Part shown: positions 1-64,000 of the stretch, in pieces
Layout: each line of letters begins with the position of its first letter
Position numbering within the stretch: the first letter of the stretch is position 1
Assembly: GCA_021734325.1 (NCBI GenBank)
Contig: JAIPJF010000008.1
Span: 4,136 to 68,135, forward strand
DNA: 64,000 nt
Reading direction: 5' to 3'
Source of the DNA: Fidelibacterota bacterium
GTDB lineage: Bacteria > Fidelibacterota > UBA8477 > JABMPR01
Translations under genes and position numbers: made by a program
The notes under the pieces: model-generated
What the model was told of the DNA's origin: nothing
The model's input: only the letters and a program-made list of their open reading frames with translations
Databases searched by the model: none

Positions 1-71
1 AGATCAGGAAAGTATTTCCATCCAGACACAATCCCTGATCACAAATCGAATTCTGCTTACGGGTAAAAGTT

Positions 72-566
72 TTACCTTTTTTTAATTTTGGATTTGTTAG
101 TATCAATAAATGCTTGAGCATCCATACTGGCTGAGGGATACCTGGGATCTTTTCCGTGGAGTAATTTTATGGTCATTCGTGCTCGATACTGTGTCGAAGC
201 GTTCTCCCCGGTGTAATTTGAATCTGAGCTCAAATTCACACCACCTAACAGTCCCCGTTGAGCATGTAAAACGACTTCTGTCTTCTGCTCTGTTTCTTCT
301 CCCTCCTGCTCCGTCGTTTCGTCCATGATCAAAAAGTGGCTGTAACCATTTTCCAGAGCTATTTCAGAGCACCTGTATACCAGATAAGTCCTTACTAGAT
401 CTTTCGAATCATTCTTATGTCCCTCGAACATGACCTCGTAAGTTCCGTCTTCATTCTGCCAATCACTATATCCGCCTGCGGCGTTTTTTGGACCGTAGGT
501 GCCTGCGCAGCTTGCCATGAAGAGAATAACCATGGCTAAAAGAATACTATTGAAAGATCGCTTCAT
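72..566 (-). CDS. Small lipoprotein of unknown function
   Basis: The N-terminus MKRSFNSILLAMVILFMASCAG has a signal peptide and a lipobox Cys. No catalytic motif was recognised. Confidence 0.6.
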   Translation of the reverse strand: MKRSFNSILLAMVILFMASCAGTYGPKNAAGGYSDWQNEDGTYEVMFEGHKNDSKDLVRTYLVYRCSEIALENGYSHFLIMDETTEQEGEETEQKTEVVLHAQRGLLGGVNLSSDSNYTGENASTQYRARMTIKLLHGKDPRYPSASMDAQAFIDTNKSKIKKR

Positions 567-575
567 ACAAACCTC

Positions 576-1424
576 CTACTTTTTATTGGCTTTTCGGACC
601 TGCTGCTCCATCGCCTGCCATTCCTCAGCCGTCAGTACATCCAGAAAATTAAACTCTCCCGCCCCCTTCAGCCATTCACCTCCATCAATGGTGATCACCT
701 CCCCATTGATATACTGGGATTGATCAGAGATCAGATAGGCTGCCAGGTTAGCCAACTCCAGATGATCCCCAACCCGTTTGAGGGGGATCCGATCAATGAA
801 TTGTTTTTCCAGACCAGGAGGCAGCAATCGGTTCCAGGCTCCTTCTGTTGGAAAGGGTCCGGGAGCGATGGCATTCATGGTGATCCCGTACTTGGCCCAT
901 TCCACAGCGAGACTGCGGGTAAGGGTTTGCACCCCCGATTTGGCAATGGCTGATGGCACCACATAACCAGAGCCGGTGGAGGCGTAAGTCGTGACGATAT
1001 TGAGGACCCTCGCCCCCTGTTTTTGGCTGATCCAGTGTTTTCCAAAAGCCAGGGTAGTATTGTATGAGCCCCGTAAAACGATATCCACGATGACATCAAA
1101 GGCTCTGGGGCTGAGTGCTTCTGTGGGGCTGACGAAATTCCCTGCTGCATTGTTCAACAACACATCTACTGAGCCAAAATGACCCAGTGCGCTTGCCAGG
1201 GCTTTTTCAACGTCCCGGTATTCCCGGACATCCAGTTCCAGCGGCAGGATCTCATGCTCGGAGCCCAGTTCCTTTGCAGTTGCTTCCAGGGCTTCGAATT
1301 TGCGACTGGCAATGATAACTCTGGCTTCAAGCTCCAGAAAGCGCCTGGCCATTGATTTGCCTAATCCCGTACCACCACCGGTGATAAATATTGTTTTGTC
1401 TTTGAGCAGATCAGTTTGAAACAT
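576..1424 (-). CDS. SDR-family 2,4-dienoyl-CoA reductase-like oxidoreductase (DECR type)
   Basis: It carries the TGGGTGLG cofactor motif, NNAAGNF, and a near-colinear match by memory to DECR-type reductases (GSGYVVPSAIAKSG, GPFPTEGA, INGEVITIDGGEW). Confidence 0.7.
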   Translation of the reverse strand: MFQTDLLKDKTIFITGGGTGLGKSMARRFLELEARVIIASRKFEALEATAKELGSEHEILPLELDVREYRDVEKALASALGHFGSVDVLLNNAAGNFVSPTEALSPRAFDVIVDIVLRGSYNTTLAFGKHWISQKQGARVLNIVTTYASTGSGYVVPSAIAKSGVQTLTRSLAVEWAKYGITMNAIAPGPFPTEGAWNRLLPPGLEKQFIDRIPLKRVGDHLELANLAAYLISDQSQYINGEVITIDGGEWLKGAGEFNFLDVLTAEEWQAMEQQVRKANKK

Positions 1425-1545
1425 TTTGGATTACCCCTTTCATGTAACCTGCAATAACCCAAATAATTTGGCAAGAAGTATTTCAGGAGATTATGTGTTA
1501 ATATATCTTGTAGGAATATCAATCTCAGGGGGTGGAAGGAAAACT

Positions 1546-4005
1546 ATGCAGGGAATATTGCAAAGATGCATCCTATTTCTCCTTTTCGGAGGCAGCTTGT
1601 CTGCTCAGCTTCCTTCGGGAATCATCAGTGGTACCATAACTGATCTTGACACTCAACAACCACTGCCCGGTGCAAATGTGATGCTAGATGGGACCTCCAT
1701 GGGCGCAGCGACCAATCTTGAGGGATATTATGAGATACGTAATGTGCCCTTGGGCTCCTACACGATCCGCATCAATATGATCGGATACAAATCCGTGGCC
1801 CGGGCCAATGTTCATGCCCTGGCTAATCGACCCGGTAGTGTCAACATATCCTTGGAGCCAACGGTTTTGACCGGTTCCGATATTGTTGTTACAGCCGGTT
1901 ATTTTGAGCAGACCAAAGATGCTGCAACCAGTGTTCGCAGTGTTGACTTTGAAGAGATCCGGTCTGATCCCGTTGGCTCGCATGACATTTTGAGTATGAT
2001 GCAATCCCTGCCATCAGTGGTCTCCGGCGCCGACCAGACCAATGAGATTATCGTCCGTGGCGGTGCACCAGGAGAAAACCTGTTTGTCATGGACCATCTG
2101 GATATTCCCTACCCCGTCCATTACCCGGAACAGGGTGCCGGGGGTGGACCGGTTACCATGGTCAATACGGACTTTATCGAACGTATCGATTTCTTCGCTG
2201 GTTCATTTCCTGCTCGCTATGGAGACAAACTGTCATCAGTAATGGATGTCAGCGTGCGTGAAGGCAACCACAGCAGTCACGAATCCAAGCTCAGTTTTGA
2301 TATGGCTGGATTTGGAGCCAGCCTGGAGGGACCACTGTCCATGAACAGTTCCTATCTATTCTCCATCAAACGTTCCTTTCTGGATTTCATTATCCAGCAG
2401 AGCGGTCTGATGGCCGTTCCAACCTACTGGACGTTTCAGGGTAAGATCGCCTATGATCTCAGTCCAAAGGAAAAACTCAGTCTCAATTATCTGGGTGGGA
2501 TCGATGGGATTGATATTGTGGGAGAAGATAGTCCCCAAAATCGTGGAGCCGACAATGTTGCCTATCGCTCACAGCAACATACTCTGGGCCTGACCTACAG
2601 GAATCTTTTTTCCAAGCAGGGATACCTGCTGGCTTCTATTGCTCAAAATTTTGTCAATATCAATATTGATGCCTACCATGTCACTGATGAAGGTGAACAT
2701 GATACGTTCTATGAAGGGATCACCGTTGAGCAGGAGACCATTGCCAAAGCAGACCTTGTCTACAAGCTGCGATCCAATCTGGAAATATCGGCAGGTGCAA
2801 AAGTGAAAATTGCTCCCAATACCTGGGAGATCAAATCTTACAGCGACTATTTGATACTATATGGCTACGCTGTCGATTCACTCTCCCCTGCACTGCCTGT
2901 CTCCGAGGCTGTTTTTTATGACCAATTCTTTGGTGATACAACTACGGTAGTCTTGCCATTTGACACATTGGATTCCATTGTGGGAAAAGATACCCTTTAC
3001 CATGAGATCTTTGGCAATTTTGGCATCCATGGCCAGGTCAAATACCACCCCACTGCCCGCCTGGAACTCATCCTGGGTGGACGTTTCGAATATCATAATT
3101 ATCTGGACAAGTACAATTTATCTCCCCGACTGAACATCAGTTACCAACTTTCACATAATGTGAAGCTTAACCTCGCTGGTGGGCGCTATTTCCAGGCACC
3201 TTTCTATGCCATGCTCATCTACGGTGGGGCCGATACAAAAGCATTGGACTATTACCATTCTGATCAGATTGCAGTAGGTCTCGAATATTTGCCCTTCGAT
3301 GATGTCCGCATGACCTTTGAGTATTATCAGAAGGAGTTCTCAGATATGCCCCAGCAGGAGATCCTGGTGGACAGGAACGGAGCTGACAGCCTGGGCCACT
3401 TTGTCAATATCGGAGCAGGTCGCTCAGAGGGCTTTGAGTTATTTCTGCAGAAGAAATTCTCACGTAACTGGTATGGAACATTCAGCTACAGCCATTCTGT
3501 CTCGGAAGGGGTCGATCCCCGTAAATCTGAGACTGCCTATTATCCCTGGGATTATGACTATCGGAATGTCATCAGTCTGATCGGAGGATACAAGATCCGC
3601 TACATGGACTACGATTGGTATCAGCATTATAAAAAGACAACCCTGGCATCAGTCACCTCCTGGTTGCCGCTGGCACCAGCTGATGAATTTGAGATCAGTT
3701 TTCGTTTGCGCTATTCAGGAGGGAAGCCATATACGCCCAAGACCTATGACCACAATGTCCGTCAATGGTACACCCTGGCCTCAGATGACTGGAACACTGA
3801 GCGAATGGATGATTACCTGCGTTTTGATCTTATGTTCCTCCAGCGTTTTTATTTTGAGAAAATGAATTTGGTGACCTTCTGGGATTTCATGAATCTCTTT
3901 AATAGAGATAACCCCTGGGAGTACATTTACAAGGAAGATGGTACAAAGGATATAGCCCTGCAATTCAAGACCTTTCCCATCGGCGGGGTCACATTGGAGT
4001 TTTGA
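1546..4005 (+). CDS. TonB-dependent receptor with N-terminal carboxypeptidase-regulatory-like domain
   Basis: The ATG at 1546 gives the signal peptide MQGILQRCILFLLFGGSLSAQ. A CarboxypepD_reg-like segment (GTITDLDTQQPLPGANVML...GYYEIRNVPLGSYTIRINMIGYKS) and a plug-like segment (IIVRGGAPGENLFVMDHLDI) are present, and the C-terminus ends in F. The track start at 1426 is a TTG extension without a signal peptide. Confidence 0.75.
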   Translation: MQGILQRCILFLLFGGSLSAQLPSGIISGTITDLDTQQPLPGANVMLDGTSMGAATNLEGYYEIRNVPLGSYTIRINMIGYKSVARANVHALANRPGSVNISLEPTVLTGSDIVVTAGYFEQTKDAATSVRSVDFEEIRSDPVGSHDILSMMQSLPSVVSGADQTNEIIVRGGAPGENLFVMDHLDIPYPVHYPEQGAGGGPVTMVNTDFIERIDFFAGSFPARYGDKLSSVMDVSVREGNHSSHESKLSFDMAGFGASLEGPLSMNSSYLFSIKRSFLDFIIQQSGLMAVPTYWTFQGKIAYDLSPKEKLSLNYLGGIDGIDIVGEDSPQNRGADNVAYRSQQHTLGLTYRNLFSKQGYLLASIAQNFVNINIDAYHVTDEGEHDTFYEGITVEQETIAKADLVYKLRSNLEISAGAKVKIAPNTWEIKSYSDYLILYGYAVDSLSPALPVSEAVFYDQFFGDTTTVVLPFDTLDSIVGKDTLYHEIFGNFGIHGQVKYHPTARLELILGGRFEYHNYLDKYNLSPRLNISYQLSHNVKLNLAGGRYFQAPFYAMLIYGGADTKALDYYHSDQIAVGLEYLPFDDVRMTFEYYQKEFSDMPQQEILVDRNGADSLGHFVNIGAGRSEGFELFLQKKFSRNWYGTFSYSHSVSEGVDPRKSETAYYPWDYDYRNVISLIGGYKIRYMDYDWYQHYKKTTLASVTSWLPLAPADEFEISFRLRYSGGKPYTPKTYDHNVRQWYTLASDDWNTERMDDYLRFDLMFLQRFYFEKMNLVTFWDFMNLFNRDNPWEYIYKEDGTKDIALQFKTFPIGGVTLEF

Positions 4006-4164
4006 TGTCCTTGTCAGATAGGAAATTTGAACCGGAACGCCATTCGCTTCCACCTGCGTCCATTTTTTTTGGTCACCTTTGAATATTGTCTGCAATATTT
4101 CCCGGTTTTCAACGTCTGTAATAGTAGGATGCAAAGCACCAGTACTATATCGACTCCCGTTATC

Positions 4165-4710
4165 ATGAGCAAACGCAGCAAGTTGATCAGTGATATTATC
4201 AGCGAAGCTGAAGAATGGCTCCTGGATTCAGTCCGCATACTGGTACCACACTATGAAGATGCGGAGGATATTGTCCAGGATGTATTCCACCAATTTGTCA
4301 CAGGTTTTGATCAGATACGGTCTCTTGAATCCACCTCAGCCTGGTTTTATCGGGCAGCAAAAAACAGGGTGAGCGACTTCTATCGTAAACGCGCCAGAAG
4401 TGTTGAGGGAGATCTGAGTTCGGTTTCAGATCTGGATGTGGAGAACAAACTGCTTCTGGAGGAGATCATTCCTGATCCGGACTCCTCTCCAGAGCATGAT
4501 TTTGATTTAAGCACTCTTGAGACCCGTCTGGAAAAAGCGATCGAATCCTTGCCCGCATCTCAACGCGAGGTCTTTATCTGGCATGAGATAGAAGGTCTCA
4601 GCTTTAAGGAAATTGCCGTGCTTACTGGTGATTCACAGAACACCCTGCTTTCTCGGAAGAGGTATGCCGTATTGGCATTACGCAAACAACTCAAAGATCT
4701 ATATCAATAA
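4165..4710 (+). CDS. ECF-type RNA polymerase sigma-70 family factor
   Basis: Region 2-like DIVQDVFHQF and region 4 HTH SQREVFIWHEIEGLSFKEIAVLTGDSQNTLLSRKRYA are present. The start is uncertain (ATG at 4129 or 4165), and the track start at 4027 is unlikely. Confidence 0.75.
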   Translation: MSKRSKLISDIISEAEEWLLDSVRILVPHYEDAEDIVQDVFHQFVTGFDQIRSLESTSAWFYRAAKNRVSDFYRKRARSVEGDLSSVSDLDVENKLLLEEIIPDPDSSPEHDFDLSTLETRLEKAIESLPASQREVFIWHEIEGLSFKEIAVLTGDSQNTLLSRKRYAVLALRKQLKDLYQ

Positions 4711-4726
4711 TTGAAAGGAAATATTT

Positions 4727-5038
4727 ATGTGTAATTCATCTCTGCTAAAAAAGATCGGAATTGGTTTCCTGATCCTGTTCGGGATCATGGCTTTTGGCGT
4801 CATCACCATGCTTTTATGGAACTGGCTGATCCCGGTTATCTTTAACGGTCCCACGATCACGTTTATCCAGGCGCTCGGACTTCTGGTTCTCTCGAAGATC
4901 CTTTTTTCAGGTGGTCATGGCAAGCATCACGATTCCAGACACTCATCCAGGCATGTTGAGTGGAAGGATCATCTCAGAAAGCGAATGGAGCAGCGTCAGG
5001 AAGAAGTCGAAGATGATGCTCCGCACTCAGATATTTGA
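4727..5038 (+). CDS. Small two-TM membrane protein with His-rich, charged C-terminal tail (possible ECF partner)
   Basis: It starts 16 nt after the sigma gene. It has two hydrophobic segments followed by GGHGKHHDSRHSSRH and an acidic tail. No ZAS anti-sigma motif is seen. Confidence 0.45.
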   Translation: MCNSSLLKKIGIGFLILFGIMAFGVITMLLWNWLIPVIFNGPTITFIQALGLLVLSKILFSGGHGKHHDSRHSSRHVEWKDHLRKRMEQRQEEVEDDAPHSDI

Positions 5039-5081
5039 GCCGCAGATTCAGCTGATTATTTATCAATTTTATAAAAAAAGT

Positions 5082-5110
5082 GGCTGGTCAAAAAACCAGC
5101 CTCTTTTTTT
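5082..5110. terminator. Bidirectional rho-independent terminator
   Basis: The stem GGCTGGT / ACCAGCC has a CAAAAA loop, is flanked by an A-run upstream and TCTTTTTTT downstream, and lies between convergent genes. Confidence 0.75.
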
Positions 5111-5130
5111 ACTCCGATGTCCTGCGTGAC

Positions 5131-6777
5131 TTATTTATAGTATTCTCTCAAATAATCCTGAACCATTCGAGTACCTGTAAATTGTACCCCTGTTTTGATC
5201 GCTTCTCTGATTATTGATATCCATTTCCTCTGATCATTGTAGAAGGTGGGAATGATTTCCTCTTCAAGGAGGCGATACAAATGATCAGCATCTGCAGCAT
5301 CATTGGCGTTGTTTGGATCGCCAATGGCCCAGCCATTCACCCCGTGATTGCATCCCTCGGCCCACCATCCATCCATGATTGACAGGTTGGGGACACCATT
5401 CAGGGTTGCTTTCATACCCGAAGTCCCTGAGGCTTCATTGGGACGTAGTGGCGTATTGAGCCATACATCCACACCTGAGGTAATCAAATTACCCAGCCAC
5501 ATATTGTAGTTTTCGAGAAAAACGATCTTTACTTCACCCTGCAGCTCTTTGGCCTGTATTACGATATCTTTCAAGATCTCTTTTCCATGATCATCTCTCG
5601 GATGTGCTTTTCCAGCAAAAACAAATTGAATTTTATTCCCTTTCGCCATTCGGATCAACCGCTCTTTGTCATGGAATATGAGTCTCGCCCTTTTGTATTC
5701 GGCTGCACGTCTGGCAAAGCCAATAGTTAATATCCGAGGCGAAAGCGCTCGCTGTGACTGTGAGTTTGCATAGTCCAAAAGAAATTTCTTCTGACCGCGA
5801 CGAGCAAAGAGAAGCTCTTCGGCGGGGATACTGTCGATCTCCAGCAGTCTGGTTGGATCTTCACGCCAACCTGGAAGGTTACGGTCATATACTTCACGGA
5901 AGATCTTTCCCACCCAGTATCTATGAAATACACCATTGGTCACATGACCGATCTTGAATTCAGGGAACTGATCTCTGGCAACTTGACCATGCAAAGCAGA
6001 GACACCATTGGCACTCCGACTATAATAAAGACCCAGCTCCGTCATGTGCACACGACTATTGAGGACCATACTTGGTAATTTCAAATCATTGGGAAGCAAA
6101 TCGCCGATCAATTTGCTTACTCGCTCGCTGGCAAAATGATCATGCCCTGCCGAAACGGGAGTATGAGTCGTAAAATGACAGCGTTTCCTCACTTCCTCTT
6201 CATTCCCGGCAAATTCTTTTAATAATTCCAGGGTCAGGAAGGAGCAATGGCCCTCATTCATATGATAGGTCGAAAAATCTTTGTATCCCAATTGACGCAG
6301 GATCCGAATCCCGCCAAATCCGAGAATGGCTTCCTGAAGGATTCGATGATCTTTCCCACCTGCATAAAGACGAAGTGTAATATCCCGGTCTTCTTCTGTA
6401 TTCTCAGGAATATCTGTATCGAGAAAGAGGACATCGATATTATTCCCCCTGATACCGGTAAAAGTATATTTCCAGGCCTGAATCTGGACATCATGTCCAC
6501 GCAGAGGCAAACTTACCATGACTGGAAGTCTGTCCAGGAAGGGCTCTGGTTCAAAGCGCGGATAGACTTCAGTCTGATTCCCTTCTTCATCCATTCTCTG
6601 CTTGAAATAACCCTCTTTGTACATCAAGGTCAAGGCGACCATATTGACACCCAGGTCTGCAGCAGCCTTTATGTGATCCCCGGCTAAAATACCGAGACCC
6701 CCACTATAGGTATGAACACTTGGAGATATCCCTATCTCCGCGCTAAAGTAAGCAATAGTGGCTTGATTATTTGACAT
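5131..6777 (-). CDS. glgP: Alpha-glucan (glycogen/maltodextrin) phosphorylase, short GT35 form
   Basis: IAYFSAEIG...YSGGLGILAGDHIKAAADLG is typical of alpha-glucan phosphorylases, along with EASGTSGMKA. The ATG at 6777 is preceded by AAGAGGAA. The track start at 6804 adds 9 residues. Confidence 0.85.
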   Translation of the reverse strand: MSNNQATIAYFSAEIGISPSVHTYSGGLGILAGDHIKAAADLGVNMVALTLMYKEGYFKQRMDEEGNQTEVYPRFEPEPFLDRLPVMVSLPLRGHDVQIQAWKYTFTGIRGNNIDVLFLDTDIPENTEEDRDITLRLYAGGKDHRILQEAILGFGGIRILRQLGYKDFSTYHMNEGHCSFLTLELLKEFAGNEEEVRKRCHFTTHTPVSAGHDHFASERVSKLIGDLLPNDLKLPSMVLNSRVHMTELGLYYSRSANGVSALHGQVARDQFPEFKIGHVTNGVFHRYWVGKIFREVYDRNLPGWREDPTRLLEIDSIPAEELLFARRGQKKFLLDYANSQSQRALSPRILTIGFARRAAEYKRARLIFHDKERLIRMAKGNKIQFVFAGKAHPRDDHGKEILKDIVIQAKELQGEVKIVFLENYNMWLGNLITSGVDVWLNTPLRPNEASGTSGMKATLNGVPNLSIMDGWWAEGCNHGVNGWAIGDPNNANDAADADHLYRLLEEEIIPTFYNDQRKWISIIREAIKTGVQFTGTRMVQDYLREYYK

Positions 6778-6945
6778 GTATTCCTCTTTATTTCTGATCA
6801 TCATGCGATGTGTTTAATTTATTTCGGCAGCGAATCCCAAAATTATTGTAAACTCAGTATATTGCTGCTCCCGATCTTCGTCGGATATCGTTTATGAAAT
6901 TCATATTTTTTTGCTGATGGCTTTGCTAAAAACTACCTGTAAAAC

Positions 6946-9009
6946 CTATTTGTACTTATCTATGCAAATTGTGATCTCAGTATTAAACACTTCACCGGGG
7001 TTTAAAGTTAAATGCCAGTGAGGTAAAATTGACGAAGCCTGGTACACTCTTTCAAATCCGGCTTCAGACATGGAAATTGTTTCAATGGGTGCTCTCCAGA
7101 GCTGACTGACATCTGTAAAATTCAAGTCTATTTTGAAATTATCCCATTCATCAATGAGGGACAATTGTGAGATACCGCCATCCTTCCCATGAGAATTAAG
7201 ATAGCCACCGTGCTTCCCATTTAGCAGGTAATAGCGGTCAGGAGTCTCCCCGCCCAGCAATCCAAAATTGAATTCCAGACCATAGTTCCTGACAAATCTT
7301 TCCTTGCCGGTGTTTTTGATGGCGAGTTTGATGGAAAGGGTGTTGTGATGTAAGCTCAATGATTTTTCAATCGTCAATTGTGTTCCATCTATGGCTCGCT
7401 GAGCTTGCATTTTGACACCGGCTTCGGCCTGTTCAACCTTGGCAGTGTCATTTCTATCGGCCATTAATCCACAGTAGTATGAATTCTGATCATGCTCATC
7501 ACCAAATAAATGATCAACAAGACTGTGGCGTGAATAGGTGTCAGTAAAAAGCTTATCCTGGAGACCTTCCTCTTTTGTCAACACCAGATCATGGATGGAT
7601 CCGCCACCAGTATTCTCACGGTTTGCATGGGCCAATTTATGGTGATAACTTTCAGCATAACGCTGGACATAATTAGTGACATTAAAATTTGCCGACAGGC
7701 AGTCTATCTCGCGAATATGACCCTCTTTGGCAGACACAAATAATTGAATATCATTCGATCTCAGACGATATTCCTCATGTCCATCCCCATCGATGTCCGC
7801 CAAACCAGCGAATGTCCCCCCTAATTCAACAAATGATGCTTCAGCTTTCAGCAGGTGCTCATAAAGAGCATGTCGCAGGTGGGGTAGATACAGCCCACCA
7901 AAGACTCCGTGCCAATATCCACAATTACACTGTGCCCGATAGACATCATCAAGTAATGTTTGTGGCGCTCCGCCCTTTGATTCCAGTTGGATCAAGTTCA
8001 ATGAGAGGTTTTGTACCCGTTTCTGCATCCAATTTGATTCAGGATATTTAGTGAAAAAATTACGCCACATCCCTCCCTTGATGAAAGGTCTGTTTGCTTC
8101 TATCGTTCCTCTTGCTTCCAGGTCATGGATCAGACGGTCCATTCGTTGGCCAAGATTGGTACGCAAAGTCCACTGCGACATTTCAAAGTAGGATGAAGTT
8201 GGCAGATAAACCAGGTCACGGGGACCGTGTTCATTAAAGTATTCTTTGAATGTGGTTGTTTTTAACCACTCTGAGTTAGCTTCCAATAGACTGAAAAATC
8301 GCTCCAGCCATTTTTCGCCGTAAACACTATCCCAGGTTCCGGGCCAGATACCGAATTTTTCTCCATCATCAGCCATGACGATCACATTGTCACCAGCTGC
8401 AGTAGCCTGTTCTCTCAGTTTATCGATAGTCACTTGAGGATCTTCGAAGGGCATTGCATAGCGGAGTTTTTGACTGATGGGGAAAACACCTAAAAAATGG
8501 CCATCCTGTTCGGTTTGATAGTAACCGTTCAATTGTTCTGGATCGACACCGGAGGCTAAAAAGTGATAATCGTCAACGATGGTGTAATCGATATGGGCTT
8601 TCTTTAAAGTTTGGGCCAGATGGGGTTCCCAGACTCGTTCGGTGAGCCAATTCCCCTTGATCTCATAATCAAGATTCTTGTGAGCCCACTGATTCATCTT
8701 TTCTATCTGTCCGATGCGATCAGGTTCAGGAATCATTGCAAGGATCGGTTCGTAGAATCCTGCTCCCAGGATTTCCACATTCCCCCTTTGTACCAGTTTT
8801 TTTAACAACGCCAAAACTTCTGGCCGATGAACTTCCAACCACTCGATCAGCGATCCACTAAAGTGAAAGGCCATACTGATGTTGGGAAATTTCTCCAGGA
8901 CCTGTAAAAAGGGTAAATAGGATCGATCTGCAGCATAATGGAAAACATTATCGAAATTTCCCACTGGCTGGTGATTATGTATACCAAAGATGAACTGAAC
9001 TTTATCCAT
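6946..9009 (-). CDS. GH57 family 4-alpha-glucanotransferase / alpha-amylase-like enzyme
   Basis: The N-terminus FIFGIHNHQPVGNF is GH57-like. The nucleophile context WLTERVWEP and the acid/base context MADDGEKFG are both present. The ATG at 9009 (MDKVQFIFG) is preferred over the non-ATG start at 9033. Confidence 0.8.
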   Translation of the reverse strand: MDKVQFIFGIHNHQPVGNFDNVFHYAADRSYLPFLQVLEKFPNISMAFHFSGSLIEWLEVHRPEVLALLKKLVQRGNVEILGAGFYEPILAMIPEPDRIGQIEKMNQWAHKNLDYEIKGNWLTERVWEPHLAQTLKKAHIDYTIVDDYHFLASGVDPEQLNGYYQTEQDGHFLGVFPISQKLRYAMPFEDPQVTIDKLREQATAAGDNVIVMADDGEKFGIWPGTWDSVYGEKWLERFFSLLEANSEWLKTTTFKEYFNEHGPRDLVYLPTSSYFEMSQWTLRTNLGQRMDRLIHDLEARGTIEANRPFIKGGMWRNFFTKYPESNWMQKRVQNLSLNLIQLESKGGAPQTLLDDVYRAQCNCGYWHGVFGGLYLPHLRHALYEHLLKAEASFVELGGTFAGLADIDGDGHEEYRLRSNDIQLFVSAKEGHIREIDCLSANFNVTNYVQRYAESYHHKLAHANRENTGGGSIHDLVLTKEEGLQDKLFTDTYSRHSLVDHLFGDEHDQNSYYCGLMADRNDTAKVEQAEAGVKMQAQRAIDGTQLTIEKSLSLHHNTLSIKLAIKNTGKERFVRNYGLEFNFGLLGGETPDRYYLLNGKHGGYLNSHGKDGGISQLSLIDEWDNFKIDLNFTDVSQLWRAPIETISMSEAGFERVYQASSILPHWHLTLNPGEVFNTEITICIDKYK

Positions 9010-9055
9010 TAAATTGACTACCCTAACACACAATAAAAAGAATCAGCTTATAATA

Positions 9056-9100
9056 GACATTCAGGAGTTGATCTAACAATCCGATCAACCCCTGAATGTC
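9056..9100 (-). terminator. Long intercistronic hairpin between gap and the GH57 gene (terminator, attenuator or processing site)
   Basis: The 18-nt arms GACATTCAGGAGTTGATC and GATCAACCCCTGAATGTC pair with one mismatch around a 9-nt loop. On the minus strand a U-rich stretch follows within about 25 nt. Confidence 0.5.
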
Positions 9101-9115
9101 TCAAACGATTAACTA

Positions 9116-10117
9116 CTACATGTCCTTGAACATGTTAATCAGGTCCACAACGCGGTTTGAATAGCCCCATTCATTGTCATACCAGTTCAAGGTTTTAACA
9201 ATCCGGTTACCTACGACGCGTGTATATTGCGCATCATAAATAGAAGAGAATGAATTCCCAATGACGTCTGAGGACACCAGGTGACCTTCACTGTACTCAA
9301 GAACGCGCTTCAGACGCTCCGTTTGACTGGCAGCACGAACCGCATCATGAATATCATCAACAGAGACATTGCGACTCACTTCAACAATTAGATCCACAAC
9401 AGAGCCATCAGCCACAGGCACTCTGGCAGCAATACCATCCAGCTTCCCGGCCAATTCAGGGAGTACTTTCCCAACGGCTCTTGCAGCGCCAGTCGTGGTC
9501 GGAATGATATTCTCCGCAGCAGCACGGCTACGACGCCAATCTGAGTGCGGAACGTCAGCCAAACGCTGGTCATTGGTATATGCATGGGTCGTTGTCATCA
9601 CACCTTCAACGATACCGAAGGCATCATTAAGAACCTTTGCCATGGGAGCGAGACAGTTTGTTGTACAACTGGCATTCGAGATGATTTTATGTTCAGGTTT
9701 CAGACCGTCCTCATTCACGCCAAGGACCACGGTATAATCGATCTCATCCTTTGAGGGAACGGTGAGGATTACTCGTTTTGCACCAGCAGTGAGATGCTGG
9801 GTCAGAGATTCTTTAGTCCTAAACACACCAGTTGCTTCAATTACCACGTCAATTTCGAGCTCTTTCCAGGGCAGTTCTGCCGGATTACGAAAATTGAGCA
9901 TCTTCACCGTATCATTAGCCGTATGGAGTATGTCTCCTTCGATGCGAACAGAAGGGTCCCCAAAACCACCCATAACGGTATCATACTTCAGCAAATATGC
10001 CAGAGCCTGATTATCGAACAAATCATTGATTGCAACTACGTTTATATCTTTACGTTTATCCAAAATTCTGAATACTGAACGACCAATGCGCCCGAATCCA
10101 TTAATGGCTACTCTCAT
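9116..10117 (-). CDS. gap: Glyceraldehyde-3-phosphate dehydrogenase, type I (canonical)
   Basis: It has INGFGRIGR, the active site SNASCTTNCLAP, THAYTNDQ, RRSRAAAENIIPTTTGAA and WYDNEWGYS. Confidence 0.93.
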   Translation of the reverse strand: MRVAINGFGRIGRSVFRILDKRKDINVVAINDLFDNQALAYLLKYDTVMGGFGDPSVRIEGDILHTANDTVKMLNFRNPAELPWKELEIDVVIEATGVFRTKESLTQHLTAGAKRVILTVPSKDEIDYTVVLGVNEDGLKPEHKIISNASCTTNCLAPMAKVLNDAFGIVEGVMTTTHAYTNDQRLADVPHSDWRRSRAAAENIIPTTTGAARAVGKVLPELAGKLDGIAARVPVADGSVVDLIVEVSRNVSVDDIHDAVRAASQTERLKRVLEYSEGHLVSSDVIGNSFSSIYDAQYTRVVGNRIVKTLNWYDNEWGYSNRVVDLINMFKDM

Positions 10118-11130
10118 GCAGCACCTCCTTCAACCCCAAGCTTGGCATAAGCCAGTGCTAGATCTACCAATCGACCTGCCTGTCCAAGACTGTTATCATA
10201 CCAGCTGAGCGTTTTGATCATGCGCTTGCTGGATTTCATCGTCCCCTTTGTATCAAAGAGCAGGCTGTGCGGGTTGCCGATGACGTCGCTGGACACGATG
10301 GGATCCTCAGTAATTTCAATATAGTTGGACAAGGATCCAGCAGCTTTCCGCATGGCATCATTAACCTCTTCAACGGTCGCACCACCTTTGTTCAGAACAC
10401 AGGTAAGGTCGAGTAATGATCCCATGGGAACAGGAACATTTAAAGCTGAACCTTCAATTTTGCCCTTAAAACGTGGCAGTATGTGCTCAATCCAGTAGGG
10501 GCTGATATTGACATTCGGGATGATATTTTCTGCGGCAGAGCGACTACGACGGAAATCTGCGGCAGCGGTATCACGAAGGGGTTGATCACTTGTATAGGCA
10601 TGGATGGTCGTCATCATTGCATATTCAACACCAAAAGCCTTATCCAAGATATCCACCATCAGGGCCAGGGCATTCGTTGTTGCAGAGGCAGCGGATATCA
10701 ATTTATCACTGGCCTGGATGGTATCGTCATTAACGCCCATCACAATTACCCGGTCAATATCATCCAGGGGGAGTGAACCCAGAATCACTCTTTTTGCACC
10801 GGAATCCAGATGAGCCTGCATGGCCTCATGTGTCCGATATTTGTGGGTTGAATCGATCACAATATCCACATTAAATGCATCCCAGGGAACATCCTTTGGT
10901 TCTACGCCGTGAATGATACGTGCTTTATGCCCATCTACGACCAGATTGTTGCCCACTAAAGCGGCATTAACGGGATTTCTACCGTCTGTTTTCATCAGGT
11001 AGTGCAAAATATCTGCACGACCGATGTCACTAATTGCAACGACTTCCATTTCAGGCTGGGTTAGACTCAAGCGGTAGACATCCCTACCAATTTCGCCAAA
11101 GCCCATGAGCCCGACTCTTAACTTACTCAT
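10114..11130 (-). CDS. GAPDH-fold paralog lacking the catalytic cysteines (predicted non-catalytic or divergent)
   Basis: It is colinear with gap (GFGEIGR, TIHAYTSDQ, RRSRSAAENIIP, WYDNSLG). The active-site segment reads SAASATTNALA, and the TTGAA segment is replaced by NVNIS. The ATG at 11130 has a GGAGG 8 nt upstream. Its TGA overlaps the gap ATG (ATGA). Confidence 0.85.
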   Translation of the reverse strand: MSKLRVGLMGFGEIGRDVYRLSLTQPEMEVVAISDIGRADILHYLMKTDGRNPVNAALVGNNLVVDGHKARIIHGVEPKDVPWDAFNVDIVIDSTHKYRTHEAMQAHLDSGAKRVILGSLPLDDIDRVIVMGVNDDTIQASDKLISAASATTNALALMVDILDKAFGVEYAMMTTIHAYTSDQPLRDTAAADFRRSRSAAENIIPNVNISPYWIEHILPRFKGKIEGSALNVPVPMGSLLDLTCVLNKGGATVEEVNDAMRKAAGSLSNYIEITEDPIVSSDVIGNPHSLLFDTKGTMKSSKRMIKTLSWYDNSLGQAGRLVDLALAYAKLGVEGGAA

Positions 11131-11201
11131 AAAATGCGCCTCCATGCTGATCCCACATCAGGTGGGAAAGCTTATTAAGGTTTAAATTGTTATTCACGAT
11201 T

Positions 11202-12035
11202 TCAGTCCTTAGATGTATAAATAATAGGTTCATGATCCTCGTGGAGCAGGTCATCCAGATCACGGATCTCCCCCTCCAGCATGCGGGCAATCACTTCACC
11301 CATATCAATATTGTATCTCTGCCCAAATAATGTGAGATCCAGGATGATGTAGTTCAAGGCAATCGAAACAATTGCTGTATTCTTTGTCCATGCGACCTTA
11401 TTACTCGGTAACATTTCAACTCCACCAAGGAGGGCAGAATCACGATCGGCTACCAATAGAATCTTGCTGCTCCAAACATTTTTCAAGCGTTTGCTATCAA
11501 GATTGTATGAAAAGATCGTCCCAACATCAGCCGGTATCTCACAAAAGGAAAAGATGACGATGTTTACACCGCGTTTTTCTGCCTCTTTCAGATCAGCATG
11601 TAATTTCTCAAGCTCTGTCCGCCAAATGGAAAGATAAACCGAACTCTCAGCACCCCGGATCATGGTCTTTGCTCTTTCGATCATGGTATCATAGCCACGA
11701 ATATTCCAGAGGTCGCCGACTTCAAGGTCAGCATTGACGTTTTGGAGGGATGCCTTTAAGGCATCCAGATTGGCGCTGAAATTGTTTTCAAGCATCTCAA
11801 AAAAATTGTCTGGTGGTAAAGGAATATAACGTGTAGGGTTGGTATCGACACAGCTTACCATGCCAGTGTTTTCCAAACGCTTCAGTATCTCATATATGGC
11901 TGATCGCGGGATGCCTGACTTGCCACTCACTTCATAACCTGTGGCAGGATTATTTTGCAACAAACTCAGGTATGCTTTGGCCTCGTTGGAAGTGAATCCG
12001 AAGGATTTGAGGGCAGGAAGTAGCTTTTCATTCAT
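11202..12035 (-). CDS. TrmB-family sugar-responsive transcriptional regulator
   Basis: The N-terminal winged HTH FGFTSNEAKAYLSLLQNNPATGYEVSGKSGIPRSAIYEILKRLENTGMV is typical of TrmB. A C-terminal effector-like domain is also present. Confidence 0.75.
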   Translation of the reverse strand: MNEKLLPALKSFGFTSNEAKAYLSLLQNNPATGYEVSGKSGIPRSAIYEILKRLENTGMVSCVDTNPTRYIPLPPDNFFEMLENNFSANLDALKASLQNVNADLEVGDLWNIRGYDTMIERAKTMIRGAESSVYLSIWRTELEKLHADLKEAEKRGVNIVIFSFCEIPADVGTIFSYNLDSKRLKNVWSSKILLVADRDSALLGGVEMLPSNKVAWTKNTAIVSIALNYIILDLTLFGQRYNIDMGEVIARMLEGEIRDLDDLLHEDHEPIIYTSKD

Positions 12036-12184
12036 AAGCGTGTCTCACTTCTTAGTTACGCCTAATATATACTTCTCCAAGGGTCTGCATAGTATTTTTT
12101 GGAAGCCCGAAAAAATATTTCCATAACACCAAAAACAAACCCTTTTCCTTTCATCATGGAATCGTCTGCAATACATTGCCAGCC

Positions 12185-14455
12185 ATGAAAAAACTCATCT
12201 ATTTCGTTACTGAATATCCAAAAACTGTCATCATTCTTAATCTCCTTCTGATCACTATTCTCGCACAACCCATCTATCGGATTCACATTAATCCTGATCT
12301 TCGGGCACTGATCCCTTCAGATGATCCCGAATTGATCCGAACCGAGGAATTGGAGGAAGAATTTGGTGGATTAGACATCATTTTACTCACTTATCATAGC
12401 GAGAATGTCTTTGCAATCAAATCACTCCAACTGATAGATGAACTCAGTACTGCCGTGGAAAACATCCCACAAATTGACCACCTGATCAGCCTCACCAATT
12501 ACGAATCGATCTCAAGCGAAGATGAGACAATGGTTGTGGATACGTTTATCAGGAATTTCCCGAAAAACAAGCATGAGTCTGACTCCCTTGCCAGGGCAGC
12601 CACAGATGACCCTATGATCGGGCGACTGCTCGTATCTGACGATCATAGCTATACAGCGCTGCTCATATTCACGGATACTGACGCTGATGAAGTTGCCACA
12701 GTAGAAGCTCTCAGAAAGGTCCTCGAACCTTTCAAGGCTGCCGGACATGATCTGCAATTAGGGGGCATGCCAGTCATTCGGACCCATATCAGCGAGGATA
12801 TCGGGAAGGATACACGCACCTTTATCCCTGCCGGCATGCTGTTAATTGCCTTTCTTCTGTATTTTAGTTTCCGATCACGAAGGGGTACTCTGCTGCCATT
12901 GATCGTTGTCGTGCTTTCCATCCTCGGTACATTGGGGCTGATGGCCTGGTTGGGATTGATGTTGTCAGTTATCTCAAGTATTATGCCCATAATGCTGATC
13001 GCCGTTGCCAGTGCCTATGGCATTCATATCATCACCCGCTATTTTGAGGATTGCTCCACCATGGAAGACACAGCGGGCAGTAAGGAAATTGTTGCCAGCG
13101 TTATCGAGCATATGCTGCGGCCTGTTTTTCTGGCGGCGTTGACGACTGTTATCGGATTTTTATCGCTGCTCTCGCATATCCTTCCCGCTTCACGTGAAGT
13201 TGGCGTTCTAACTGCTTTTGGAGTGGTGCTCGCTTTTGGATTGTCCATCACATTTATTCCTGCGGTTCTGGTCCTGTTCGATAAACCGAGCAAAGAGAGA
13301 CAGAGCAAGAACCTCACGAGCAGACTGCTCTCCAGGATATTGGCAGCCCTTGGGAATTTTGTGTACAGCAGAAAAAAAACAGTCATGGCTGGATTTGCCA
13401 TTCTTATGCTTGTTTCTGTAATGGGAATTCCTTCAGTGGTACTGGACAGCAACCCCCTCAACTATTATGGTCCTGAGTCCAGTGTTCGATTGGTTAATAC
13501 GATTATTGATGAAAATTTTGGCGGCAGTACCACAATGTCTGTTGTTGTGGAAGGGGATATCAAATCTCCTGATATCCTCAAGCAAATTGATCGTATTCAA
13601 TCCTACCTGAATGGAATTGATGGCGTTGGCTATACTTTAGCCATTACAGATTTCATCAAACTCATGAACCAGTCGATGCATGAGGGAGACCCGACCTATT
13701 ATAGAATTCCTGACTCCAGAGCGCTTGTCTCCCAGTATCTATTACTCTACTCCTGGGAATCAAGTGATGGATATCTGGATTCCTATGTTGATTATGATTA
13801 CAGACAGGCACAACTCGTGGTTCGCATGAATACCATGGATGTATACAGGATGGTTGATATCCAGAATGAGCTTAATCGGTTTTTAAATGACAATATCGTT
13901 GTGGACAATCATCCAAAAAGTGAAGGCTACGCCGTCCTCCTTGGAAACCTTATGCCCATGATGGTAAAAGGACAGATCAGAAGTTTGATCCTATCTGTGG
14001 TTTTAGCCGCTTTCGTCACCGGCCTGGTATTTAGATCTGTTGCCGCTGCCTTTATCAGTGCCCTCCCATTAGCATTTGCAATTGCAGGTGTTTTTGGTCT
14101 CATGGGTTATTGGAATATTTATTTGAATACGGCTACCTCCATGCTGAGTTCAATTATGATCGGGATAGGAATTGATTATACCATACACTTCCTGTTTCGA
14201 TTCAGAACCGAGATCCGTAAGGGATTGAGTGACCAAGAGGCAATTGTCACATCTCTCAGCACGACCGGCCAGGGAATTATCATTAATGGTTTTTCTGTAA
14301 TGATGGGTTTTGCTGTCTGTATGCTCTCTACCTTCATACCCATTTACTTTTTTGGTTGGTTGATTGCTGTATCGATATTTATGTGTTTGATCGCTGCTTT
14401 GACATTACTCCCCGTCATCATTATTCTCACGCGTCCTAAATTCATTTACAGTTGA
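12185..14455 (+). CDS. MMPL/RND-superfamily exporter (COG1033-like)
   Basis: It has about 12 predicted TM segments in two 6-TM bundles, each preceded by a large soluble loop. The size and layout are typical of the MMPL family. The ATG at 12185 (MKKLIYF) is preferred over the TTG at 12176. Confidence 0.7.
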   Translation: MKKLIYFVTEYPKTVIILNLLLITILAQPIYRIHINPDLRALIPSDDPELIRTEELEEEFGGLDIILLTYHSENVFAIKSLQLIDELSTAVENIPQIDHLISLTNYESISSEDETMVVDTFIRNFPKNKHESDSLARAATDDPMIGRLLVSDDHSYTALLIFTDTDADEVATVEALRKVLEPFKAAGHDLQLGGMPVIRTHISEDIGKDTRTFIPAGMLLIAFLLYFSFRSRRGTLLPLIVVVLSILGTLGLMAWLGLMLSVISSIMPIMLIAVASAYGIHIITRYFEDCSTMEDTAGSKEIVASVIEHMLRPVFLAALTTVIGFLSLLSHILPASREVGVLTAFGVVLAFGLSITFIPAVLVLFDKPSKERQSKNLTSRLLSRILAALGNFVYSRKKTVMAGFAILMLVSVMGIPSVVLDSNPLNYYGPESSVRLVNTIIDENFGGSTTMSVVVEGDIKSPDILKQIDRIQSYLNGIDGVGYTLAITDFIKLMNQSMHEGDPTYYRIPDSRALVSQYLLLYSWESSDGYLDSYVDYDYRQAQLVVRMNTMDVYRMVDIQNELNRFLNDNIVVDNHPKSEGYAVLLGNLMPMMVKGQIRSLILSVVLAAFVTGLVFRSVAAAFISALPLAFAIAGVFGLMGYWNIYLNTATSMLSSIMIGIGIDYTIHFLFRFRTEIRKGLSDQEAIVTSLSTTGQGIIINGFSVMMGFAVCMLSTFIPIYFFGWLIAVSIFMCLIAALTLLPVIIILTRPKFIYS

Positions 14456-14510
14456 TTGGAGCAAAACATTTCTCTTGACAGGAATATAAATTTCGCTACA
14501 TTGGAAACGT

Positions 14511-15140
14511 ATGACACTAAAAACGTTTCCATCGGACCCCATTGCAAACTCACCTGAAAGCTCAATTCTGGAGCATGGACTGGATGTCATTTTTCGCGAA
14601 GGCGTAAAAGGATTTACGGTTGAAGCACTTGCCAGTGATCTGGCAATGAGTAAAAAAACGATCTATAAGTTCTTCCCCAGTAAAGAAGTTCTACTACAGA
14701 GCATCTTTAAGTATATCACCAACATAATTGAACGAAAATTCCAATCGATCCTGAAAATGGAGATCAACCCCCTGGACAAATTTGAAACAGCGGTTTCCGA
14801 GATCGTAAAAACACTCAACAGAGTTTCCATATCCAAGATAAGTGAGTTGAAAGCCAGGTATCCCCATATCTGGAGGGAAATAGAACAGTTCAGACTTGCC
14901 CGCCGTGACGATTTTCTGACCATTTTTATTGAAGCTCAGGATGCGGGATATATCCGCAAGGAACTGGACCTGGAGCTCACCTCCATACTCTTCATGAATG
15001 TTATTAATGAAGTTTTTCAGCCAGAGTTCTTTTTAAGAAACCAGATCGGAATAAAAGAAGTCCTGCTCCTTTTCAGGAGCATATTTTTGAGGGGGATCGT
15101 AACCAGCAAGGGGTTAAAATACATAGAGGATAAATTATGA
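14511..15140 (+). CDS. TetR/AcrR-family transcriptional regulator
   Basis: The N-terminal HTH reads FTVEALASDLAMSKKTIYKFFPSKEVLL. The stop overlaps the next MMPL start (ATGA). Confidence 0.8.
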   Translation: MTLKTFPSDPIANSPESSILEHGLDVIFREGVKGFTVEALASDLAMSKKTIYKFFPSKEVLLQSIFKYITNIIERKFQSILKMEINPLDKFETAVSEIVKTLNRVSISKISELKARYPHIWREIEQFRLARRDDFLTIFIEAQDAGYIRKELDLELTSILFMNVINEVFQPEFFLRNQIGIKEVLLLFRSIFLRGIVTSKGLKYIEDKL

Positions 15141-17440
15141 AACAGTGGTTTATTGATCAATCCGTTGTACATCCAAAACGTAGCATTATCCTGTCCATTC
15201 TCCTGACGATTCTCATGGGGACCGGGATAAAGTACTTCGTCGTCGAAGATGACTTCATGAAACTGCTCCCCCAGGATGTACAATCAATGATTACCTGGAA
15301 CAATCTCCGTGATGAATTTGGCAGTACGGACCTCATGTTCGTGGCTTTTGGCCATTCAGGTGGAGATGCCCTTAATCCCGAATCCCTGGCTACACTCTGG
15401 GACGTTACTCAGGCCATGGCCGAGGTAGAAGATGTAGACGAGGTTATCAGCCTCGCCAACATGGATCGCATGGATGGCGACGAAGGTTTTCTGGAAGTTA
15501 GTTCCTTGCAGCCCGCCAGGGAGGTATCCGATTCAGAAATCAGTTCAATTCGGGACTATCTGGACGATAACTCCAAGATTCGAGCTCGATCCCTGAGCCG
15601 CAATGGTGATTATTTCAATATCATGATAAGACCCGTCGTCAATGGCCGGAATGACGTGATTGTACAGGGACTTCAAAAAGTTGCCGCAGAAAACCTGATC
15701 AGCTACGATGTTCATTGGGGGGGACAAAGTTATCTGACAGGATCACTACCCCTCATGATCCGAACCGATGTCATGGCTCTGATGCGGGTAGGATTAATTG
15801 GTATGTTGCTGATCCTCCTGCTCAGTTTTAGAAATATCCCCGCTGTTGGGATTGTACTGGTCACCATTCTCCTCTCTCTGGTCTTTATGGTCGGTTTCCA
15901 TGGCTGGATGTACCATCTCACTGGGTCGGATGCCTTTCTTTTCAGCATCCTGAACACGTCCATGCCCATCATCCTGCTCACCATTGCCAATTCCTATGGT
16001 GTGCATATCATAACGAAATTTTTTCGTAAAATGCGTCTCACCCAGGATGTTAAAGGGTCTGTAGCAGCGAGTCTTGACTCTCTTATCCTACCCGTCTTTC
16101 TGGCAGCCCTGACCACCATCGCGGCATTCCTGAGTATGATATTTGCCCCACTGGAATCGCTTCTGGGGTATGGAATATCGATTTCTGTTGGTATTGTGTG
16201 GGCCTGGCTATTGACAACGATCTTTTTACCATCTTTGCTGGTCGTAAAAAAATGGAAGCCCGATTCAGTCGCCGTGTCAAAAGCCAGTGGATTCGAAAGC
16301 TTTGTCGTTGCATTTGGTGATCAGGTCATCAAACGACCCAAGATGATTCTGGGTGCAGCAATTGTTGTCGTTCTAATTGGTGCGTATGGGATCTTTCAAT
16401 TGAACATTGAAGTGAACATGAAGCATTTTTTCAAACCGGAAAATCCCATTCGCCAGAGTCTGGAATTTATGGACGATGAAATGACGGGCACAATGGACCT
16501 CCAATTATTAATAAATGCCGACCTGAAATCACCTGAAGTTCTCAATAAGATCGAATCCATTCAGACATTCATGGAGTCTCATCCATCAGTTACGCTATCA
16601 ATTTCAATTGCAGATGTGATCAAATTGATGCATCGCATGATAAATGACAATGATCCGGCATTTGAGACCATTCCCGATACAAGGGAAAAGGTGAACAACC
16701 TCTTTACCCTCTATTCCATGTCAGGAGATCCTGATGATTTCAGTTCTCTGGTTGATTACGACTATCGAAAAGGATTGGCCACATCCATGATGCGGGCCAT
16801 ATCTACCAGGGAGATCGTTCAACTCGTGGATGAAATTGAAGTCTTTCTGTCACAGAATGATTACGAGGATCTTGATATAACCATCACCGGTATGCTTGTG
16901 GTTTTTCGCGATCTTGTATCCCTGATCCTAAAAAGTTCCTTTATCAGCATTTTTGCCTCCATCATCGTGATCGCCCTCATTGCGGCCTATTTCTTTAAAC
17001 ACTGGATATGGGGGGCGATGGCGATTATTCCACTCAGTTCTGCCGTTATCTTGAATTTCGGTCTGATGGGAATTTTTGGAATCGATCTCAATCATGTCAC
17101 AGCACTTCTATCTGCCATCATCATTGGTGTGGGGGTCGATTTTGCCATCCACTATATCAGTCAGTTCCGTGTACACCTGAGGCGCGAGGGTTTGACTCCC
17201 AGTATCAGCCATGCTACCATGCAGGACGTGGGGTATCCGGTTATGCTCGATGCCGCCTCAAATATGGCCTTTGGATCCCTGCTCTTTTCAGAGTTCATCC
17301 CCATGATACACATGGGTGGACTCATGATCTTTGCCATGATCTCAACTTCTGTTGGGACACTCACCTTGTTGGCTGTATCACTGGAACTTTCAAAACATTA
17401 TCTGGCCAAGGTGGAAGCGGTCAAGATTATAGAAGATTAA
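15137..17440 (+). CDS. MMPL/RND-superfamily exporter (second paralog)
   Basis: It has the same two-module topology as 12185..14455, with conserved-looking segments (NSYGVHIITKFF versus SAYGIHIITRYF). Confidence 0.7.
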   Translation: MKQWFIDQSVVHPKRSIILSILLTILMGTGIKYFVVEDDFMKLLPQDVQSMITWNNLRDEFGSTDLMFVAFGHSGGDALNPESLATLWDVTQAMAEVEDVDEVISLANMDRMDGDEGFLEVSSLQPAREVSDSEISSIRDYLDDNSKIRARSLSRNGDYFNIMIRPVVNGRNDVIVQGLQKVAAENLISYDVHWGGQSYLTGSLPLMIRTDVMALMRVGLIGMLLILLLSFRNIPAVGIVLVTILLSLVFMVGFHGWMYHLTGSDAFLFSILNTSMPIILLTIANSYGVHIITKFFRKMRLTQDVKGSVAASLDSLILPVFLAALTTIAAFLSMIFAPLESLLGYGISISVGIVWAWLLTTIFLPSLLVVKKWKPDSVAVSKASGFESFVVAFGDQVIKRPKMILGAAIVVVLIGAYGIFQLNIEVNMKHFFKPENPIRQSLEFMDDEMTGTMDLQLLINADLKSPEVLNKIESIQTFMESHPSVTLSISIADVIKLMHRMINDNDPAFETIPDTREKVNNLFTLYSMSGDPDDFSSLVDYDYRKGLATSMMRAISTREIVQLVDEIEVFLSQNDYEDLDITITGMLVVFRDLVSLILKSSFISIFASIIVIALIAAYFFKHWIWGAMAIIPLSSAVILNFGLMGIFGIDLNHVTALLSAIIIGVGVDFAIHYISQFRVHLRREGLTPSISHATMQDVGYPVMLDAASNMAFGSLLFSEFIPMIHMGGLMIFAMISTSVGTLTLLAVSLELSKHYLAKVEAVKIIED

Positions 17441-17450
17441 ACTATAAAAA

Positions 17451-18230
17451 ATGAGGCAACACAACATGAAACATCCTATTCGACAATTAACCGTTTTCAC
17501 TCTGCTCCTGGTTCCTTTCCTGCTCACGGCCCAGACTGGATATGAAATCGCCAAGGCCATGGATGAAACGCTCTCGCCAAAGGACATGAAGGCAGAAATG
17601 ACGATGGTTCTGACCAACAAGCAGGGAAAGACCAGAGAATCGACGATCCGTTCAATTTCTGCCAACGATAACCGAGAACAAATCATCTGGTTCCTATCGC
17701 CGGCAGATGACAAGGGCGTCGCATTTTTGAAGATCGAGCACCAGGATCAGGATGACGAAATGCGCTTATGGTTACCTGCATTCAATAAGGTCAGACGCAT
17801 CTCATCCAAAAAGAAGGCTGATTCATTCATGGGCTCAGATCTCAGCTATGAGGACATGACTTCCAGGGAACTGGATGAATACACATATGAACTCAAGGGA
17901 GAGCAAGAGATTGACGGGATTCCCTGTTATATCCTTGAGAGTACGCCTAAGGAAGGGATTACAAGAACTTATAAAAGATTTGTGACCTATGTCAGCAAGG
18001 CCGATCTGGTAGCCATAATTGATGAAGCCTATGACATGCGGGATGAGTTATTAAAACGCAGGGTCATGAAATATGAAAAGCAGAAGAGCTATAATCTGCC
18101 AGTTGAGATATATGTTGAGAATGTTCAGAAGAACACGAATACACGGCTCACCTTCAGCAAGCAGGAAGTCGATACGGGGGTTGAACCTGATCTATTCCAG
18201 GAGAAAAACCTGAAACGTATTCCTCAATAG
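17451..18230 (+). CDS. LolA-like outer-membrane lipoprotein-sorting family protein
   Basis: It has a signal peptide (LTVFTLLLVPFLLTAQ). The size, and segments such as MRLWLPAFNKVRRISS and SFMGSDLSYEDM, resemble LolA_like partners of COG1033 exporters. Confidence 0.55.
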   Translation: MRQHNMKHPIRQLTVFTLLLVPFLLTAQTGYEIAKAMDETLSPKDMKAEMTMVLTNKQGKTRESTIRSISANDNREQIIWFLSPADDKGVAFLKIEHQDQDDEMRLWLPAFNKVRRISSKKKADSFMGSDLSYEDMTSRELDEYTYELKGEQEIDGIPCYILESTPKEGITRTYKRFVTYVSKADLVAIIDEAYDMRDELLKRRVMKYEKQKSYNLPVEIYVENVQKNTNTRLTFSKQEVDTGVEPDLFQEKNLKRIPQ

Positions 18231-18232
18231 AT

Positions 18233-19609
18233 ATGAAGGATTTGCTAATGAGAATTCACCCTTCAAGATTGGCGCTATTAGTCCTGCTTCCCTTCACGCT
18301 TCTGGGGCAACTCAACATCTCAGGTGAAGTTTCACCAAGCGCAATGATTCGTATCAGTGATGGCAGCATCATTGATCTGCCTTTTCGCCCATTCAGCCTG
18401 TCTGTTGATTATGCTCTCGGTGACTTTGAACTTAAAACGACCACTGCGATTGAAACACGGTGGAAGGATCCAGAGTTTTCATCAGATATGATTCAGTTCC
18501 GAGAAGCCTATCTTGAGTGGTACCCCTCTTTTGGTGAAGTAAAACTCGGCAAAATGATTCATGCCTGGGGAGCTGCTGATGCCAATAACCCCACGGATAA
18601 TCTTTCACCTTATGATTACTACTATATGTTTCTTACAGGGACTGATAGAAAGATCGGGACCCTGAGTATGTCAGGCAAAGCATATTTAGGTGACGCTCAA
18701 TTGGAGCTCATAGCCATCCCGGAGTTTGAATCAAATCGCTTCCCCCTGAATGAACCAGACTTTCCCATTAACATTCCCATTCCGGATGGAGCTCAATATT
18801 TTTATCCAGAGAATGAGTTTGAATTTGGTGCACGTTTGCGGTACGCCATGGGTCTGGGCGACATATCGGCAAGCTATTTCAAGGGAAATGATCGCTCATT
18901 CTCCCCTGCTGGTGTGGAAATTGATCTCTCTCCCACCTTTCAGGGCTTACCCCCAAGTTTTATGAGCCACCTGACCTATCGTTCAACGGATGTCATGGGA
19001 CTTGATGCAGTTCTCTTCCCCGGTGATTGGACCCTGAGAGGTGAATTTGCCTATTTCAGGACGAAGACACCTGACATCGACCATGGAATGTCAAAATTTA
19101 CCTATGATGCCCAATACTTGCAGTCAGTTCTCCAGGTGGAATATTCATTTGCAAATTCAGTTCAGCTCATGGGGCAATTCATCAGCAACAAATATATCGA
19201 CACTGAGTCTGAATTTGTGAAGGACAATAACTTCCTGGCACTGGAGAACATGCTGCAGAACACCAGTGACCCATCTCTGGATCCGCTTCGCACCATGCTG
19301 AGTAGCTTTACCATACCCGAATTTTCAGCCGGAATGGGAACGCCCTTTGCCATGATAGCCGACAAGGTCGTCATGTTGTCCTCAATGGCGACCATCCTTG
19401 ACAACGATCTTGAGATCAGGGGCATGCTCATGGTGAACCTTGATGAAACCGGATACATGCTGAATGCAGGCGGTGAGTACACCATCAAGGAAGGCTTGTC
19501 CTTTGATGCTACTCTGGGCTATTTTATCGGTGGTGATGAGGATGGGAACCGATTTAAGGAATTAGAGGATTTCTCTAATGTGACTTTGACAATGAAATAC
19601 AGCTTTTAA
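18233..19609 (+). CDS. Putative outer-membrane beta-barrel protein (DUF1302-like)
   Basis: It has a signal peptide. The segment REAYLEWYPSFGEVKLGKMIHAWGAADANNPTDNL resembles DUF1302 or porin-like barrels. The alternating pattern and the C-terminal YSF are typical of OMPs. Confidence 0.5.
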   Translation: MKDLLMRIHPSRLALLVLLPFTLLGQLNISGEVSPSAMIRISDGSIIDLPFRPFSLSVDYALGDFELKTTTAIETRWKDPEFSSDMIQFREAYLEWYPSFGEVKLGKMIHAWGAADANNPTDNLSPYDYYYMFLTGTDRKIGTLSMSGKAYLGDAQLELIAIPEFESNRFPLNEPDFPINIPIPDGAQYFYPENEFEFGARLRYAMGLGDISASYFKGNDRSFSPAGVEIDLSPTFQGLPPSFMSHLTYRSTDVMGLDAVLFPGDWTLRGEFAYFRTKTPDIDHGMSKFTYDAQYLQSVLQVEYSFANSVQLMGQFISNKYIDTESEFVKDNNFLALENMLQNTSDPSLDPLRTMLSSFTIPEFSAGMGTPFAMIADKVVMLSSMATILDNDLEIRGMLMVNLDETGYMLNAGGEYTIKEGLSFDATLGYFIGGDEDGNRFKELEDFSNVTLTMKYSF

Positions 19610-19650
19610 CAATATGAGCCATTGACATAAATATTATCTGAAATTATCCG

Positions 19651-19679
19651 GGCGAGGATTTAAATCCTCGCCTGTTTGG
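19651..19679 (+). terminator. Rho-independent terminator after the export cluster
   Basis: The stem GGCGAGGA / TCCTCGCC has a TTTAAA loop and is followed by TGTTTGG, a weak U tail. Confidence 0.5.
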
Positions 19680-19690
19680 CAAACGATTAC

Positions 19691-20605
19691 ATGACACGAC
19701 TTTTTAGAAAATATCAACGTATCGCAAAAACCATATCACCCATGGAGATTTCAACCAACTTTTCTCAGCAGGATCTTAGCTGGGATGATCTTTTCAATCC
19801 AGGTGCACCGACCAACACCACGGATCTTTTCCTGGGTAAATATTCTGAGGATGGAATAAAATTTATCCTCTCACGTTTTGGGCTGGATAAGCAGGCACGA
19901 CACCTCGGGTTTCGCCACTTGACTGTTAAGATCGACACGAAAGACCCTTTCCGGCATATACTAACCGTTTACAATGGTCTTTCACCGGACCGTTCTCAGG
20001 TCATCATGGAATTTGTAGCTCGCTATCAGCATATCATTCCCAATGATTTAGAAGCAGAATTTCTCTATACTCAGAAATTAAGAGTTTTAACCGTAGAATG
20101 GTTGTTGCTCCAGAATCCAAAAGCTTCATTTAGCAATCAGAAACCCCGGCTTCCAGGTCAGGAGTACCCCGGTCTCGGTCTGGGTGATGAATTACTCGCC
20201 TTATTTACGATCATGGGACGGCATTTGAAGGTGGATGGCATCATTAATGTGCCAGAGCATCTTCATACCGGTTTGCTATTTGGCAAGCGATTCATCTTCC
20301 TAAGCCCCTGTGTACAAGCTCAGGTGGCGCAAATCTCTCATGATCTTTGGAAAAAATATCGACTTTCGGTTATCGCCTGGGCCAGCTCCCTGGGTGCCAT
20401 TGTTCACATTGAATCAGGAAAACCCATGGAGTGGGAACCTCGGAAACAAATTATTCCGATAAACAGACAACTCCGTCAATATTTCAAATCAGATGCATAT
20501 TTGGGAATCGCCCAAGCCCTAAGCAGTTCAGACGTATATTGCATTGATGAGGATAAGTTAAGGCGAGCACTCGCTGCTATGGAAAATCCGCCGTTTATTT
20601 TATAG
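19691..20605 (+). CDS. Hypothetical protein (no recognisable domain)
   Basis: It is a long ORF with coding-like composition. The ATG at 19691 lies downstream of the terminator hairpin. No motif was recognised. Confidence 0.45.
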   Translation: MTRLFRKYQRIAKTISPMEISTNFSQQDLSWDDLFNPGAPTNTTDLFLGKYSEDGIKFILSRFGLDKQARHLGFRHLTVKIDTKDPFRHILTVYNGLSPDRSQVIMEFVARYQHIIPNDLEAEFLYTQKLRVLTVEWLLLQNPKASFSNQKPRLPGQEYPGLGLGDELLALFTIMGRHLKVDGIINVPEHLHTGLLFGKRFIFLSPCVQAQVAQISHDLWKKYRLSVIAWASSLGAIVHIESGKPMEWEPRKQIIPINRQLRQYFKSDAYLGIAQALSSSDVYCIDEDKLRRALAAMENPPFIL

Positions 20606-21463
20606 CCGGAACCAGTTTTCCTTCTCAGCTCTGATCATCAGCAATTCTGCCTGCTTTTTTTCGTGCTGATTCTCGGGATAACAGGGAGAATCCTTATCAT
20701 TCGACGCAGTAATAACCTGGGTTAATATCCGATAGAAAAGATCCTTATCCCCGACCAGAGAGCAATAATATCTGGCCATGAAAGTATAATTTCCCAAATA
20801 GTCAGGAGATTGATCAATTGCAGTCTCAAATGCGATTCTCATGGACAAGGTATCAGTTCCCAGTTCAGGATCGCGGGCAAGCAGTGCCCCCTTGTATCTA
20901 TAATAGGCACCATAATAATAGTTCGAATCTAGATCGTGAATATGTTCCAATGTGGTCCAGACCAGGTCACGTTGTCCAAGACGCACAAGAGGACCTTTTG
21001 ACTCCAGCCATCGACCATAATTGGCGAGACCCCAGTAAAGATTATCCACATATTCTATACCCATTCCCTCGATGGCCATCTTCTCATTACCTGTTGAAAA
21101 TAGAAGATTATAATACTGAGGATTTCGCATACGACTGGCTTGAGCCACCTCGTAGCCTTTGATAAAAAGACTGTCTTTGCTGGCAGAATCATTCGTCAAG
21201 AATTGAGCACAGTAATAATACGCTCGGGAAACTTTTGTGGCCAGAATTACCGATTCCGAATCCTTCTCCGCAAGTTCCAAATAGGAATAGAGTGCTTTAA
21301 AGGCGAGTGCAGAATCAGATCTCAGAGACCAGAATTTATCTGCATCTGCTTCCGTGATATCGTAGGATGCCAGTGGATCAGTAAAGACTTGAGAATTATT
21401 CGTCGCACACGAGATAAAAATCAAGCTGAGGCTCATCATGAAAATGAATCTAATTTTTATCAC
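20600..21463 (-). CDS. Lipoprotein of unknown function (helical-repeat-like)
   Basis: It has the lipobox MSLSLIFISCATN. Y- and A-rich helical content suggests TPR-like repeats. No catalytic motif was recognised. Confidence 0.5.
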   Translation of the reverse strand: MIKIRFIFMMSLSLIFISCATNNSQVFTDPLASYDITEADADKFWSLRSDSALAFKALYSYLELAEKDSESVILATKVSRAYYYCAQFLTNDSASKDSLFIKGYEVAQASRMRNPQYYNLLFSTGNEKMAIEGMGIEYVDNLYWGLANYGRWLESKGPLVRLGQRDLVWTTLEHIHDLDSNYYYGAYYRYKGALLARDPELGTDTLSMRIAFETAIDQSPDYLGNYTFMARYYCSLVGDKDLFYRILTQVITASNDKDSPCYPENQHEKKQAELLMIRAEKENWFRL

Positions 21464-21590
21464 GTAGTCCCCATTTATACGATTTCCTCACCATACTAAA
21501 GTTATCGAATATATACCTTTGCCAGTCCCGATAACAAACATTATTAAATCTTGAACATTGTCCAAGGACTCACATCACACCTTCTTATGC

Positions 21591-24527
21591 TTAATTTGAA
21601 ATACTAAAGGTCCAAAGATTTTTGCCAGGGAGAGACTTCCATGTCTCATTTTCCAGGCGAGCAACTGGAAATTGCAGGTGAAGGGTTAGAGGCCTCAACA
21701 GGGTTGTGATCCAGCTGGTCCGTTTCCAGTGGGGTCTGTACTTGACACCAAATCCCAGGTCGCTGATCCAAGTCCAATGAGCGCCATCTGCTGAGGTTTG
21801 CCCCAGATCAAAAAACGTAATGAAAGTAAATCCCATTGCCCCGACGGGATTGGGGCTAATTGAAAGATCCAGATTATTGCTCCATAAATAATTAATCTGT
21901 GCATCCAGGGAATCGCTGTACCCTCTCATCCGGCCGCCACCCATCAAATGGTAGCGGGAGCCGATCAGATCGATCCTGTCTGTATGATGCAGACTGCTTG
22001 CCAAACGATCCAGGTACAGGGTTCTCGAATCAGCTGAGGCTACGCGGGCCATCACCAATCCAGGTGTCATTGAGCTATTGCTCAAAAAGTTACTCCGATT
22101 GCTTACTTGTATAGAGCCCAGCGATTTAGTCCAGTAACTCATAAGGGATTCCTGACTAAAATCCTGAATGAAATTTCCTAATCCTCTTGGCGAAAATTTG
22201 ACTGACGCACTGAATCCATAAGTTCCTCCAAAGAGATTGTTTTGGAGCTCATAGCGCAGACCAAGTCGGGTAAAGCTACTCTGCTCTGTTGCAGGGATAA
22301 GCGCATGATCAGAATTTGTATAATCTGCTTCCAGAGTTAGGTAATGAACTGGATTTCGCCAGAATCGCTTTGCCCAGCTCATTTCATAGGCTATGACTGC
22401 CGTTGACATGGATCTCCAGCTTCCCAGCGTGCCGGATAAAATCGCTTGAAACGGCAAACCGATCTGTTCCTTTTTAAACGAGAGTGAGACATCTGGATTC
22501 CCGGAAAGGAAATTGTGATCAACTTCAAGGGCCACATAATCTCCTGGATACCGATATACCCGATCAAGGCGGACACCCAGCCCAAGACCTGCATCGTCAT
22601 TATAGCCAAAATGAGGTTTCCACAGAATGAGGTTTTTATCACCAGGGAAATTTTCCCAATCTTTAAAATTGTACCGCCAGGAATTATCCAACCAAGAGCG
22701 ATTATTTCTTCTGTCAACATCCAGAAAGACATTATCAGCATCAAGTGCAGCATCCGTAGGTCGAAAGTCTGATTCAATCTGAATGGTTCCATCTGTTCGA
22801 AACCTGAACTCCTCCAGAGGCGCGGACTGAGTTTCTCCATTTTCACCATAAACGGTCGCTACGATAGGTACAAACAGACCTCCATTATTCTTTACATCAA
22901 TAACGGATCGATACTTTCCATTTGATAAATGTTCAAAATCAAACGCACACAGTTCATAGTCCACGTACTTTGTGGTGTGGAGCCATTGGTCAAAAAACCA
23001 GTCAAGCTCTTCCCCACTTCCATCTTCCATGGATTTTACAAAGCGCTCCTCATTGACATGTTTCAAGGCCCAGCGTTGATAATACAGCTGCATACCGGCC
23101 AGGAATCGGTCCTCACCAAGATAGGATTTTAATGAGTAGATCATCATGGCAGCACGATCATACACATTTGACCTGTAGGACCCAGTATTCTGAAAATCAT
23201 AAGCGTGTGTAGCCACGGGTTCATTGAGCGGTGATTTTATATACTTGATGATGGGCTTATAATCTTTTTCCTGATACATCACCCGGGGAAGATGCTCAGA
23301 TTCAAATTCGGTGATATAATTCCTTGTCAAGGCATAGCCGTTTTCAGGATAGAATATTTCCTGATACCAAAGGGTCTGGAATGATGTAAGACCCTCATCC
23401 AACCATGCGTCATCCAGTTCATCGTTCCCGAATAGACCATAGAACCAGTTATGACCCGCTTCATGAACGATCAATCCTTCGCTATGCGTTTCATCCATGA
23501 TCAGCATGGGATATTCCATACCGCCACCAAGGAGGGCATGGGTGATGGTGAACTGGGGATAGGGATAGGGTCCAAATTTTTCTGATAACCAGCGTATTGC
23601 CGAGATACCATGTTTTACTACAGCTTTGGTCCAATTCTCCCCAACTCCAGTATTGAACAACACGTGAATATCAACTCCCGACCAGTTGCCATGTTCATAT
23701 ACAAAGTCTCGGGAACACATCCAGGCAAAGTCATGTACATTTTCAGCAAGAAAGCTCACCGTGCGTCTTGCCAGACTATCGGTTTGAAGCAGCTGCTCCT
23801 TACGGGCACTGCTGAATTCCTCCAGCCACGCTTCCCATTGCTGTGCAGTATCAACTTCCACATCTGACCAACCTGGATCACCATCAACGACAACGCCCGT
23901 CGCGCACACGATTTGCTCATAGGGCACATCAAGATTTACTCTAAAGGTGCCAAACTCCCCATAAAACTCACCCCAATCACCGAAGGGATCATCGTGCCAG
24001 CCATTTTCATCATATACAACAAATTTTGGATACCATTGGGCAAAGTCAAATTGACTACCCTGATATCCTGAGCGATCGAGATAAGCATGGATAATTAAAG
24101 TCCAGTTCATGTGGAAATGGAGGGTGTCACCTGGGGAAAGAGACTGCTTTAATTGGATTTCGAGGATGGTATCATCTCTGATTGAGAAATCCAATTGGGA
24201 CGAATCAGATGTAATATCCTCAACATTAATTCCCGACCACTTCTGCTCATCTCCGATCGAAGTGCTGTACTGTGACCATACTTCAGCGGCAATGGTACCT
24301 GCATTGTATGCATTGTGATAGAGATGCATGAGGATCTGATTTAATGTATCAGGGGAATGATTCACATAGAGAAGATTTGAAGTGGTCGTAAGGGTCTTTG
24401 TGTCTGCATCCAGAACTGCATTCATGTCATATTCAACATATTGTTGCCAATACTCGGCAAGGCTGATACTTGGCAGCAGACAGATTAATAAAATAAGGTG
24501 TCTGAGATGTTGGCCCGAAAGCTTCAT
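21591..24527 (-). CDS. M1-family zinc metallopeptidase fused to a C-terminal Omp85-like beta-barrel
   Basis: GGGMEYP, HEAGHNWFYG (codons at 23451..23465) and WLDEGLTSF form the M1 gluzincin signature. The C-terminal ~400 aa is beta-rich with GGGRMRGYS (21915..21941), FFDLGQ and LGFGVKY, which resemble Omp85 barrel motifs. The ATG at 24527 gives the signal peptide MKLSGQHLRHLILLICLLPSISLA. Confidence 0.7.
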   Translation of the reverse strand: MKLSGQHLRHLILLICLLPSISLAEYWQQYVEYDMNAVLDADTKTLTTTSNLLYVNHSPDTLNQILMHLYHNAYNAGTIAAEVWSQYSTSIGDEQKWSGINVEDITSDSSQLDFSIRDDTILEIQLKQSLSPGDTLHFHMNWTLIIHAYLDRSGYQGSQFDFAQWYPKFVVYDENGWHDDPFGDWGEFYGEFGTFRVNLDVPYEQIVCATGVVVDGDPGWSDVEVDTAQQWEAWLEEFSSARKEQLLQTDSLARRTVSFLAENVHDFAWMCSRDFVYEHGNWSGVDIHVLFNTGVGENWTKAVVKHGISAIRWLSEKFGPYPYPQFTITHALLGGGMEYPMLIMDETHSEGLIVHEAGHNWFYGLFGNDELDDAWLDEGLTSFQTLWYQEIFYPENGYALTRNYITEFESEHLPRVMYQEKDYKPIIKYIKSPLNEPVATHAYDFQNTGSYRSNVYDRAAMMIYSLKSYLGEDRFLAGMQLYYQRWALKHVNEERFVKSMEDGSGEELDWFFDQWLHTTKYVDYELCAFDFEHLSNGKYRSVIDVKNNGGLFVPIVATVYGENGETQSAPLEEFRFRTDGTIQIESDFRPTDAALDADNVFLDVDRRNNRSWLDNSWRYNFKDWENFPGDKNLILWKPHFGYNDDAGLGLGVRLDRVYRYPGDYVALEVDHNFLSGNPDVSLSFKKEQIGLPFQAILSGTLGSWRSMSTAVIAYEMSWAKRFWRNPVHYLTLEADYTNSDHALIPATEQSSFTRLGLRYELQNNLFGGTYGFSASVKFSPRGLGNFIQDFSQESLMSYWTKSLGSIQVSNRSNFLSNSSMTPGLVMARVASADSRTLYLDRLASSLHHTDRIDLIGSRYHLMGGGRMRGYSDSLDAQINYLWSNNLDLSISPNPVGAMGFTFITFFDLGQTSADGAHWTWISDLGFGVKYRPHWKRTSWITTLLRPLTLHLQFPVARLENETWKSLPGKNLWTFSISN

Positions 24528-24583
24528 ATGTTTTTTCCCCACGATTGACCAGCAGAGGTGGATAGACTTCCACCTCTCACGAT

Positions 24584-26353
24584 TCATTCCATAAGTTTGA
24601 TATGCAACTCTCTGAGCTGATCCTCATCAACAAATGAAGGTGCATCATCCATAAGGGAAGCAGCAGAGGTTGTTTTGGGGAAAGCGATAACGTCACGAAT
24701 ATTGTCTGTCCCCGCGAGCAGCATGATCAAGCGATCGAATCCGAAGGCAATGCCACCATGGGGTGGGGCACCATATTTGAACGCCCTCAACAAGAATCCG
24801 AAACGTGCATTGGCCTCCTCTTCGTCCATACCAATTAATTCGAACATGCGACTTTGCATCTGACGAGTATGAATTCTTATTGATCCGCCAGCAACTTCAT
24901 AGCCATTGATTACCAGATCGTAGGCTCGCGCTCTAACCTTTCCTGGATCTGATGTCATGAGCTCAATATCCTCTGGATTAGGAGAGGTGAAAGGATGATG
25001 CATGGCGATGTACCGCTGACTATCCTCATCCCAGTCCAATAGGGGGAAGTTAGTTACAAAAAGCGGCTTGATGTCTGTCTCCGGGATCAGGTTCTCCCGC
25101 TTGGCAAGTTCTATCCGCAAAGCACCCAAAGCCTGGAGTGTCCTGGCCTCGTCATCAGAGACAAAAAACATAATATCATTATCTTTGAGTGCCAGATTCC
25201 CGATTATCTCGGTTTGGAGCTCAGCTGAAAAGAATTTGCTGATCCCGGCCGCGAAAGCTCCCTGCTCAACCTTTATAAAGGCAAGACCCTTCAATCCATA
25301 GTAGGTTTTCAACCATTCTGTAAGTTCATCCAATATCTTTCTGGAATAATGGTCTGCTGCATTTTTAAGGATCAAGGCCTTCACTCTTCCGCCACCTGCC
25401 AGATTGTCCTTGAAAACACTGAACTCTGTCTTCTCCGCATAGGTGGCAAACTCGATCAAAGGCAGCTCAAACCGGATATCTGGCTTGTCACTCCCATAGA
25501 TTTCCATGGCATCGTGATAATCCATCACAGGAAATGTTTCTGGCAGCTGGTAATCCAGGACTTCCTTGAATATCCCTTGCGTTACGCGTGTCGCCAGACC
25601 CATGATGTCGTCCTGATCAATAAAGGACATCTCAATATCTATTTGTGTGAATTCCGGTTGACGATCAGCCCGCAGATCCTCATCACGAAAACATTTTACA
25701 ATCTGAAAATACTTGTCAAATCCAGCAATCATGAGCAGCTGTTTGTAAGTTTGAGGAGACTGGGGTAAGGCGTAAAATTTTCCTTGATGAATGCGACTTG
25801 GAACCAGATAGTCCCGGGCACCTTCAGGTGTTGATTTCATCAGCACAGGTGTTTCGAACTCCATGAATCCCTCGGCGTTCAACAAACGGCGGGCGCTTTG
25901 ATAGGTTCTGGATCTAATTTTCATGAAATTCTGCAACTCTGACGTCCGTAATTCCAGATAGCGATATTCAAGCCGAAGTTCTTCGTTTCCACTCTCTCGA
26001 TCAGAGACCAGAAATGGAAGGGGTTCTGCTTCATTAAGCACTTCCAATTCAGAGACAATGACTTCGACCTCACCAGTTGGTAAATTAGCGTTGACGTTTC
26101 CACCAGGACGAGCAGTGACCATTCCTTTAATGGCAATGACATCTTCCATACCGAGTCGCTTGGCCCGGTCAGCCATTTTTGCATCAAGATCTGGGTTGAA
26201 TGTGATCTGAGTCTTTCCATAGCGATCGCGGAGATCCAGGAATATCACCCCACCGTGATCTCTATTTTTCGCCACCCAACCATTCAGGATGACTTCCTCA
26301 CCGATATTCTTTGTCGTTAATTGACCACAAGTTACTGTTCGTTTTAATCGCAT
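24584..26353 (-). CDS. aspS: Aspartate--tRNA ligase
   Basis: It has an OB-fold N-terminus, the class II motifs FRDEDLRADRQPEFTQID and GGIAFGFDRL, and the expected length. Confidence 0.93.
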   Translation of the reverse strand: MRLKRTVTCGQLTTKNIGEEVILNGWVAKNRDHGGVIFLDLRDRYGKTQITFNPDLDAKMADRAKRLGMEDVIAIKGMVTARPGGNVNANLPTGEVEVIVSELEVLNEAEPLPFLVSDRESGNEELRLEYRYLELRTSELQNFMKIRSRTYQSARRLLNAEGFMEFETPVLMKSTPEGARDYLVPSRIHQGKFYALPQSPQTYKQLLMIAGFDKYFQIVKCFRDEDLRADRQPEFTQIDIEMSFIDQDDIMGLATRVTQGIFKEVLDYQLPETFPVMDYHDAMEIYGSDKPDIRFELPLIEFATYAEKTEFSVFKDNLAGGGRVKALILKNAADHYSRKILDELTEWLKTYYGLKGLAFIKVEQGAFAAGISKFFSAELQTEIIGNLALKDNDIMFFVSDDEARTLQALGALRIELAKRENLIPETDIKPLFVTNFPLLDWDEDSQRYIAMHHPFTSPNPEDIELMTSDPGKVRARAYDLVINGYEVAGGSIRIHTRQMQSRMFELIGMDEEEANARFGFLLRAFKYGAPPHGGIAFGFDRLIMLLAGTDNIRDVIAFPKTTSAASLMDDAPSFVDEDQLRELHIKLME

Positions 26354-26601
26354 TCTCGCTCCATTAACTATTCACCCAGATGTTCATTTTTTTCACTGCA
26401 AACTCATCTCAAACAACAGTGGTTACCCACCTCACAATAGCACCAATGCTGTGCTTTCTTTCAAGATTATCCATGAATGTCGCTCATGCACAAGCCCAGC
26501 GGATAAAATCGGGGCAATGTAATCCTTGAAGCGGCTACATCAATGATTGACACTTTTAGCTAAGCTTTTTCTCAGAAATTTTAATCCGGTCTGAGCCTGT
26601 T

Positions 26602-26880
26602 TCAGGGTTGATGATTTCTATCAAGATCGTTTGACTCAGCCCCCACTTGTACGGTAAGTCTTGTATCAATAAACATATTTCCAGATCCCATGATCAGCCA
26701 ATTAAAATCAAGATCATAATCCTGAACCAGGGGTATCAGCTTCGGACAACTGATCTCTCGATCTCCCATTTCCCAATAAATAATGGTTCGCTTTCCGATG
26801 CCACAGAGTTCGGCTACTTCCCTTTGGGTTAAGCCCACAGCGGCTCTGAATTCCCTCAATCTTCCTGCAATGGATGACAT
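26602..26880 (-). CDS. XRE-family helix-turn-helix transcriptional regulator
   Basis: The HTH reads LREFRAAVGLTQREVAELCGIGKRTIIYWEMG. Confidence 0.7.
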   Translation of the reverse strand: MSSIAGRLREFRAAVGLTQREVAELCGIGKRTIIYWEMGDREISCPKLIPLVQDYDLDFNWLIMGSGNMFIDTRLTVQVGAESNDLDRNHQP

Positions 26881-27004
26881 ATATCCTCGATTTTATATCT
26901 GCAACAATATGCACCTTAAAAACGAAGGATAAAAAAAGAAAATCAGGGCTACCAAATTTAGGCTGGGCGTACAGACCCAAATTTAACTTAAAAGAGAATC
27001 TTCA

Positions 27005-29689
27005 TCATTGGCCAAACCAATAAGATACCTTCAGTGCGAATACATCATCTGCCTGTTCGCTCAGGAGCGCTGATAAATCCTCAGCAAGATCGAATTTCCC
27101 AGGATGATCATAATTGGCACCATTATGGGTCCATACAAGGAACATGGACGAACCGGGCATAAATTCCCAGCGTAAGACCAGGGTTCCAACCAGAGACTTT
27201 TGATTGAAATCGGGATCGTAGATAATAAAAGCGTCTTCATCCGTCCCCCCTGTGGGATCAACCGAATAATAGTAGTCATTTTTTTCGATTGTTGATCCGT
27301 CTTCTCCATACATCAGAAAGTCATTTGACTCAGGTGCAGCATATTCCTTAAAGCCAGAATATTTCCCGACGCCAATAAAGGGCTGGAAATATCCCTGCAT
27401 GGTGAATCGAGGTGTGATTGGGTACTCAATACGAATTTCAGCAGCTGCTTCCGTATAATCCAGTTGGGAAACCACATAGCGTTTGCCATACATGGCCGTG
27501 TTGTTCAGATCAACCACAGATCTGATATATTGGTTCATATCCGTTGAGCTATAGAAACTCGGTCCAACTGATATATTGATCCGATTACCAATTTTAGCAC
27601 TCACTTCGAATGATGAACCTAGACTTCGCCCACCATCAGTTTCCGCTCCCGTATTGATGGATGCATACATGGAAACATCTTTTCGATAATCAGAGTTAAG
27701 GCTGACACCGAAAAAGGGGCCAGCTACTTCAATTACTCTTGGGCCACCGCGGAGTGCGGCTTTGTTAAGTACCTCTCCCGAATATCCACCATCAAAGCTA
27801 ATACTCCAAAAATTGATGAATTTGATATATGCCATTCCATATAAAACATCTGCTGTCTTAACCATGCCAAAATCGTGACTTGTTGCATAGGCAACATCGG
27901 CTCGGGCAGAATGTATGTATTTGCCGCGCTCCAACCAGCGGTATCCAACACAAACATGCTTATTGATCACATCGGTAGTAAAGGTCAAGCCCATATCGTT
28001 GGTCTCAAAACCAGGTGATATCCAGCCTAATGCAGCATTAAATGAAACATTTCCTTTTTCCTTGTTCAGGTTGAGGCGACCTGCATACCCGCTTAAAGAA
28101 TGGGCCGAAGTATCGAGATTAACATGCTCTGCATCCGGTCTCTGGTAATAATGACTGGAGTTCTGCTGGAGCGAAAATATTCTGGATTCAGAGCCCCTCA
28201 CGTTGGAAAATCCACCCCAACCTCCAAGTACCCAATCTCTATTTTTTCCGAAGAATGCCCACCCGTCTACACCAATGCCAACAGCCTCATCAGAGAGCAG
28301 ATTTTCAATATTGTGATCCTCATCCATGGGACCAAATAATTCCACTCCATTTATGAAGCGTTTGGTATAGGTCCCAATAAAGCCTAAACCATAGCGACCA
28401 TCCTTCATCTCTTTCATTGAGCGTAGCAGATTGTAGGAGGTGTAAGGTTCAACTTGTTCATCGACAATTTTACCATCCTGATAATAGTGGGCATACTCGC
28501 GATTCGTGAGGGCAGCCAACCCGCCAACTGACCAATCATCACCCACTTTTCCACTGATTTTTGCAGCACCCAGAATCCGCGTATTAGACGATTTATCCAA
28601 TGAATCTGGGTGTGCCTGATAAATTCGTCCCTGGGGAGGACGTCCGATCCTGCGGCTATAGAAAAACTGAGGTGTGCTAAAATTGATACTCATATTACTT
28701 GTAGGACCGCTATTGCCAAAATTAAAGATACTTCTCCCTTCCAAAAAGAAGGGCCGTTTTTCAGAATAATAGGTTTCATGATCGGACAAGTTGATGGAGG
28801 AGGGATCTGCTTCCACCTGACCAAAATCCGGGTTGATTGTAGCGTCAACTGTCAAGTTGGCTCCAATTCCAAATTTTGTATCCAACCCCAGATCGAAATT
28901 CGTGTCATGTCCTTCGATAAAGACATTATCAGCCAGTGTTGGAAGTTGACTGGCACCGGAAGTGAAATAGGGTAGATATTCTCTTCTTTTGGGTGGATGT
29001 ATGCTCTGAATATTTGTAAGCTCAGCAGCGCGACTCATCACACCACTCTCGTTGAGGGCAAAATAAGCAAAATAATCCCATTCACCTGCTCTCTGGATAT
29101 AGCGTGTCGGCAGGATACCCCAGGTGTATTCCTCCTTGTCACTAAACCGCAATTGTGAGTAAGGAATTCGCATCTCTGCCGTCCACCCCTTTTCATCGAT
29201 CCTGGTTTTACCTTCCCATATTCCGTCCCATGAATCATCTGTCCATGAATCATTGAAATACACTTCGTCGCGCATGGAACCTGCTGGATTGATCTGGAAA
29301 GAAAATCCAGATCTCTTATCGTGGTAGGAATCTATGATGACTTCAAAGATATCGGCATTTAAAAAGGCATCTCGTCGGCCAATCCGGCCCACAATCGAAT
29401 CGGGGTCAGTATCCCACAGCCGGGCGCCTACATATATTGCATCATTATCGTATCCGATCCAGAGATCCGTTTTTTGGGAGGCTTTAGCCCCATTAAATGG
29501 CTCATACTGGATAAAGTCTGAAACACTCTGTGTTTGATAGAGTGCTTCATCAAGAATGCCATCCACCCTCAGTGGTTTAGAAATTCGGGTGGCCCTTATT
29601 TCCCTTTGTTTGTAGTTATTAGGATCAAAGGGCTCATCATAGGCCAGGAGGATTGATGCGATCGATAAAAGAACGAGTAAATTTTTCAT
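27005..29689 (-). CDS. Secreted DUF5916-like protein with N-terminal carbohydrate-binding family 9-like domain
   Basis: The ATG at 29689 gives a signal peptide. The N-terminal segment DGILDEALYQTQSVSDFIQYEPFNGAKASQKTDLWIGYDNDAIYVGARLWD is typical of CBM9-like/DUF5916 proteins. The C-terminal region is large and beta-rich. Confidence 0.55.
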   Translation of the reverse strand: MKNLLVLLSIASILLAYDEPFDPNNYKQREIRATRISKPLRVDGILDEALYQTQSVSDFIQYEPFNGAKASQKTDLWIGYDNDAIYVGARLWDTDPDSIVGRIGRRDAFLNADIFEVIIDSYHDKRSGFSFQINPAGSMRDEVYFNDSWTDDSWDGIWEGKTRIDEKGWTAEMRIPYSQLRFSDKEEYTWGILPTRYIQRAGEWDYFAYFALNESGVMSRAAELTNIQSIHPPKRREYLPYFTSGASQLPTLADNVFIEGHDTNFDLGLDTKFGIGANLTVDATINPDFGQVEADPSSINLSDHETYYSEKRPFFLEGRSIFNFGNSGPTSNMSINFSTPQFFYSRRIGRPPQGRIYQAHPDSLDKSSNTRILGAAKISGKVGDDWSVGGLAALTNREYAHYYQDGKIVDEQVEPYTSYNLLRSMKEMKDGRYGLGFIGTYTKRFINGVELFGPMDEDHNIENLLSDEAVGIGVDGWAFFGKNRDWVLGGWGGFSNVRGSESRIFSLQQNSSHYYQRPDAEHVNLDTSAHSLSGYAGRLNLNKEKGNVSFNAALGWISPGFETNDMGLTFTTDVINKHVCVGYRWLERGKYIHSARADVAYATSHDFGMVKTADVLYGMAYIKFINFWSISFDGGYSGEVLNKAALRGGPRVIEVAGPFFGVSLNSDYRKDVSMYASINTGAETDGGRSLGSSFEVSAKIGNRINISVGPSFYSSTDMNQYIRSVVDLNNTAMYGKRYVVSQLDYTEAAAEIRIEYPITPRFTMQGYFQPFIGVGKYSGFKEYAAPESNDFLMYGEDGSTIEKNDYYYSVDPTGGTDEDAFIIYDPDFNQKSLVGTLVLRWEFMPGSSMFLVWTHNGANYDHPGKFDLAEDLSALLSEQADDVFALKVSYWFGQ

Positions 29690-30060
29690 AAAGTCCCCAA
29701 TCTTTGTGAGTTGCACTATTGGCTGAGAAAAACAAAACAGATCAATTACTTATAAGACAATCATAAATGTTGAATCACATTGATGTCCGATTGATCCGGG
29801 ATAAATAGGTGTCATTCCCAAATTCATACCGCTCATACTTTCAATGCCTGTGCCAAAATATATAAATTCTATAAATACAACAAGATATCTGATTCTACGA
29901 AATGATTTATGACGCAATTACCGCATCATTATGATATTAACTATATAAAAAAGATATAACTGGATACCCATACGCAATGCTTAAAAGTTGATCGAATCAT
30001 ATTTTTTTAGCACTAAACTTAGGGTATGAATCCTCTATTCTTCCATCCATATTTGTCTCC

Positions 30061-32580
30061 GTGAAAATGCTAAAACATATAGGCGGCTGGATGCTCCTCC
30101 TCACAATGGTCTGTGTTGGATACGCTGAACAAAATATTCATGGATTTATCCGCGATGACCTGACCGGTGAACCGCTTCCCTACGCGAATATCATGCTCCC
30201 TGAAATAAATCGTGGAGCAGTCTCCAATATTGATGGATATTTTGTGGTTAGCAATCTGCCAGTCGGCAGCTATAGCTTCCTTGTGTCCATTATCGGCTAT
30301 GCGAAGTATTCTCAGGAAATCGAACTGGCGCAAGACATTGATTATCGGATGGATATTCGTCTGGTACAGGAGGTCATCGAGGGCCAATCCATCGAAGTCA
30401 GTGCCGAGCGTGAAAAATTCAAGGAACTGGTGTCTACAAGTACAGTGACCCTGGACCGTCGCACGATTGAAGCAGCCCCTTCCTTCGTGGAAGCGGATGT
30501 TTTCCGAGCACTTCAGCTCCTGCCCGGTGTTCAATCCTTGAACGATTTTTCCTCAGCTTTGTATGTTCGGGGCTCCACTCCCGATCAAAACCTGATCATG
30601 CTGGATGGCATCACCGTTTACAATCCCATGCACCTGGGAGGAATTTTTTCCACTTTTAATACAGATGCAATAAAGGAAGCAGAATTCCACGCAGGTGGAT
30701 TCCCTGCCCAGTATGGAGGCCGTTTAGGTTCCATACTCAATATCGTTAATCGTGAGGGCAACACAGAAGAAATTACAGGCAATGCGAACATTTCACTTAT
30801 ATCCAGCAAGATCCTCGTGGAAGGTCCGCTTCCTACTCGGAAATCAGATGTCATAAATGGTTCCTGGATGATCGCAGCCCGTCGAACCTATTTTGACATG
30901 ATTGTCAATAAGGGCTGGAAATATCTGATAAAACCTACTTTGGATGAACAGGATCGTGAGAGTGCACCCGATCGGATTGTTCCTTATTATTTCTATGATT
31001 TTCAAGGAAAGCTTAACGTTGACATCGGAAATGATCACCGATTGACTTGGAGTTCATTTTATGGTGATGATGTGCTTGATTGGGGCTACACCGACACATA
31101 TTCTTCAGATGATTGGATAGATGAGGGTTATGTGAATCCTGATAATTCGTATTATTCAGGGAAGAGCAAAGCAGATTTTGATTGGCGCTGGGGAAATTTC
31201 ACAAACAGTCTCAGTTGGCGCTGGATAATAAATCCAAAATTAATAGCCAAAACATTTATCGCCAACAGCCGTTATCGATTTGCAGTAAACATTGATAATG
31301 ATGATGAGAATTATTTTCAAAGTGATTTTGATACCTCCCGCTCAAGCTCAATTTTTAAGTTTGATCTCTTTGATAAAATTAATGATGAGAGTGTTGAATC
31401 CATGCTCACCTGGCTGCCTTCTGAATCTCATACAGTCCTTGGAGGCTTTCAATACAAACAGGTTTGCTTTGATCTCGGGATGCTTTTATCTGCCCAGGAT
31501 TCACGAGACGGAATAACTGAGACCTTTCAGGATACGATCATGTGGATGCAATCCAGACCTTCGGAGGTGGCATACTATATTCAGGATAAATGGGAGATGT
31601 CCCCCCTGTTGTCTCTACAATCCGGTTTGCGTATTGCTCGATATTCCCTCCATGACCTGAATTATTTTGAGCCTCGACTCGGCGTAAAATATTTCCTTTC
31701 CGAGCAACTTTCCGTGAAAGCTTCAGCTGGTCGTTATCATCAATTCCTTACTGTTGCCAATCCCCCTGATGAGAATCTGAGATTTCTGGATATTTGGTTT
31801 GGAGTCCCCGGGGATAGAAAAGCGCCACGATCCGATCATTACATTCTCGGTGCAGAATACTTGACAGACGCTGATGTCCTTCTTCGTGCTGAAACCTATC
31901 ATAAAACATTTGACTATCTATTGACCCTTAAACCATCTGACCTGATTGCCATTGATGAAGATGGGAATTTGAGAATAGATCCATTCAATGAATTCTGGGA
32001 TACTGATGCCTATGCAGATGGATTAGAGATCCTGGTCAAAAAACTCTCCGGGAAGGTTCGCGGATGGGTTGGTTATACCTACGCAGTTACTCAGAGGAAA
32101 TACGCGGGTCAGGATTGGTATTATCCAAAATATGATCGCACCCATACTGTGAATGTAGTAGCCGATTGGGCATTAAATAGTGCTCTGCATTTCAGCTCAG
32201 CCATCACCTACAGTAGCGGAAATCCCTATACAGCGGTGAAAGGTAGATATGAGACCTGGCAGTCATTTAATTGGACAGTTGATGATATATGGGGGGTGAA
32301 TCAAGGCTTTTTATATGGGGATCGACATGCTGAACGATATCCCGGATACTTCCGTTGGGATATAAGCTTAAAAAAACGTAAACCTTTCCATGCGGGAACA
32401 CTGGAATGGTATTTTCAGATTCTCAATGTGACCAATCATCTCAATATTTTCAGCTACATTTATAAAATTAACAGTGAATATGATTTTATATCGAACACCA
32501 GTGTAAATCAGGAAGTTCAGCGACTGGGCATACCCATGTTTCCATTTTTCCCAAGCTTTGGAGTCAAGATTGAATTCTAA
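30061..32580 (+). CDS. TonB-dependent receptor with carboxypeptidase-regulatory-like domain
   Basis: It has a signal peptide, a CarboxypepD_reg-like segment (GFIRDDLTGEPLPYANIML...GYFVVSNLPVGSYSFLVSIIGY), a plug (ALYVRGSTPDQNLIMLDGITVYNP) and a terminal F. Confidence 0.8.
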   Translation: MKMLKHIGGWMLLLTMVCVGYAEQNIHGFIRDDLTGEPLPYANIMLPEINRGAVSNIDGYFVVSNLPVGSYSFLVSIIGYAKYSQEIELAQDIDYRMDIRLVQEVIEGQSIEVSAEREKFKELVSTSTVTLDRRTIEAAPSFVEADVFRALQLLPGVQSLNDFSSALYVRGSTPDQNLIMLDGITVYNPMHLGGIFSTFNTDAIKEAEFHAGGFPAQYGGRLGSILNIVNREGNTEEITGNANISLISSKILVEGPLPTRKSDVINGSWMIAARRTYFDMIVNKGWKYLIKPTLDEQDRESAPDRIVPYYFYDFQGKLNVDIGNDHRLTWSSFYGDDVLDWGYTDTYSSDDWIDEGYVNPDNSYYSGKSKADFDWRWGNFTNSLSWRWIINPKLIAKTFIANSRYRFAVNIDNDDENYFQSDFDTSRSSSIFKFDLFDKINDESVESMLTWLPSESHTVLGGFQYKQVCFDLGMLLSAQDSRDGITETFQDTIMWMQSRPSEVAYYIQDKWEMSPLLSLQSGLRIARYSLHDLNYFEPRLGVKYFLSEQLSVKASAGRYHQFLTVANPPDENLRFLDIWFGVPGDRKAPRSDHYILGAEYLTDADVLLRAETYHKTFDYLLTLKPSDLIAIDEDGNLRIDPFNEFWDTDAYADGLEILVKKLSGKVRGWVGYTYAVTQRKYAGQDWYYPKYDRTHTVNVVADWALNSALHFSSAITYSSGNPYTAVKGRYETWQSFNWTVDDIWGVNQGFLYGDRHAERYPGYFRWDISLKKRKPFHAGTLEWYFQILNVTNHLNIFSYIYKINSEYDFISNTSVNQEVQRLGIPMFPFFPSFGVKIEF

Positions 32581-33601
32581 GCCACTCAAACGCCTAAAAA
32601 CTCTAGACCGCCTTCCGGAACAGGTCAGCATTCTAAGCCTCCTGATCATTTTAATTGTCTCCTGTGGTAACTGGGGGTGGGAATCAATAGAGACCGATAA
32701 TCAAGAGCGGTTGAATGTATTCGGCTTGATCAGTCTGGATGACTCACTGGAAAGTTTTGTGATCGTTCATCGAACCCTGGACACAGCCGGACCTGATGCA
32801 TTCATTTCCCGACACGATACGATTTACTTTGAGATATGGGATAAGTACAATGAAAATGCCGGACAATTTGAACCAGATACATTCTGGTACGATCCACCAA
32901 TAATAATGGATATTTATGAATCGAAATATTTTGTAAAAAACGCCAGCGTCACTATCTCCGATGGCACTCAGGAATTTTCTTTTGTTAGAAGTCCGCGGAG
33001 TAGGTCCAGTTCTGAATATTTTTGGTACGAAAATATATTCCAGGATTCGGCAATATACCTGAATGTGGATCATACATTTCATCCTCAGCCGAACTCAGAA
33101 TATTTTTTACATATCAGCACGCCAGACGATCTTGAATTAACCGGCAGTTTAATGACCCCGAATATTCCATCCATTTATGGGGCGAATCTCCCCGACACAC
33201 TAAGCATGTTGAATCAATTTGAAGTTAGTTGGAAGTACTCAGGTGACTACCATAGCAGCATAACCACAGGGCAAAAAGTGGAGGATTATCCTACGTATAT
33301 TTGTGGGATAAACCAAATTGGAGCCATCGAGCCAGGTGATACCACCTGGTTCTCAGTAAATGATCCGGGATGCTTTGAACAAACACCTGAACCAAATTCC
33401 AGTTCAGAAATAACTATTCGCTTGAGATTCTTAGATGAGAATTATTACAATTATTTTATGGGGACAGACAGCGATATCGCTGATATCTCAAATTTTCTTG
33501 TTGGAACCGGAAGCATTGGTGCTGCAATTGGGGTAGAAAATGGCTATGGTGTTTTTGGAGCGATTAGCGCTGACCGGATTACGCGAATTGCCATCCCTTA
33601 G
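32558..33601 (+). CDS. DUF4249-like lipoprotein partnered with the TonB-dependent receptor
   Basis: It has the lipobox LLIILIVSCG. It lies immediately downstream of, and overlaps, the receptor gene, as DUF4249 genes typically do. The only available starts are TTG (32558 or 32570). Confidence 0.45.
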   Translation: MESRLNSKPLKRLKTLDRLPEQVSILSLLIILIVSCGNWGWESIETDNQERLNVFGLISLDDSLESFVIVHRTLDTAGPDAFISRHDTIYFEIWDKYNENAGQFEPDTFWYDPPIIMDIYESKYFVKNASVTISDGTQEFSFVRSPRSRSSSEYFWYENIFQDSAIYLNVDHTFHPQPNSEYFLHISTPDDLELTGSLMTPNIPSIYGANLPDTLSMLNQFEVSWKYSGDYHSSITTGQKVEDYPTYICGINQIGAIEPGDTTWFSVNDPGCFEQTPEPNSSSEITIRLRFLDENYYNYFMGTDSDIADISNFLVGTGSIGAAIGVENGYGVFGAISADRITRIAIP

Positions 33602-33604
33602 AGG

Positions 33605-34648
33605 CTAACCCAGTTTCTTCCACGCATACTCGAGTAATTTCTCAGTTGTTTCAAAGCTAACACAGGCATCAGTGATGGAGACACCGTACTTCAATTTTGA
33701 CAGGTCGGACGGTATTTTTTGATTACCCTCAAAAATGTTACTTTCCAGCATCATACCGATCAATGCCTCATTACCGGCAACTCTTTGGGAGATAATGCTT
33801 TTCCAGACTTTTCCCTGCTGCTCAAATTTCTTCCCTGAATTTGCATGGGAACAATCGACCATGAGTGCCTGTGGTAGATCGTACTTTTTCATACGCTGAA
33901 TCGTTTCCTCGATGCTGCTTTCTTCATAATTTGGTCTTGCTTCGCCTCCACGCAGAATAATATGCCCCAAATTATTTCCCGTGGTCTCGACAACGGCGAT
34001 ATGCCCATCCTGATCAACACCGATAAAGTGATGAGGATGTCGGGCACTTTCCATGGCGTCAATGGCAACCTGCAGACTTCCAGTTGTACTATTCTTGTAT
34101 CCAACAGGCATTGAAAGACCTGAGGCCATTTGGCGGTGGGTCTGGCTTTCAGTGGTTCTGGCTCCGATTGCAGACCAGCAGACCAGGTCATCAATATATT
34201 GAGGTGTAATAGGATCAAGAAATTCAGTGCCGGCCGGAACCCCTCTTTCGTTGATAGCGGTCAGGAGTTTTCGTCCGCGTTTTAATCCTTCATTGATCAG
34301 GTAACTACCATCCAGGTCAGGATCATAAATCATTCCCTTCCAGCCAATGGTCGTTCGGGGTTTTTCAAAATAAACGCGCATGACAATAAAAAGTCTATCT
34401 TCATACTTTCTGCGCAAGACATTCAATCGATCAGCATATTCGAGAGCAGCCTTTGGATCATGGATCGAACAGGGGCCACTGATGACCAGAAATCGTTTAT
34501 CCTTCCCACTGAGAATATTGCTAATGGTCTCCCGGGCTTCCACAACCGTAGAAATGGCAATTTCACTTGTTGGTATTTCTTTCTTAAGCGCTCGAGGGGA
34601 AGCGAGGGTCTTAAAACCTCGAACATGTAGATTTTGTGCTGTTTTCAT
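33605..34648 (-). CDS. aroG: 3-deoxy-7-phosphoheptulonate (DAHP) synthase, class I
   Basis: It has [27 protein letters not shown] and DCSHANS. The isozyme and feedback specificity cannot be determined from sequence. Confidence 0.88.
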
Positions 34649-34742
34649 ATACTTATCTTCTATCGTTTATTGCTAATAACATCAGCGGAATCTAATTAAG
34701 TGTCAGGCGAATGCTTTACAAAGATTTCCCCACCTATAAAAA

Positions 34743-34770
34743 ATGCCCCGGAAGATTCCGGGGCATTTTT
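34743..34770 (-). terminator. Rho-independent terminator (bidirectional form) after the Spy-like gene
   Basis: The stem GCCCCGGA / TCCGGGGC has an AGAT loop and is flanked by A-runs and T-runs on both sides. Confidence 0.75.
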
Positions 34771-34813
34771 AGTGTGAGAGTATAATCTCACGGGGTCAAC
34801 AACAATTGTTGAA

Positions 34814-35284
34814 CTACCACCTACCATTTCCAGGTCTTTTCCTTCGTGACTCGTCCACGCCATTCCCGCCACGCATACCACGGCCAAATCTTCGATCCTC
34901 TCTGGGTCCAAACTCATGTTGATCAAAGATCAATTGTTGTTCTTCAGTGAGTAGAGAACGTATAGCAGCTCGATGGGCGACCATCATAGACTCTATTGCA
35001 TCCTTGCTGCTGGCGATTTGTGCTTCGAGCTCGGCGATTTGCTCAGCATCTGGGTTATCACTATTCTTGAGCGTCTTCAACTCGCGGACCATTGCGTTCA
35101 TGTTTTGTCTCGCAGTCACCATTCCAGGCTGCATGGATTCACGCAATTGTGTGATTTGCTGCATCTGTTCAGTTGTAAGATTAAGGCTTTCATCCCAGGT
35201 GGTCAGTCGTCCGCCACCATTTCTGCCTTGCGCCAACGTAAATGACGCGATAATAAGTATTAAAAAGAATGCTTTGTAGTTCAT
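34814..35284 (-). CDS. Periplasmic Spy/CpxP/ZraP-family chaperone-like protein
   Basis: It has a signal peptide and two LTXXQ motifs (LTTEQ and LTEEQ) in a helical protein. The C-terminal tail is Arg/Gly-rich. Confidence 0.7.
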   Translation of the reverse strand: MNYKAFFLILIIASFTLAQGRNGGGRLTTWDESLNLTTEQMQQITQLRESMQPGMVTARQNMNAMVRELKTLKNSDNPDAEQIAELEAQIASSKDAIESMMVAHRAAIRSLLTEEQQLIFDQHEFGPREDRRFGRGMRGGNGVDESRRKRPGNGRW

Positions 35285-35298
35285 GATTCTTTCCCTTT

Positions 35299-36465
35299 CT
35301 AATTGTTAAAATTTAGACCAATATTATAACTCATGCTGTTATAGTCATAGAGTGCATCATTGGACATATTTTGTGTATACCCCAAGCCCAGGATCACTTC
35401 AAGACCTGAAAGCCAGGAGCTGTATTCATAATCCCATACCTTGCTCCACTGAACATTTACCTGATTTTTCTCATCTATCCGATCAAAACCCATGGTTACG
35501 AAAGCATCCTCCACCAGGGTATAATCCATCACAGTGAAATCAAAAAGGTAAACGGGAACATCCAGATATGATTTTTTTACATATGAATGACTTATTTTGA
35601 AACTATTACTCGAATTTACCCTGTATATAGCTCGGGAAGACACTGAAGGACCTTCCCATCTGTAATTATCAATAAATGGATTATCCAAACCATCTTGCAG
35701 ACTCAAGGAATCTGCCACATCATTCAACAGGGTCTGCGTTCCGAGCCAGAGTGTGAGTCCCAATTTTGGTCCCAGTGATTGACTCAGTCTCAATTCAGAT
35801 GAAAATAGCGTGTTGTTTGGTATATCACTCACAACCGTCGCCGTATAAAATCTCCCCGTTCCTTCATAGCTTGTCTGGGGCCAGAAGTCCTGAACCGCAA
35901 TTGCAGATTGCAGATTGAGAGAAGTCTTCGTCCTGAAGGAATGGTTATAAATAGCATAAAAATTATGCTGTGTATTGGAAGCTTCGGCAATTTCATCAAA
36001 CTTTTTCATTTCAAGATCATACCCTGCAGTAATCAAACGGGAAGTGCTGAAATAATGTTTCCATTTCCCGTACAGACCAAAACCTGAGCTATTGTAATAA
36101 CTGTAATCGTCTGCATATTGGTTCAAATAAGCATACAAGCCGGTGTAGAGTTGATTGTCCTGCCATTCCAAATAGCGAAGCTGCAATCCAATCTCACCCT
36201 GACTTGATGAATATTCAGTCTGGGGGATGATTTGAGAGTGTGAAAGATCTAGATATGCCCTTGAATTGTCTGATAGCACCGAGCTAATAGTCATTGCTGA
36301 TGTTGCATAAGAAGCGTTTTCCACTAACCTGCTTCCCAGTAGATACTCACCAGCACCAAATGAATTGCTCACATCAAACATGATATCCTGACTCTTAGAA
36401 TTGAGTGGAATGATCAGTATTGTGATCAATAAAAGAGTCTTTGATATTGATTTCCATTTTCTCAT
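35299..36465 (-). CDS. Secreted hypothetical protein, probable outer-membrane beta-barrel
   Basis: The ATG at 36465 gives the signal-like sequence MRKWKSISKTLLLITILIIPLNSKSQD. The alternating pattern is rich in Y, S and N. The track start at 36615 adds a 50-aa non-signal extension. Confidence 0.4.
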   Translation of the reverse strand: MRKWKSISKTLLLITILIIPLNSKSQDIMFDVSNSFGAGEYLLGSRLVENASYATSAMTISSVLSDNSRAYLDLSHSQIIPQTEYSSSQGEIGLQLRYLEWQDNQLYTGLYAYLNQYADDYSYYNSSGFGLYGKWKHYFSTSRLITAGYDLEMKKFDEIAEASNTQHNFYAIYNHSFRTKTSLNLQSAIAVQDFWPQTSYEGTGRFYTATVVSDIPNNTLFSSELRLSQSLGPKLGLTLWLGTQTLLNDVADSLSLQDGLDNPFIDNYRWEGPSVSSRAIYRVNSSNSFKISHSYVKKSYLDVPVYLFDFTVMDYTLVEDAFVTMGFDRIDEKNQVNVQWSKVWDYEYSSWLSGLEVILGLGYTQNMSNDALYDYNSMSYNIGLNFNN

Positions 36466-36627
36466 TCTATCGCCAATCATAGTATCTCTGAACATATTGA
36501 AAATTGTATCAAGATGGAAGCCAGAAGTCATGTTTTCCATCTCTCTTTGTATTGATATTTGCATCATCTGATTCATCTCACTTACAAGGGAGGAGAACGG
36601 GTTCTCCTCCCTCATTATTAGATTCTT

Positions 36628-37023
36628 CTAGCGCCTGGATTGACGATTTGCTGCAGGTGTGATAACTTCAGGTGTCACACACTCACCAGTACCAACTGTC
36701 TCTCCGCGATTCCGATTACCCAAACGCTCTGAGCTTTTTCTCTGGTTGCCAGTGCCATCGGCAGGTCCGTTTGAAAAACCATTTTTGGCACCAAAGCCGG
36801 CACCCGTACCATCCTGTGGCTTGACATAATCTTCATCGTAAGCATTGGGAATTCCGTCACCGTCAGCATCCGGTGCAAGATCATTAAATCCATCACCATT
36901 CTCATCGATAAACTCGCCGGGGCCATTTCCCCATTCTCCGGCTTGGGCATAAACTGGACTTGTAAGACCTATCACACTGAGGGCTGTGATCATTAACATT
37001 ACTGTTAAGAGTTGCTTTTTCAT
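36628..37023 (-). CDS. Small secreted Gly/Asp/Asn-rich protein with thrombospondin type 3-like Ca-binding repeats
   Basis: The ATG at 37023 gives the signal peptide MKKQLLTVMLMITALSVIGLTSPVYA. DENGDGFND and DADGDGIPNAYDEDY are DxDxDG-type motifs. Confidence 0.5.
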   Translation of the reverse strand: MKKQLLTVMLMITALSVIGLTSPVYAQAGEWGNGPGEFIDENGDGFNDLAPDADGDGIPNAYDEDYVKPQDGTGAGFGAKNGFSNGPADGTGNQRKSSERLGNRNRGETVGTGECVTPEVITPAANRQSRR

Positions 37024-37076
37024 TTCATGTCTCCTTATCATTATTGTCATGTATATTTAAAAGCTGCCCACTATAG

Positions 37077-37093
37077 ACCAATTGCCATGCCAA
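37077..37093 (-). promoter_or_regulatory. Candidate sigma-54 promoter (imperfect -12 element)
   Basis: The minus strand reads TTGGCATGGCAATTGGT. This gives TGGCAT-N5-TTGG with the correct -24/-12 spacing, but the -12 element is GG instead of GC. It lies about 50 nt upstream of the ATG at 37023 and directly downstream of the sigma-54 activator gene. Confidence 0.3.
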
Positions 37094-37242
37094 CAATTTT
37101 GAATCACAAATACATCAGATGCATAGTATTGTATTTATTGATTATATGTAGATTTAATCAGGAGGATTATGACTTGTGCTCTGGAATCAATTCTCGACAA
37201 TCCAGACAGATTTCGACAAATATGTCGTGTTTTGCTGGTGAA

Positions 37243-38571
37243 TTACTTTAACTGATATTTTTGCAGTTTGTAGCGGAGTACGCGCTCGCTCACACCTAAG
37301 CGACGAGCACATTCACTCTGATTGCCGCCTGCTTCTTGAAGTGTTTTTTTAATCAGATCGGCCTCCATGCTCACAACTGAGTTTTTCAGGGATCCATCCG
37401 CCATCTGCTTTCTGGTTTGAACTGGCAGATCAGAGGGAGTGATCTCAGAGCCTGTGCATAATAGAACCGCCCGTTCAATCATATTCCCCAGTTCCCTGAC
37501 ATTTCCAGGGAAGGTATAGGACTCAAGATGGGTCAATGCGTCTCCAGAAAATTTAAGGTCAAGGCGATTTTCACGGGCTGCAAATTGACTGAGGAAGAAA
37601 TAGGCAAGAACCTGGATATCAGCTTTGCGAATCCTCAATGGTGGGATATGCAGATTGATCACATTTAAACGATAATACAAATCCTCTCTAAACTCACCAA
37701 TCTCAACGGCATGCTCAAGATCAACATTGGTTGCAGCTATCGTTCTAACATCAGATTTTAATATTTCGTTTTGACCAATTCGCTGGAATTCACCATTTTG
37801 CAAAAAACGCAGAATCTTGGTTTGCATTTCCAGAGGAAGATCACCAATCTCATCTAAAAATAATGTCCCTTCATGGGCTTCCTCAAAGCGACCCTTTCTG
37901 GCAGCAGTGGCACCGGTAAAGGCACCCTTTTCATGGCCAAACAGTTCACTCTCGATCAGGTGACTGGGTAAGGCTGCACAATTAACAGCTACCATCGCCT
38001 TCCTTGCCCTCGGTGATCTTTTATGGATATAATCGGCCAACACCTCCTTTCCCACACCCGTTTCACCGGTTATGAGAATGGTTGCCTGAGATCCCGCCAC
38101 ACGAGTGGCCTGCTCCAGGATATGGATCATCGCCGGATCTTCGGCAATAAAATCCTTGAATTCCGAAACCTGAATGGGAACGGATTCCTGCTGAGTTTTC
38201 CGCCGAGACTCCAGATGTTCCACAATTCCATTCAGTATCAATTCCAACTGATCAAGGTCAACCGGTTTAGTCAAGAAATCCCAGGCACCTGCTTTCATCG
38301 CATCTACGGCAATGTCAACCGTACCATAGGCAGTGATCAAGATCAGGATTACACCTGGATGCCTTGATTTGACTTCATGGAGAAGGTCAGCTCCCGTCAT
38401 GTAAGGCATTTTGTAATCAGAAAGCACAATATCTACAGGATTTGTGTGCATGTGCGCCAGTGCTGTCTGGGCGGAATCTGCAACAGCCACTTCATAGCCG
38501 ATTTTTCTCAGGAATCCTGCAAGGGACTCGCGTTGAAGTTTTTCATCGTCAACAATTAATATGCGTGTCAT
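37243..38571 (-). CDS. Sigma-54-dependent response regulator (NtrC/ZraR/AtoC family)
   Basis: It has a REC domain (ILIVDDE...DIVLSDYKMP), an AAA+ domain with GETGVGKE and the GAFTGA sigma-54 contact loop, and a C-terminal Fis-type HTH. Confidence 0.9.
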   Translation of the reverse strand: MTRILIVDDEKLQRESLAGFLRKIGYEVAVADSAQTALAHMHTNPVDIVLSDYKMPYMTGADLLHEVKSRHPGVILILITAYGTVDIAVDAMKAGAWDFLTKPVDLDQLELILNGIVEHLESRRKTQQESVPIQVSEFKDFIAEDPAMIHILEQATRVAGSQATILITGETGVGKEVLADYIHKRSPRARKAMVAVNCAALPSHLIESELFGHEKGAFTGATAARKGRFEEAHEGTLFLDEIGDLPLEMQTKILRFLQNGEFQRIGQNEILKSDVRTIAATNVDLEHAVEIGEFREDLYYRLNVINLHIPPLRIRKADIQVLAYFFLSQFAARENRLDLKFSGDALTHLESYTFPGNVRELGNMIERAVLLCTGSEITPSDLPVQTRKQMADGSLKNSVVSMEADLIKKTLQEAGGNQSECARRLGVSERVLRYKLQKYQLK

Positions 38572-40265
38572 CGCTTCGCCGGTATATTGATTTCAAATTT
38601 TGATCCTTTATCAATTTCACTCTCCACTTCAATGCTCCCCTGATGATCGGCAATTATCTTATGAGTAATGGCTAATCCGACACCTGTTCCCAAGTCTTTA
38701 TTTGTATAATAAAGATCAAATATACGATTAAGATTTTCTGCCTGAATGCCTATACCTGTATCCTGTATGCTAATCCTTATCATATTGCCCACCTGCATAC
38801 CTTTGACCATGACTTTCCCTCCAAAGTCACAGGCTTCTATGGCATTCTTGATAATATTCGACAGTGCCTGCAGTAAAAGATCATCATCCCCATCAAACAC
38901 TATGGATTCGGAATCAAATCTCAGATCTACCTGCTTTTCCTGAGCCTGGCTCATATATAAGTCTGATATATTGTTAAGCATCTCCTGTAAATTTATCTTG
39001 TCATAACGTAATGGTGTCGGTCTCGTATATTCCAGAAAGTCCTGGAGTGAATGATTGATCCTTGCAATCTCAGATACCATTGTCCCTGTCAAATTTAAAT
39101 ATTCTTCAGAATCTGTTTCCGGGCTAAACTCACGTTTTAGCCGTTGTGCAACAATCCCGATGGCATTCAGTGGATTTCTTATTTCATGGGCGACGCCAGC
39201 AGCGAGTTCTCCCATGGCAACCCGCTTTTCATTCACCCTGTTCAAATTTTCCAGTCGATACACTTCGGATTCGATGCGTTTCTTTTCGCTTGCCAGCAGC
39301 GCTGCATTATGACGAGTGAGTAAAAATATCAGGATTAAGAATGCCAGTAAGGATAATAGAATGGTTCGCAGGAGAAGTTGATAAATAATCTGACTTCTGA
39401 GACTTAACAGTTCATCAGCTATGAAGCCAATTCTCACCTCACCCATGCTGGAACTGAAAAATACGGGTCGTACAATTTCCAACAGGCTCATATCTCCCTT
39501 GCTGACCCGATAGAGAATATTTTCTAGTGGTTCTCTGGTCCAACTATCATTAAAAATTATCCCCTCCCTGGCCACAAAAAACGATTCCCCTCCGTCAATA
39601 GTTATCTGGAGATACTGAATACCCTCCACATAGAGCAAATCCTCCAACGCCAATTCGATTGAAGTGAGATATTTATAGTCCTCTTCACTCGGTTGACTCA
39701 GCACACACGCGATGGTCCCACCGGCCTCCCTTACTATGGCCACAAGGAAACGAGAGCCCAAAGTCTCATCAGCATCAACTCCTGCGATGACTTCTTCTTC
39801 CTGATTATTCAAGAGTGGCTGTAGTTGTTCCAGAAGCCATGGATCATCCGCAATATCCGTGGACTTTCCGTCTGCATCAGATTGAGTAACCGTACACTCC
39901 AACTCACCCTTTTCATTGAACAGTAATATTTGGAATATATTATTATCGGTGAGAATTTCATGGAGCTGAGTTGCGGACAAGCCGTGCATCGCATCAATCC
40001 TGTTGATAATATTCAGGAGATCATTGGCACGATCAACATAGGCAATTTTGATTTCCTCGGTCATGTACGCCTGTCCACTCGCACTTTGGGCAATAACTGC
40101 AGCCGTAACCGAAGCCTGGTTCTGGATGAGTTTTAGTATATCGCTGTAACGAGCTCGATATTCGATAAAACTGGAGAGAATCAGGATGATCATCACCACA
40201 AAGTACAAAGCGATATACCAGGGCTTGATCATGAGTGTTTTTTTAACAGCTTTGTACAATTCCAA
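38568..40265 (-). CDS. Sensor histidine kinase (membrane-bound, with a large extracytoplasmic domain)
   Basis: Two TM segments flank a domain of about 270 aa. It has the H-box ELAAGVAHEIRNPLN and the N and G boxes (NAIEA, DTGIGI, GTGVGLAI). It overlaps the regulator gene by 4 nt. Confidence 0.88.
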   Translation of the reverse strand: MELYKAVKKTLMIKPWYIALYFVVMIILILSSFIEYRARYSDILKLIQNQASVTAAVIAQSASGQAYMTEEIKIAYVDRANDLLNIINRIDAMHGLSATQLHEILTDNNIFQILLFNEKGELECTVTQSDADGKSTDIADDPWLLEQLQPLLNNQEEEVIAGVDADETLGSRFLVAIVREAGGTIACVLSQPSEEDYKYLTSIELALEDLLYVEGIQYLQITIDGGESFFVAREGIIFNDSWTREPLENILYRVSKGDMSLLEIVRPVFFSSSMGEVRIGFIADELLSLRSQIIYQLLLRTILLSLLAFLILIFLLTRHNAALLASEKKRIESEVYRLENLNRVNEKRVAMGELAAGVAHEIRNPLNAIGIVAQRLKREFSPETDSEEYLNLTGTMVSEIARINHSLQDFLEYTRPTPLRYDKINLQEMLNNISDLYMSQAQEKQVDLRFDSESIVFDGDDDLLLQALSNIIKNAIEACDFGGKVMVKGMQVGNMIRISIQDTGIGIQAENLNRIFDLYYTNKDLGTGVGLAITHKIIADHQGSIEVESEIDKGSKFEINIPAKR

Positions 40266-40408
40266 TCTCTCTTTTTCCTTTTCAAAACAATATGGATGAG
40301 AAGAGCCAATCGAAAAAGGTCTAATTGAATCAATCCTTTAACCTGGGACCACCACAGCTTGAATTCAGCGTGGTGTAGCAATAGTATTAAAATCTGTCTA
40401 TATAAAAA

Positions 40409-40429
40409 TGCCTCAGATTATCTGAGGCA
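40409..40429 (-). terminator. Rho-independent terminator after atpC
   Basis: The stem GCCTCAGA / TCTGAGGC is followed on the minus strand by ATTTTTATATA. Confidence 0.65.
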
Positions 40430-40456
40430 CTCTTTAATCACGTTATCATTAAAGTA

Positions 40457-40861
40457 TTATTTCCTGGCTACGCTCATACGATTCATGGAGCGTTTCAATG
40501 CACGCAGCGCCTGTTCTTCATCCAGCATTTCATCTTGCTTCTTTTTCAGGAGAGCTTTTGCCCGTTCATAAGCTTCCTGGGCTCGTTTTAAATCAATATT
40601 TTCTTTAAGCTCAGCTGACTCAACCAGCAATTGAACACCGTCTTTAGTAATTTCTGCAAAACCTCGGGCGCAGGCGTAGAAAATCTCAACTGAGCCCTTT
40701 ACTACTTTTATCTCACCTATGTCTAGTGCCATAATTGACTCTGTATGGCCGGCCATCACCCCAAATGATCCATCAACACCAGGTGCGCGCACATAATCAA
40801 CCTGCCCCTCATCAAAGACGTGAGTAGGTGTAATTATCTCCAGATGGAATTGTGCAGGCAT
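40457..40861 (-). CDS. atpC: F0F1 ATP synthase subunit epsilon
   Basis: The size, the position after atpD, and an N-terminal beta-sandwich plus C-terminal helical hairpin all fit subunit epsilon. Confidence 0.88.
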   Translation of the reverse strand: MPAQFHLEIITPTHVFDEGQVDYVRAPGVDGSFGVMAGHTESIMALDIGEIKVVKGSVEIFYACARGFAEITKDGVQLLVESAELKENIDLKRAQEAYERAKALLKKKQDEMLDEEQALRALKRSMNRMSVARK

Positions 40862-40867
40862 GGGGTA

Positions 40868-43133
<2,266 letters not shown>

Positions 43134-43145
43134 AATAGGCCTGAT

Positions 43146-44681
43146 CTAGGCAATAAATCCTTTAACAAATTCAGAGATAGTTTTATCCAATGCAGCATCA
43201 ATATCGTCAGTGAGTATTCCTTCTGATCTGATCTGCTTTAGAAGCTCAGAATTTGTGGCATCCATGTAATTCAAGAACTCTGTCTCGAATCGTCTGATGG
43301 ATGCTGGTGGAATCTGGTCCAGATAGCCTTTTGATGCGGCATAAAAGATGCAAATCTGTTTTTCAACTGCCATGGGCGCGAACTGATTTTGTTTCAGAAC
43401 CTCATACAGGATCTTTCCACGGGTCAACTGTTTCTGAGTGGATTCATCCAGATCAGAACCAAACTGGGCAAAAGCTGCCAATTCGCGATACTGGGCCAAA
43501 TCGAGCCTCATACCACCAGCGACCTTTTTCATCGCCTTTAACTGAGCATTCCCACCAACACGAGATACTGAGATTCCCACATTCAGTGCGGGACGCTGTC
43601 CACTATTGAACAAGTCTGTCTCCAGAAATATTTGACCATCTGTAATAGAAATAACGTTGGTCGGGATATAGGCTGATACATCACCCATCTGAGTTTCGAT
43701 AATGGGCAATGCTGTCAAGGAGCCACCACCAAGTTCGGCATTCAATTTTGAAGCACGCTCCAGAAGACGACTGTGCAGATAGAATACATCACCTGGGTAA
43801 GCTTCACGACCTGGGGGTCTTCTCAACAACAGGGACATTTGACGATAAGCAACGGCATGTTTGGAAAGATCATCATAAATGATCAAGGCATGTTTTCCAT
43901 TGTCCCTAAAATATTCGCCAATTGACGCACCTGCATAAGGGGCAAGGAATTGAAGCGATGCAGGATCCGAAGCATTTGCAGCAACAACGGTCGTGTACTC
44001 CATTGCTCCCTGGGACTCAAGTTCAGCGACGACACGGGCAACCGTTGAAGCTTTCTGACCAATAGCGACATAGATACAATAAACTGGTTCTTCTGGTGAA
44101 TTTGGATCATGGGTGGACTTCTGATTAACAATAGTATCCAGGGCAACAGCAGTTTTTCCAGTCTGGCGGTCACCAATGATCAATTCACGCTGTCCACGAC
44201 CAATGGGAATCATGCTATCAATCGCCTTGATTCCGGTCTGAAGGGGTTGGTTAACAGGACTTCTGGCCAATACACCAAGAGCTTTTCGCTCTACGGGAAA
44301 GGTTTTATCAGATTTGATATCTCCCTTTCCGTCCATGGGAACACCAATCGGACTCAGCACACGACCAATCACCGCATCTCCAACACCGACAGAGACAACT
44401 TTTCCTGTTCGTTTAGCCTGATCACCTTCTTTGACTAATCGGGTATTACCAAAAAGGACAAGTCCAACCTCGTCTTCTTCGAGGTTCATGGCCATACCTA
44501 CAACACCGTTGGGAAGTTCTATGAGCTCTGATGCCATTACATTTTCCAGGCCACTCACACGAGCAATACCATCGCCAACCATGATGACCTCGCCAATCTC
44601 TGCAACATCGATGCTGAGATCCAGCTTGCCCAGTTCTTCCTGGAGTAATTTTGTGATTTCGTCTGTTCGAATATCCGTCAT
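43146..44681 (-). CDS. atpA: F0F1 ATP synthase subunit alpha
   Basis: It has GDRQTGKT and the conserved alpha signature segments. Confidence 0.96.
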
Positions 44682-44695
44682 GTTCCTGTTTTCCT

Positions 44696-45232
44696 TTAGG
44701 ACTGGACCAGCGCTTGTCTGATCCTAGAAAGTTTGCTAGACAATGAGCCATCAAGAATGGTATTGCCAACTCGTAATGTTAATCCACCAAGAATGTCCGA
44801 TTTTACTTCAGAAGTGAAATCTGCTTTCCTGGATGTTACTGAATGTACAACTTGTTGAATACGGTCTACTGTAGTGGCGGAAAGCTCATTTGTACTCACT
44901 GCATGAACTTTGACCTGACCGCTCCTTTGATAGAACACAATATCCATATACTGAATGATAAGCCCTAACATTTTCATATCGCGCTCTTCACCCAGCTGGG
45001 CCAGAAAGGACTGATTAATTGGGTGCAGATCGGGAAAAACCTTGTTCAGCAGTTTAATTTTTTCAACGGTACCAATTTTTGTAGAAGCAAGAAAAGCCTT
45101 TAGCGCAGGTTCACGTTTATAGAACGCGTAGAATCTCAGCATTGATCGATAGACAGGTTCAAGTGTATTTTTCTGCTCAGCAATTTTTAGCAGAAGATTC
45201 GCATACTGGCGACTTTTTGCCGTAGATCGCAT
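44696..45232 (-). CDS. atpH: F0F1 ATP synthase subunit delta
   Basis: OSCP-like size and position between atpF and atpA, plus the segment [17 protein letters not shown]. Confidence 0.85.
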
Positions 45233-45726
45233 TAGTTCTTTCCGTATTCCTTTAACGCATCCCCTATGAGACGCTCATTGTCCTCACGGGTGATGGATTT
45301 GGCAATGATCTTCTCTGCAGCGGCCATCGAAATATCTACGATCTGAGTCCGAATCTCAGCGATGGCCTTTTCTCGTTCAGTGCCAATCTGAACTTCAGCC
45401 TGTCTTAGAATTCCAGCTGATTTTTCCTGAGCTTCCTTCAAGATTTCTGCCTTCATTCGCTCAGCAGTTTCCTTGCCGGCAGATACAATTGCCTGTGCTT
45501 CCTGTCTAGCCTTGGCAACCATGACTTCATACTCAGCAGCAACCTTATCGGCTTCGTGCCGGGCCGCCTCGGCTTCCTCCAGCGATTCGCGGATGAAATT
45601 CTCGCGGTTTTCCAGTGCTTTGATCATGGGTTTCCAGGCCTTGGTGGCCAGAATCACCAATACAGCAATAAAGGTGATCCAGGTCCAGATCATTAAGCCG
45701 GTGTCAAACCTTAACAGGTTTTCCAT
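45232..45726 (-). CDS. atpF: F0F1 ATP synthase subunit b
   Basis: It has a single N-terminal TM segment followed by a long charged, Ala-rich helix, in the expected position. Confidence 0.85.
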   Translation of the reverse strand: MENLLRFDTGLMIWTWITFIAVLVILATKAWKPMIKALENRENFIRESLEEAEAARHEADKVAAEYEVMVAKARQEAQAIVSAGKETAERMKAEILKEAQEKSAGILRQAEVQIGTEREKAIAEIRTQIVDISMAAAEKIIAKSITREDNERLIGDALKEYGKN

Positions 45727-45756
45727 AGTTCCTCCGAAGGTGGGTTTTCAGCCTTC

Positions 45757-45975
45757 TTATTTAAGGGCGATAAGGAGGGCAACAACCTCACCAATAATAG
45801 CAACACCTTCAAGCAGGAAGAGAGGGAGGTTGACTGCACCAGTAATGCTTGAAGCTGCCTCAGGTTGACGAGCAATTCCGGCAGCGGCAGCGGCAGCTAA
45901 TTTCCCAATACCGAGACCAGCCCCTATAACGATCATACCGGCACCGATTGCGGCTCCTAGATAAGCAAATTCCAT
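45757..45975 (-). CDS. atpE: F0F1 ATP synthase subunit c
   Basis: The ATG at 45975 is preceded by AAGGAG. The product is a 72-aa hairpin with an ARQPEA loop and a carboxylate in LLEGVAI, which looks like the H+ type. Confidence 0.9.
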   Translation of the reverse strand: MEFAYLGAAIGAGMIVIGAGLGIGKLAAAAAAGIARQPEAASSITGAVNLPLFLLEGVAIIGEVVALLIALK

Positions 45976-46117
45976 TTTAGTACTCCTTTGTAAAGTTGTG
46001 GGTTTCCAGCACTTTCTGATCACCTGCGCCTACATGGCTTGATTCCTTGAAATGAGTAAACGCAAATTGTTCATTAGTGGCAGAAGGATTATATGTTTGT
46101 TTAATAAAAATCAAAAA

Positions 46118-46936
46118 TTAATGATGTGGGTGAATTGATTGACCTATAAATACCGAAGATAATAAAGTAAATACATACGCCTGAACGATACTGACAATGA
46201 TCTCCAGAAATGTGATTCCAACATTCAAAGTAACGGAGGCAACCCCGACATAAGCATTGTGCAACAAGAAAATGGGAGCAAAGATCGCAAGCATAGCAAT
46301 ATGACCAGCGGTCATATTTGCTGCAAGACGCATGGTCAGCGCAAATGGACGTACAAACATGCTCAATATCTCAATCGGGATGAGGATAATATATACCGCC
46401 TTGGGTAGACCGCCAGGTACCAGATTTTTCCAGTGCTTGAAAAAGCCATGCTCGAGAATTCCAGCAACAATAATTGCAAAAAAGGTTATCAGTGCCAGTG
46501 CGGCTGTCACATTGATATTGCCTGTCGCTGTGGTTCCACCATGACCATGGTTGATGTAGTTAAAGAAAGGCATGAGACCCAAAAAATTGACAGTCAGAAT
46601 CAAGAAGAAAAATGACATGACCAGGGGTCCCCATTTCAATACATGATTCTTACCCACAGTAGGGATCAGAATCCCTGTCCGTACAAAATCAACAACATAT
46701 TCAAAAGCATTCGAAAAGCCGGATGGCACCGGTCGTTCTTCTTTACGATATCTTCTCGTGGCGTAGAGTGCGGCAGTTACCAGGAGGCCGGCTGCGATCC
46801 ACAGCATAATGACATGTTTTGTGATGGAAAGGTCAATTCCGAACAACTCCAGATGGATCATCACGTCACTATTTGCGACATGCTCAATTATTTTATCCCC
46901 GATGTTGGTACTTGCTTCGTGGCTACCCTGAGCCAT
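46118..46936 (-). CDS. atpB: F0F1 ATP synthase subunit a
   Basis: It is polytopic, with LTMRLAANMTAGH containing the essential Arg. The ATG at 46936 overlaps the upstream stop (TAATG). Confidence 0.9.
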   Translation of the reverse strand: MAQGSHEASTNIGDKIIEHVANSDVMIHLELFGIDLSITKHVIMLWIAAGLLVTAALYATRRYRKEERPVPSGFSNAFEYVVDFVRTGILIPTVGKNHVLKWGPLVMSFFFLILTVNFLGLMPFFNYINHGHGGTTATGNINVTAALALITFFAIIVAGILEHGFFKHWKNLVPGGLPKAVYIILIPIEILSMFVRPFALTMRLAANMTAGHIAMLAIFAPIFLLHNAYVGVASVTLNVGITFLEIIVSIVQAYVFTLLSSVFIGQSIHPHH

Positions 46937-47328
46937 TAGGTATTCTCCCCATCTGCTTGTCCACTTCTGCCCATAAAAAGCGGCCAATAATAAGCTTCGA
47001 CCCCATGCCACGCAAGAAAGTTTAAAAGTAAAATTACTATAAATGTCACGTTATGTAAGGTCTTTGCATTCAACAACATAGCCGCCCATGCGCCTAGCAA
47101 TATCACCTTAATAAAGAATCCAAAAATGTTGATTTTTTGGAGCTGGCTAGCATTATCAATTTGCTGCTTGTCCACCCAAAAAAGGAGTCCAAGACTTATC
47201 AGCGTGGGTATTAGGGCAGCGGCTATTACCGAAAATATCCGATTCGAATGTCCGGTAAATGAAAATGCTAATATGATGAGACCGTTAAGGATTATGGCCG
47301 CAATTCCCATTATTTGCCAGGGTCTCAT
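46936..47328 (-). CDS. atpI: ATP synthase protein I-like membrane protein
   Basis: It is a 4-TM hydrophobic protein immediately upstream of atpB. The call rests on position and topology only. Confidence 0.5.
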   Translation of the reverse strand: MRPWQIMGIAAIILNGLIILAFSFTGHSNRIFSVIAAALIPTLISLGLLFWVDKQQIDNASQLQKINIFGFFIKVILLGAWAAMLLNAKTLHNVTFIVILLLNFLAWHGVEAYYWPLFMGRSGQADGENT

Positions 47329-47528
47329 TTATCATCATTCTTTGTATTAATACTTTTATAAAGTTCATACATGCCGATTATTACACCGAGGAGCGTCCCC
47401 GCGAGCACCCCATACTGATCCCAGTTAAATTTATGGTCAAGAAAGTAACCAATTGCACCCAAGCCCAAGACACTACCTGTCATCGTAGAGGCAGCAGCCA
47501 TATATTTCCCTTCGCCTGGTGATCTCAT
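47325..47528 (-). CDS. AtpZ/AtpI-family small membrane protein
   Basis: It is a 67-aa two-TM protein (GSVLGLGAIGYFLD...GTLLGVIIGMY) at the head of the atp operon. Confidence 0.55.
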   Translation of the reverse strand: MRSPGEGKYMAAASTMTGSVLGLGAIGYFLDHKFNWDQYGVLAGTLLGVIIGMYELYKSINTKNDDK

Positions 47529-47915
47529 CTACAGCTGCTCTACCCCACCCTTAAAGGTAAAATCAATTTCTTCATCTGAAACTTCAGGTATCATCGAACT
47601 GCGCCCCTGGAAAACTGCTCCATCCTCTATGATAAGACGCGTGGCAATCACATCGCCCTTGAGACGACCTTTCTTTCCAAGTGCAACCTTACCCTTCACT
47701 TCAATATTACCGCCAACAATTCCACCGATGATGGCGTATTCCCCTTTTATGCCCCCCTTGACCAAACCAGTTTCTGATACGGTAACAAATCCAGTAGCAA
47801 TAATACTCCCGTCGACGGTTCCATTGATGTGTGCGCTTCCATTGATGTGGATATCACCTTTGACGTGACTTCCATGCCCCACAATAGTCTCTATGCGATG
47901 AATTCGATTAGCCAT
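47529..47915 (-). CDS. Bactofilin (polymer-forming cytoskeletal protein)
   Basis: It has a DUF583-type beta-helix repeat pattern (VKGDIHINGSAHINGTVDGSIIATGFVTVSETGLVKGGIKGEYAIIGGIVGGNIEVKGKVALGKKGRLKGDVIATRLIIEDGAVFQG). Confidence 0.85.
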   Translation of the reverse strand: MANRIHRIETIVGHGSHVKGDIHINGSAHINGTVDGSIIATGFVTVSETGLVKGGIKGEYAIIGGIVGGNIEVKGKVALGKKGRLKGDVIATRLIIEDGAVFQGRSSMIPEVSDEEIDFTFKGGVEQL

Positions 47916-48717
47916 TGGTCTCTTCCTGTTCTCCAACGGGAGAAGTTACTTCATTTAATTCGGTCATAAAATAAGTCGGGTCCAGAGGCACACCATTATG
48001 CCAGATCTCAAAATGTAGATGAGCCCCGTCCGAGATTCCTGTATTCCCCATGATCGCGATTGGCTCTGCTCGGTCGACCACCTGTCGTTGGCTGACCAGG
48101 TTTTGTTCATTGTGACCGTAGACGCTTAGATAGCCGTTGCCGTGATCGATAATGATCGTGTTTCCATACCGATAGGTCCAATCAGAGAATATGACATAGC
48201 CCCTCCCGGCAGCCTTTACTACCCGATCCTCTATTGATGAAAGATCTATGCCCAAATGGTCCTGGCTGAAAAGGCCTTCACGGACTTTGAAACCTGCATT
48301 GACAAATCCTTTGATAGGCAGATAGGTAGGAAGGTCCTCTAACAGGCCCATCGTCTCAAAGGGATTCAGTGTACCATCTTCTCCGAATGAAACCGCGCTA
48401 TCACCCTGAATGGTCTGGAATTCATAGTGTGAGCCTAGTGTGCTTTCGATGAAATGATTGATCTCGTCAATGCGTTTGGCATTTTGTAAGAGACCGGTCA
48501 CCTGTTGTCTTTCGCCCAGCAAATAATCATTTTCACGTTTTAACTCTTTGAATTCCAGTGCTTTTGGCAAAAAGTATGCACTGAATAAGATGATTGCAGC
48601 GAGGACAAAGATGGTTAAAAATTTAAGAAAATTCACTGTTCTGGCTGTCACTGACAAGGTACGACCTGAACCCTCGTTATCGGGCAGAATGAGAATTGTA
48701 TACTTTTCGTGTTTCAT
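47908..48717 (-). CDS. M23-family (LytM-type) metallopeptidase, membrane-anchored
   Basis: It has an N-terminal TM segment and a coiled coil. The HxxxD motif (HLGIDLS) and the HxH motif (AHLHFEIW) are both intact. Confidence 0.85.
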   Translation of the reverse strand: MKHEKYTILILPDNEGSGRTLSVTARTVNFLKFLTIFVLAAIILFSAYFLPKALEFKELKRENDYLLGERQQVTGLLQNAKRIDEINHFIESTLGSHYEFQTIQGDSAVSFGEDGTLNPFETMGLLEDLPTYLPIKGFVNAGFKVREGLFSQDHLGIDLSSIEDRVVKAAGRGYVIFSDWTYRYGNTIIIDHGNGYLSVYGHNEQNLVSQRQVVDRAEPIAIMGNTGISDGAHLHFEIWHNGVPLDPTYFMTELNEVTSPVGEQEETNG

Positions 48718-48847
48718 GTAATCCTGTTTCTACTTTTATGCCATTAATCCATTAATCATTAATATTTCACATACATTCATTTCTAGGTTTGTGGATCCCT
48801 TTTCTTCAGGATCAGTCCCCAGGGTAATCATATACCGGAGTGTTTGG

Positions 48848-49735
48848 TTAGTTCCTGAGCGATTCAAACAGCTCAATCAGACGCTCCAGGTCTTCATTAC
48901 CAAAATACTCCAGCTCAATAGTGCCCTTCTTTTTCCCATCTTTGATCTGCACGCGGGTACCCAGGATCGCCATGAGCGATTCTTCACTTTTTCTGACAAA
49001 TGCTGATTTTTGGGGTGAACGGGATTGTTTCTTTTCCGGACTGGATGATTTACTCTTAATCTTTTTGATGTAATTTTCAGTTTCCCGAACACTCATGTTA
49101 TGCCTGCGGACCTGTTGGAAAGCATGTATCATTTCTTTCTCATATTCCAGGCCAAGCAAGGCACGAGCATGACCGGCTGAAACCACAAGATTTTTCAGTG
49201 CCAGTTTGATTTCTGCTGGCAGCTTGAGCAACCTGAGAGCATTAGTAACCGCCGCTCGACTTTTCCCGATACTATCTGCTATTTCTTCGTGGGAGAGGTC
49301 ATATTTATCGGCCAACAATGAATAGGCTTCTGCTTCCTCTAAAGCGTTAAGATTGTCCCGTTGTAGATTCTCGATGAGAGCAATTTCCATCATATCCACA
49401 TCAGTATCTACAACGAGGACATGAACCGGTATACTTTCCAGGCCGAGTTCCTGACAGGCCTTCAAACGCCGCCCGCCGGCGATTAATTCATATTCACCAT
49501 CAATTTCACGTACAGTTACAGGTTGAATAAGCCCCTTGGATTTGATTGATGCCTTTAGGTCTTCAAAAGATTGAACTGCCCTTTCAGATTCAAAATCCTT
49601 TCTGGGCTGAAAGGGATTCGGTCGAATCTGACTAGGGCTCAGAGTAAGTGAGGATGAATTGATCTCCGATGTATTTCCCAAAGAGTCAAGAATTGCATCC
49701 AGTCCCCTGCCGAGTCGCTTGGGCTTGTCAGGCAT
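48848..49735 (-). CDS. parB: Chromosome partitioning protein ParB (Spo0J)
   Basis: It has [10 protein letters not shown], the ParB box IQPVTVRE...[12 protein letters not shown], and an HTH domain. Confidence 0.92.
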
Positions 49736-50489
49736 TTTCCAGTACCTCTTCCACGAGGCTCATGTAATTGGCGGCCCCAACTGAATTGGCGTCGTACAAC
49801 ATAATGGGTTTCCCATAGCTGGGTGACTCACTCAGACGAACATTGCGATTGATGTATGTCTTGTAGACACGTTCTTTAAAATAGGTCTTTACCTCATCAA
49901 CAACCTGTTTACTCAAATTCAGGCGGCTGTCATACATGGTCATGAGTACTCCTTCAATGACCAGAGCCTTGTTTATAGTTTTTTGCACTCGACGGACAGT
50001 GTTCAAAAGCTGACCCAAGCCCTCCAGTGCATAATATTCACATTGAATGGGTATCAGTATGGAATGAGAAGCAGTCAGGGCATTTAAGGTGAGGAGACCC
50101 AGTGAAGGTGGACAATCAATGATAATAAAATCGTAGTTGTCTTCAATATCTGCCAGTGCTTCCTTAAGAATTCTTTCTCGTGCAATTGCAGATACCAGCT
50201 CAACTTCAGCACCTACAAGGGAAGGACTGGATGGAATTACATCAAGAAATGGCAGCTCGCTTTTTTGCAGGATATCTTCAATGGGAGCCTGGCCTAACAA
50301 TACCTGATAGACACTTTTTCCATCAACGCGAACAGGAAGTCCCAACCCGGAAGTAGAATTTGCCTGGGGATCAAGATCGATGAGAAGGCATTTCTTTTCA
50401 GCCACGGCTAAACCTGCAGCCAGGTTGACTGAGGTAGTGGTTTTACCCACGCCTCCCTTTTGATTGACAATGGCGATTATTTTTGCCAT
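49728..50489 (-). CDS. parA: Chromosome partitioning ATPase ParA (Soj)
   Basis: It has the deviant Walker A motif [11 protein letters not shown] and the expected size. It overlaps parB by 8 nt. Confidence 0.92.
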
Positions 50490-50575
50490 AAATGTATGTT
50501 TTTTAAAGACCTTTCACCGTTTTATTCAGGCTGTGAATATAGTTGTACTCGTCACCAAAAACAACCTGTTGCTGC

Positions 50576-51496
50576 TTAGAATTTTTTGCTGGCATTTCTG
50601 TCTTTCACACTCAGCATTCTCTGCTGATAGATTTCCGGGATGGTGACAGATAGTAAGATAATGACCGCACCAGCCAGTGCTCCTTTGGATAGCTGCTCAT
50701 CGAGGAGAAGCCACCCCCAAAGACTTGCCAATATGGGTAGCAGAAAATTAAGGTAGCTCATTTTAACAACGGTCACTTGGGATAAGAGCCAAAAATATAC
50801 GCTGAAACCGAAAGCTGATCCAAAGATGGCCAGATAGGCCGTGGCTCCCAGATTCAGGGGAGTAAATCGTATATCTTGCCAGGGCTCGAATATGAATCCG
50901 GGGATTAGCAGCATGGCTGCGCCAATCAGCATGGCAAGTGCGTTTACTGCCACGGGATCAAGATGACTGCCTTCTCTTTTATAAAGAACACTTGAATAAG
51001 CCGAACCACTGATGGATGCGATGATTACCAACATCCCCAGCGCAGTTCGTGGATCAAATTGTTGTCCATGGATATCAAATATCAGATAGGAGCCAATTAA
51101 GGAACCGACAAGGCTGAATATTTTCGAAGGATTGATTTTATCATCGTTCAACATGGAATGGGCAATAAGGGATACAAAAACTGGATAGGTTGCCCACAGA
51201 ATTGAGGTAATATTACTGTGGACGTACTGCATCCCCCAGTAAGTAAATCCATACCCAATAAAGAAGGTACCAATGCCTAGTGCCATGATCACATTCCCAC
51301 TACCGCGGGGAGGTAAGATCGATTTTCTTCTCAGTTTTTGAAATATTATCAAAAGGAGAGCTGCGCTGAAGAAGCGTATGGCAGCCATGGTGAACGGGAC
51401 TTCACCGACACTCACTTTTATCGCAATCCAGGTGCTCCCCCAAATGAGTATAAGGGAAAAATAAGCAAATGGTACTTGAAGGGTCATACTTTTCAT
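50576..51496 (-). CDS. EamA/DMT-superfamily transporter
   Basis: It has ten TM segments arranged as two EamA-like repeats. Confidence 0.75.
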   Translation of the reverse strand: MKSMTLQVPFAYFSLILIWGSTWIAIKVSVGEVPFTMAAIRFFSAALLLIIFQKLRRKSILPPRGSGNVIMALGIGTFFIGYGFTYWGMQYVHSNITSILWATYPVFVSLIAHSMLNDDKINPSKIFSLVGSLIGSYLIFDIHGQQFDPRTALGMLVIIASISGSAYSSVLYKREGSHLDPVAVNALAMLIGAAMLLIPGFIFEPWQDIRFTPLNLGATAYLAIFGSAFGFSVYFWLLSQVTVVKMSYLNFLLPILASLWGWLLLDEQLSKGALAGAVIILLSVTIPEIYQQRMLSVKDRNASKKF

Positions 51497-51669
51497 CCAT
51501 CGAAATTAGATTGGATTCGGGACCAAGCTAAATATTTGTGCCGGTAGATGGATTTTTGTCAGCGGACAGGGAGATCCCTTTCCAACATGCACAGTAATGT
51601 TTGCTATCCACAAATTCTATTAAATGCATAATATTTATATTATTCGTTGTTTCCAAGTATCAATTAGAA

Positions 51670-51685
51670 TGGCACAGAACTAGCA
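51670..51685 (+). promoter_or_regulatory. Candidate sigma-54 promoter of the merR-psr operon
   Basis: The sequence is TGGCAC-AGAAC-TAGCA. The -24 element is perfect and the -12 GC has the correct spacing, with one mismatch to TTGC. It lies about 30 nt upstream of the ATG at 51714, which has an AGGAA RBS. Confidence 0.5.
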
Positions 51686-51713
51686 AAGTTAGATTTTGAA
51701 ATATAGGAATGCT

Positions 51714-52178
51714 ATGAACGTTTCACAAATACAAGAGCGCATCACTGATAAGACCCGACCAGTTTATACCATAAGGATTGCTTCGGATTTGATTGGTGTC
51801 TCAGTTCATACACTTCGCATGTATGAGAGCGAAGGTTTGATCCTTCCGCGCCGTACTGAAAGTCAGCACAGACTCTATTCGCAAATCGATATCGAGCGAC
51901 TCCAGTGTATCCGGATTATGATTGAAGAACATGGATTTAATCTGGCGGGCATCAAGGCAATGATGTCCATGGCTCCCTGTTGGACAATAAAGGGCTGCAG
52001 CGCTGACGATCGAAATCAATGTGAGGCCTACAATGATGCCCTGGAACCGTGTTGGGTGGTCAAGACCAAGGCGGATATCTGCAGCGAAGCTGACTGTACT
52101 GAATGCCCTGTTTATTTGGAAGTAACAACTTGTCATAACATGAAATCTTTTTTAAAAGAACATTGGAAGAATGCATGA
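51714..52178 (+). CDS. MerR-family transcriptional regulator with C-terminal 8-Cys domain
   Basis: It has the MerR HTH (YTIRIASDLIGVSVHTLRMYESEGLILPRRTESQHRLYS). The tail is PCWTIKGC-x7-C-x10-CW-x9-C-x4-C-x2-C-x9-C. The stop overlaps the ATG at 52175 (ATGA). Confidence 0.75.
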   Translation: MNVSQIQERITDKTRPVYTIRIASDLIGVSVHTLRMYESEGLILPRRTESQHRLYSQIDIERLQCIRIMIEEHGFNLAGIKAMMSMAPCWTIKGCSADDRNQCEAYNDALEPCWVVKTKADICSEADCTECPVYLEVTTCHNMKSFLKEHWKNA

Positions 52179-54418
52179 GAACACAAATGAATCGCCGTGA
52201 ATTTATCAAAATTGCCGGTGTGGGCGCCGGGAGTCTGGCTTTTGCAACACCCCTCTTCGATTTCTCCAAAGGAGAGATTCTGGCACCAGGTGAACATCCC
52301 GGTATGTATGCCAAGCGAACGCCCACATACTGTGAGATTTGCTTCTGGAAGTGCGCTGGCTGGGTACACACAAATGATGATGGTAAAATCTGGAAAATTA
52401 CTGGAAATGATGATGATCCACATTCAAATGGACGTCTCTGTCCACGTGGCACGGGTGGTGTGGGTATGTATAACGATGAAGATCGTTTAAAAACTCCGCT
52501 GATACGAACGGGCGAACGCGGAAAACAAGTTTTTCGTGAAGCCAGTTGGGATGAGGCTTTTACCTACATCGCCGATGGCCTGAAAAAAATAGCTGAAGCC
52601 CACGGACCCGAGTGTGTGGCTCTGTTTACCCATGGCTCAGGCGGTCATTATTTTGGCGATCTCCTCCAGGCATACGGATCTACAAATATAGCTGCCCCAT
52701 CCTATGCACAATGCCGTGGACCTCGTGAAGTTGGATTTATCGCTACTTTTGGTGAAGGAGTCGAATCCCCAGAGCGTGTGGATATTCGTGATACACGTTG
52801 TCTGGTTCTGATCGGTTCTCATTTTGGAGAAAACATGCACAATGGCCCAGTCCAGGAGATTTCTCAGGCCACTGCCAAAGGTGCTTCCATTATTACAGTT
52901 GACCCACGATTTTCAACAGTTGCCAGCAAATCCAAGTACTGGTTACCCATTAAACCTTCAACAGATATGGCACTGTTACTCGCCTGGATGCATGTACTCA
53001 TAAATGAGAATCTTTATGATAAAGAATATATTGAAAAGTATGCCTACGGGTTTGACGACCTGAAAGCCCATGTTGCTACAATGACACCTGAATGGGCATA
53101 TGGAATAACCACCATTAAACCAGAAGTCATTCGTGAAACAGCCCGCGAAATGGCCAATGCCAGCCCAAGAGTCATTATACATCCTGGACGCCATGTTACC
53201 TGGTATGGTGATGATTCACAGCGGCTTAGGGCTGTGGCAATCCTGAATGCCTTGCTGGGTGCTTGGGGTCGCCGTGGTGGATTCTACAATCCCGCCAAAG
53301 TGGATTTTCAATCCTATCCGCATCCACATTTTCCCAAACCGTCTAGAACATGGAAAGATGCCTATCCTGGTAAATTCAAACTGGCAGGACTTGCGCTCGC
53401 ATCTGGAATCTGTGATGCCACAGTTCCCACAACTGAAAGAGATTGTTCATTTAAAGGCTGGATCGTAAACGGAACAAATCTCATTCATACATTACCAAAT
53501 CAGGAAAATACGCTGAAAGCGATCGATGCACTTGAATTGATGGTTGTGATTGATACCATGCCCATGGAGATAACGGGATATGCAGATGTTATTCTACCTG
53601 AATGCACTTATCTGGAAAGATATGATGATATCCGGATTAGCAAGCATCGTGAACCCACCATTGCCCTAAGAATGCCGGCTGCAGAGGCAAAATACAACAC
53701 GAAACCGGCCTGGTGGATGGCAAAGGGTATTGCAGACAAAATGGGACTCGGTCATTACTTCCCATGGAAGGACATCGAGGAGAAACTGGATTGGGAGTTG
53801 AAGCAGGTTGGATCCTCTCTCGAAGAGATGAAGCGTATCGGAGTCAAAAAATACAAGCGTGAAGAAGATGATCTCTACCCGATGCAGAATCTGGAAGATT
53901 TTGAATTTTACACCAATACTGGGAAGATCGAACTTTTCTCTACCGCCATGGAAGATGAGGGATATGAGCCCCTGCCCAGCTATACCGCTCATGAAGAACC
54001 ACCTTCAGGCTACTATCGTCTGAACTATGGCCGCGCTCCCATGCACACATTCAGTCGGACAGCAAATAATCCAAACCTGACCGACCTCATGGACGAAAAT
54101 AGCGTCTGGGTGAATCCAAAGATCGCCAAAGAATGGGGTCTGAAGAATGATCAATATGTCTGGCTTGAAAATCAGGATGGGGTCGTGAGTAAAACACCTA
54201 TCAAGGTGAGAGTCACAGAACGTATCCGATTTGACAGCGTGTACATGGTCCATGGATTTGGACACACCAATAAAAATCTGACGCGTGCAAATGGACGCGG
54301 TGCCAGCGATGCGGATCTGATAACCAGAGTCCACATTGACCCGGTGATGGGTGGAACAGGAATGCGAGGAAATTTCGTCACCTTTCGCTTTGAAGCCGGA
54401 GAGGAGGTGACATCATGA
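52175..54418 (+). CDS. Molybdopterin (bis-MGD) oxidoreductase catalytic subunit, Psr/Phs-type, Tat-exported
   Basis: It has the twin-arginine signal MNRREFIKIAGVGAGSLAFA and the FS0 motif CEICFWKCAG...CPRG (C-x2-C-x3-C-x27-C). A candidate Mo-ligand Cys lies in SYAQCRGP. The size is about 745 aa. The start may instead be at 52187. Confidence 0.8.
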   Translation: MRTQMNRREFIKIAGVGAGSLAFATPLFDFSKGEILAPGEHPGMYAKRTPTYCEICFWKCAGWVHTNDDGKIWKITGNDDDPHSNGRLCPRGTGGVGMYNDEDRLKTPLIRTGERGKQVFREASWDEAFTYIADGLKKIAEAHGPECVALFTHGSGGHYFGDLLQAYGSTNIAAPSYAQCRGPREVGFIATFGEGVESPERVDIRDTRCLVLIGSHFGENMHNGPVQEISQATAKGASIITVDPRFSTVASKSKYWLPIKPSTDMALLLAWMHVLINENLYDKEYIEKYAYGFDDLKAHVATMTPEWAYGITTIKPEVIRETAREMANASPRVIIHPGRHVTWYGDDSQRLRAVAILNALLGAWGRRGGFYNPAKVDFQSYPHPHFPKPSRTWKDAYPGKFKLAGLALASGICDATVPTTERDCSFKGWIVNGTNLIHTLPNQENTLKAIDALELMVVIDTMPMEITGYADVILPECTYLERYDDIRISKHREPTIALRMPAAEAKYNTKPAWWMAKGIADKMGLGHYFPWKDIEEKLDWELKQVGSSLEEMKRIGVKKYKREEDDLYPMQNLEDFEFYTNTGKIELFSTAMEDEGYEPLPSYTAHEEPPSGYYRLNYGRAPMHTFSRTANNPNLTDLMDENSVWVNPKIAKEWGLKNDQYVWLENQDGVVSKTPIKVRVTERIRFDSVYMVHGFGHTNKNLTRANGRGASDADLITRVHIDPVMGGTGMRGNFVTFRFEAGEEVTS

Positions 54419-54948
54419 GATATGCAATGGCCGTTGATACCAAAAAATGTGTAGGCTGCAGCGATTGTGTAGTTGCCTGTCAGACTGAAAATGATGTCCC
54501 TATCGGGTACTGTCGGGATTGGATCGTTGAAAAGACAACGGGAACGTATCCTGAATTACAGCTAGAGATCAGATCAGAGCGCTGTAACCATTGTGCAAAT
54601 GCACCTTGTGTTCGGACCTGCCCGACTGAGGCCAGTCATTATGGCCCAGGTGGTGTCGTCCTCGTCGAGCATAGTGAATGTATCGGGTGCAAAGCCTGTA
54701 TCACCTCCTGTCCTTACGATGCACGTTTTGTACATCCTGAAGGCTACGTTGATAAGTGTACCTTCTGTATTCACCGGGTCGAAAAAGGTCAAAATCCAGC
54801 CTGTGTATCGGTTTGTCCCACCCATGCGATGATCTTTGGTGATCTGGATGATCCAAACAGTGATATCTCCAGAGCAATGGCGACCAGGAAGTGGAAATCA
54901 CTTATTCCTGAAGCTGGTACGAAACCCAAAGTTTTCTATTTGTTATAA
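54415..54948 (+). CDS. 4Fe-4S ferredoxin-type electron-transfer subunit (PsrB/NrfC family)
   Basis: Four Cys clusters are present (CVGCSDCVVAC, CNHCANAPCVRTC, CIGCKACITSC, CTFC...CVSVC). It overlaps the A subunit gene by ATGA. Confidence 0.88.
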   Translation: MRYAMAVDTKKCVGCSDCVVACQTENDVPIGYCRDWIVEKTTGTYPELQLEIRSERCNHCANAPCVRTCPTEASHYGPGGVVLVEHSECIGCKACITSCPYDARFVHPEGYVDKCTFCIHRVEKGQNPACVSVCPTHAMIFGDLDDPNSDISRAMATRKWKSLIPEAGTKPKVFYLL

Positions 54949-54958
54949 AGAGGATATT

Positions 54959-55900
54959 ATGATCGAAGAAATTATCACAAGTGGACGCATGAATCCGGAG
55001 ATTGATCCGGTGTTGCACGCCTGGGGCTGGGAAATCCCCCTGTATTTGTTTCTCGGGGGAATCTCTGCCGGTATACTCATCTTTTCAGCCTACTTCACGC
55101 TGCGTGGCAGACAGGATGAGTTGCCAACAGCTGTTAAATGGTTACCCCTGACTGTTCCTGTCCTGATTGGAGTTGGACTATTGGCGCTGCTGATGGATCT
55201 TTCCCATGTGCTTTATGCATGGCAATTATTTACCAATATCAGATGGGAATCCCCTATGTCCTGGGGCGCTTGGACTTTGTTCATTATCACCCCACTTTCC
55301 ATCGCCTGGCTGGCAATCTGGCTGGAGGACATTTTCCCCAAGTGGGATTGGAAATTTGATGAAGTCAAGACCGTCATCAATTGGTTGAAGGATCAAAAGC
55401 GTATTATGGCTCAAATCCTGATCCTCCTTTCTGTTATTTTGGGAATGTATACTGGCATCTTGCTTTCGGCCTTTAATGCGAGACCCTTCTGGAACACTAG
55501 TATTCTGGGTCCCCTGTTTCTTACTTCTGGATTATCTGCCAGTGCCGCTCTGATCGTCTTTTTCTCAAAATCAGAAGTGGAAAAGCGATTATTTACCAGA
55601 ATTGATATCATTCTGATTGGGATGGAGCTATTCATGATCATCCACCTCTTTATGGGCCATCTTGCAGGAACACAGGTCCATATTCAGGCAGCTCAGATGT
55701 TTCTAGGTGGCCCCTACACCGTCTATTTCTGGATTTTTGTTGTCGGTCTTGGTCTGGTACTTCCGGTTATTCTGGAATTGCTGGAGTTAAAACACAAGTT
55801 CATCCCCGCCATCGTACCTGTTTTTCTTATCGTGGCCGGGAATCTCATGCTTCGCTTTATCGTTGTAAATGCCGGGCAAGCAAGTCGCTGGTTGTATTAA
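54959..55900 (+). CDS. NrfD/PsrC-family integral membrane quinol-interacting subunit
   Basis: The ATG at 54959 follows AAAGAGGA. The product has about 8 TM segments and an NrfD-like N-terminus (WGWEIPLYLFLGGISAG). The track start at 54836 would overlap psrB by 113 nt. Confidence 0.8.
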   Translation: MIEEIITSGRMNPEIDPVLHAWGWEIPLYLFLGGISAGILIFSAYFTLRGRQDELPTAVKWLPLTVPVLIGVGLLALLMDLSHVLYAWQLFTNIRWESPMSWGAWTLFIITPLSIAWLAIWLEDIFPKWDWKFDEVKTVINWLKDQKRIMAQILILLSVILGMYTGILLSAFNARPFWNTSILGPLFLTSGLSASAALIVFFSKSEVEKRLFTRIDIILIGMELFMIIHLFMGHLAGTQVHIQAAQMFLGGPYTVYFWIFVVGLGLVLPVILELLELKHKFIPAIVPVFLIVAGNLMLRFIVVNAGQASRWLY

Positions 55901-55934
55901 GTTTTTGACATGAATTTGAATAAAGGTTATTAAA

Positions 55935-56444
55935 ATGAAAACAAAGTACATGAATCCTTATTTGGCAGGCGTCTTATTGGGATTGGTTTTGCTCATGGCT
56001 TTCTTTTTCTCCGGACGCGGTCTTGGGGCAAGTGGAGCTGTGAAGAGTGTGGTCGTAACAGCGGTTGATATTGTTGCGCCTGAACACACTGCCAACTCGC
56101 ATTTTTATAGCAAGTATGTCGGTGAAGGCAAAGAACCCATGAAAGCATGGCTCGTATTTGAGATGATGGGCGTGCTTGTCGGCGGTTTCCTCTCTGGAGC
56201 GCTCTCTGGTAGGTTGAATTGGAAAATTGAGCACTTCCCGGGAATCACAGCCAAACGTCGATTAATTTTTGCTGCGGCCGGAGGGATCCTGTTTGGGTTT
56301 GGTTCCCAGTTGGGACGAGGCTGTACCAGCGGCTCGGCACTCACCGGTATGGCTGTTCTCTCAGTGGCTGGTTTTATTTCGATGATGGCCATTTTTGGGA
56401 CTGCCTTCGCCTTGGCATATTTTTTAAGAAAAAATTGGATCTAG
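55935..56444 (+). CDS. YeeE/YedE-family sulfur-compound transporter, half-size protein 1
   Basis: It has four TM segments and the conserved Cys motif GRGCTSGSALTG. Confidence 0.7.
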   Translation: MKTKYMNPYLAGVLLGLVLLMAFFFSGRGLGASGAVKSVVVTAVDIVAPEHTANSHFYSKYVGEGKEPMKAWLVFEMMGVLVGGFLSGALSGRLNWKIEHFPGITAKRRLIFAAAGGILFGFGSQLGRGCTSGSALTGMAVLSVAGFISMMAIFGTAFALAYFLRKNWI

Positions 56445-56453
56445 GAGTCTATT

Positions 56454-57044
56454 ATGGGACCTCTTGTACCTCAAGAAATTATCGGCATGAATTGGAATCT
56501 TCTAATTGCCTTCGTCGTCGGTATTGGGTTTGGCTTTGTTCTTGAACAGGCCGGATTTTCATCAAGTCGTAAATTAGCCGGAATGTTTTATGGATATGAC
56601 ACTGTTGTTTTAAAAGTTTTCTTTACTGGCGCAATCACAGCCATGCTTGGTCTACTATTCTTTAGCCTTTTTGGCTGGATCGACCTAAGCCTTGTTTACG
56701 TGAATCCCACTTTTCTAGGTAGCACCATTGTTGGTGGGATAATTATGGGGGCTGGATTTATCCTGGGTGGATTCTGTCCTGGGACAAGTGTCTGTGCCGC
56801 AGCAATTGGAAAAATTGATGCCATGGTATTTATCGGTGGCATCTTTTTAGGGGTCTTCTTCTTTGCTGAAAGTTATCCAATGATCGAAGACTTCTACATG
56901 TCAGGTTCACTTGGATCACTGAAAGTTCATGAAGTGTTTGGAATTTCAGGTGGTTTTTTCACCCTGTTGGTGATCATCGCTGCCTTGATCATGTTCAAAC
57001 TGGGTGAATTGGCTGAAAAAAGATGGCCAAGAGAGGAGTATTAA
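56454..57044 (+). CDS. YeeE/YedE-family sulfur-compound transporter, half-size protein 2
   Basis: It is polytopic, with the conserved motif GGFCPGTSVCA. Confidence 0.7.
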   Translation: MGPLVPQEIIGMNWNLLIAFVVGIGFGFVLEQAGFSSSRKLAGMFYGYDTVVLKVFFTGAITAMLGLLFFSLFGWIDLSLVYVNPTFLGSTIVGGIIMGAGFILGGFCPGTSVCAAAIGKIDAMVFIGGIFLGVFFFAESYPMIEDFYMSGSLGSLKVHEVFGISGGFFTLLVIIAALIMFKLGELAEKRWPREEY

Positions 57045-57046
57045 TC

Positions 57047-57670
57047 ATGACCATTAAAAATGTTATTTTCCTTGGATTAATTTTCCTCGGCGTTGTGATT
57101 GCCATGGTACCTGAGAATACAACGAAACCCTATAAGCTGACCGCTGAGCAGATGCTGGTCGAGGTTCAGGGTGCAGCCGAGATGGTGAGTACTGATGAAG
57201 TGGCTCAGTGGATTATCTCAAAGGATCCAAGCTTACAGCTTATTGATGTCAGAAACCCTGATGAATTTCAAAAATATCATCTTGAAGGTGCTGTCAACAT
57301 ACCCCTCTCAGTGATCCTGAATGATGAATATCGTGACATTCTGGATCAGGGTGTAAAAATGAATGTTCTATACTCTAACGGGACACTCAACTCTCACCAG
57401 GCCTGGATGATCCTGCGTCAATTAGGATTTCGGAATAATTATGTTTTACAGGGTGGACTCAACTATTGGTTTGATACCATCATGAATCCTCAGGCCCCTT
57501 CCATTTATTCGCCTGACGAAGAATTTGCCAAATATGATTTTCGTAAAGCAGCCAGTGGTGCTTTAGGAGGTGGAGGATCTGCCGTGGTTACAGCTCCTGC
57601 ACAAGGAACTGCGGAAAAACCGAAGATCGTCCGCACACAAAAGAAAAAAGCACCCGCAGGAGGATGCTGA
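57047..57670 (+). CDS. Membrane-anchored rhodanese-homology-domain protein lacking the active-site Cys, with a Gly-rich/basic tail ending in GGC
   Basis: The ATG at 57047 lies 8 nt after GAGAGGAG. It has an N-terminal TM segment and a rhodanese fold (LIDVRNPDEFQKYHLEGAVNIPL...VLQGGLNYW). The active-site loop reads LYSNGTLNS, with Ser where Cys is expected. The only Cys is the last residue (TGC at 57665..57667). Confidence 0.75.
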   Translation: MTIKNVIFLGLIFLGVVIAMVPENTTKPYKLTAEQMLVEVQGAAEMVSTDEVAQWIISKDPSLQLIDVRNPDEFQKYHLEGAVNIPLSVILNDEYRDILDQGVKMNVLYSNGTLNSHQAWMILRQLGFRNNYVLQGGLNYWFDTIMNPQAPSIYSPDEEFAKYDFRKAASGALGGGGSAVVTAPAQGTAEKPKIVRTQKKKAPAGGC

Positions 57671-57735
57671 GCTAGATCACCTATTCAAGTATTTCGAACG
57701 GGGTGGTAAACCCTCAGTTTACCAATTACGACCAG

Positions 57736-57764
57736 GGGCTGTGTGAACAACACAGCCCTTTTTT
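57736..57764 (+). terminator. Rho-independent terminator of the psr-yeeE-rhodanese operon
   Basis: The stem GGGCTGTG / CACAGCCC has a 7-nt loop and is followed by TTTTTT. Confidence 0.8.
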
Positions 57765-57865
57765 ATTTCAGGACCTGTTGGATTGAGTTGAATTCCTGTT
57801 TGATTTGACTTTTTTCAATCTTTTCCTGCCATAGTTTCAAGGGCTCACGAAGCAAAGGAAAACCC

Positions 57866-58765
57866 ATGAATAAAGCACCACACATAATCGTGATTCTTCA
57901 GGCTTTGCTGGTAACCTTTTTATGGTCAACCTCCTTTATCATCATCAAATGGGGACTAAGCGAGATCCATCCGATCACCTACGCTGGGCTGCGCTATTTT
58001 TTGGCTTTCCTGTGTTTTTTCCCCTTTATGCTATTAAATAAGAAGTATGTGAATGAGATCAGATCCCTGCATTTTGCACAATGGAAAAAACTCATTCTAC
58101 TCGGGTTCGTATTCTATACCCTGACCCAGGGGACTCAATTCCTCGGACTTTACCTGCTGCCTGCTGTTACCGTCAGCCTGATGCTGAATTTTACGCCCCT
58201 GATCGTGGCCGTACTGGGATTGATATTGCTGCAGGAGAAGCCCGGTCTGCTGCAATGGATCGGTTCCGGGGTATTTATCCTGGGAATCCTCTTTTACTTT
58301 TTTCCCGTTTCATTTGCAAATAATGAGGCTTTAGGTCTCTTGGTTATGTTCATAGGTGTTCTGGCAAATTCCGCCTCAGCTATTCTCGGCAGGAATATTA
58401 ATCGCTCCAGGGACATCAGCCCTGTGGTCATAACCTTTGTGAGTATGGGTATCGGCGCGACCCTTTTACTCGTTATCGGATTATCATTGAATGGGATCCC
58501 TTCCATGAGCGCAAAAAACTGGGGGTATTTATTCTGGCTGGCAATCGTCAATACCGCTCTGGCATTTACACTTTGGAATCATACCTTGCGTTCGCTTTCT
58601 GCCATTGAATCCAGTATTATCAATGGCACCATGCTGATACAGATCGGTGTGCTGGCCTGGATTTTTCTGGATGAAAGAATTACAAGCCAGGAAGGTATTG
58701 GAATGTTGATAGCAACGGCCGGTGCTGTGCTTGTGCAAATCAAAACGAGAGCTAAAAAGATGTGA
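57866..58765 (+). CDS. EamA/DMT-superfamily transporter
   Basis: It has ten TM segments arranged as two EamA-like repeats. Confidence 0.75.
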   Translation: MNKAPHIIVILQALLVTFLWSTSFIIIKWGLSEIHPITYAGLRYFLAFLCFFPFMLLNKKYVNEIRSLHFAQWKKLILLGFVFYTLTQGTQFLGLYLLPAVTVSLMLNFTPLIVAVLGLILLQEKPGLLQWIGSGVFILGILFYFFPVSFANNEALGLLVMFIGVLANSASAILGRNINRSRDISPVVITFVSMGIGATLLLVIGLSLNGIPSMSAKNWGYLFWLAIVNTALAFTLWNHTLRSLSAIESSIINGTMLIQIGVLAWIFLDERITSQEGIGMLIATAGAVLVQIKTRAKKM

Positions 58766-58811
58766 GAATTTCCGCCAGGTATGGTATAAATTCAGTCGGA
58801 CATCATCGCGA

Positions 58812-58827
58812 TGGCTTTATTATTGCC
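58812..58827 (+). promoter_or_regulatory. Candidate sigma-54 promoter upstream of hypA
   Basis: The sequence is TGGCTT-TATTA-TTGCC. The GG and GC dinucleotides have the correct spacing. It lies 33 nt upstream of the hypA ATG, which has a GGGAG RBS. Confidence 0.45.
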
Positions 58828-58859
58828 TTTGTTGTATCAGAAAACGGGAGTTGGAAAAA

Positions 58860-59204
58860 ATGCACGAAATGTCCATCGCCATGAATATTGTGGATATAGC
58901 CTGTAAGGAGGCAGAGAAAGAGGGCGCACCATCAATTTCAATTATCGAGCTGGATGTAGGTAAATTAGCCGGCGTGATGATTGATTCCCTTAAGTTTTGC
59001 TATGATTCTGTCTGCAAGGGTACCTTGGCAGAAAACTCCAAACTGCTTATTAATGAGATTGTTGGCAGAGGTCAATGCATCAAATGTGGCTCTGAATTTG
59101 ATATTGATAGTTTTATGGCCATATGCCCGACATGTGAAAGCTATGAAGTGGAGATCACTCAGGGTCGAGAACTTAAATTGAAGGCTGTAACAGTTAATGA
59201 ATAG
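58860..59204 (+). CDS. hypA: Hydrogenase nickel incorporation protein HypA
   Basis: It has the MHE N-terminus (MHEMSIAMNIV) and the zinc site CIKCG...CPTCES. The track start at 58722 overlaps the EamA gene. Confidence 0.9.
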   Translation: MHEMSIAMNIVDIACKEAEKEGAPSISIIELDVGKLAGVMIDSLKFCYDSVCKGTLAENSKLLINEIVGRGQCIKCGSEFDIDSFMAICPTCESYEVEITQGRELKLKAVTVNE

Positions 59205-59215
59205 CATTGGTTATC

Positions 59216-59376
59216 GCAAAATACTTCTCGCAGAGCACGCGAAGATGCAGAGAATATAAAGGCGGAAGAATAAAATCGTTAAACTTAGCCAAGCTTGCCA
59301 CAAAGTCGAAAAGTTCCGCATAGCTTATGGGGAACTTTATAAATACTTTGCGCCTCTGCGACCTCTGCGTGAGAGT
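59216..59376. repeat. Structured intergenic element between hypA and hypB
   Basis: AAATACTT occurs at 59219 and 59341. CGCAGAG/GCAGAG (59229..59252) is complementary to the two copies of CTCTGCG (59354..59369). These flank a central hairpin, AAAGTTCC/GGAACTTT (59310..59338). Confidence 0.4.
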
Positions 59377-59408
59377 TGTTTAAACTGATTGTTTTGAAAG
59401 GATAAGAT

Positions 59409-60200
59409 ATGTGTGACACGTGCGGATGTGGTGTACCAGGAAAAGCAGTTAGTTTTAGAAAACATGGGGAAGACCACCATCACCACGGGGATGGTCATAC
59501 TCATTCTCATGATCATGATCACCCCCATGACCATACACACGATCACAGACATGATCGCACCATTGCAGTGGAACAGGATATCCTCGGAGAAAACAATCTC
59601 CTCGCCCAACGAAACCGAGGTTATTTTGAGGCGAAAAATATCTTTAGTATCAATCTGGTCAGTTCACCTGGCTCTGGGAAAACCACCTTGCTGGAAAAAA
59701 CCCTTACCGCCCTGAAGGATACGGAATGCGCGGTGATAGAGGGCGATCAACAGACGATGAACGATGCTGACCGCGTGGCAGCAACTGGTGTTCCTGTGCT
59801 CCAGATAAATACGGGGAATGGGTGTCATCTGGATGCAGATATGATCCATACTGCCTACCGTGAACTCCAATTAAAAAATGATTCCATCCTCTTTATTGAA
59901 AACGTGGGGAATTTGGTGTGCCCCGCCCTTTTTGATCTGGGAGAAGATAAACGGGTTGTCGTGATCAGTGTGACCGAAGGCGATGATAAACCGGCAAAAT
60001 ATCCAACGATATTTGATCAGGCTGATATTTGCATCATCAATAAAATTGACCTCCTGCCATACGTCCAATTTGATGTTGAGAAATGCAAGCAGCACGCCCT
60101 CCAGGTGAACCACCACCTTGAATTCTTTGAACTCTCTGCGACCACAGGTGAAGGTATGGATACCTGGTTGAAATGGCTGAAGGATCAAATCAGCAAATAA
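59409..60200 (+). CDS. hypB: Hydrogenase nickel incorporation GTPase HypB with His-rich N-terminal region
   Basis: It has an MCDTCGCG N-terminal metal site, the His-rich run HGEDHHHHGDGHTHSHDHDHPHDHTHDHRHD, and a G-domain with GSGKTT and ENVGNLVCP. Confidence 0.92.
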   Translation: MCDTCGCGVPGKAVSFRKHGEDHHHHGDGHTHSHDHDHPHDHTHDHRHDRTIAVEQDILGENNLLAQRNRGYFEAKNIFSINLVSSPGSGKTTLLEKTLTALKDTECAVIEGDQQTMNDADRVAATGVPVLQINTGNGCHLDADMIHTAYRELQLKNDSILFIENVGNLVCPALFDLGEDKRVVVISVTEGDDKPAKYPTIFDQADICIINKIDLLPYVQFDVEKCKQHALQVNHHLEFFELSATTGEGMDTWLKWLKDQISK

Positions 60201-60340
60201 ATTTAATTGTCCCTGCAACCAGCAATGTGGGGTGAGGAAGTACTGCCTCAAAAAATTCTCGATTCTGAGATTGACGTGGCTTCCAGACACAAGGTCCGAA
60301 TCACTCCTGAAGACCATAGCATGAGATATTAAAAATTCAT

Positions 60341-62614
60341 ATGTCTCAAACATCAAAGCAGATCAGAAAACGTCTCCTCGTGAATGGCATCGTCCAGGGG
60401 GTCGGCTTTCGACCCTATGTTTATAATCTTGCCCGCAGCTTGAATCTCACCGGGACCGTTTCCAATACTGCCAATGGTGTGAATATAGAAATTCAAGGGT
60501 CTCAGGCACAATTGGAGGCATTCGGTCGCCGCTTTGAAGCTGATGCTCCCCCACTTTCAATCATCACCTCGATTAGCGAGGAGATTATAGAATTGGGATC
60601 GGAAACCGAGTTCACCATCGTCCACTCAAGTGGAGATAGTGCAGTCTCAACTTTGATATCACCTGATGTCGCTCTATGTCCCGATTGCCAAAGTGAGCTC
60701 TTCGATCCTGATAATCGTCGCTATCGGTATCCTTTCATCAATTGCACCAATTGTGGTCCGCGATATACGATTATCGATAATATCCCCTACGACCGGCCAT
60801 TTACCTCCATGAAGCATTTTCCCTTGTGTCCGGCATGTAAGTCCGAGTATGAAAATCCTGGCGATCGTCGATTTCACGCACAGCCAAATGCCTGTCCTGA
60901 ATGTGGTCCACTCGTATGGCTCTGTGATTCCCAAAATAGACCCTTACCGGCGAGGGATCCAATCAGGGAGGCCATTCGCTTGCTCGAGCAAAGTAATATC
61001 CTGGCGATCAAGGGCCTGGGAGGATTCCATTTAGCAGTTGATGCAAAAAATCAGGCGGCCGTTGCACGATTGAGAAAGGCAAAGGGGCGGGATGAAAAGC
61101 CCTTTGCACTCATGGTCCGTGACCTCAGTACCGCAGATAAATACGTCATACTTAACACTGCAGTACGGGAAACACTCACTTCGATCCAGGCACCTATCCT
61201 TTTAGCTCAAGCCAGACCTGATAATGACCTGGCGAATAACATCGCTCCGGGATCAGATCGGCTGGGGATCATGCTTCCCTATACACCCCTGCATCATCTC
61301 CTTTTAAATGAAGCACTGGATGTGTTGGTTATGACCAGTGCAAATTTCAGTGAAGAACCCATCTGCATTGAGAATGAGGAAGCCTTGAGCAGATTATCAG
61401 GCATGGCAGACTATTTTCTTTTTCATAATCGTGATATTTACCTCCGTAGCGATGACTCTGTTGTCACGGAGATGGCTGGCAGCATTCGTCCGCTAAGGCG
61501 CAGCAGAGGCTACGCACCACGACCGGTATTTTTAAAGCAGAAAGGTCCTTCAGTCCTGGCCGTTGGCGGTGAACTAAAGAATACCGTGGCAATCTCCAAA
61601 GATGAAAAAGTATTTCTCAGCCAGCATATTGGCGATCTGGAGAATCTGGAAGCCTACGAATTTTTCCAGCTTACCATTTCCCACTTGAAAAGGATTTTTG
61701 AAATTGAACCTGAACTGATAGTTCACGATCTTCATCCAGAATACCTGTCTACCAAATGGGCAAGGGAACAAAGTATGCCCACGCTTCCGGTCCAGCACCA
61801 CTATAGCCACATGGCTTCCTGTATGGCTGAAAACGACCTGAATGAACCTGTAATCGGGATCATCCTCGATGGTACTGGCTATGGAACAGATGGAACGATT
61901 TGGGGCGGTGAGATTCTCATTGGCGATTTGAATGGATTTCAAAGAAAAGCATATTTTGATCCCATGCCCCTGCCTGGAGGCGAAGCAGCTATCAAAGCAC
62001 CCTGGCGTACAGGCTTGAGCTATCTTCACCATAGGTATGGACGTAATCTGCCAGATATTCCGGCCCTGGCAGGACGCGAATTATCCCCGATTATTGAAAT
62101 GATAGAAACCAACATAAATTCTCCTCTGACCAGTAGTTGTGGTCGTCTGTTTGATGCTGTGGCCTCACTGTCTGGAGGTCGACAGGAGATTCGCTATGAA
62201 GCTCAGGCAGCTATTGAGTTCATGCAGGTTGCAGGGAATGACCTCGGCCAGGATTTCACCCACTTCAACTTGATCCAGATGAATGATCAACATATCATAT
62301 CTGTATCTCATATAATAGAAGAGTTAGTGAAGCGAATAAAGAAGCAATCCTCTCTCCCTGTTTTGAGCCAATGGTTTCATCACAGTCTTGTAAAATCCTT
62401 TGTCGATCTCACACTGCTACTCAGAGAGGAAACCAAGATAAATAAAATTGTCCTGAGTGGTGGGGTCTTTCAGAATCGGCTTTTATTTGAAGGACTTGAA
62501 GCAGCACTGAAGAAGGAAAAATTAGAGATTTACTCGCACACCCAAGTACCGACCAATGATGGTGGACTGGCATTAGGACAAGTAGTTGTTGGCCAAAACT
62601 ACTTGCGGAAGTAA
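60341..62614 (+). CDS. hypF: [NiFe]-hydrogenase maturation carbamoyltransferase HypF
   Basis: It has an acylphosphatase-like N-terminus (VQGVGFRPYV), two CxxC-x18-CxxC zinc fingers (CPDCQSEL...CTNCGPRY and CPACKSEY...CPECGP), and YrdC-like and Kae1-like domains. Confidence 0.93.
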   Translation: MSQTSKQIRKRLLVNGIVQGVGFRPYVYNLARSLNLTGTVSNTANGVNIEIQGSQAQLEAFGRRFEADAPPLSIITSISEEIIELGSETEFTIVHSSGDSAVSTLISPDVALCPDCQSELFDPDNRRYRYPFINCTNCGPRYTIIDNIPYDRPFTSMKHFPLCPACKSEYENPGDRRFHAQPNACPECGPLVWLCDSQNRPLPARDPIREAIRLLEQSNILAIKGLGGFHLAVDAKNQAAVARLRKAKGRDEKPFALMVRDLSTADKYVILNTAVRETLTSIQAPILLAQARPDNDLANNIAPGSDRLGIMLPYTPLHHLLLNEALDVLVMTSANFSEEPICIENEEALSRLSGMADYFLFHNRDIYLRSDDSVVTEMAGSIRPLRRSRGYAPRPVFLKQKGPSVLAVGGELKNTVAISKDEKVFLSQHIGDLENLEAYEFFQLTISHLKRIFEIEPELIVHDLHPEYLSTKWAREQSMPTLPVQHHYSHMASCMAENDLNEPVIGIILDGTGYGTDGTIWGGEILIGDLNGFQRKAYFDPMPLPGGEAAIKAPWRTGLSYLHHRYGRNLPDIPALAGRELSPIIEMIETNINSPLTSSCGRLFDAVASLSGGRQEIRYEAQAAIEFMQVAGNDLGQDFTHFNLIQMNDQHIISVSHIIEELVKRIKKQSSLPVLSQWFHHSLVKSFVDLTLLLREETKINKIVLSGGVFQNRLLFEGLEAALKKEKLEIYSHTQVPTNDGGLALGQVVVGQNYLRK

Positions 62615-62656
62615 ATTGATTGAAACTTTATTAACATACTAGTCAGGATATGAGAT

Positions 62657-62929
62657 ATGTGTTTAGCTATTCCCGGAAAATTGTTGGAAGTATTTGAAGA
62701 AAATGGATTAAAAATGGGAAATATCGATTTCGCCGGATCAGTAAGCAAAGCCTGTTTGGAATATGTCCCGGAGATCGAAGTGGGTCAGTACACAATTGTT
62801 CATGCCGGTTTTGCCCTTTCTGTTTTAAATGAAGAAGAGGCTAAAAATTCATTTGATGCCTGGGATGACCTTATCGATCGCGCTAATAAAGAAGGAATTG
62901 AGATCGATAAACTGGAACGACCCAATTGA
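62657..62929 (+). CDS. hypC: Hydrogenase assembly chaperone HypC/HupF family
   Basis: It has the MCLAIPG N-terminus with the essential Cys2 and is 90 aa long. Confidence 0.9.
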
Positions 62930-64000
62930 AATATTTAGATGAGTTCCGGGATCCGGTCATTGCAAAGCGGATCCTGGACGAGATCCATCGTATTACCACA
63001 CAGCCATGGGTGATCATGGAAATTTGCGGTGGTCAAACCCATTCCATCATACGGAATGGAATTGATCAAGTCCTGCCAAAAGAAATTGAATTGGTACATG
63101 GGCCTGGCTGTCCCGTTTGTGTTACCCCCCTGGAATTGATCGACCAGGCCATTGAGATCGCCAGTCGACCTGAGGTGATATTCACCAGTTTTGGCGACAT
63201 GCTGAGAGTACCTGGGAGCCACAAGGATCTTTTCATGGTCCGGTCTGAAGGCGGCGATGTCCGAACCGTTTTCTCACCTTTGGAGAGTCTCAAGATCGCC
63301 CGTGAAAATCCCAATAAGGAAGTGGTTTTCTTTGCCGTCGGCTTTGAGACCACGGCACCCGGTAATGCCATGGCCGTTGCCCAGGCCGCAAAAGAAGGAC
63401 TTAAAAATTTTAGCGAACTGGTGAGTCACGTGCTGGTTCCACCGGCCATGGAAGCCTTGCTCTCCTCCGCTAAAAATCGCGTTCAGGGATATCTGGCTGC
63501 CGGGCATGTCTGCACCGTTATGGGATGGGATGAATACACTCCCATAGCAGAAAAATACAAGGTACCAATCGTGATCACAGGGTTTGAGCCCATGGATGTG
63601 CTGGATGGTATATTGCACACAGTGAAACAACTGGAAGCAGGGACTTACCAGGTAGAAAACCGCTATGCCAGAATCGTTGAAGAAGGTGGCAACCAGCCTG
63701 CACAGGCACTTATTCGTGATGTGTATGAGGTGAGCGATCGAAAATGGAGAGGGATCGGTGAAATTCCTCTCAGTGGCTTCAAAATACGGGCAAAATACGC
63801 TGATCATGATGCTGAGCTGAAATTCAATGTCGGGGATATCAAAGCCGACGAGCCTGAAATTTGCATCAGCGGTGTGATCCTTCAGGGATTGAAGAAACCC
63901 CACGATTGTCAAGCTTTCGGAAAGGAATGCACACCGCAACATCCCTTGGGTGCTACTATGGTCTCCAGCGAAGGTGCCTGTGCTGCCTACTATAAATACC
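62926..64000 (+). CDS. hypD: Hydrogenase maturation protein HypD (3' end truncated by the window edge)
   Basis: It is not in the ORF track. My translation from the TTG at 62926, which overlaps the hypC stop (TTGA), gives [20 protein letters not shown]...[11 protein letters not shown]...[11 protein letters not shown]...GFETTAP...[13 protein letters not shown]. Confidence 0.85.

Follow-up and report, generated by a model that had tools for sequence, protein, structure and literature searches.

[quoted passage not shown] In the GAPDH tetramer the S-loop packs against the neighbouring subunit and lines the cofactor pocket of that neighbour. To our knowledge GAPDH, which is among the most studied enzymes, has been treated as a homotetramer in bacteria. 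Two paralogs form one heterotetramer in the A2B2 GAPDH of chloroplasts (GapA/GapB), where one of the two carries a regulatory C-terminal extension, and in trypanosomatids AdoMetDC and deoxyhypusine synthase are activated by heteromerisation with dead paralogs, the so-called prozymes.

The AdoMetDC prozyme of trypanosomatids has been described (PMC6221367). Mutation of the catalytic Cys to Ala abolishes GAPDH activity, and TbGAPDHL, a component of the paraflagellar rod, is a conserved GAPDH homolog in which the nucleophile Cys is replaced by Pro and the adenosine-site region is conserved (PMC4106842). Engineered inactive C149A and C149S enzymes also exist as structural tools (PDB 1npt, 1nq5).

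Here we analyse a GAPDH paralog with Ala at both active-site Cys positions, encoded next to a canonical gap gene in a 64-kb window (the whole stretch of Fidelibacterota DNA under study). The engineered enzymes (PDB 1npt, 1nq5, 7c5i, 7c5g) resemble the natural paralogs in having Ala or Ser at the nucleophile position, in a folded tetramer; they are, however, laboratory constructs with the rest of the active site intact, whereas in the natural proteins Arg231, the 206-210 loop, the S-loop and the nicotinamide site have changed as well. Erythrose-4-phosphate dehydrogenase of Escherichia coli (Epd/GapB) and the ArsJ-associated GAPDH are likewise bacterial GAPDH paralogs with diverged roles, to which the protein gives sub-threshold matches, but both retain Cys149 and are active as thiol enzymes. 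Like the prozymes, the protein is related to a metabolic enzyme, has itself lost catalysis and is maintained by selection alongside the active paralog; prozymes belong to another enzyme family and to eukaryotes, heteromerisation and activation are proven for them and proposed for the paralog, and the paralog differs in being translationally coupled to gap in one operon. Chloroplast A2B2 GAPDH also consists of two GAPDH paralogs, with S-loop residues of one subunit shaping the cofactor site of its neighbour (for the bacterial paralog, pairing in a complex is our proposal). Both plant subunits are catalytic, with Cys149 and Arg231, and the GapB extension has a redox Cys pair, whereas the bacterial paralog is without Cys149 and has a C-terminal tail of about 10 residues, ending in a Gly-Gly that is set by an embedded Shine-Dalgarno sequence; no conserved Cys was found in this tail, the sole Cys column at 20% or more being that of residue 22.

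Sequence of the paralog and its partner

The products of the two genes are colinear, with 41% identity over 327 residues (E = 3e-83). The features of the pair are as follows.

9116..10117, minus strand: gap, canonical type I GAPDH of 333 aa, the conserved partner (ORF; TIGR01534, 430.9 bits against a cutoff of 367.2)
10114..11130, minus strand: Cys-less, Arg231-less GAPDH paralog of 338 aa, predicted non-catalytic subunit (ORF, Pfam domains)
11139..11143, minus strand: Shine-Dalgarno GGAGG of the paralog, 8 nt ahead of its start codon (ATG at 11130) and unchanged across 10 related loci
11083..11103, minus strand: GFGEIGR, altered dinucleotide-binding motif with Glu for Arg10 (alignment)
10681..10683, minus strand: Ala150 (GCA), at the position of the nucleophile Cys149 (codon read, alignment)
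10669..10671, minus strand: Ala154 (GCC), at the position of Cys153 (codon read, alignment)
10516..10599, minus strand: S-loop region, residues 178-205, AYTSDQPLRD..DFRRSRSAAENIIP, the best-conserved paralog segment (conservation map)
10501..10515, minus strand: NVNIS in place of the TTTGA phosphate-binding loop, Bst 206-210 (alignment)
10438..10440, minus strand: Asn231 (AAT, in LNVPV) for Arg231 of the substrate-phosphate (Ps) site (codon read, alignment)

The ORF of the paralog spans 10114..11145 on the minus strand, and its true start is the ATG at 11130..11128; four close relatives have ACG in place of an upstream in-frame ATG at 11145, and an identical NCBI protein from a Marinimicrobia MAG is likewise 338 aa long. 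Where GAPDH has SNASCTTNC the paralog has SAASATTNA, within the codons TCC GCT GCC TCT GCA ACA ACG AAT GCC CTG GCC (10695..10663, minus strand). Re-reading of the DNA confirmed both ORFs, the minus-strand codons and the two Ala residues reported by an earlier sequence-only reading, and its description of GFGEIGR, NVNIS, the retained TIHAYT and RRSRSAAENIIP, the colinear alignment, the ATGA overlap and the embedded GGAGG was accurate throughout. The canonical gene has SNASCTTNCLAP, TTHAYT, TTTGAA, ARVPV and WYDNE, and both Gp_dh_N and Gp_dh_C were found in its product. The change of Arg231 to Asn in the paralog had been overlooked in that reading.

The paralog also matches both Pfam domains (Gp_dh_N, E = 5.8e-20; Gp_dh_C, E = 2.4e-44), but with 293.3 bits it stays under the TIGR01534 cutoff of 367.2 that its canonical neighbour passes. 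Its scores were 227.5 against a cutoff of 530.55 with TIGR01532 and 233.4 against 539 with NF010058, the erythrose-4-phosphate dehydrogenase models, and 226 against 450 with the ArsJ-associated GAPDH model. In an AF2 model (pLDDT 87) the GAPDH fold is intact, with a TM of 0.88 to PDB GAPDHs. The protein is thus like type I phosphorylating GAPDH (GapA; TIGR01534, EC 1.2.1.12) in its two domains, fold and about 41% identity, and in keeping Ser148, Thr150, His176, Thr179, Arg194, Arg195, Arg197 and the S-loop framework, and unlike it in lacking Cys149 and Cys153, in having Asn for Arg231 and Glu for Arg10, in the replaced 206-210 loop and in falling below the family cutoff. Judged from these residues, the thioester mechanism cannot operate in the paralog. 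Cys149, Arg231 and the 208-210 loop are lost, and on the nicotinamide side Asn313, Glu314 and Tyr317 are no longer constant; these changes support the earlier claim, made from the Cys positions, that the protein is no conventional GAPDH.

Conservation, selection and phylogeny

The paralog family is present in at least 578 species-representative genomes. Cys149 is missing, with the same substitutions, in 120/120 top database homologs of the paralog, which come from independent assemblies. Of 72 paired paralogs, 45 have Ala, 26 Ser and one Pro at position 149, and none has Cys there; position 153 is Ala in 63, Val in four, Pro in four and Ser in one; position 231 is Asn in all 72 and Arg in all 72 partners. 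Arg10 has become Glu in 60/72, the third Gly of GxGxxG (Gly12) is Pro, Asn or Ser in 34/72, Gly209, which with Thr208 and Arg195 makes up the Pi anion site, is mostly Pro or Ile, and Thr206 is Asn. Variation is also seen on the nicotinamide side, at Asn313, Glu314 and Tyr317; Asn313 is present in only 33/72. His176, the general base in GAPDH, is His in 72/72, and Arg195, Gly7, Gly9, Arg13, Asp/Glu32 and Thr96 are kept.

The median dN/dS over 66 pairs was 0.042 for the paralog and 0.035 for gap, with mean pairwise identities of 0.60 and 0.75, respectively. These sequence comparisons show purifying selection on the paralog to be as strong as on gap. In neighbour-joining (NJ) trees, the method used for all trees in this work, the Arg231-less sequences all fall in one clade (bootstrap 87/100), and the partner gaps cluster together with a branching that broadly mirrors that of the paralogs, showing at the level of sequence that the two lineages co-diversify. 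A conserved Cys-less clade, the test named beforehand in the sequence-only reading, was therefore found.

These data bear directly on the idea of a decaying duplicate (a pseudogene in progress), or of an error in sequencing or assembly that altered the Cys codon. Nothing speaks for it except the loss of the catalytic residues itself, and we give it a negligible probability: the ORF is intact and full length, dN/dS is about 0.04, paralog-specific residues are invariant, and the substitutions recur in homologs from independent assemblies and across the species genomes counted above. In addition, three base changes separate GCA from TGY, so the earlier view that no simple sequencing error is involved at 10681..10683 holds, and with the substitutions conserved under such selection decay is excluded.

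The deeper branches are more variable. Position 149 can be Asn, Val, Gly or Cys there, position 231 Asn, Lys, Ser, Thr or Glu, and position 195 also varies. The deep member P0139 has Cys149 and has lost Arg231 alone; the loss of the Cys was therefore not the founding event of the paralog family. P0121 was considered a possible Rosetta-stone protein joining paralog and partner and was rejected, as this protein of 2089 aa has four GAPDH domains, all with Cys and nearer to canonical GAPDH, and its 'FNVPV' match falls in a PGK domain.

Pairing with gap and genomic neighbourhood

A canonical gap lies directly downstream of the paralog, on the same strand, in 77/77 loci, these being the loci with enough downstream DNA. 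The junction in the window and the end of the unit are made up of the following elements.

10124..10130, minus strand: AAGGAGG, Shine-Dalgarno sequence for gap inside the last codons of the paralog (..EGG..), with GGAGG at 10128..10124
10114..10117, minus strand: ATGA overlap of the gap ATG (10117..10115) and the paralog TGA (10116..10114), read from the sequence
9055..9102, minus strand: strong hairpin right after the gap stop (-35.7 kcal/mol, z = -7.4)

The junction distance could be measured in 74 cases and was -4 (ATGA) in 71 of them, -1 in two and +15 in one; the same 4-nt overlap is also seen in L083, L086, L089, L092 and L093. Distant paralogs from Planctomycetota (P0125, P0131, P0133, P0136) and Acidobacteriota (P0139) are paired with gap in the same way. 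The reciprocal check, starting from gap genes of the partner type, gave the same picture: P0130 and P0134, the only two 'generic' GAPDH representatives falling inside the partner clade, each have an overlapping Cys-less, Asn231 gene upstream. Constant adjacency to gap, as asked for at the outset, is thus found across phyla and in both directions. GGAGG or a close variant (GGAGC, GGAGA, GGGGG, GAAGG) is present at an unchanged distance in nearly all pairs, L069 being the exception, and the C-terminal Gly-Gly of the paralog is near-invariant because this embedded sequence encodes it. The overlap and the embedded Shine-Dalgarno sequence show, as far as sequence goes, translational coupling of paralog and gap with no fixed 1:1 ratio implied, so that of the 'stoichiometric co-translation' read earlier from this junction the coupling stands and the stoichiometry was overstated. 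The hairpin after gap is the probable 3' boundary of the bicistronic unit.

Upstream of the paralog the window has two further elements.

11202..12035, minus strand: TrmB-family sugar regulator gene (Pfam PF01978, PF11495)
11151..11167, minus strand: small hairpin TCCCAC-N5-GTGGGA between the TrmB gene and the paralog Shine-Dalgarno sequence (weak covariation)

No neighbour gene besides gap is conserved around the paralog in the 72 analysed loci. The TrmB gene adjoins the pair in only about 11/72 of them, all close Marinimicrobia relatives, and is a lineage-specific context outside the conserved module. A wider conserved operon was considered as a clue to function and discarded, since the TrmB gene, the GH57 enzyme and the glucan phosphorylase of the window are confined to some 10 loci from close Marinimicrobia; other loci have unrelated genes beside the pair (LepA-, LpxK-, RelA- and DsbD-like as read from sequence, and pyruvate kinase in L092). 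The palindrome at 11151..11167 was likewise dismissed as a TrmB operator, as 21 of 100 shuffles equal it in the window and its exact form is absent from all loci. An Rfam scan of the 64-kb window gave no matches.

A moonlighting or structural non-enzyme unrelated to GAPDH activity, as in the paraflagellar rod, has a precedent in TbGAPDHL, a natural, conserved and dead GAPDH homolog without the nucleophile (Cys to Pro) that has a structural role (PMC4106842), and the intact fold of the paralog would suit it. We nevertheless regard such a role as improbable, as it leaves unexplained the near-universal ATGA coupling to gap across phyla and the mirrored phylogeny, and no other gene is conserved beside the paralog. 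TbGAPDHL itself is eukaryotic and structural or flagellar, has no genetic coupling with an active GAPDH and is reportedly far less conserved than the active isoforms, whereas the dN/dS of the bacterial paralog equals that of gap.

Binding pocket and S-loop

Coupled translation and shared inheritance would likewise be compatible with two homotetramers that operate separately within a single pathway. The paralog could be neofunctionalised, a homo-oligomeric new enzyme or ligand binder on the GAPDH fold that serves the pathway of gap in no shared complex with it, for example by acting on or sequestering triose phosphate, 1,3-bisphosphoglycerate or a nucleotide; close operon linkage is also usual for consecutive pathway steps. 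Within the FCB clade the pocket residues Ser148, Thr150, His176, Thr179, Arg194, Arg195, Arg197 and Asn231 are invariant, as is the paralog-specific Trp213, and Asn231 is fixed in 72/72 though simple loss of function would permit drift. These residues could point to ligand binding or even catalysis by the paralog and not to a purely structural role. The strong purifying selection on it would fit neofunctionalisation as well, and the retained Asp32, Gly7, Gly9 and Thr96 suggest that binding of adenosine or a nucleotide may persist. Even so, we consider neofunctionalisation rather doubtful. No nucleophile is conserved at position 149, which is occupied by Ala, Ser or Pro in the FCB clade and by Asn, Val, Gly or Cys in deeper branches. 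With the nicotinamide-side residues, Arg10 and the third Gly of GxGxxG variable or lost, hydride transfer is unlikely. Positions 231 and 195 vary in the deeper branches, and conservation is highest in the S-loop, an element of quaternary structure, away from any new catalytic centre.

The S-loop is indeed the best-conserved segment of the paralog, while the nicotinamide and nucleophile positions drifted. It has a paralog-specific invariant Pro183 (Bst numbering; Pro184 in the paralog listing), Arg185, Ala or Val for Pro188, and an aromatic residue at 193 that is matched by Trp193 in the partner; we take position 188 to be the known gate for NADP access. The derived residues specific to the partner are enriched in the S-loop as well (Ala185, Val187, Trp193, Glu201), and several derived states are common to partner and paralog. 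Low AF2 confidence in the paralog S-loop, examined as a sign of a special interface, was set aside because the canonical partner behaves alike with an equally shallow alignment.

Proposed function

Taking the sequence evidence together, we lean towards a mixed GAPDH tetramer in which the paralog joins GapA and serves, with no catalysis of its own, as a structural or regulatory subunit. The paralog would be a catalytically dead GAPDH pseudoenzyme that shares its mRNA with the canonical GapA and is translated in a coupled manner, and the two proteins would form one complex. Its working part would be the highly conserved, remodelled S-loop. As the S-loop borders the cofactor pocket of the neighbour, it could tune the cofactor affinity, specificity or cooperativity of the active subunit, and a phosphorylated or nucleotide effector may still find a binding site in the invariant Ser148, Thr150, His176, Thr179, Arg195 and Asn231. 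An active paralog in the same genome, catalytic loss under purifying selection, and linkage with co-evolution are all found here, as would be expected of a prozyme-like partner subunit, and the prozyme model is the favoured functional model for the paralog.

A broader and more tentative proposal, which we hold to be possible but on the whole unlikely, is that of an ancient co-evolving pair, with the housekeeping GAPDH of much of the FCB superphylum (Marinimicrobia/Fidelibacterota, Bacteroidales, Latescibacterota) and of some Planctomycetota and Acidobacteriota being an obligate live/dead heterotetramer. The S-loop of the dead subunit (Pro183; Pro188 to Ala or Val) would then complete the cofactor pocket of the live one and set its NAD/NADP preference, cooperativity or allosteric control, possibly via an effector in the retained phosphate pocket.

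Significance

No description of this bacterial family was found in the literature searched, in which coverage of subscription journals was largely missing, so that absence is no proof; the trypanosomatid GAPDH-like protein was the only literature relative that turned up. Searches by sequence and by fold gave no solved clade member in the PDB, and no NCBIfam model describes the family. Annotation pipelines label the paralogs 'type I glyceraldehyde-3-phosphate dehydrogenase', so that an enzyme copy that cannot be active is included when the metabolism of Marinimicrobia, Bacteroidales and other MAGs is reconstructed.

The pair formed by the paralog and gap would be the theme of a pseudoenzyme and its partner in a new form. 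If the paralog is a subunit, part of the bacterial world has a heteromeric GAPDH in glycolysis and gluconeogenesis. For the evolution of pseudoenzymes from active ancestors to which they stay bound, the pair would provide a clean model in bacteria.

Two GAPDH-family genes and their junction

The ORF listing gave two GAPDH-family ORFs in succession on the minus strand of the window. The features of this region, with the paralog codons re-read, are as follows.

Features of the paralog/gap region (minus strand; Bst, Bacillus stearothermophilus numbering of residues)
9055..9102 (-): stem-loop of about 20 bp right behind the stop codon of gap, -35.7 kcal/mol (z = -7.4 relative to shuffled sequences)
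9116..10117 (-): gap, canonical type I GAPDH, 333 aa, downstream of the paralog
10114..11130 (-): paralog, 338 aa, listed as ORF 10114..11145
10116..10114 (-): paralog stop TGA, overlapping the gap ATG at 10117..10115
10130..10124 (-): AAGGAGG ahead of gap
10440..10438 (-): Asn (AAT) in place of Arg231, substrate-phosphate site
10671..10669 (-): Ala (GCC) in place of Cys153
10683..10681 (-): Ala (GCA) in place of the nucleophile Cys149
10695..10663 (-): paralog active-site codons TCC GCT GCC TCT GCA ACA ACG AAT GCC CTG GCC
11151..11167 (-): hairpin TCCCAC-N5-GTGGGA, between the TrmB gene and the Shine-Dalgarno (SD) sequence of the paralog

The gap product carries the motifs NGFGRIGR, SNASCTTNCLAP, TTHAYT, RRSRAAAENIIPTTTGAA, ARVPV and WYDNEWGY, and scores 430.9 bits against TIGR01534, above the cutoff of 367.2. 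The paralog aligns colinearly with it (41% identity, E = 3e-83) and both proteins contain Gp_dh_N and Gp_dh_C (PF00044/PF02800), the domains that the sequence-only reading had proposed to look for; the paralog falls under the cutoff of every NCBIfam GAPDH, E4PDH and ArsJ-GAPDH model. Its true start is the ATG at 11130, with GGAGG 8 nt upstream; the alternative ATG upstream (11145) is ACG in four close relatives, and an identical NCBI protein of 338 aa comes from a Candidatus Marinimicrobia MAG. The sequence-only reading had described the colinear alignment, the replacement of both cysteines by Ala, and the stop/start overlap with GGAGG in the last paralog codons, all of it correctly; the change of Arg231 to Asn is not in it.

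The stem-loop behind gap is probably a terminator or an mRNA-stabilising hairpin between the gap pair and the GH57 gene. A U-run lies about 16 nt downstream of it, and a simple terminator scan did not detect the stem-loop. At the hairpin site ahead of the paralog a stem is kept, with a few compensatory changes, in related Marinimicrobia loci (L001-L010, about 5960..5985), and the exact palindrome is neither conserved in related loci nor enriched in the window. Divergent from the TrmB-gap cluster, the segment 12176..17440 (+) encodes multi-pass membrane proteins of 759 and 767 aa either side of a 209-aa gene, which by eye resemble transporters of the MMPL/RND type and a TetR-type regulator.

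Conservation of the paralog and its pairing with gap

In all of the 120 best database homologs of the paralog (identity down to 55%; Marinimicrobia, Bacteroidales/Bacteroidota and FCB-group MAGs), position 149 is Ala, Ser, Gly or Pro, Cys153 is absent and Asn occupies position 231 ([LI]NVP[VI]), with HxYT and RRSR[SA]AA.NIIP retained. When one genome for each GTDB species was scanned, the paralog pattern occurred at 578 loci at least. Median dN/dS among close Marinimicrobia relatives (Nei-Gojobori, 66 pairs) was 0.042 for the paralog versus 0.035 for gap, ratios that are only approximate because dS is saturated at around 1.5; the constraint on the paralog is clearly as strong as that on the real enzyme. 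Loss of catalytic residues might be read as decay or as an artefact, but the uniformly Cys-less best homologs, the low ratio and the number of loci rule out a decaying duplicate, and we give this explanation next to no weight.

Among 80 fetched loci, a canonical gap lies directly downstream on the same strand in all 77 with sufficient downstream DNA; in the remaining three the contig stops at this point. The active site of these partners reads S[NS]ASCTTNC, and they share 68-91% identity with the gap of the window. Junctions could be parsed in 74 cases, with an ATGA overlap in 71, TAATG in two and a 15-nt spacer in one. GGAGG or a near variant sits at a constant distance within the final paralog codons in nearly all of them; this accounts for the Gly-Gly at the C terminus of the protein, which is almost invariable. 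No further conserved neighbour surrounds the pair in the fetched loci; the TrmB regulator, GH57 enzyme and glucan phosphorylase of the window adjoin it only in about ten close relatives.

An AGGAGG-type SD before gap is also kept in most Bacteroidales loci (L015-L080, within the final ~20 nt of the paralog gene). The phylum of Bacteroidales generally shows little SD-led initiation, and coupled reinitiation at their gap may be a special case. In another locus (L092 25..3505, on a 1.07 Mb contig) a pyruvate kinase gene lies immediately before the pair and overlaps it, and genes alongside encode, by Pfam, a sugar kinase of the PfkB family and a KDPG-type aldolase; this is a glycolytic or Entner-Doudoroff context.

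A profile search over 1.84 billion representatives (50%-identity clusters) recovered additional clusters without Arg231 and almost always without Cys149, some of the deeper ones labelled Planctomycetota (representatives P0136, P0160) and Acidobacteriota (P0139). A canonical gap follows in every deeper member with DNA available (P0125, P0131, P0133, P0136, P0139), usually with an ATGA junction. P0139 (L083 4001..6045), itself ATGA-coupled to gap, reads SAASCTAHA; as it retains Cys149 and has Ser at 231, the loss of Arg231 seems older than that of Cys149, and this protein may be an intermediate showing the sequence of catalytic-residue losses.

In neighbour-joining (NJ) trees the Arg231-less sequences formed a single clade with no canonical sequences inside (bootstrap 87/100). 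Partner gaps, those of Planctomycetota and Acidobacteriota included, grouped together on short branches, in an order broadly mirroring the paralog tree. The only 'generic' representatives within the partner clade were P0130 and P0134 and, in a reciprocal test, each proved to be preceded by an overlapping Cys-less gene with Asn231. A conserved Cys-less clade always adjacent to gap, a possibility raised from the sequence, is thus borne out. The two genes behave as one co-inherited, co-diversifying unit, and the paralog family reaches beyond the FCB clade and predates it.

Typical FCB-type pairs also occur in MAGs that are labelled Lentisphaeria (their paralogs 90% and 64% identical to that of the window), Binatia and Clostridia (L010, L011, L014, L025), a pattern that points to mis-binning or mislabelling of the MAGs, or to the pair having been transferred laterally. 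Another search product, P0121, is a predicted protein of 2089 aa with a signal-peptide-like N-terminal segment and the order GAPDH-GAPDH-PGK-GAPDH-GAPDH. Its four GAPDH domains all have the catalytic Cys, and the protein has no relationship with the Cys-less clade.

Residues kept and lost, and proposed function

Residue states in the paralogs of 72 paralog/partner pairs (Bst numbering except in the last line)
Cys149: Ala 45, Ser 26, Pro 1
Cys153: mostly Ala
Arg231: Asn 72/72
Thr206: mostly Asn
Gly209: Pro or Ile
Arg10: Glu 60/72
Gly12: Pro, Asn or Ser 34/72
Arg77; Asn313, Glu314, Tyr317: variable
Asp32: Asp or Glu
Invariant: Gly7, Gly9, Arg13, Thr96, Ser148, Thr150, His176, Thr179, Asp181, Arg194, Arg195, Arg197
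Paralog-specific invariants (paralog numbering): Pro184 (Bst 183), Asn231, Trp213, Pro121, Tyr328

In GAPDH catalysis Cys149 forms first a thiohemiacetal and later a thioester; His176 serves as base, and Arg231 and Thr179 bind the phosphate of the substrate. Without a conserved nucleophile or Arg231, and with a drifting nicotinamide site, the paralog therefore cannot be a GAPDH, in agreement with the sequence-only reading, and its residues make any hydride-transfer enzyme unlikely. The structure prediction nevertheless gave a normal GAPDH fold (pLDDT 87, TM 0.88 to many PDB GAPDHs); its low-confidence S-loop is uninformative, since the canonical partner behaves alike under an equally shallow alignment.

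The longest strongly conserved stretch of the paralog is the S-loop, HxYTSDQPLRD..DFRRSRSAAENIIPN. In the partner lineage, derived residues are also concentrated there (Ala185, Val187, Trp193, Glu201), and several derived states are common to partners and paralog. In GAPDH tetramers the S-loop packs on the R-axis-related subunit and lines the cofactor pocket of that subunit. Positions 187 and 188 are those changed by protein engineering so that NADP is accepted. PDB 1dbv and 3dbv give the mutated residues in their entry titles. Given this role of the S-loop, and Ala or Val at 188 in the paralog versus Pro in the partner, we propose a mixed tetramer of dead paralog and live GapA, in which the dead subunit would tune how the live one binds its cofactor, or its cooperativity or stability; an effector might bind at the invariant residues of the phosphate pocket. 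Strong purifying selection, obligatory translational coupling, co-diversification and S-loop-focused conservation are together the signature of a subunit working with the neighbouring enzyme, and we lean towards this mixed tetramer, inferring both the hetero-oligomer and its kinetic effect.

In the main rival the paralog would form a homo-oligomer of its own and have a new function, ligand-binding or catalytic, in the pathway of gap. The retained pocket residues would fit this too; we consider it rather unlikely. A purely structural, moonlighting role is decidedly improbable. Trypanosomatids have a natural dead GAPDH homolog, with Cys changed to Pro, that is a paraflagellar rod protein (PMC4106842), but unlike the bacterial paralog it is eukaryotic, poorly conserved and without coupling to an active GAPDH.

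Relation to known systems

In a functional sense the paralog is not a type I GAPDH, four defining features of which are absent from it. Chloroplast GapA/GapB is likewise a hetero-paralog arrangement, but both of its subunits are active. The closest working likeness would be to the 'prozymes', dead paralogs that partner their active relatives (PMC6221367). No solved structure of a bacterial clade member was found in the PDB by sequence or fold, no NCBIfam model covers the bacterial Cys-less clade, and no published description of it was found in the full-text literature, coverage of which leaves out most subscription journals. The paralog family is thus a real, widespread and apparently undescribed dead GAPDH locked to gap.

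Follow-up and report, generated by a model that had tools for sequence, protein, structure and literature searches.

An M1 zinc-aminopeptidase module fused to a predicted Omp85-type outer-membrane barrel, conserved across phyla of the FCB group

In this work we describe a Fidelibacterota gene whose product joins two modules in a single chain. Its N-terminal part is an M1 zinc-aminopeptidase module, complete for domains I-III and with intact catalytic residues, while the C-terminal part is predicted to form an Omp85-type beta-barrel. Across FCB-group phyla the two modules have been conserved as one unit, and the fusion appears to be undescribed in the literature searched. We consider a periplasmic enzyme held by a membrane anchor more likely than one displayed on the surface. 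As an explanation of the whole protein, we lean towards a Sec-exported M1 peptidase carrying a POTRA-less barrel, which would be inserted by BAM as an anchor and would hold the enzyme at the periplasmic face of the outer membrane, where it may trim peptides.

The gene lies in a 64,000-nucleotide stretch of contig JAIPJF010000008.1, here called the window, and its features are collected in Table 1. In the ORF list the reading frame extends over 21591..24587 (-) and encodes 998 aa at full extent. The internal Met (MKLSGQ...) at 24527 was preferred as the start because homologs measure 975-979 aa; the resulting 978-aa protein is 100% identical to NCBI protein P0001, "M1 family metallopeptidase [Ca. 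Marinimicrobia]". Judged by eye, the N-terminus, MKLSGQHLRHLILLICLLPSISLA followed by EYWQQ, looks like a Sec signal peptide that has no lipobox. AF2 placed a low-confidence helix at aa 3-23 in this region, and the conserved mature N-terminus YWQQ begins at aa 26. Positions of the six motifs named by an earlier sequence-only reading (GGGMEYP, HEAGHNWFYG, WLDEGLTSF, GGGRMRGYS, FFDLGQ and LGFGVKY) were each confirmed. Rfam gave no RNA families in the window.

Table 1. Features of the M1-Omp85 fusion gene, in window coordinates
Feature	Positions	Strand	Basis
M1-Omp85 fusion protein, whole CDS (978 aa + stop)	21591..24527	(-)	ORF list, identity to P0001, homolog lengths
Putative Sec-type signal peptide, aa 1-24	24456..24527	(-)	read from sequence by eye
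M1 domain I (N-terminal beta domain), about aa 25-216	23880..24455	(-)	AF2 secondary structure, Foldseek M1 alignments
M1 catalytic (thermolysin-like) domain II, about aa 217-517	22977..23879	(-)	PF01433, PDB matches
GGGMEYP, GxMEN exopeptidase motif variant, Glu = E338	23508..23528	(-)	sequence and conservation
HEAGHNWFYG, HExxH zinc-binding/catalytic motif (H355, E356, H359)	23436..23465	(-)	52/52 conserved
WLDEGLTSF, third zinc ligand E378	23379..23405	(-)	D377, E378, G379 52/52 conserved
Y456, probable catalytic (transition-state-stabilising) tyrosine	23160..23162	(-)	52/52 conserved
M1 domain III-like beta-sandwich, about aa 518-599, six strands, no helices	22731..22976	(-)	AF2 DSSP strands 524-595; Foldseek M1 alignments extend across
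Linker, aa 600-631, conserved LDxDRRNN, D603 invariant	22635..22730	(-)	homolog alignment
Predicted 16-stranded Omp85-superfamily beta-barrel, aa 632-978	21594..22634	(-)	AF2 models, Foldseek, 9ccg_A profile match, PF01103 in homologs
Predicted loop 6, aa 818-879, short helices, between strands 11 and 12	21891..22076	(-)	AF2 DSSP
GGGRMRGYS, Omp85 loop-6 signature (V/I)RG(Y/F), here MRGY aa 867-870, with R868	21915..21941	(-)	conservation, 9ccg_A alignment
FFDLGQ, Omp85 strand-13 signature FxDxG, "lid-lock" partner of the L6 arginine	21798..21815	(-)	conservation; predicted strand 898-912
LGFGVKY on strand 14, invariant G925, corresponds to BamA/TamA strand-14 Gly	21738..21758	(-)	conservation

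The N-terminal part had been assigned to the M1 gluzincins from its motifs, and the domain and fold searches agree with this. In the query, PF01433 matched aa 345-515 (E=5.5e-18; bit score 65.8, cut-off 27.7) and aminopeptidase N was among the PDB sequence matches. Foldseek with the full-length AF2 model returned a list saturated by M1 aminopeptidases, with IRAP, ERAP and PepN matching at E~1e-24 over about 620-650 aligned columns. All conservation counts given here refer to an alignment of 52 homologs, in which E338, H355, E356, H359, E378 and Y456 are invariant and residues G335, G336, M337, E338, Y339 and P340 are each conserved in 52/52. The GxMEN motif thus appears as GGMEY, in which Gly, Met and Glu never vary and an equally invariant Tyr replaces Asn. 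We take this GGME motif to resemble closely the GGMEN found in LTA4H-type enzymes. Since the free-amine-binding Glu is retained, aminopeptidase activity of the module is plausible on sequence grounds. In PDB alanine aminopeptidase 7v9n, the residue aligned with Y456 is the Tyr in "itYaKGa", which we assume to be the catalytic Tyr of M1 peptidases.

Domains I-III, the HExxH-E zinc site and the catalytic Tyr are shared with PepN, ERAP/IRAP and LTA4H, whereas the signal peptide for export, the invariant Tyr in place of the GxMEN Asn and a membrane barrel instead of domain IV set the fusion apart from them. Helical domain IV is present in most, though not all, M1 enzymes; the two-domain Deinococcus M1 (PDB 6a8z/6iff; the 6a8z chain has 474 aa) presumably lacks it likewise. 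It is also absent from the AF2 model of the fusion, where only beta structure and then the barrel follow aa 517, and in this model the barrel occupies the place of domain IV in the order I-II-III-IV.

The C-terminal part was more difficult to assign and required homologs, a profile built on the family and a predicted structure. The last ~400 aa of the query gave no Pfam match even at E<=10, and NCBIfam also returned nothing for them. The PF01103 match expected for an Omp85 barrel was therefore missing in the query itself but present in the family, where homolog P0085 (35% identical) exceeds the gathering score with 27.5 vs 24 bits; among 22 family C-termini, PF01103 matched only two and ShlB one. 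A profile of the C-terminal region matched the PDB "POTRA domain-containing protein" 9ccg_A (E=9e-4), with the alignment falling exactly on GGxxLRGY...FxDxG...DAGxG; nothing relevant on entry 9CCG was found in the literature searched. Two independent AF2 runs each predicted sixteen strands (pLDDT 91.1 for the full-length and 86.9 for the barrel-only model), as the sequence-only reading had anticipated. The separate barrel-only model was made because M1 aminopeptidases filled the full-length Foldseek search, and its top 50 matches were all TamA, BamA or Sam50 (best E=1.7e-7), with moderate TM-scores of 0.45-0.53.

Both signature motifs of the Omp85 superfamily are found where they should be in such a barrel. 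GGGRMRGYS, proposed earlier as the loop-6 motif, lies in a predicted loop of 62 residues between strands 806-817 and 880-890, with R868, G/A869 and Y/F/W870 each in 52/52 homologs. The strand-13 signature is defined as (F/G)xDxG, with FxDxG in the BamA/TamA insertases and GxDxG in the wide-pore TpsB translocases, and the strand-14 Gly adjoins the Phe of FxDxG (PMC4490367). The two further segments that had been read as C-terminal Omp85 strands fit this scheme: FFDLGQ supplies FxDxG (F905 52/52, D907 51/52, G909 46/52) and LGFGVKY supplies the strand-14 Gly (G925 52/52, with D923 in 48/52).

The C-terminal region could instead be a soluble beta-rich domain with a coincidental RGY motif. The missing Pfam match in the query would suit this reading, and so would the hydrophobicity alternation of the barrel strands, which is no different from that of the soluble M1 beta-strands and so does not discriminate. 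We regard it as extremely improbable: AF2 predicts a closed set of sixteen strands with high confidence, exclusively Omp85 barrels fill the Foldseek top 50, PF01103 and PDB profile matches exist, the homologs preserve two separate signature motifs as well as the strand-14 Gly, and the C-terminal residue is aromatic or hydrophobic in most homologs. Taken together, motif conservation, the 9ccg_A and P0085 matches, the AF2 strands and the Foldseek list indicate that the prediction of an Omp85-type barrel holds as more than a chance RGY match, and with PF01433 they uphold the architecture first proposed, an N-terminal M1 module and a C-terminal Omp85-type barrel.

BamA and TamA are the best structural matches to this barrel and share with it the sixteen strands, the long loop 6 with (V/I)RG(Y/F) between strands 11 and 12, the strand-13 FxDxG and the strand-14 Gly. 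The sequence similarity to them is marginal, the query missing PF01103, and an insertase function of the fusion's barrel is without support. Unlike BamA and TamA, the fusion has much shorter extracellular loops, most of them very short (L1 3, L2 5, L3 2, L7 6 and L8 2 residues), and an M1 peptidase instead of POTRA domains. The check for POTRA was negative, with no PF07244 match at E<=10 in the query. The AF2 model leaves only a linker of 36 aa from the all-beta domain III of the M1 module to barrel strand 1, and the domain III-like beta-sandwich is not a POTRA domain.

Omp85 proteins are known as protein insertion or translocation machines. To our knowledge, only a few enzymes fused to Omp85 barrels are known and little is understood about them; PlpD is the only one studied, and its topology was recently revised. 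The sequence-only reading had proposed a type Vd-like surface-display or self-export system. Type Vd proteins carry a POTRA domain, and from their layout of a patatin-like passenger, one POTRA and an Omp85 barrel the fusion departs in having an M1 passenger and no POTRA. PlpD resembles the fusion in that a single chain carries an enzyme domain N-terminal to its Omp85 barrel; it differs in its patatin lipase, POTRA and helical linker, and the query, unlike the patatin-like Omp85 proteins, matches no Omp85-family Pfam model. [quoted passage not shown] 2024, PMC11116518), and what the two proteins likely have in common is that the enzyme works in the periplasm while tethered to the outer membrane.

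By analogy, we propose the following course for the fusion. It would be exported via Sec as a single chain, and BAM would insert its barrel into the outer membrane, where the barrel would act mainly as a membrane anchor. The M1 module, attached at the periplasmic end of strand 1, would stay at the periplasmic face of the membrane, as the PlpD patatin domain does. There it may trim N-terminal residues off oligopeptides coming from outer-membrane transporters or periplasmic proteases, and the products would pass to inner-membrane uptake. The periplasmic orientation is favoured by the PlpD precedent, the FxDxG variant, the loop lengths, the modelling of the linker and the periplasmic neighbour genes. 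Homology to Omp85 barrels would place the start of strand 1 on the periplasmic side, which the loop-length pattern fits (loops L4 12, L5 10 and L6 62 residues, against 2 residues each for turns T4 and T5), but classical autotransporters also begin their barrels there, and this argument alone is compatible with export. The linker was modelled confidently only with the M1 module present (pLDDT about 90 in the full-length and 46-76 in the barrel-only model), which suggests that it lies against the enzyme and does not run through the pore.

For surface display or self-export, the Omp85-type barrel would move the M1 module across the outer membrane so that it acts on the surface or is released, and extracellular peptides would be cut and then taken up by TonB-dependent receptors. 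The passenger-then-barrel order does resemble type V systems, and two TonB-dependent receptors are encoded in the window (1426..4005 and 30061..32580). In 9/9 close relatives, the gene directly downstream encodes an M14 carboxypeptidase that also has MAM-like and dockerin domains; this protein looks extracellular, which would also fit extracellular peptide scavenging, suggests a shared role in it and counts against the periplasmic reading. AaaA of P. aeruginosa combines an M28 passenger with a 12-stranded classical autotransporter barrel and a pore-filling helix, and is unrelated to Omp85. It is a functional precedent for a surface-tethered aminopeptidase, with the enzyme N-terminal to an outer-membrane barrel (type Va; PMC3426542). 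Against display stand the periplasmic location of the prototype PlpD, the absence of both a POTRA domain and a long pore-filling linker helix, and the conserved FxDxG (not GxDxG), a BamA/TamA-type lid lock implying a closed, narrow barrel. Moreover, a globular zinc enzyme of ~570 aa would need to cross the membrane unfolded, and in the wider clade the genes conserved beside the fusion gene serve periplasmic proteostasis. The display part of the earlier proposal is thus not borne out; surface exposure of the M1 module is disfavoured and we judge the reading unlikely.

The barrel could also be a working part of the enzyme, replacing M1 domain IV, capping the cleft from the periplasmic side and forming a gated conduit that feeds the active site. 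It falls exactly in the domain IV slot in sequence order, the pTM of 0.86 of the full-length AF2 model would imply a defined inter-domain arrangement, most extracellular loops are very short so that apart from L6 no BamA-like dome is formed, and the fusion is kept as a unit across phyla. This reading comes from topology only, the conserved lid lock suggests that L6 plugs the lumen, and we know of no Omp85 barrel with a solute- or peptide-channel function; we hold it to be very unlikely. The wider proposal, that the barrel is a functional domain IV replacement docked over the cleft at the periplasmic mouth, with one polypeptide admitting extracellular peptides through a gated conduit and trimming them, or in a variant that it exports its own enzyme, seems to us quite improbable. 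If either were true, it would define a new functional class of Omp85 proteins, neither insertase nor classical translocase and widespread in the FCB superphylum.

The gene neighbourhood bears on one more alternative. At loci of the wider Marinimicrobia clade, same-strand neighbours include DsbD (26 loci), thioredoxin/AhpC-like proteins (27), cyclophilin (10) and DegP/HtrA (9). By analogy with BepA and BAM, the barrel might engage BAM or nascent outer-membrane proteins while the metallopeptidase degrades stalled or misfolded proteins or their fragments. The BamA/TamA-type motifs of the barrel would suit such envelope quality control, and a periplasmic quality-control role was raised for the enzyme-Omp85 "Metallo" class by Heinz & Lithgow (PMC4104836). 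Opposed to it, the DsbD, thioredoxin-like and DegP neighbourhood seen in related lineages is absent from the window itself, POTRA domains for substrate binding are lacking, and M1 enzymes act as aminopeptidases on free N-termini, not as endoproteases for folded or stalled proteins, with the GxME Glu invariant here. We give this reading a low probability only. In the window and its own clade the gene is flanked by aspS upstream and a TAtT-like gene downstream; considered as operon partners, these look like plain synteny with no obvious functional link.

Related loci were collected with the full-length alignment as query. About 70 complete ORFs of 972-1268 aa came from Marinimicrobia, KSB1, Latescibacterota, Krumholzibacteriota and Gemmatimonadota, and full-length sequences of the fusion number about 250. 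The barrel profile found 1034 clusters at 50% identity, and the best 150 of these are almost all fusions of ~1000 aa or fragments. Short barrel-profile matches (about 360-570 aa), considered as separate architectures, were mostly 5'-truncated metagenomic fragments retaining the end of the M1 domain; P0251, of 416 aa and with a signal peptide, is likely a standalone relative of the barrel. None of the ten Omp85 subfamilies listed by Heinz & Lithgow in 2014 carries M1 (PF01433), although the "noNterm", "Metallo" (PF00149) and "WD40" subfamilies either lack POTRA or have other N-terminal domains in its place; "noNterm" shares the lack of POTRA with the fusion, and PF00149 differs in fold from M1 (PMC4104836). 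The earlier statement that no characterised M1-passenger equivalent was known agrees with our survey, as none was found in the literature searched.

The M1-Omp85 proteins make up a large family, with more than 1000 clusters at 50% identity, outside the published subfamily catalogue and deeply conserved from Marinimicrobia (SAR406) to Gemmatimonadota. The family would provide an independent second example in which the Omp85 scaffold has been put to use for holding an enzyme at the outer membrane, and would point to an outer-membrane-anchored peptide-processing step in abundant, uncultured marine heterotrophs. It also provides a natural setting for asking whether an Omp85 barrel that lacks POTRA serves purely as an anchor or takes part in transport. 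In databases the family is labelled only "M1 family metallopeptidase".

The fusion of an M1 zinc peptidase to an Omp85-type barrel, proposed in the sequence-only reading, was borne out by a PF01433 match, by fold prediction and fold search and by conserved signature motifs, and each motif quoted in that reading was found where it had been placed. We regard this architecture, taken alone, as very probable, and the results demonstrate that the protein is exported, retains an intact M1 active site and carries a barrel of the Omp85 type. The open reading frame codes for 998 aa, while an internal Met gives a 978-aa protein that is 100% identical to the NCBI entry 'M1 family metallopeptidase [Candidatus Marinimicrobia bacterium]'. 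Close homologs of 975-979 aa cover 99-100% of this shorter version, therefore the internal Met is the preferable start. The longer frame carries 20 extra residues ahead of the signal peptide, and its ATG overlaps the TGA stop of the upstream aspS (ATGA). The N-terminus, MKLSGQHLRHLILLICLLPSISLA|EYWQQ, has the look of a Sec signal peptide and lacks a lipobox, and YWQQ opens the conserved mature sequence in the homolog alignment.

Coordinates of features in the window and, where an L handle is given, in related loci of other genomes
Feature	Location	Strand	Remark
M1-Omp85 fusion gene	21591..24527	minus	978 aa
Longer frame of the fusion	21591..24587	minus	998 aa
ATGA overlap with aspS	24584-24587		
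Linker motif LDVDRRN	22704-22724		aa 602-608
aspS (aspartyl-tRNA synthetase)	24584..26353	same as fusion	upstream neighbour
TAtT-like TPR protein	20600..21463	same as fusion	other flanking gene
Gap between fusion and TAtT-like gene	21464-21590		127 nt
TonB-dependent receptor (CarboxypepD_reg-type)	1426-4005		beside ECF-type sigma factor
Two tandem GAPDH paralogs	9116-11145		overlap of 4 nt
MMPL transporter cluster	12176-19609	plus	
DUF5916 protein	27005-29716		903 aa
TonB-dependent receptor (CarboxypepD_reg-type), then DUF4249 protein	30061-33601		
F-type ATP synthase genes	40868-47011		
Molybdopterin oxidoreductase and NrfD-type membrane subunit	52163-55900		
HypF	60341-62614		hydrogenase maturation factor
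M14 gene comparison	L002:8917-11190; L007:8971-11274		
Conserved wider-clade block	L011:2525-3487; L016:3307-5289; L047:5229-5930; L014:7725-9227		examples from L011-L047

As anticipated, Pfam assigned PF01433 to aa 345-515 of the query (E=5.5e-18), and its sequence matches in PDB were aminopeptidases N. The full-length AlphaFold2 model, built with 52 homologs as input, reached a mean pLDDT of 91.1 and a pTM of 0.86, and its best 50 PDB fold matches were M1 aminopeptidases throughout (IRAP, ERAP1/2, PepN, tricorn factor F3; E~1e-24, about 620-650 aligned columns), with alignments that run from domain I through domain II to the beta-sandwich of domain III (aa 524-595). Invariant in 52/52 homologs are the zinc ligands (H355, H359, E378), Y456, E338 (the N-terminus-binding Glu of the GGMEY motif) and the catalytic E356; an invariant Tyr of GGMEY stands where the canonical GxMEN has Asn. 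The predicted structure lacks helical domain IV, which in most M1 enzymes caps the cleft. The protein is a genuine M1 family member but lacks this domain, its N-terminal part being an otherwise complete and probably active peptidase. The barrel might stand in for domain IV and pass peptides on to the active site, as the domain order, short extracellular loops and high pTM would allow, but such a channel-coupled peptidase is without precedent and we consider it improbable.

Past the M1 domain, neither Pfam nor NCBIfam gave any match to the query, even at E<=10. The expected PF01103 hit was thus missing from the query, but was obtained for the equivalent region of a homologous protein, P0085 (35% identical; 27.5 bits, gathering score 24), named 'BamA/TamA family outer membrane protein' in NCBI. 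Among 22 family C-termini, PF01103 was matched in two and ShlB in one. A profile of the C-terminal region (22 sequences) run against PDB matched chain 9ccg_A ('POTRA domain-containing protein', E=9e-4), with an alignment spanning GGxxLRGY, FxDxG and DAGxG, close to the C-terminus of that chain. Sixteen strands, the number suggested beforehand, were predicted in both the full-length and the barrel-only models (barrel-only pLDDT 86.9). Both models also place a 62-residue loop with GGGRMRGY between strands 11 (806-817) and 12 (880-890), the position held by loop 6 (L6) in BamA, TamA and FhaC. All of the best 50 PDB fold matches of the barrel-only model were Omp85-superfamily proteins, including TamA 8us3 (E=1.7e-7), TamA 4c00, Flavobacterium and Bacteroides BamA, E. 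coli BamA and Sam50, with moderate TM-scores of 0.45-0.53; porins and other barrel families were absent from these 50.

Maier et al. described two Omp85 signatures, (V/I)RG(Y/F) at the L6 tip and (F/G)xDxG in strand 13, and named the Arg-Asp salt bridge that links them the 'lid lock' (PMC4490367). In the fusion family the L6 arginine R868 is present in 52/52 homologs, the strand-13 residues F905, D907 and G909 in 52/52, 51/52 and 46/52, and the strand-14 glycine G925 in 52/52. Strand 13 thus has the FxDxG form, which is usual in BamA/TamA insertases, and not GxDxG, which belongs to the wider-pored TpsB translocases (PMC4490367). Five independent lines from sequence and structure prediction agree in assigning the C-terminal part to the barrels of the Omp85 superfamily, and a soluble, non-barrel domain is highly improbable, being contradicted by the fold predictions, the fold search and the conserved motifs. 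The suggested search for POTRA domains gave a negative result, with no PF07244 match in the query at E<=10 in Pfam; only 36 residues lie between the all-beta domain III and strand 1. Without POTRA the protein is an atypical member of the Omp85 superfamily and, also lacking a patatin domain, does not belong to the PlpD-like type Vd.

The linker carries a conserved LDxDRRNN motif just ahead of the barrel (D603 in 52/52 homologs, N609 in 42/52), whose Asn-Asn pair is swapped for G-Q/H in about a fifth of homologs. Placed ahead of a barrel, this pair bears a tentative resemblance to the site at which SPATE autotransporters cleave themselves inside the barrel. Linker pLDDT was about 90 in the presence of the enzyme versus 46-76 in the barrel-only model; since it is modelled confidently only together with the enzyme, this suggests that the linker lies against the enzyme and does not fill the pore.

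In the closest relatives (about 56-60% identity; L001-L004, L009, L010) aspS also lies upstream. An M14 zinc carboxypeptidase gene directly follows the fusion in 9/9 related loci (L001-L007, L009, L010), including L005-L007 at ~40% identity. Its product has about 760 aa and MAM-like domains, with a dockerin in one copy, and the intergenic gap is about 4-34 nt in two loci. In the window only the 127-nt gap is found at this position and tblastn gave no trace of the M14 gene, which has apparently been lost or relocated in this lineage. In the wider Marinimicrobia clade (about 35-42% identity) a patatin-like lipase (22 loci), DsbD (26) and a thioredoxin/AhpC-like protein (27) are encoded upstream on the same strand, forming a conserved block with the fusion, while a cyclophilin gene lies upstream in 10 loci (same strand in 9/10) and a DegP/HtrA protease gene downstream in 9. 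The free-standing patatin gene beside an Omp85-type gene recalls PlpD, in which the two are fused. These wider-clade neighbours have periplasmic or envelope functions; a direct link to DsbD is unlikely, because the family consensus holds no conserved cysteines. BepA-like quality control would agree with this neighbourhood, but it fits poorly with an exopeptidase devoid of POTRA, and we give it little chance.

We slightly favour a reading in which the barrel would insert into the outer membrane, with the enzyme kept on the periplasmic side and trimming oligopeptides at the N-terminus at the inner face of the membrane. Homology to Omp85 barrels places the start of strand 1 in the periplasm, and the loop lengths (L4, L5, L6 long; turns T4, T5 short) fit this register. 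Further arguments come from the lid lock of closed, insertase type, the putative packing of the linker on the enzyme and the periplasmic neighbours conserved in the wider clade. PlpD, the only studied enzyme-Omp85 fusion, likewise keeps its enzyme in the periplasm (PMC11116518). All these observations speak against the type Vd-like surface display or self-export of the M1 enzyme suggested earlier after PlpD, which is not supported. Such display, which the secreted-looking M14 carboxypeptidase adjoining the fusion gene would suit and for which AaaA, reportedly an autotransporter aminopeptidase, offers a precedent, is in our opinion unlikely.

A full-length search returned 4844 proteins at E<=1e-3 among 8000 candidates scored, and the best 120 were mostly ~975-1020 aa long, from Marinimicrobia, Fidelibacterota and 'FCB group' bins. 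In GTDB species genomes the best 80 of at least 600 loci belong to Marinimicrobia, KSB1, Latescibacterota, Krumholzibacteriota and Gemmatimonadota; they hold about 70 complete ORFs of 972-1268 aa, all with HExxH and most with an aromatic or hydrophobic last residue. The barrel-only profile, searched against 1.84 billion cluster representatives, gave 1034 clusters at E<=1e-3 (530 at E<=1e-10), the best 150 being nearly all full-length fusions or 5'-truncated fragments. These counts and the multi-phylum spread of full-length fusions indicate that the fusion is old, common and inherited as a unit.

Ten Omp85/TpsB subfamilies were distinguished by Heinz & Lithgow, including patatin-, WD40- and 'Metallo' (PF00149)-Omp85 and 'noNterm', and an M1 domain occurs in none of them (PMC4104836). 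Full-text literature searches combining M1 or aminopeptidase with Omp85 gave nothing relevant, in line with the sequence-only reading, to which no characterised equivalent with an M1 passenger was known. M1-Omp85 therefore appears to be an undescribed enzyme-Omp85 subfamily, whose members are named 'M1 family metallopeptidase', 'hypothetical protein' or, rarely, 'BamA/TamA family outer membrane protein' in databases. This large, conserved and uncharacterised family bears on the reuse of the Omp85 scaffold.

Several variants were noticed among the homologs. P0251 (416 aa) seems to be a barrel on its own behind a signal peptide and has a Cys at a possible lipoprotein site, P0205 (511 aa) keeps the YWQQ N-terminus and the barrel with nearly the entire M1 module missing, and the ORFs of loci L059 (1268 aa) and L063 (1159 aa) are about 150-290 aa longer than usual.

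Elsewhere in the window, the two TonB-dependent receptors agree with what had been said of such receptors in this genome. The glyceraldehyde-3-phosphate dehydrogenase (GAPDH) pair neighbours genes for a TrmB-type sugar regulator, a GH57 alpha-amylase/4-alpha-glucanotransferase and a glycogen-phosphorylase-like protein, and the molybdopterin oxidoreductase group is polysulfide/tetrathionate-reductase-like. The MMPL cluster encodes an MMPL-family transporter, a TetR regulator, a second MMPL transporter, a LolA-like/DUF1329-like protein and a 458-aa protein, which has no Pfam match and whose last residues, TLTMKYSF, resemble the C-terminus of an outer-membrane barrel; the cluster may serve to export lipids or lipoproteins and include a barrel of its own.
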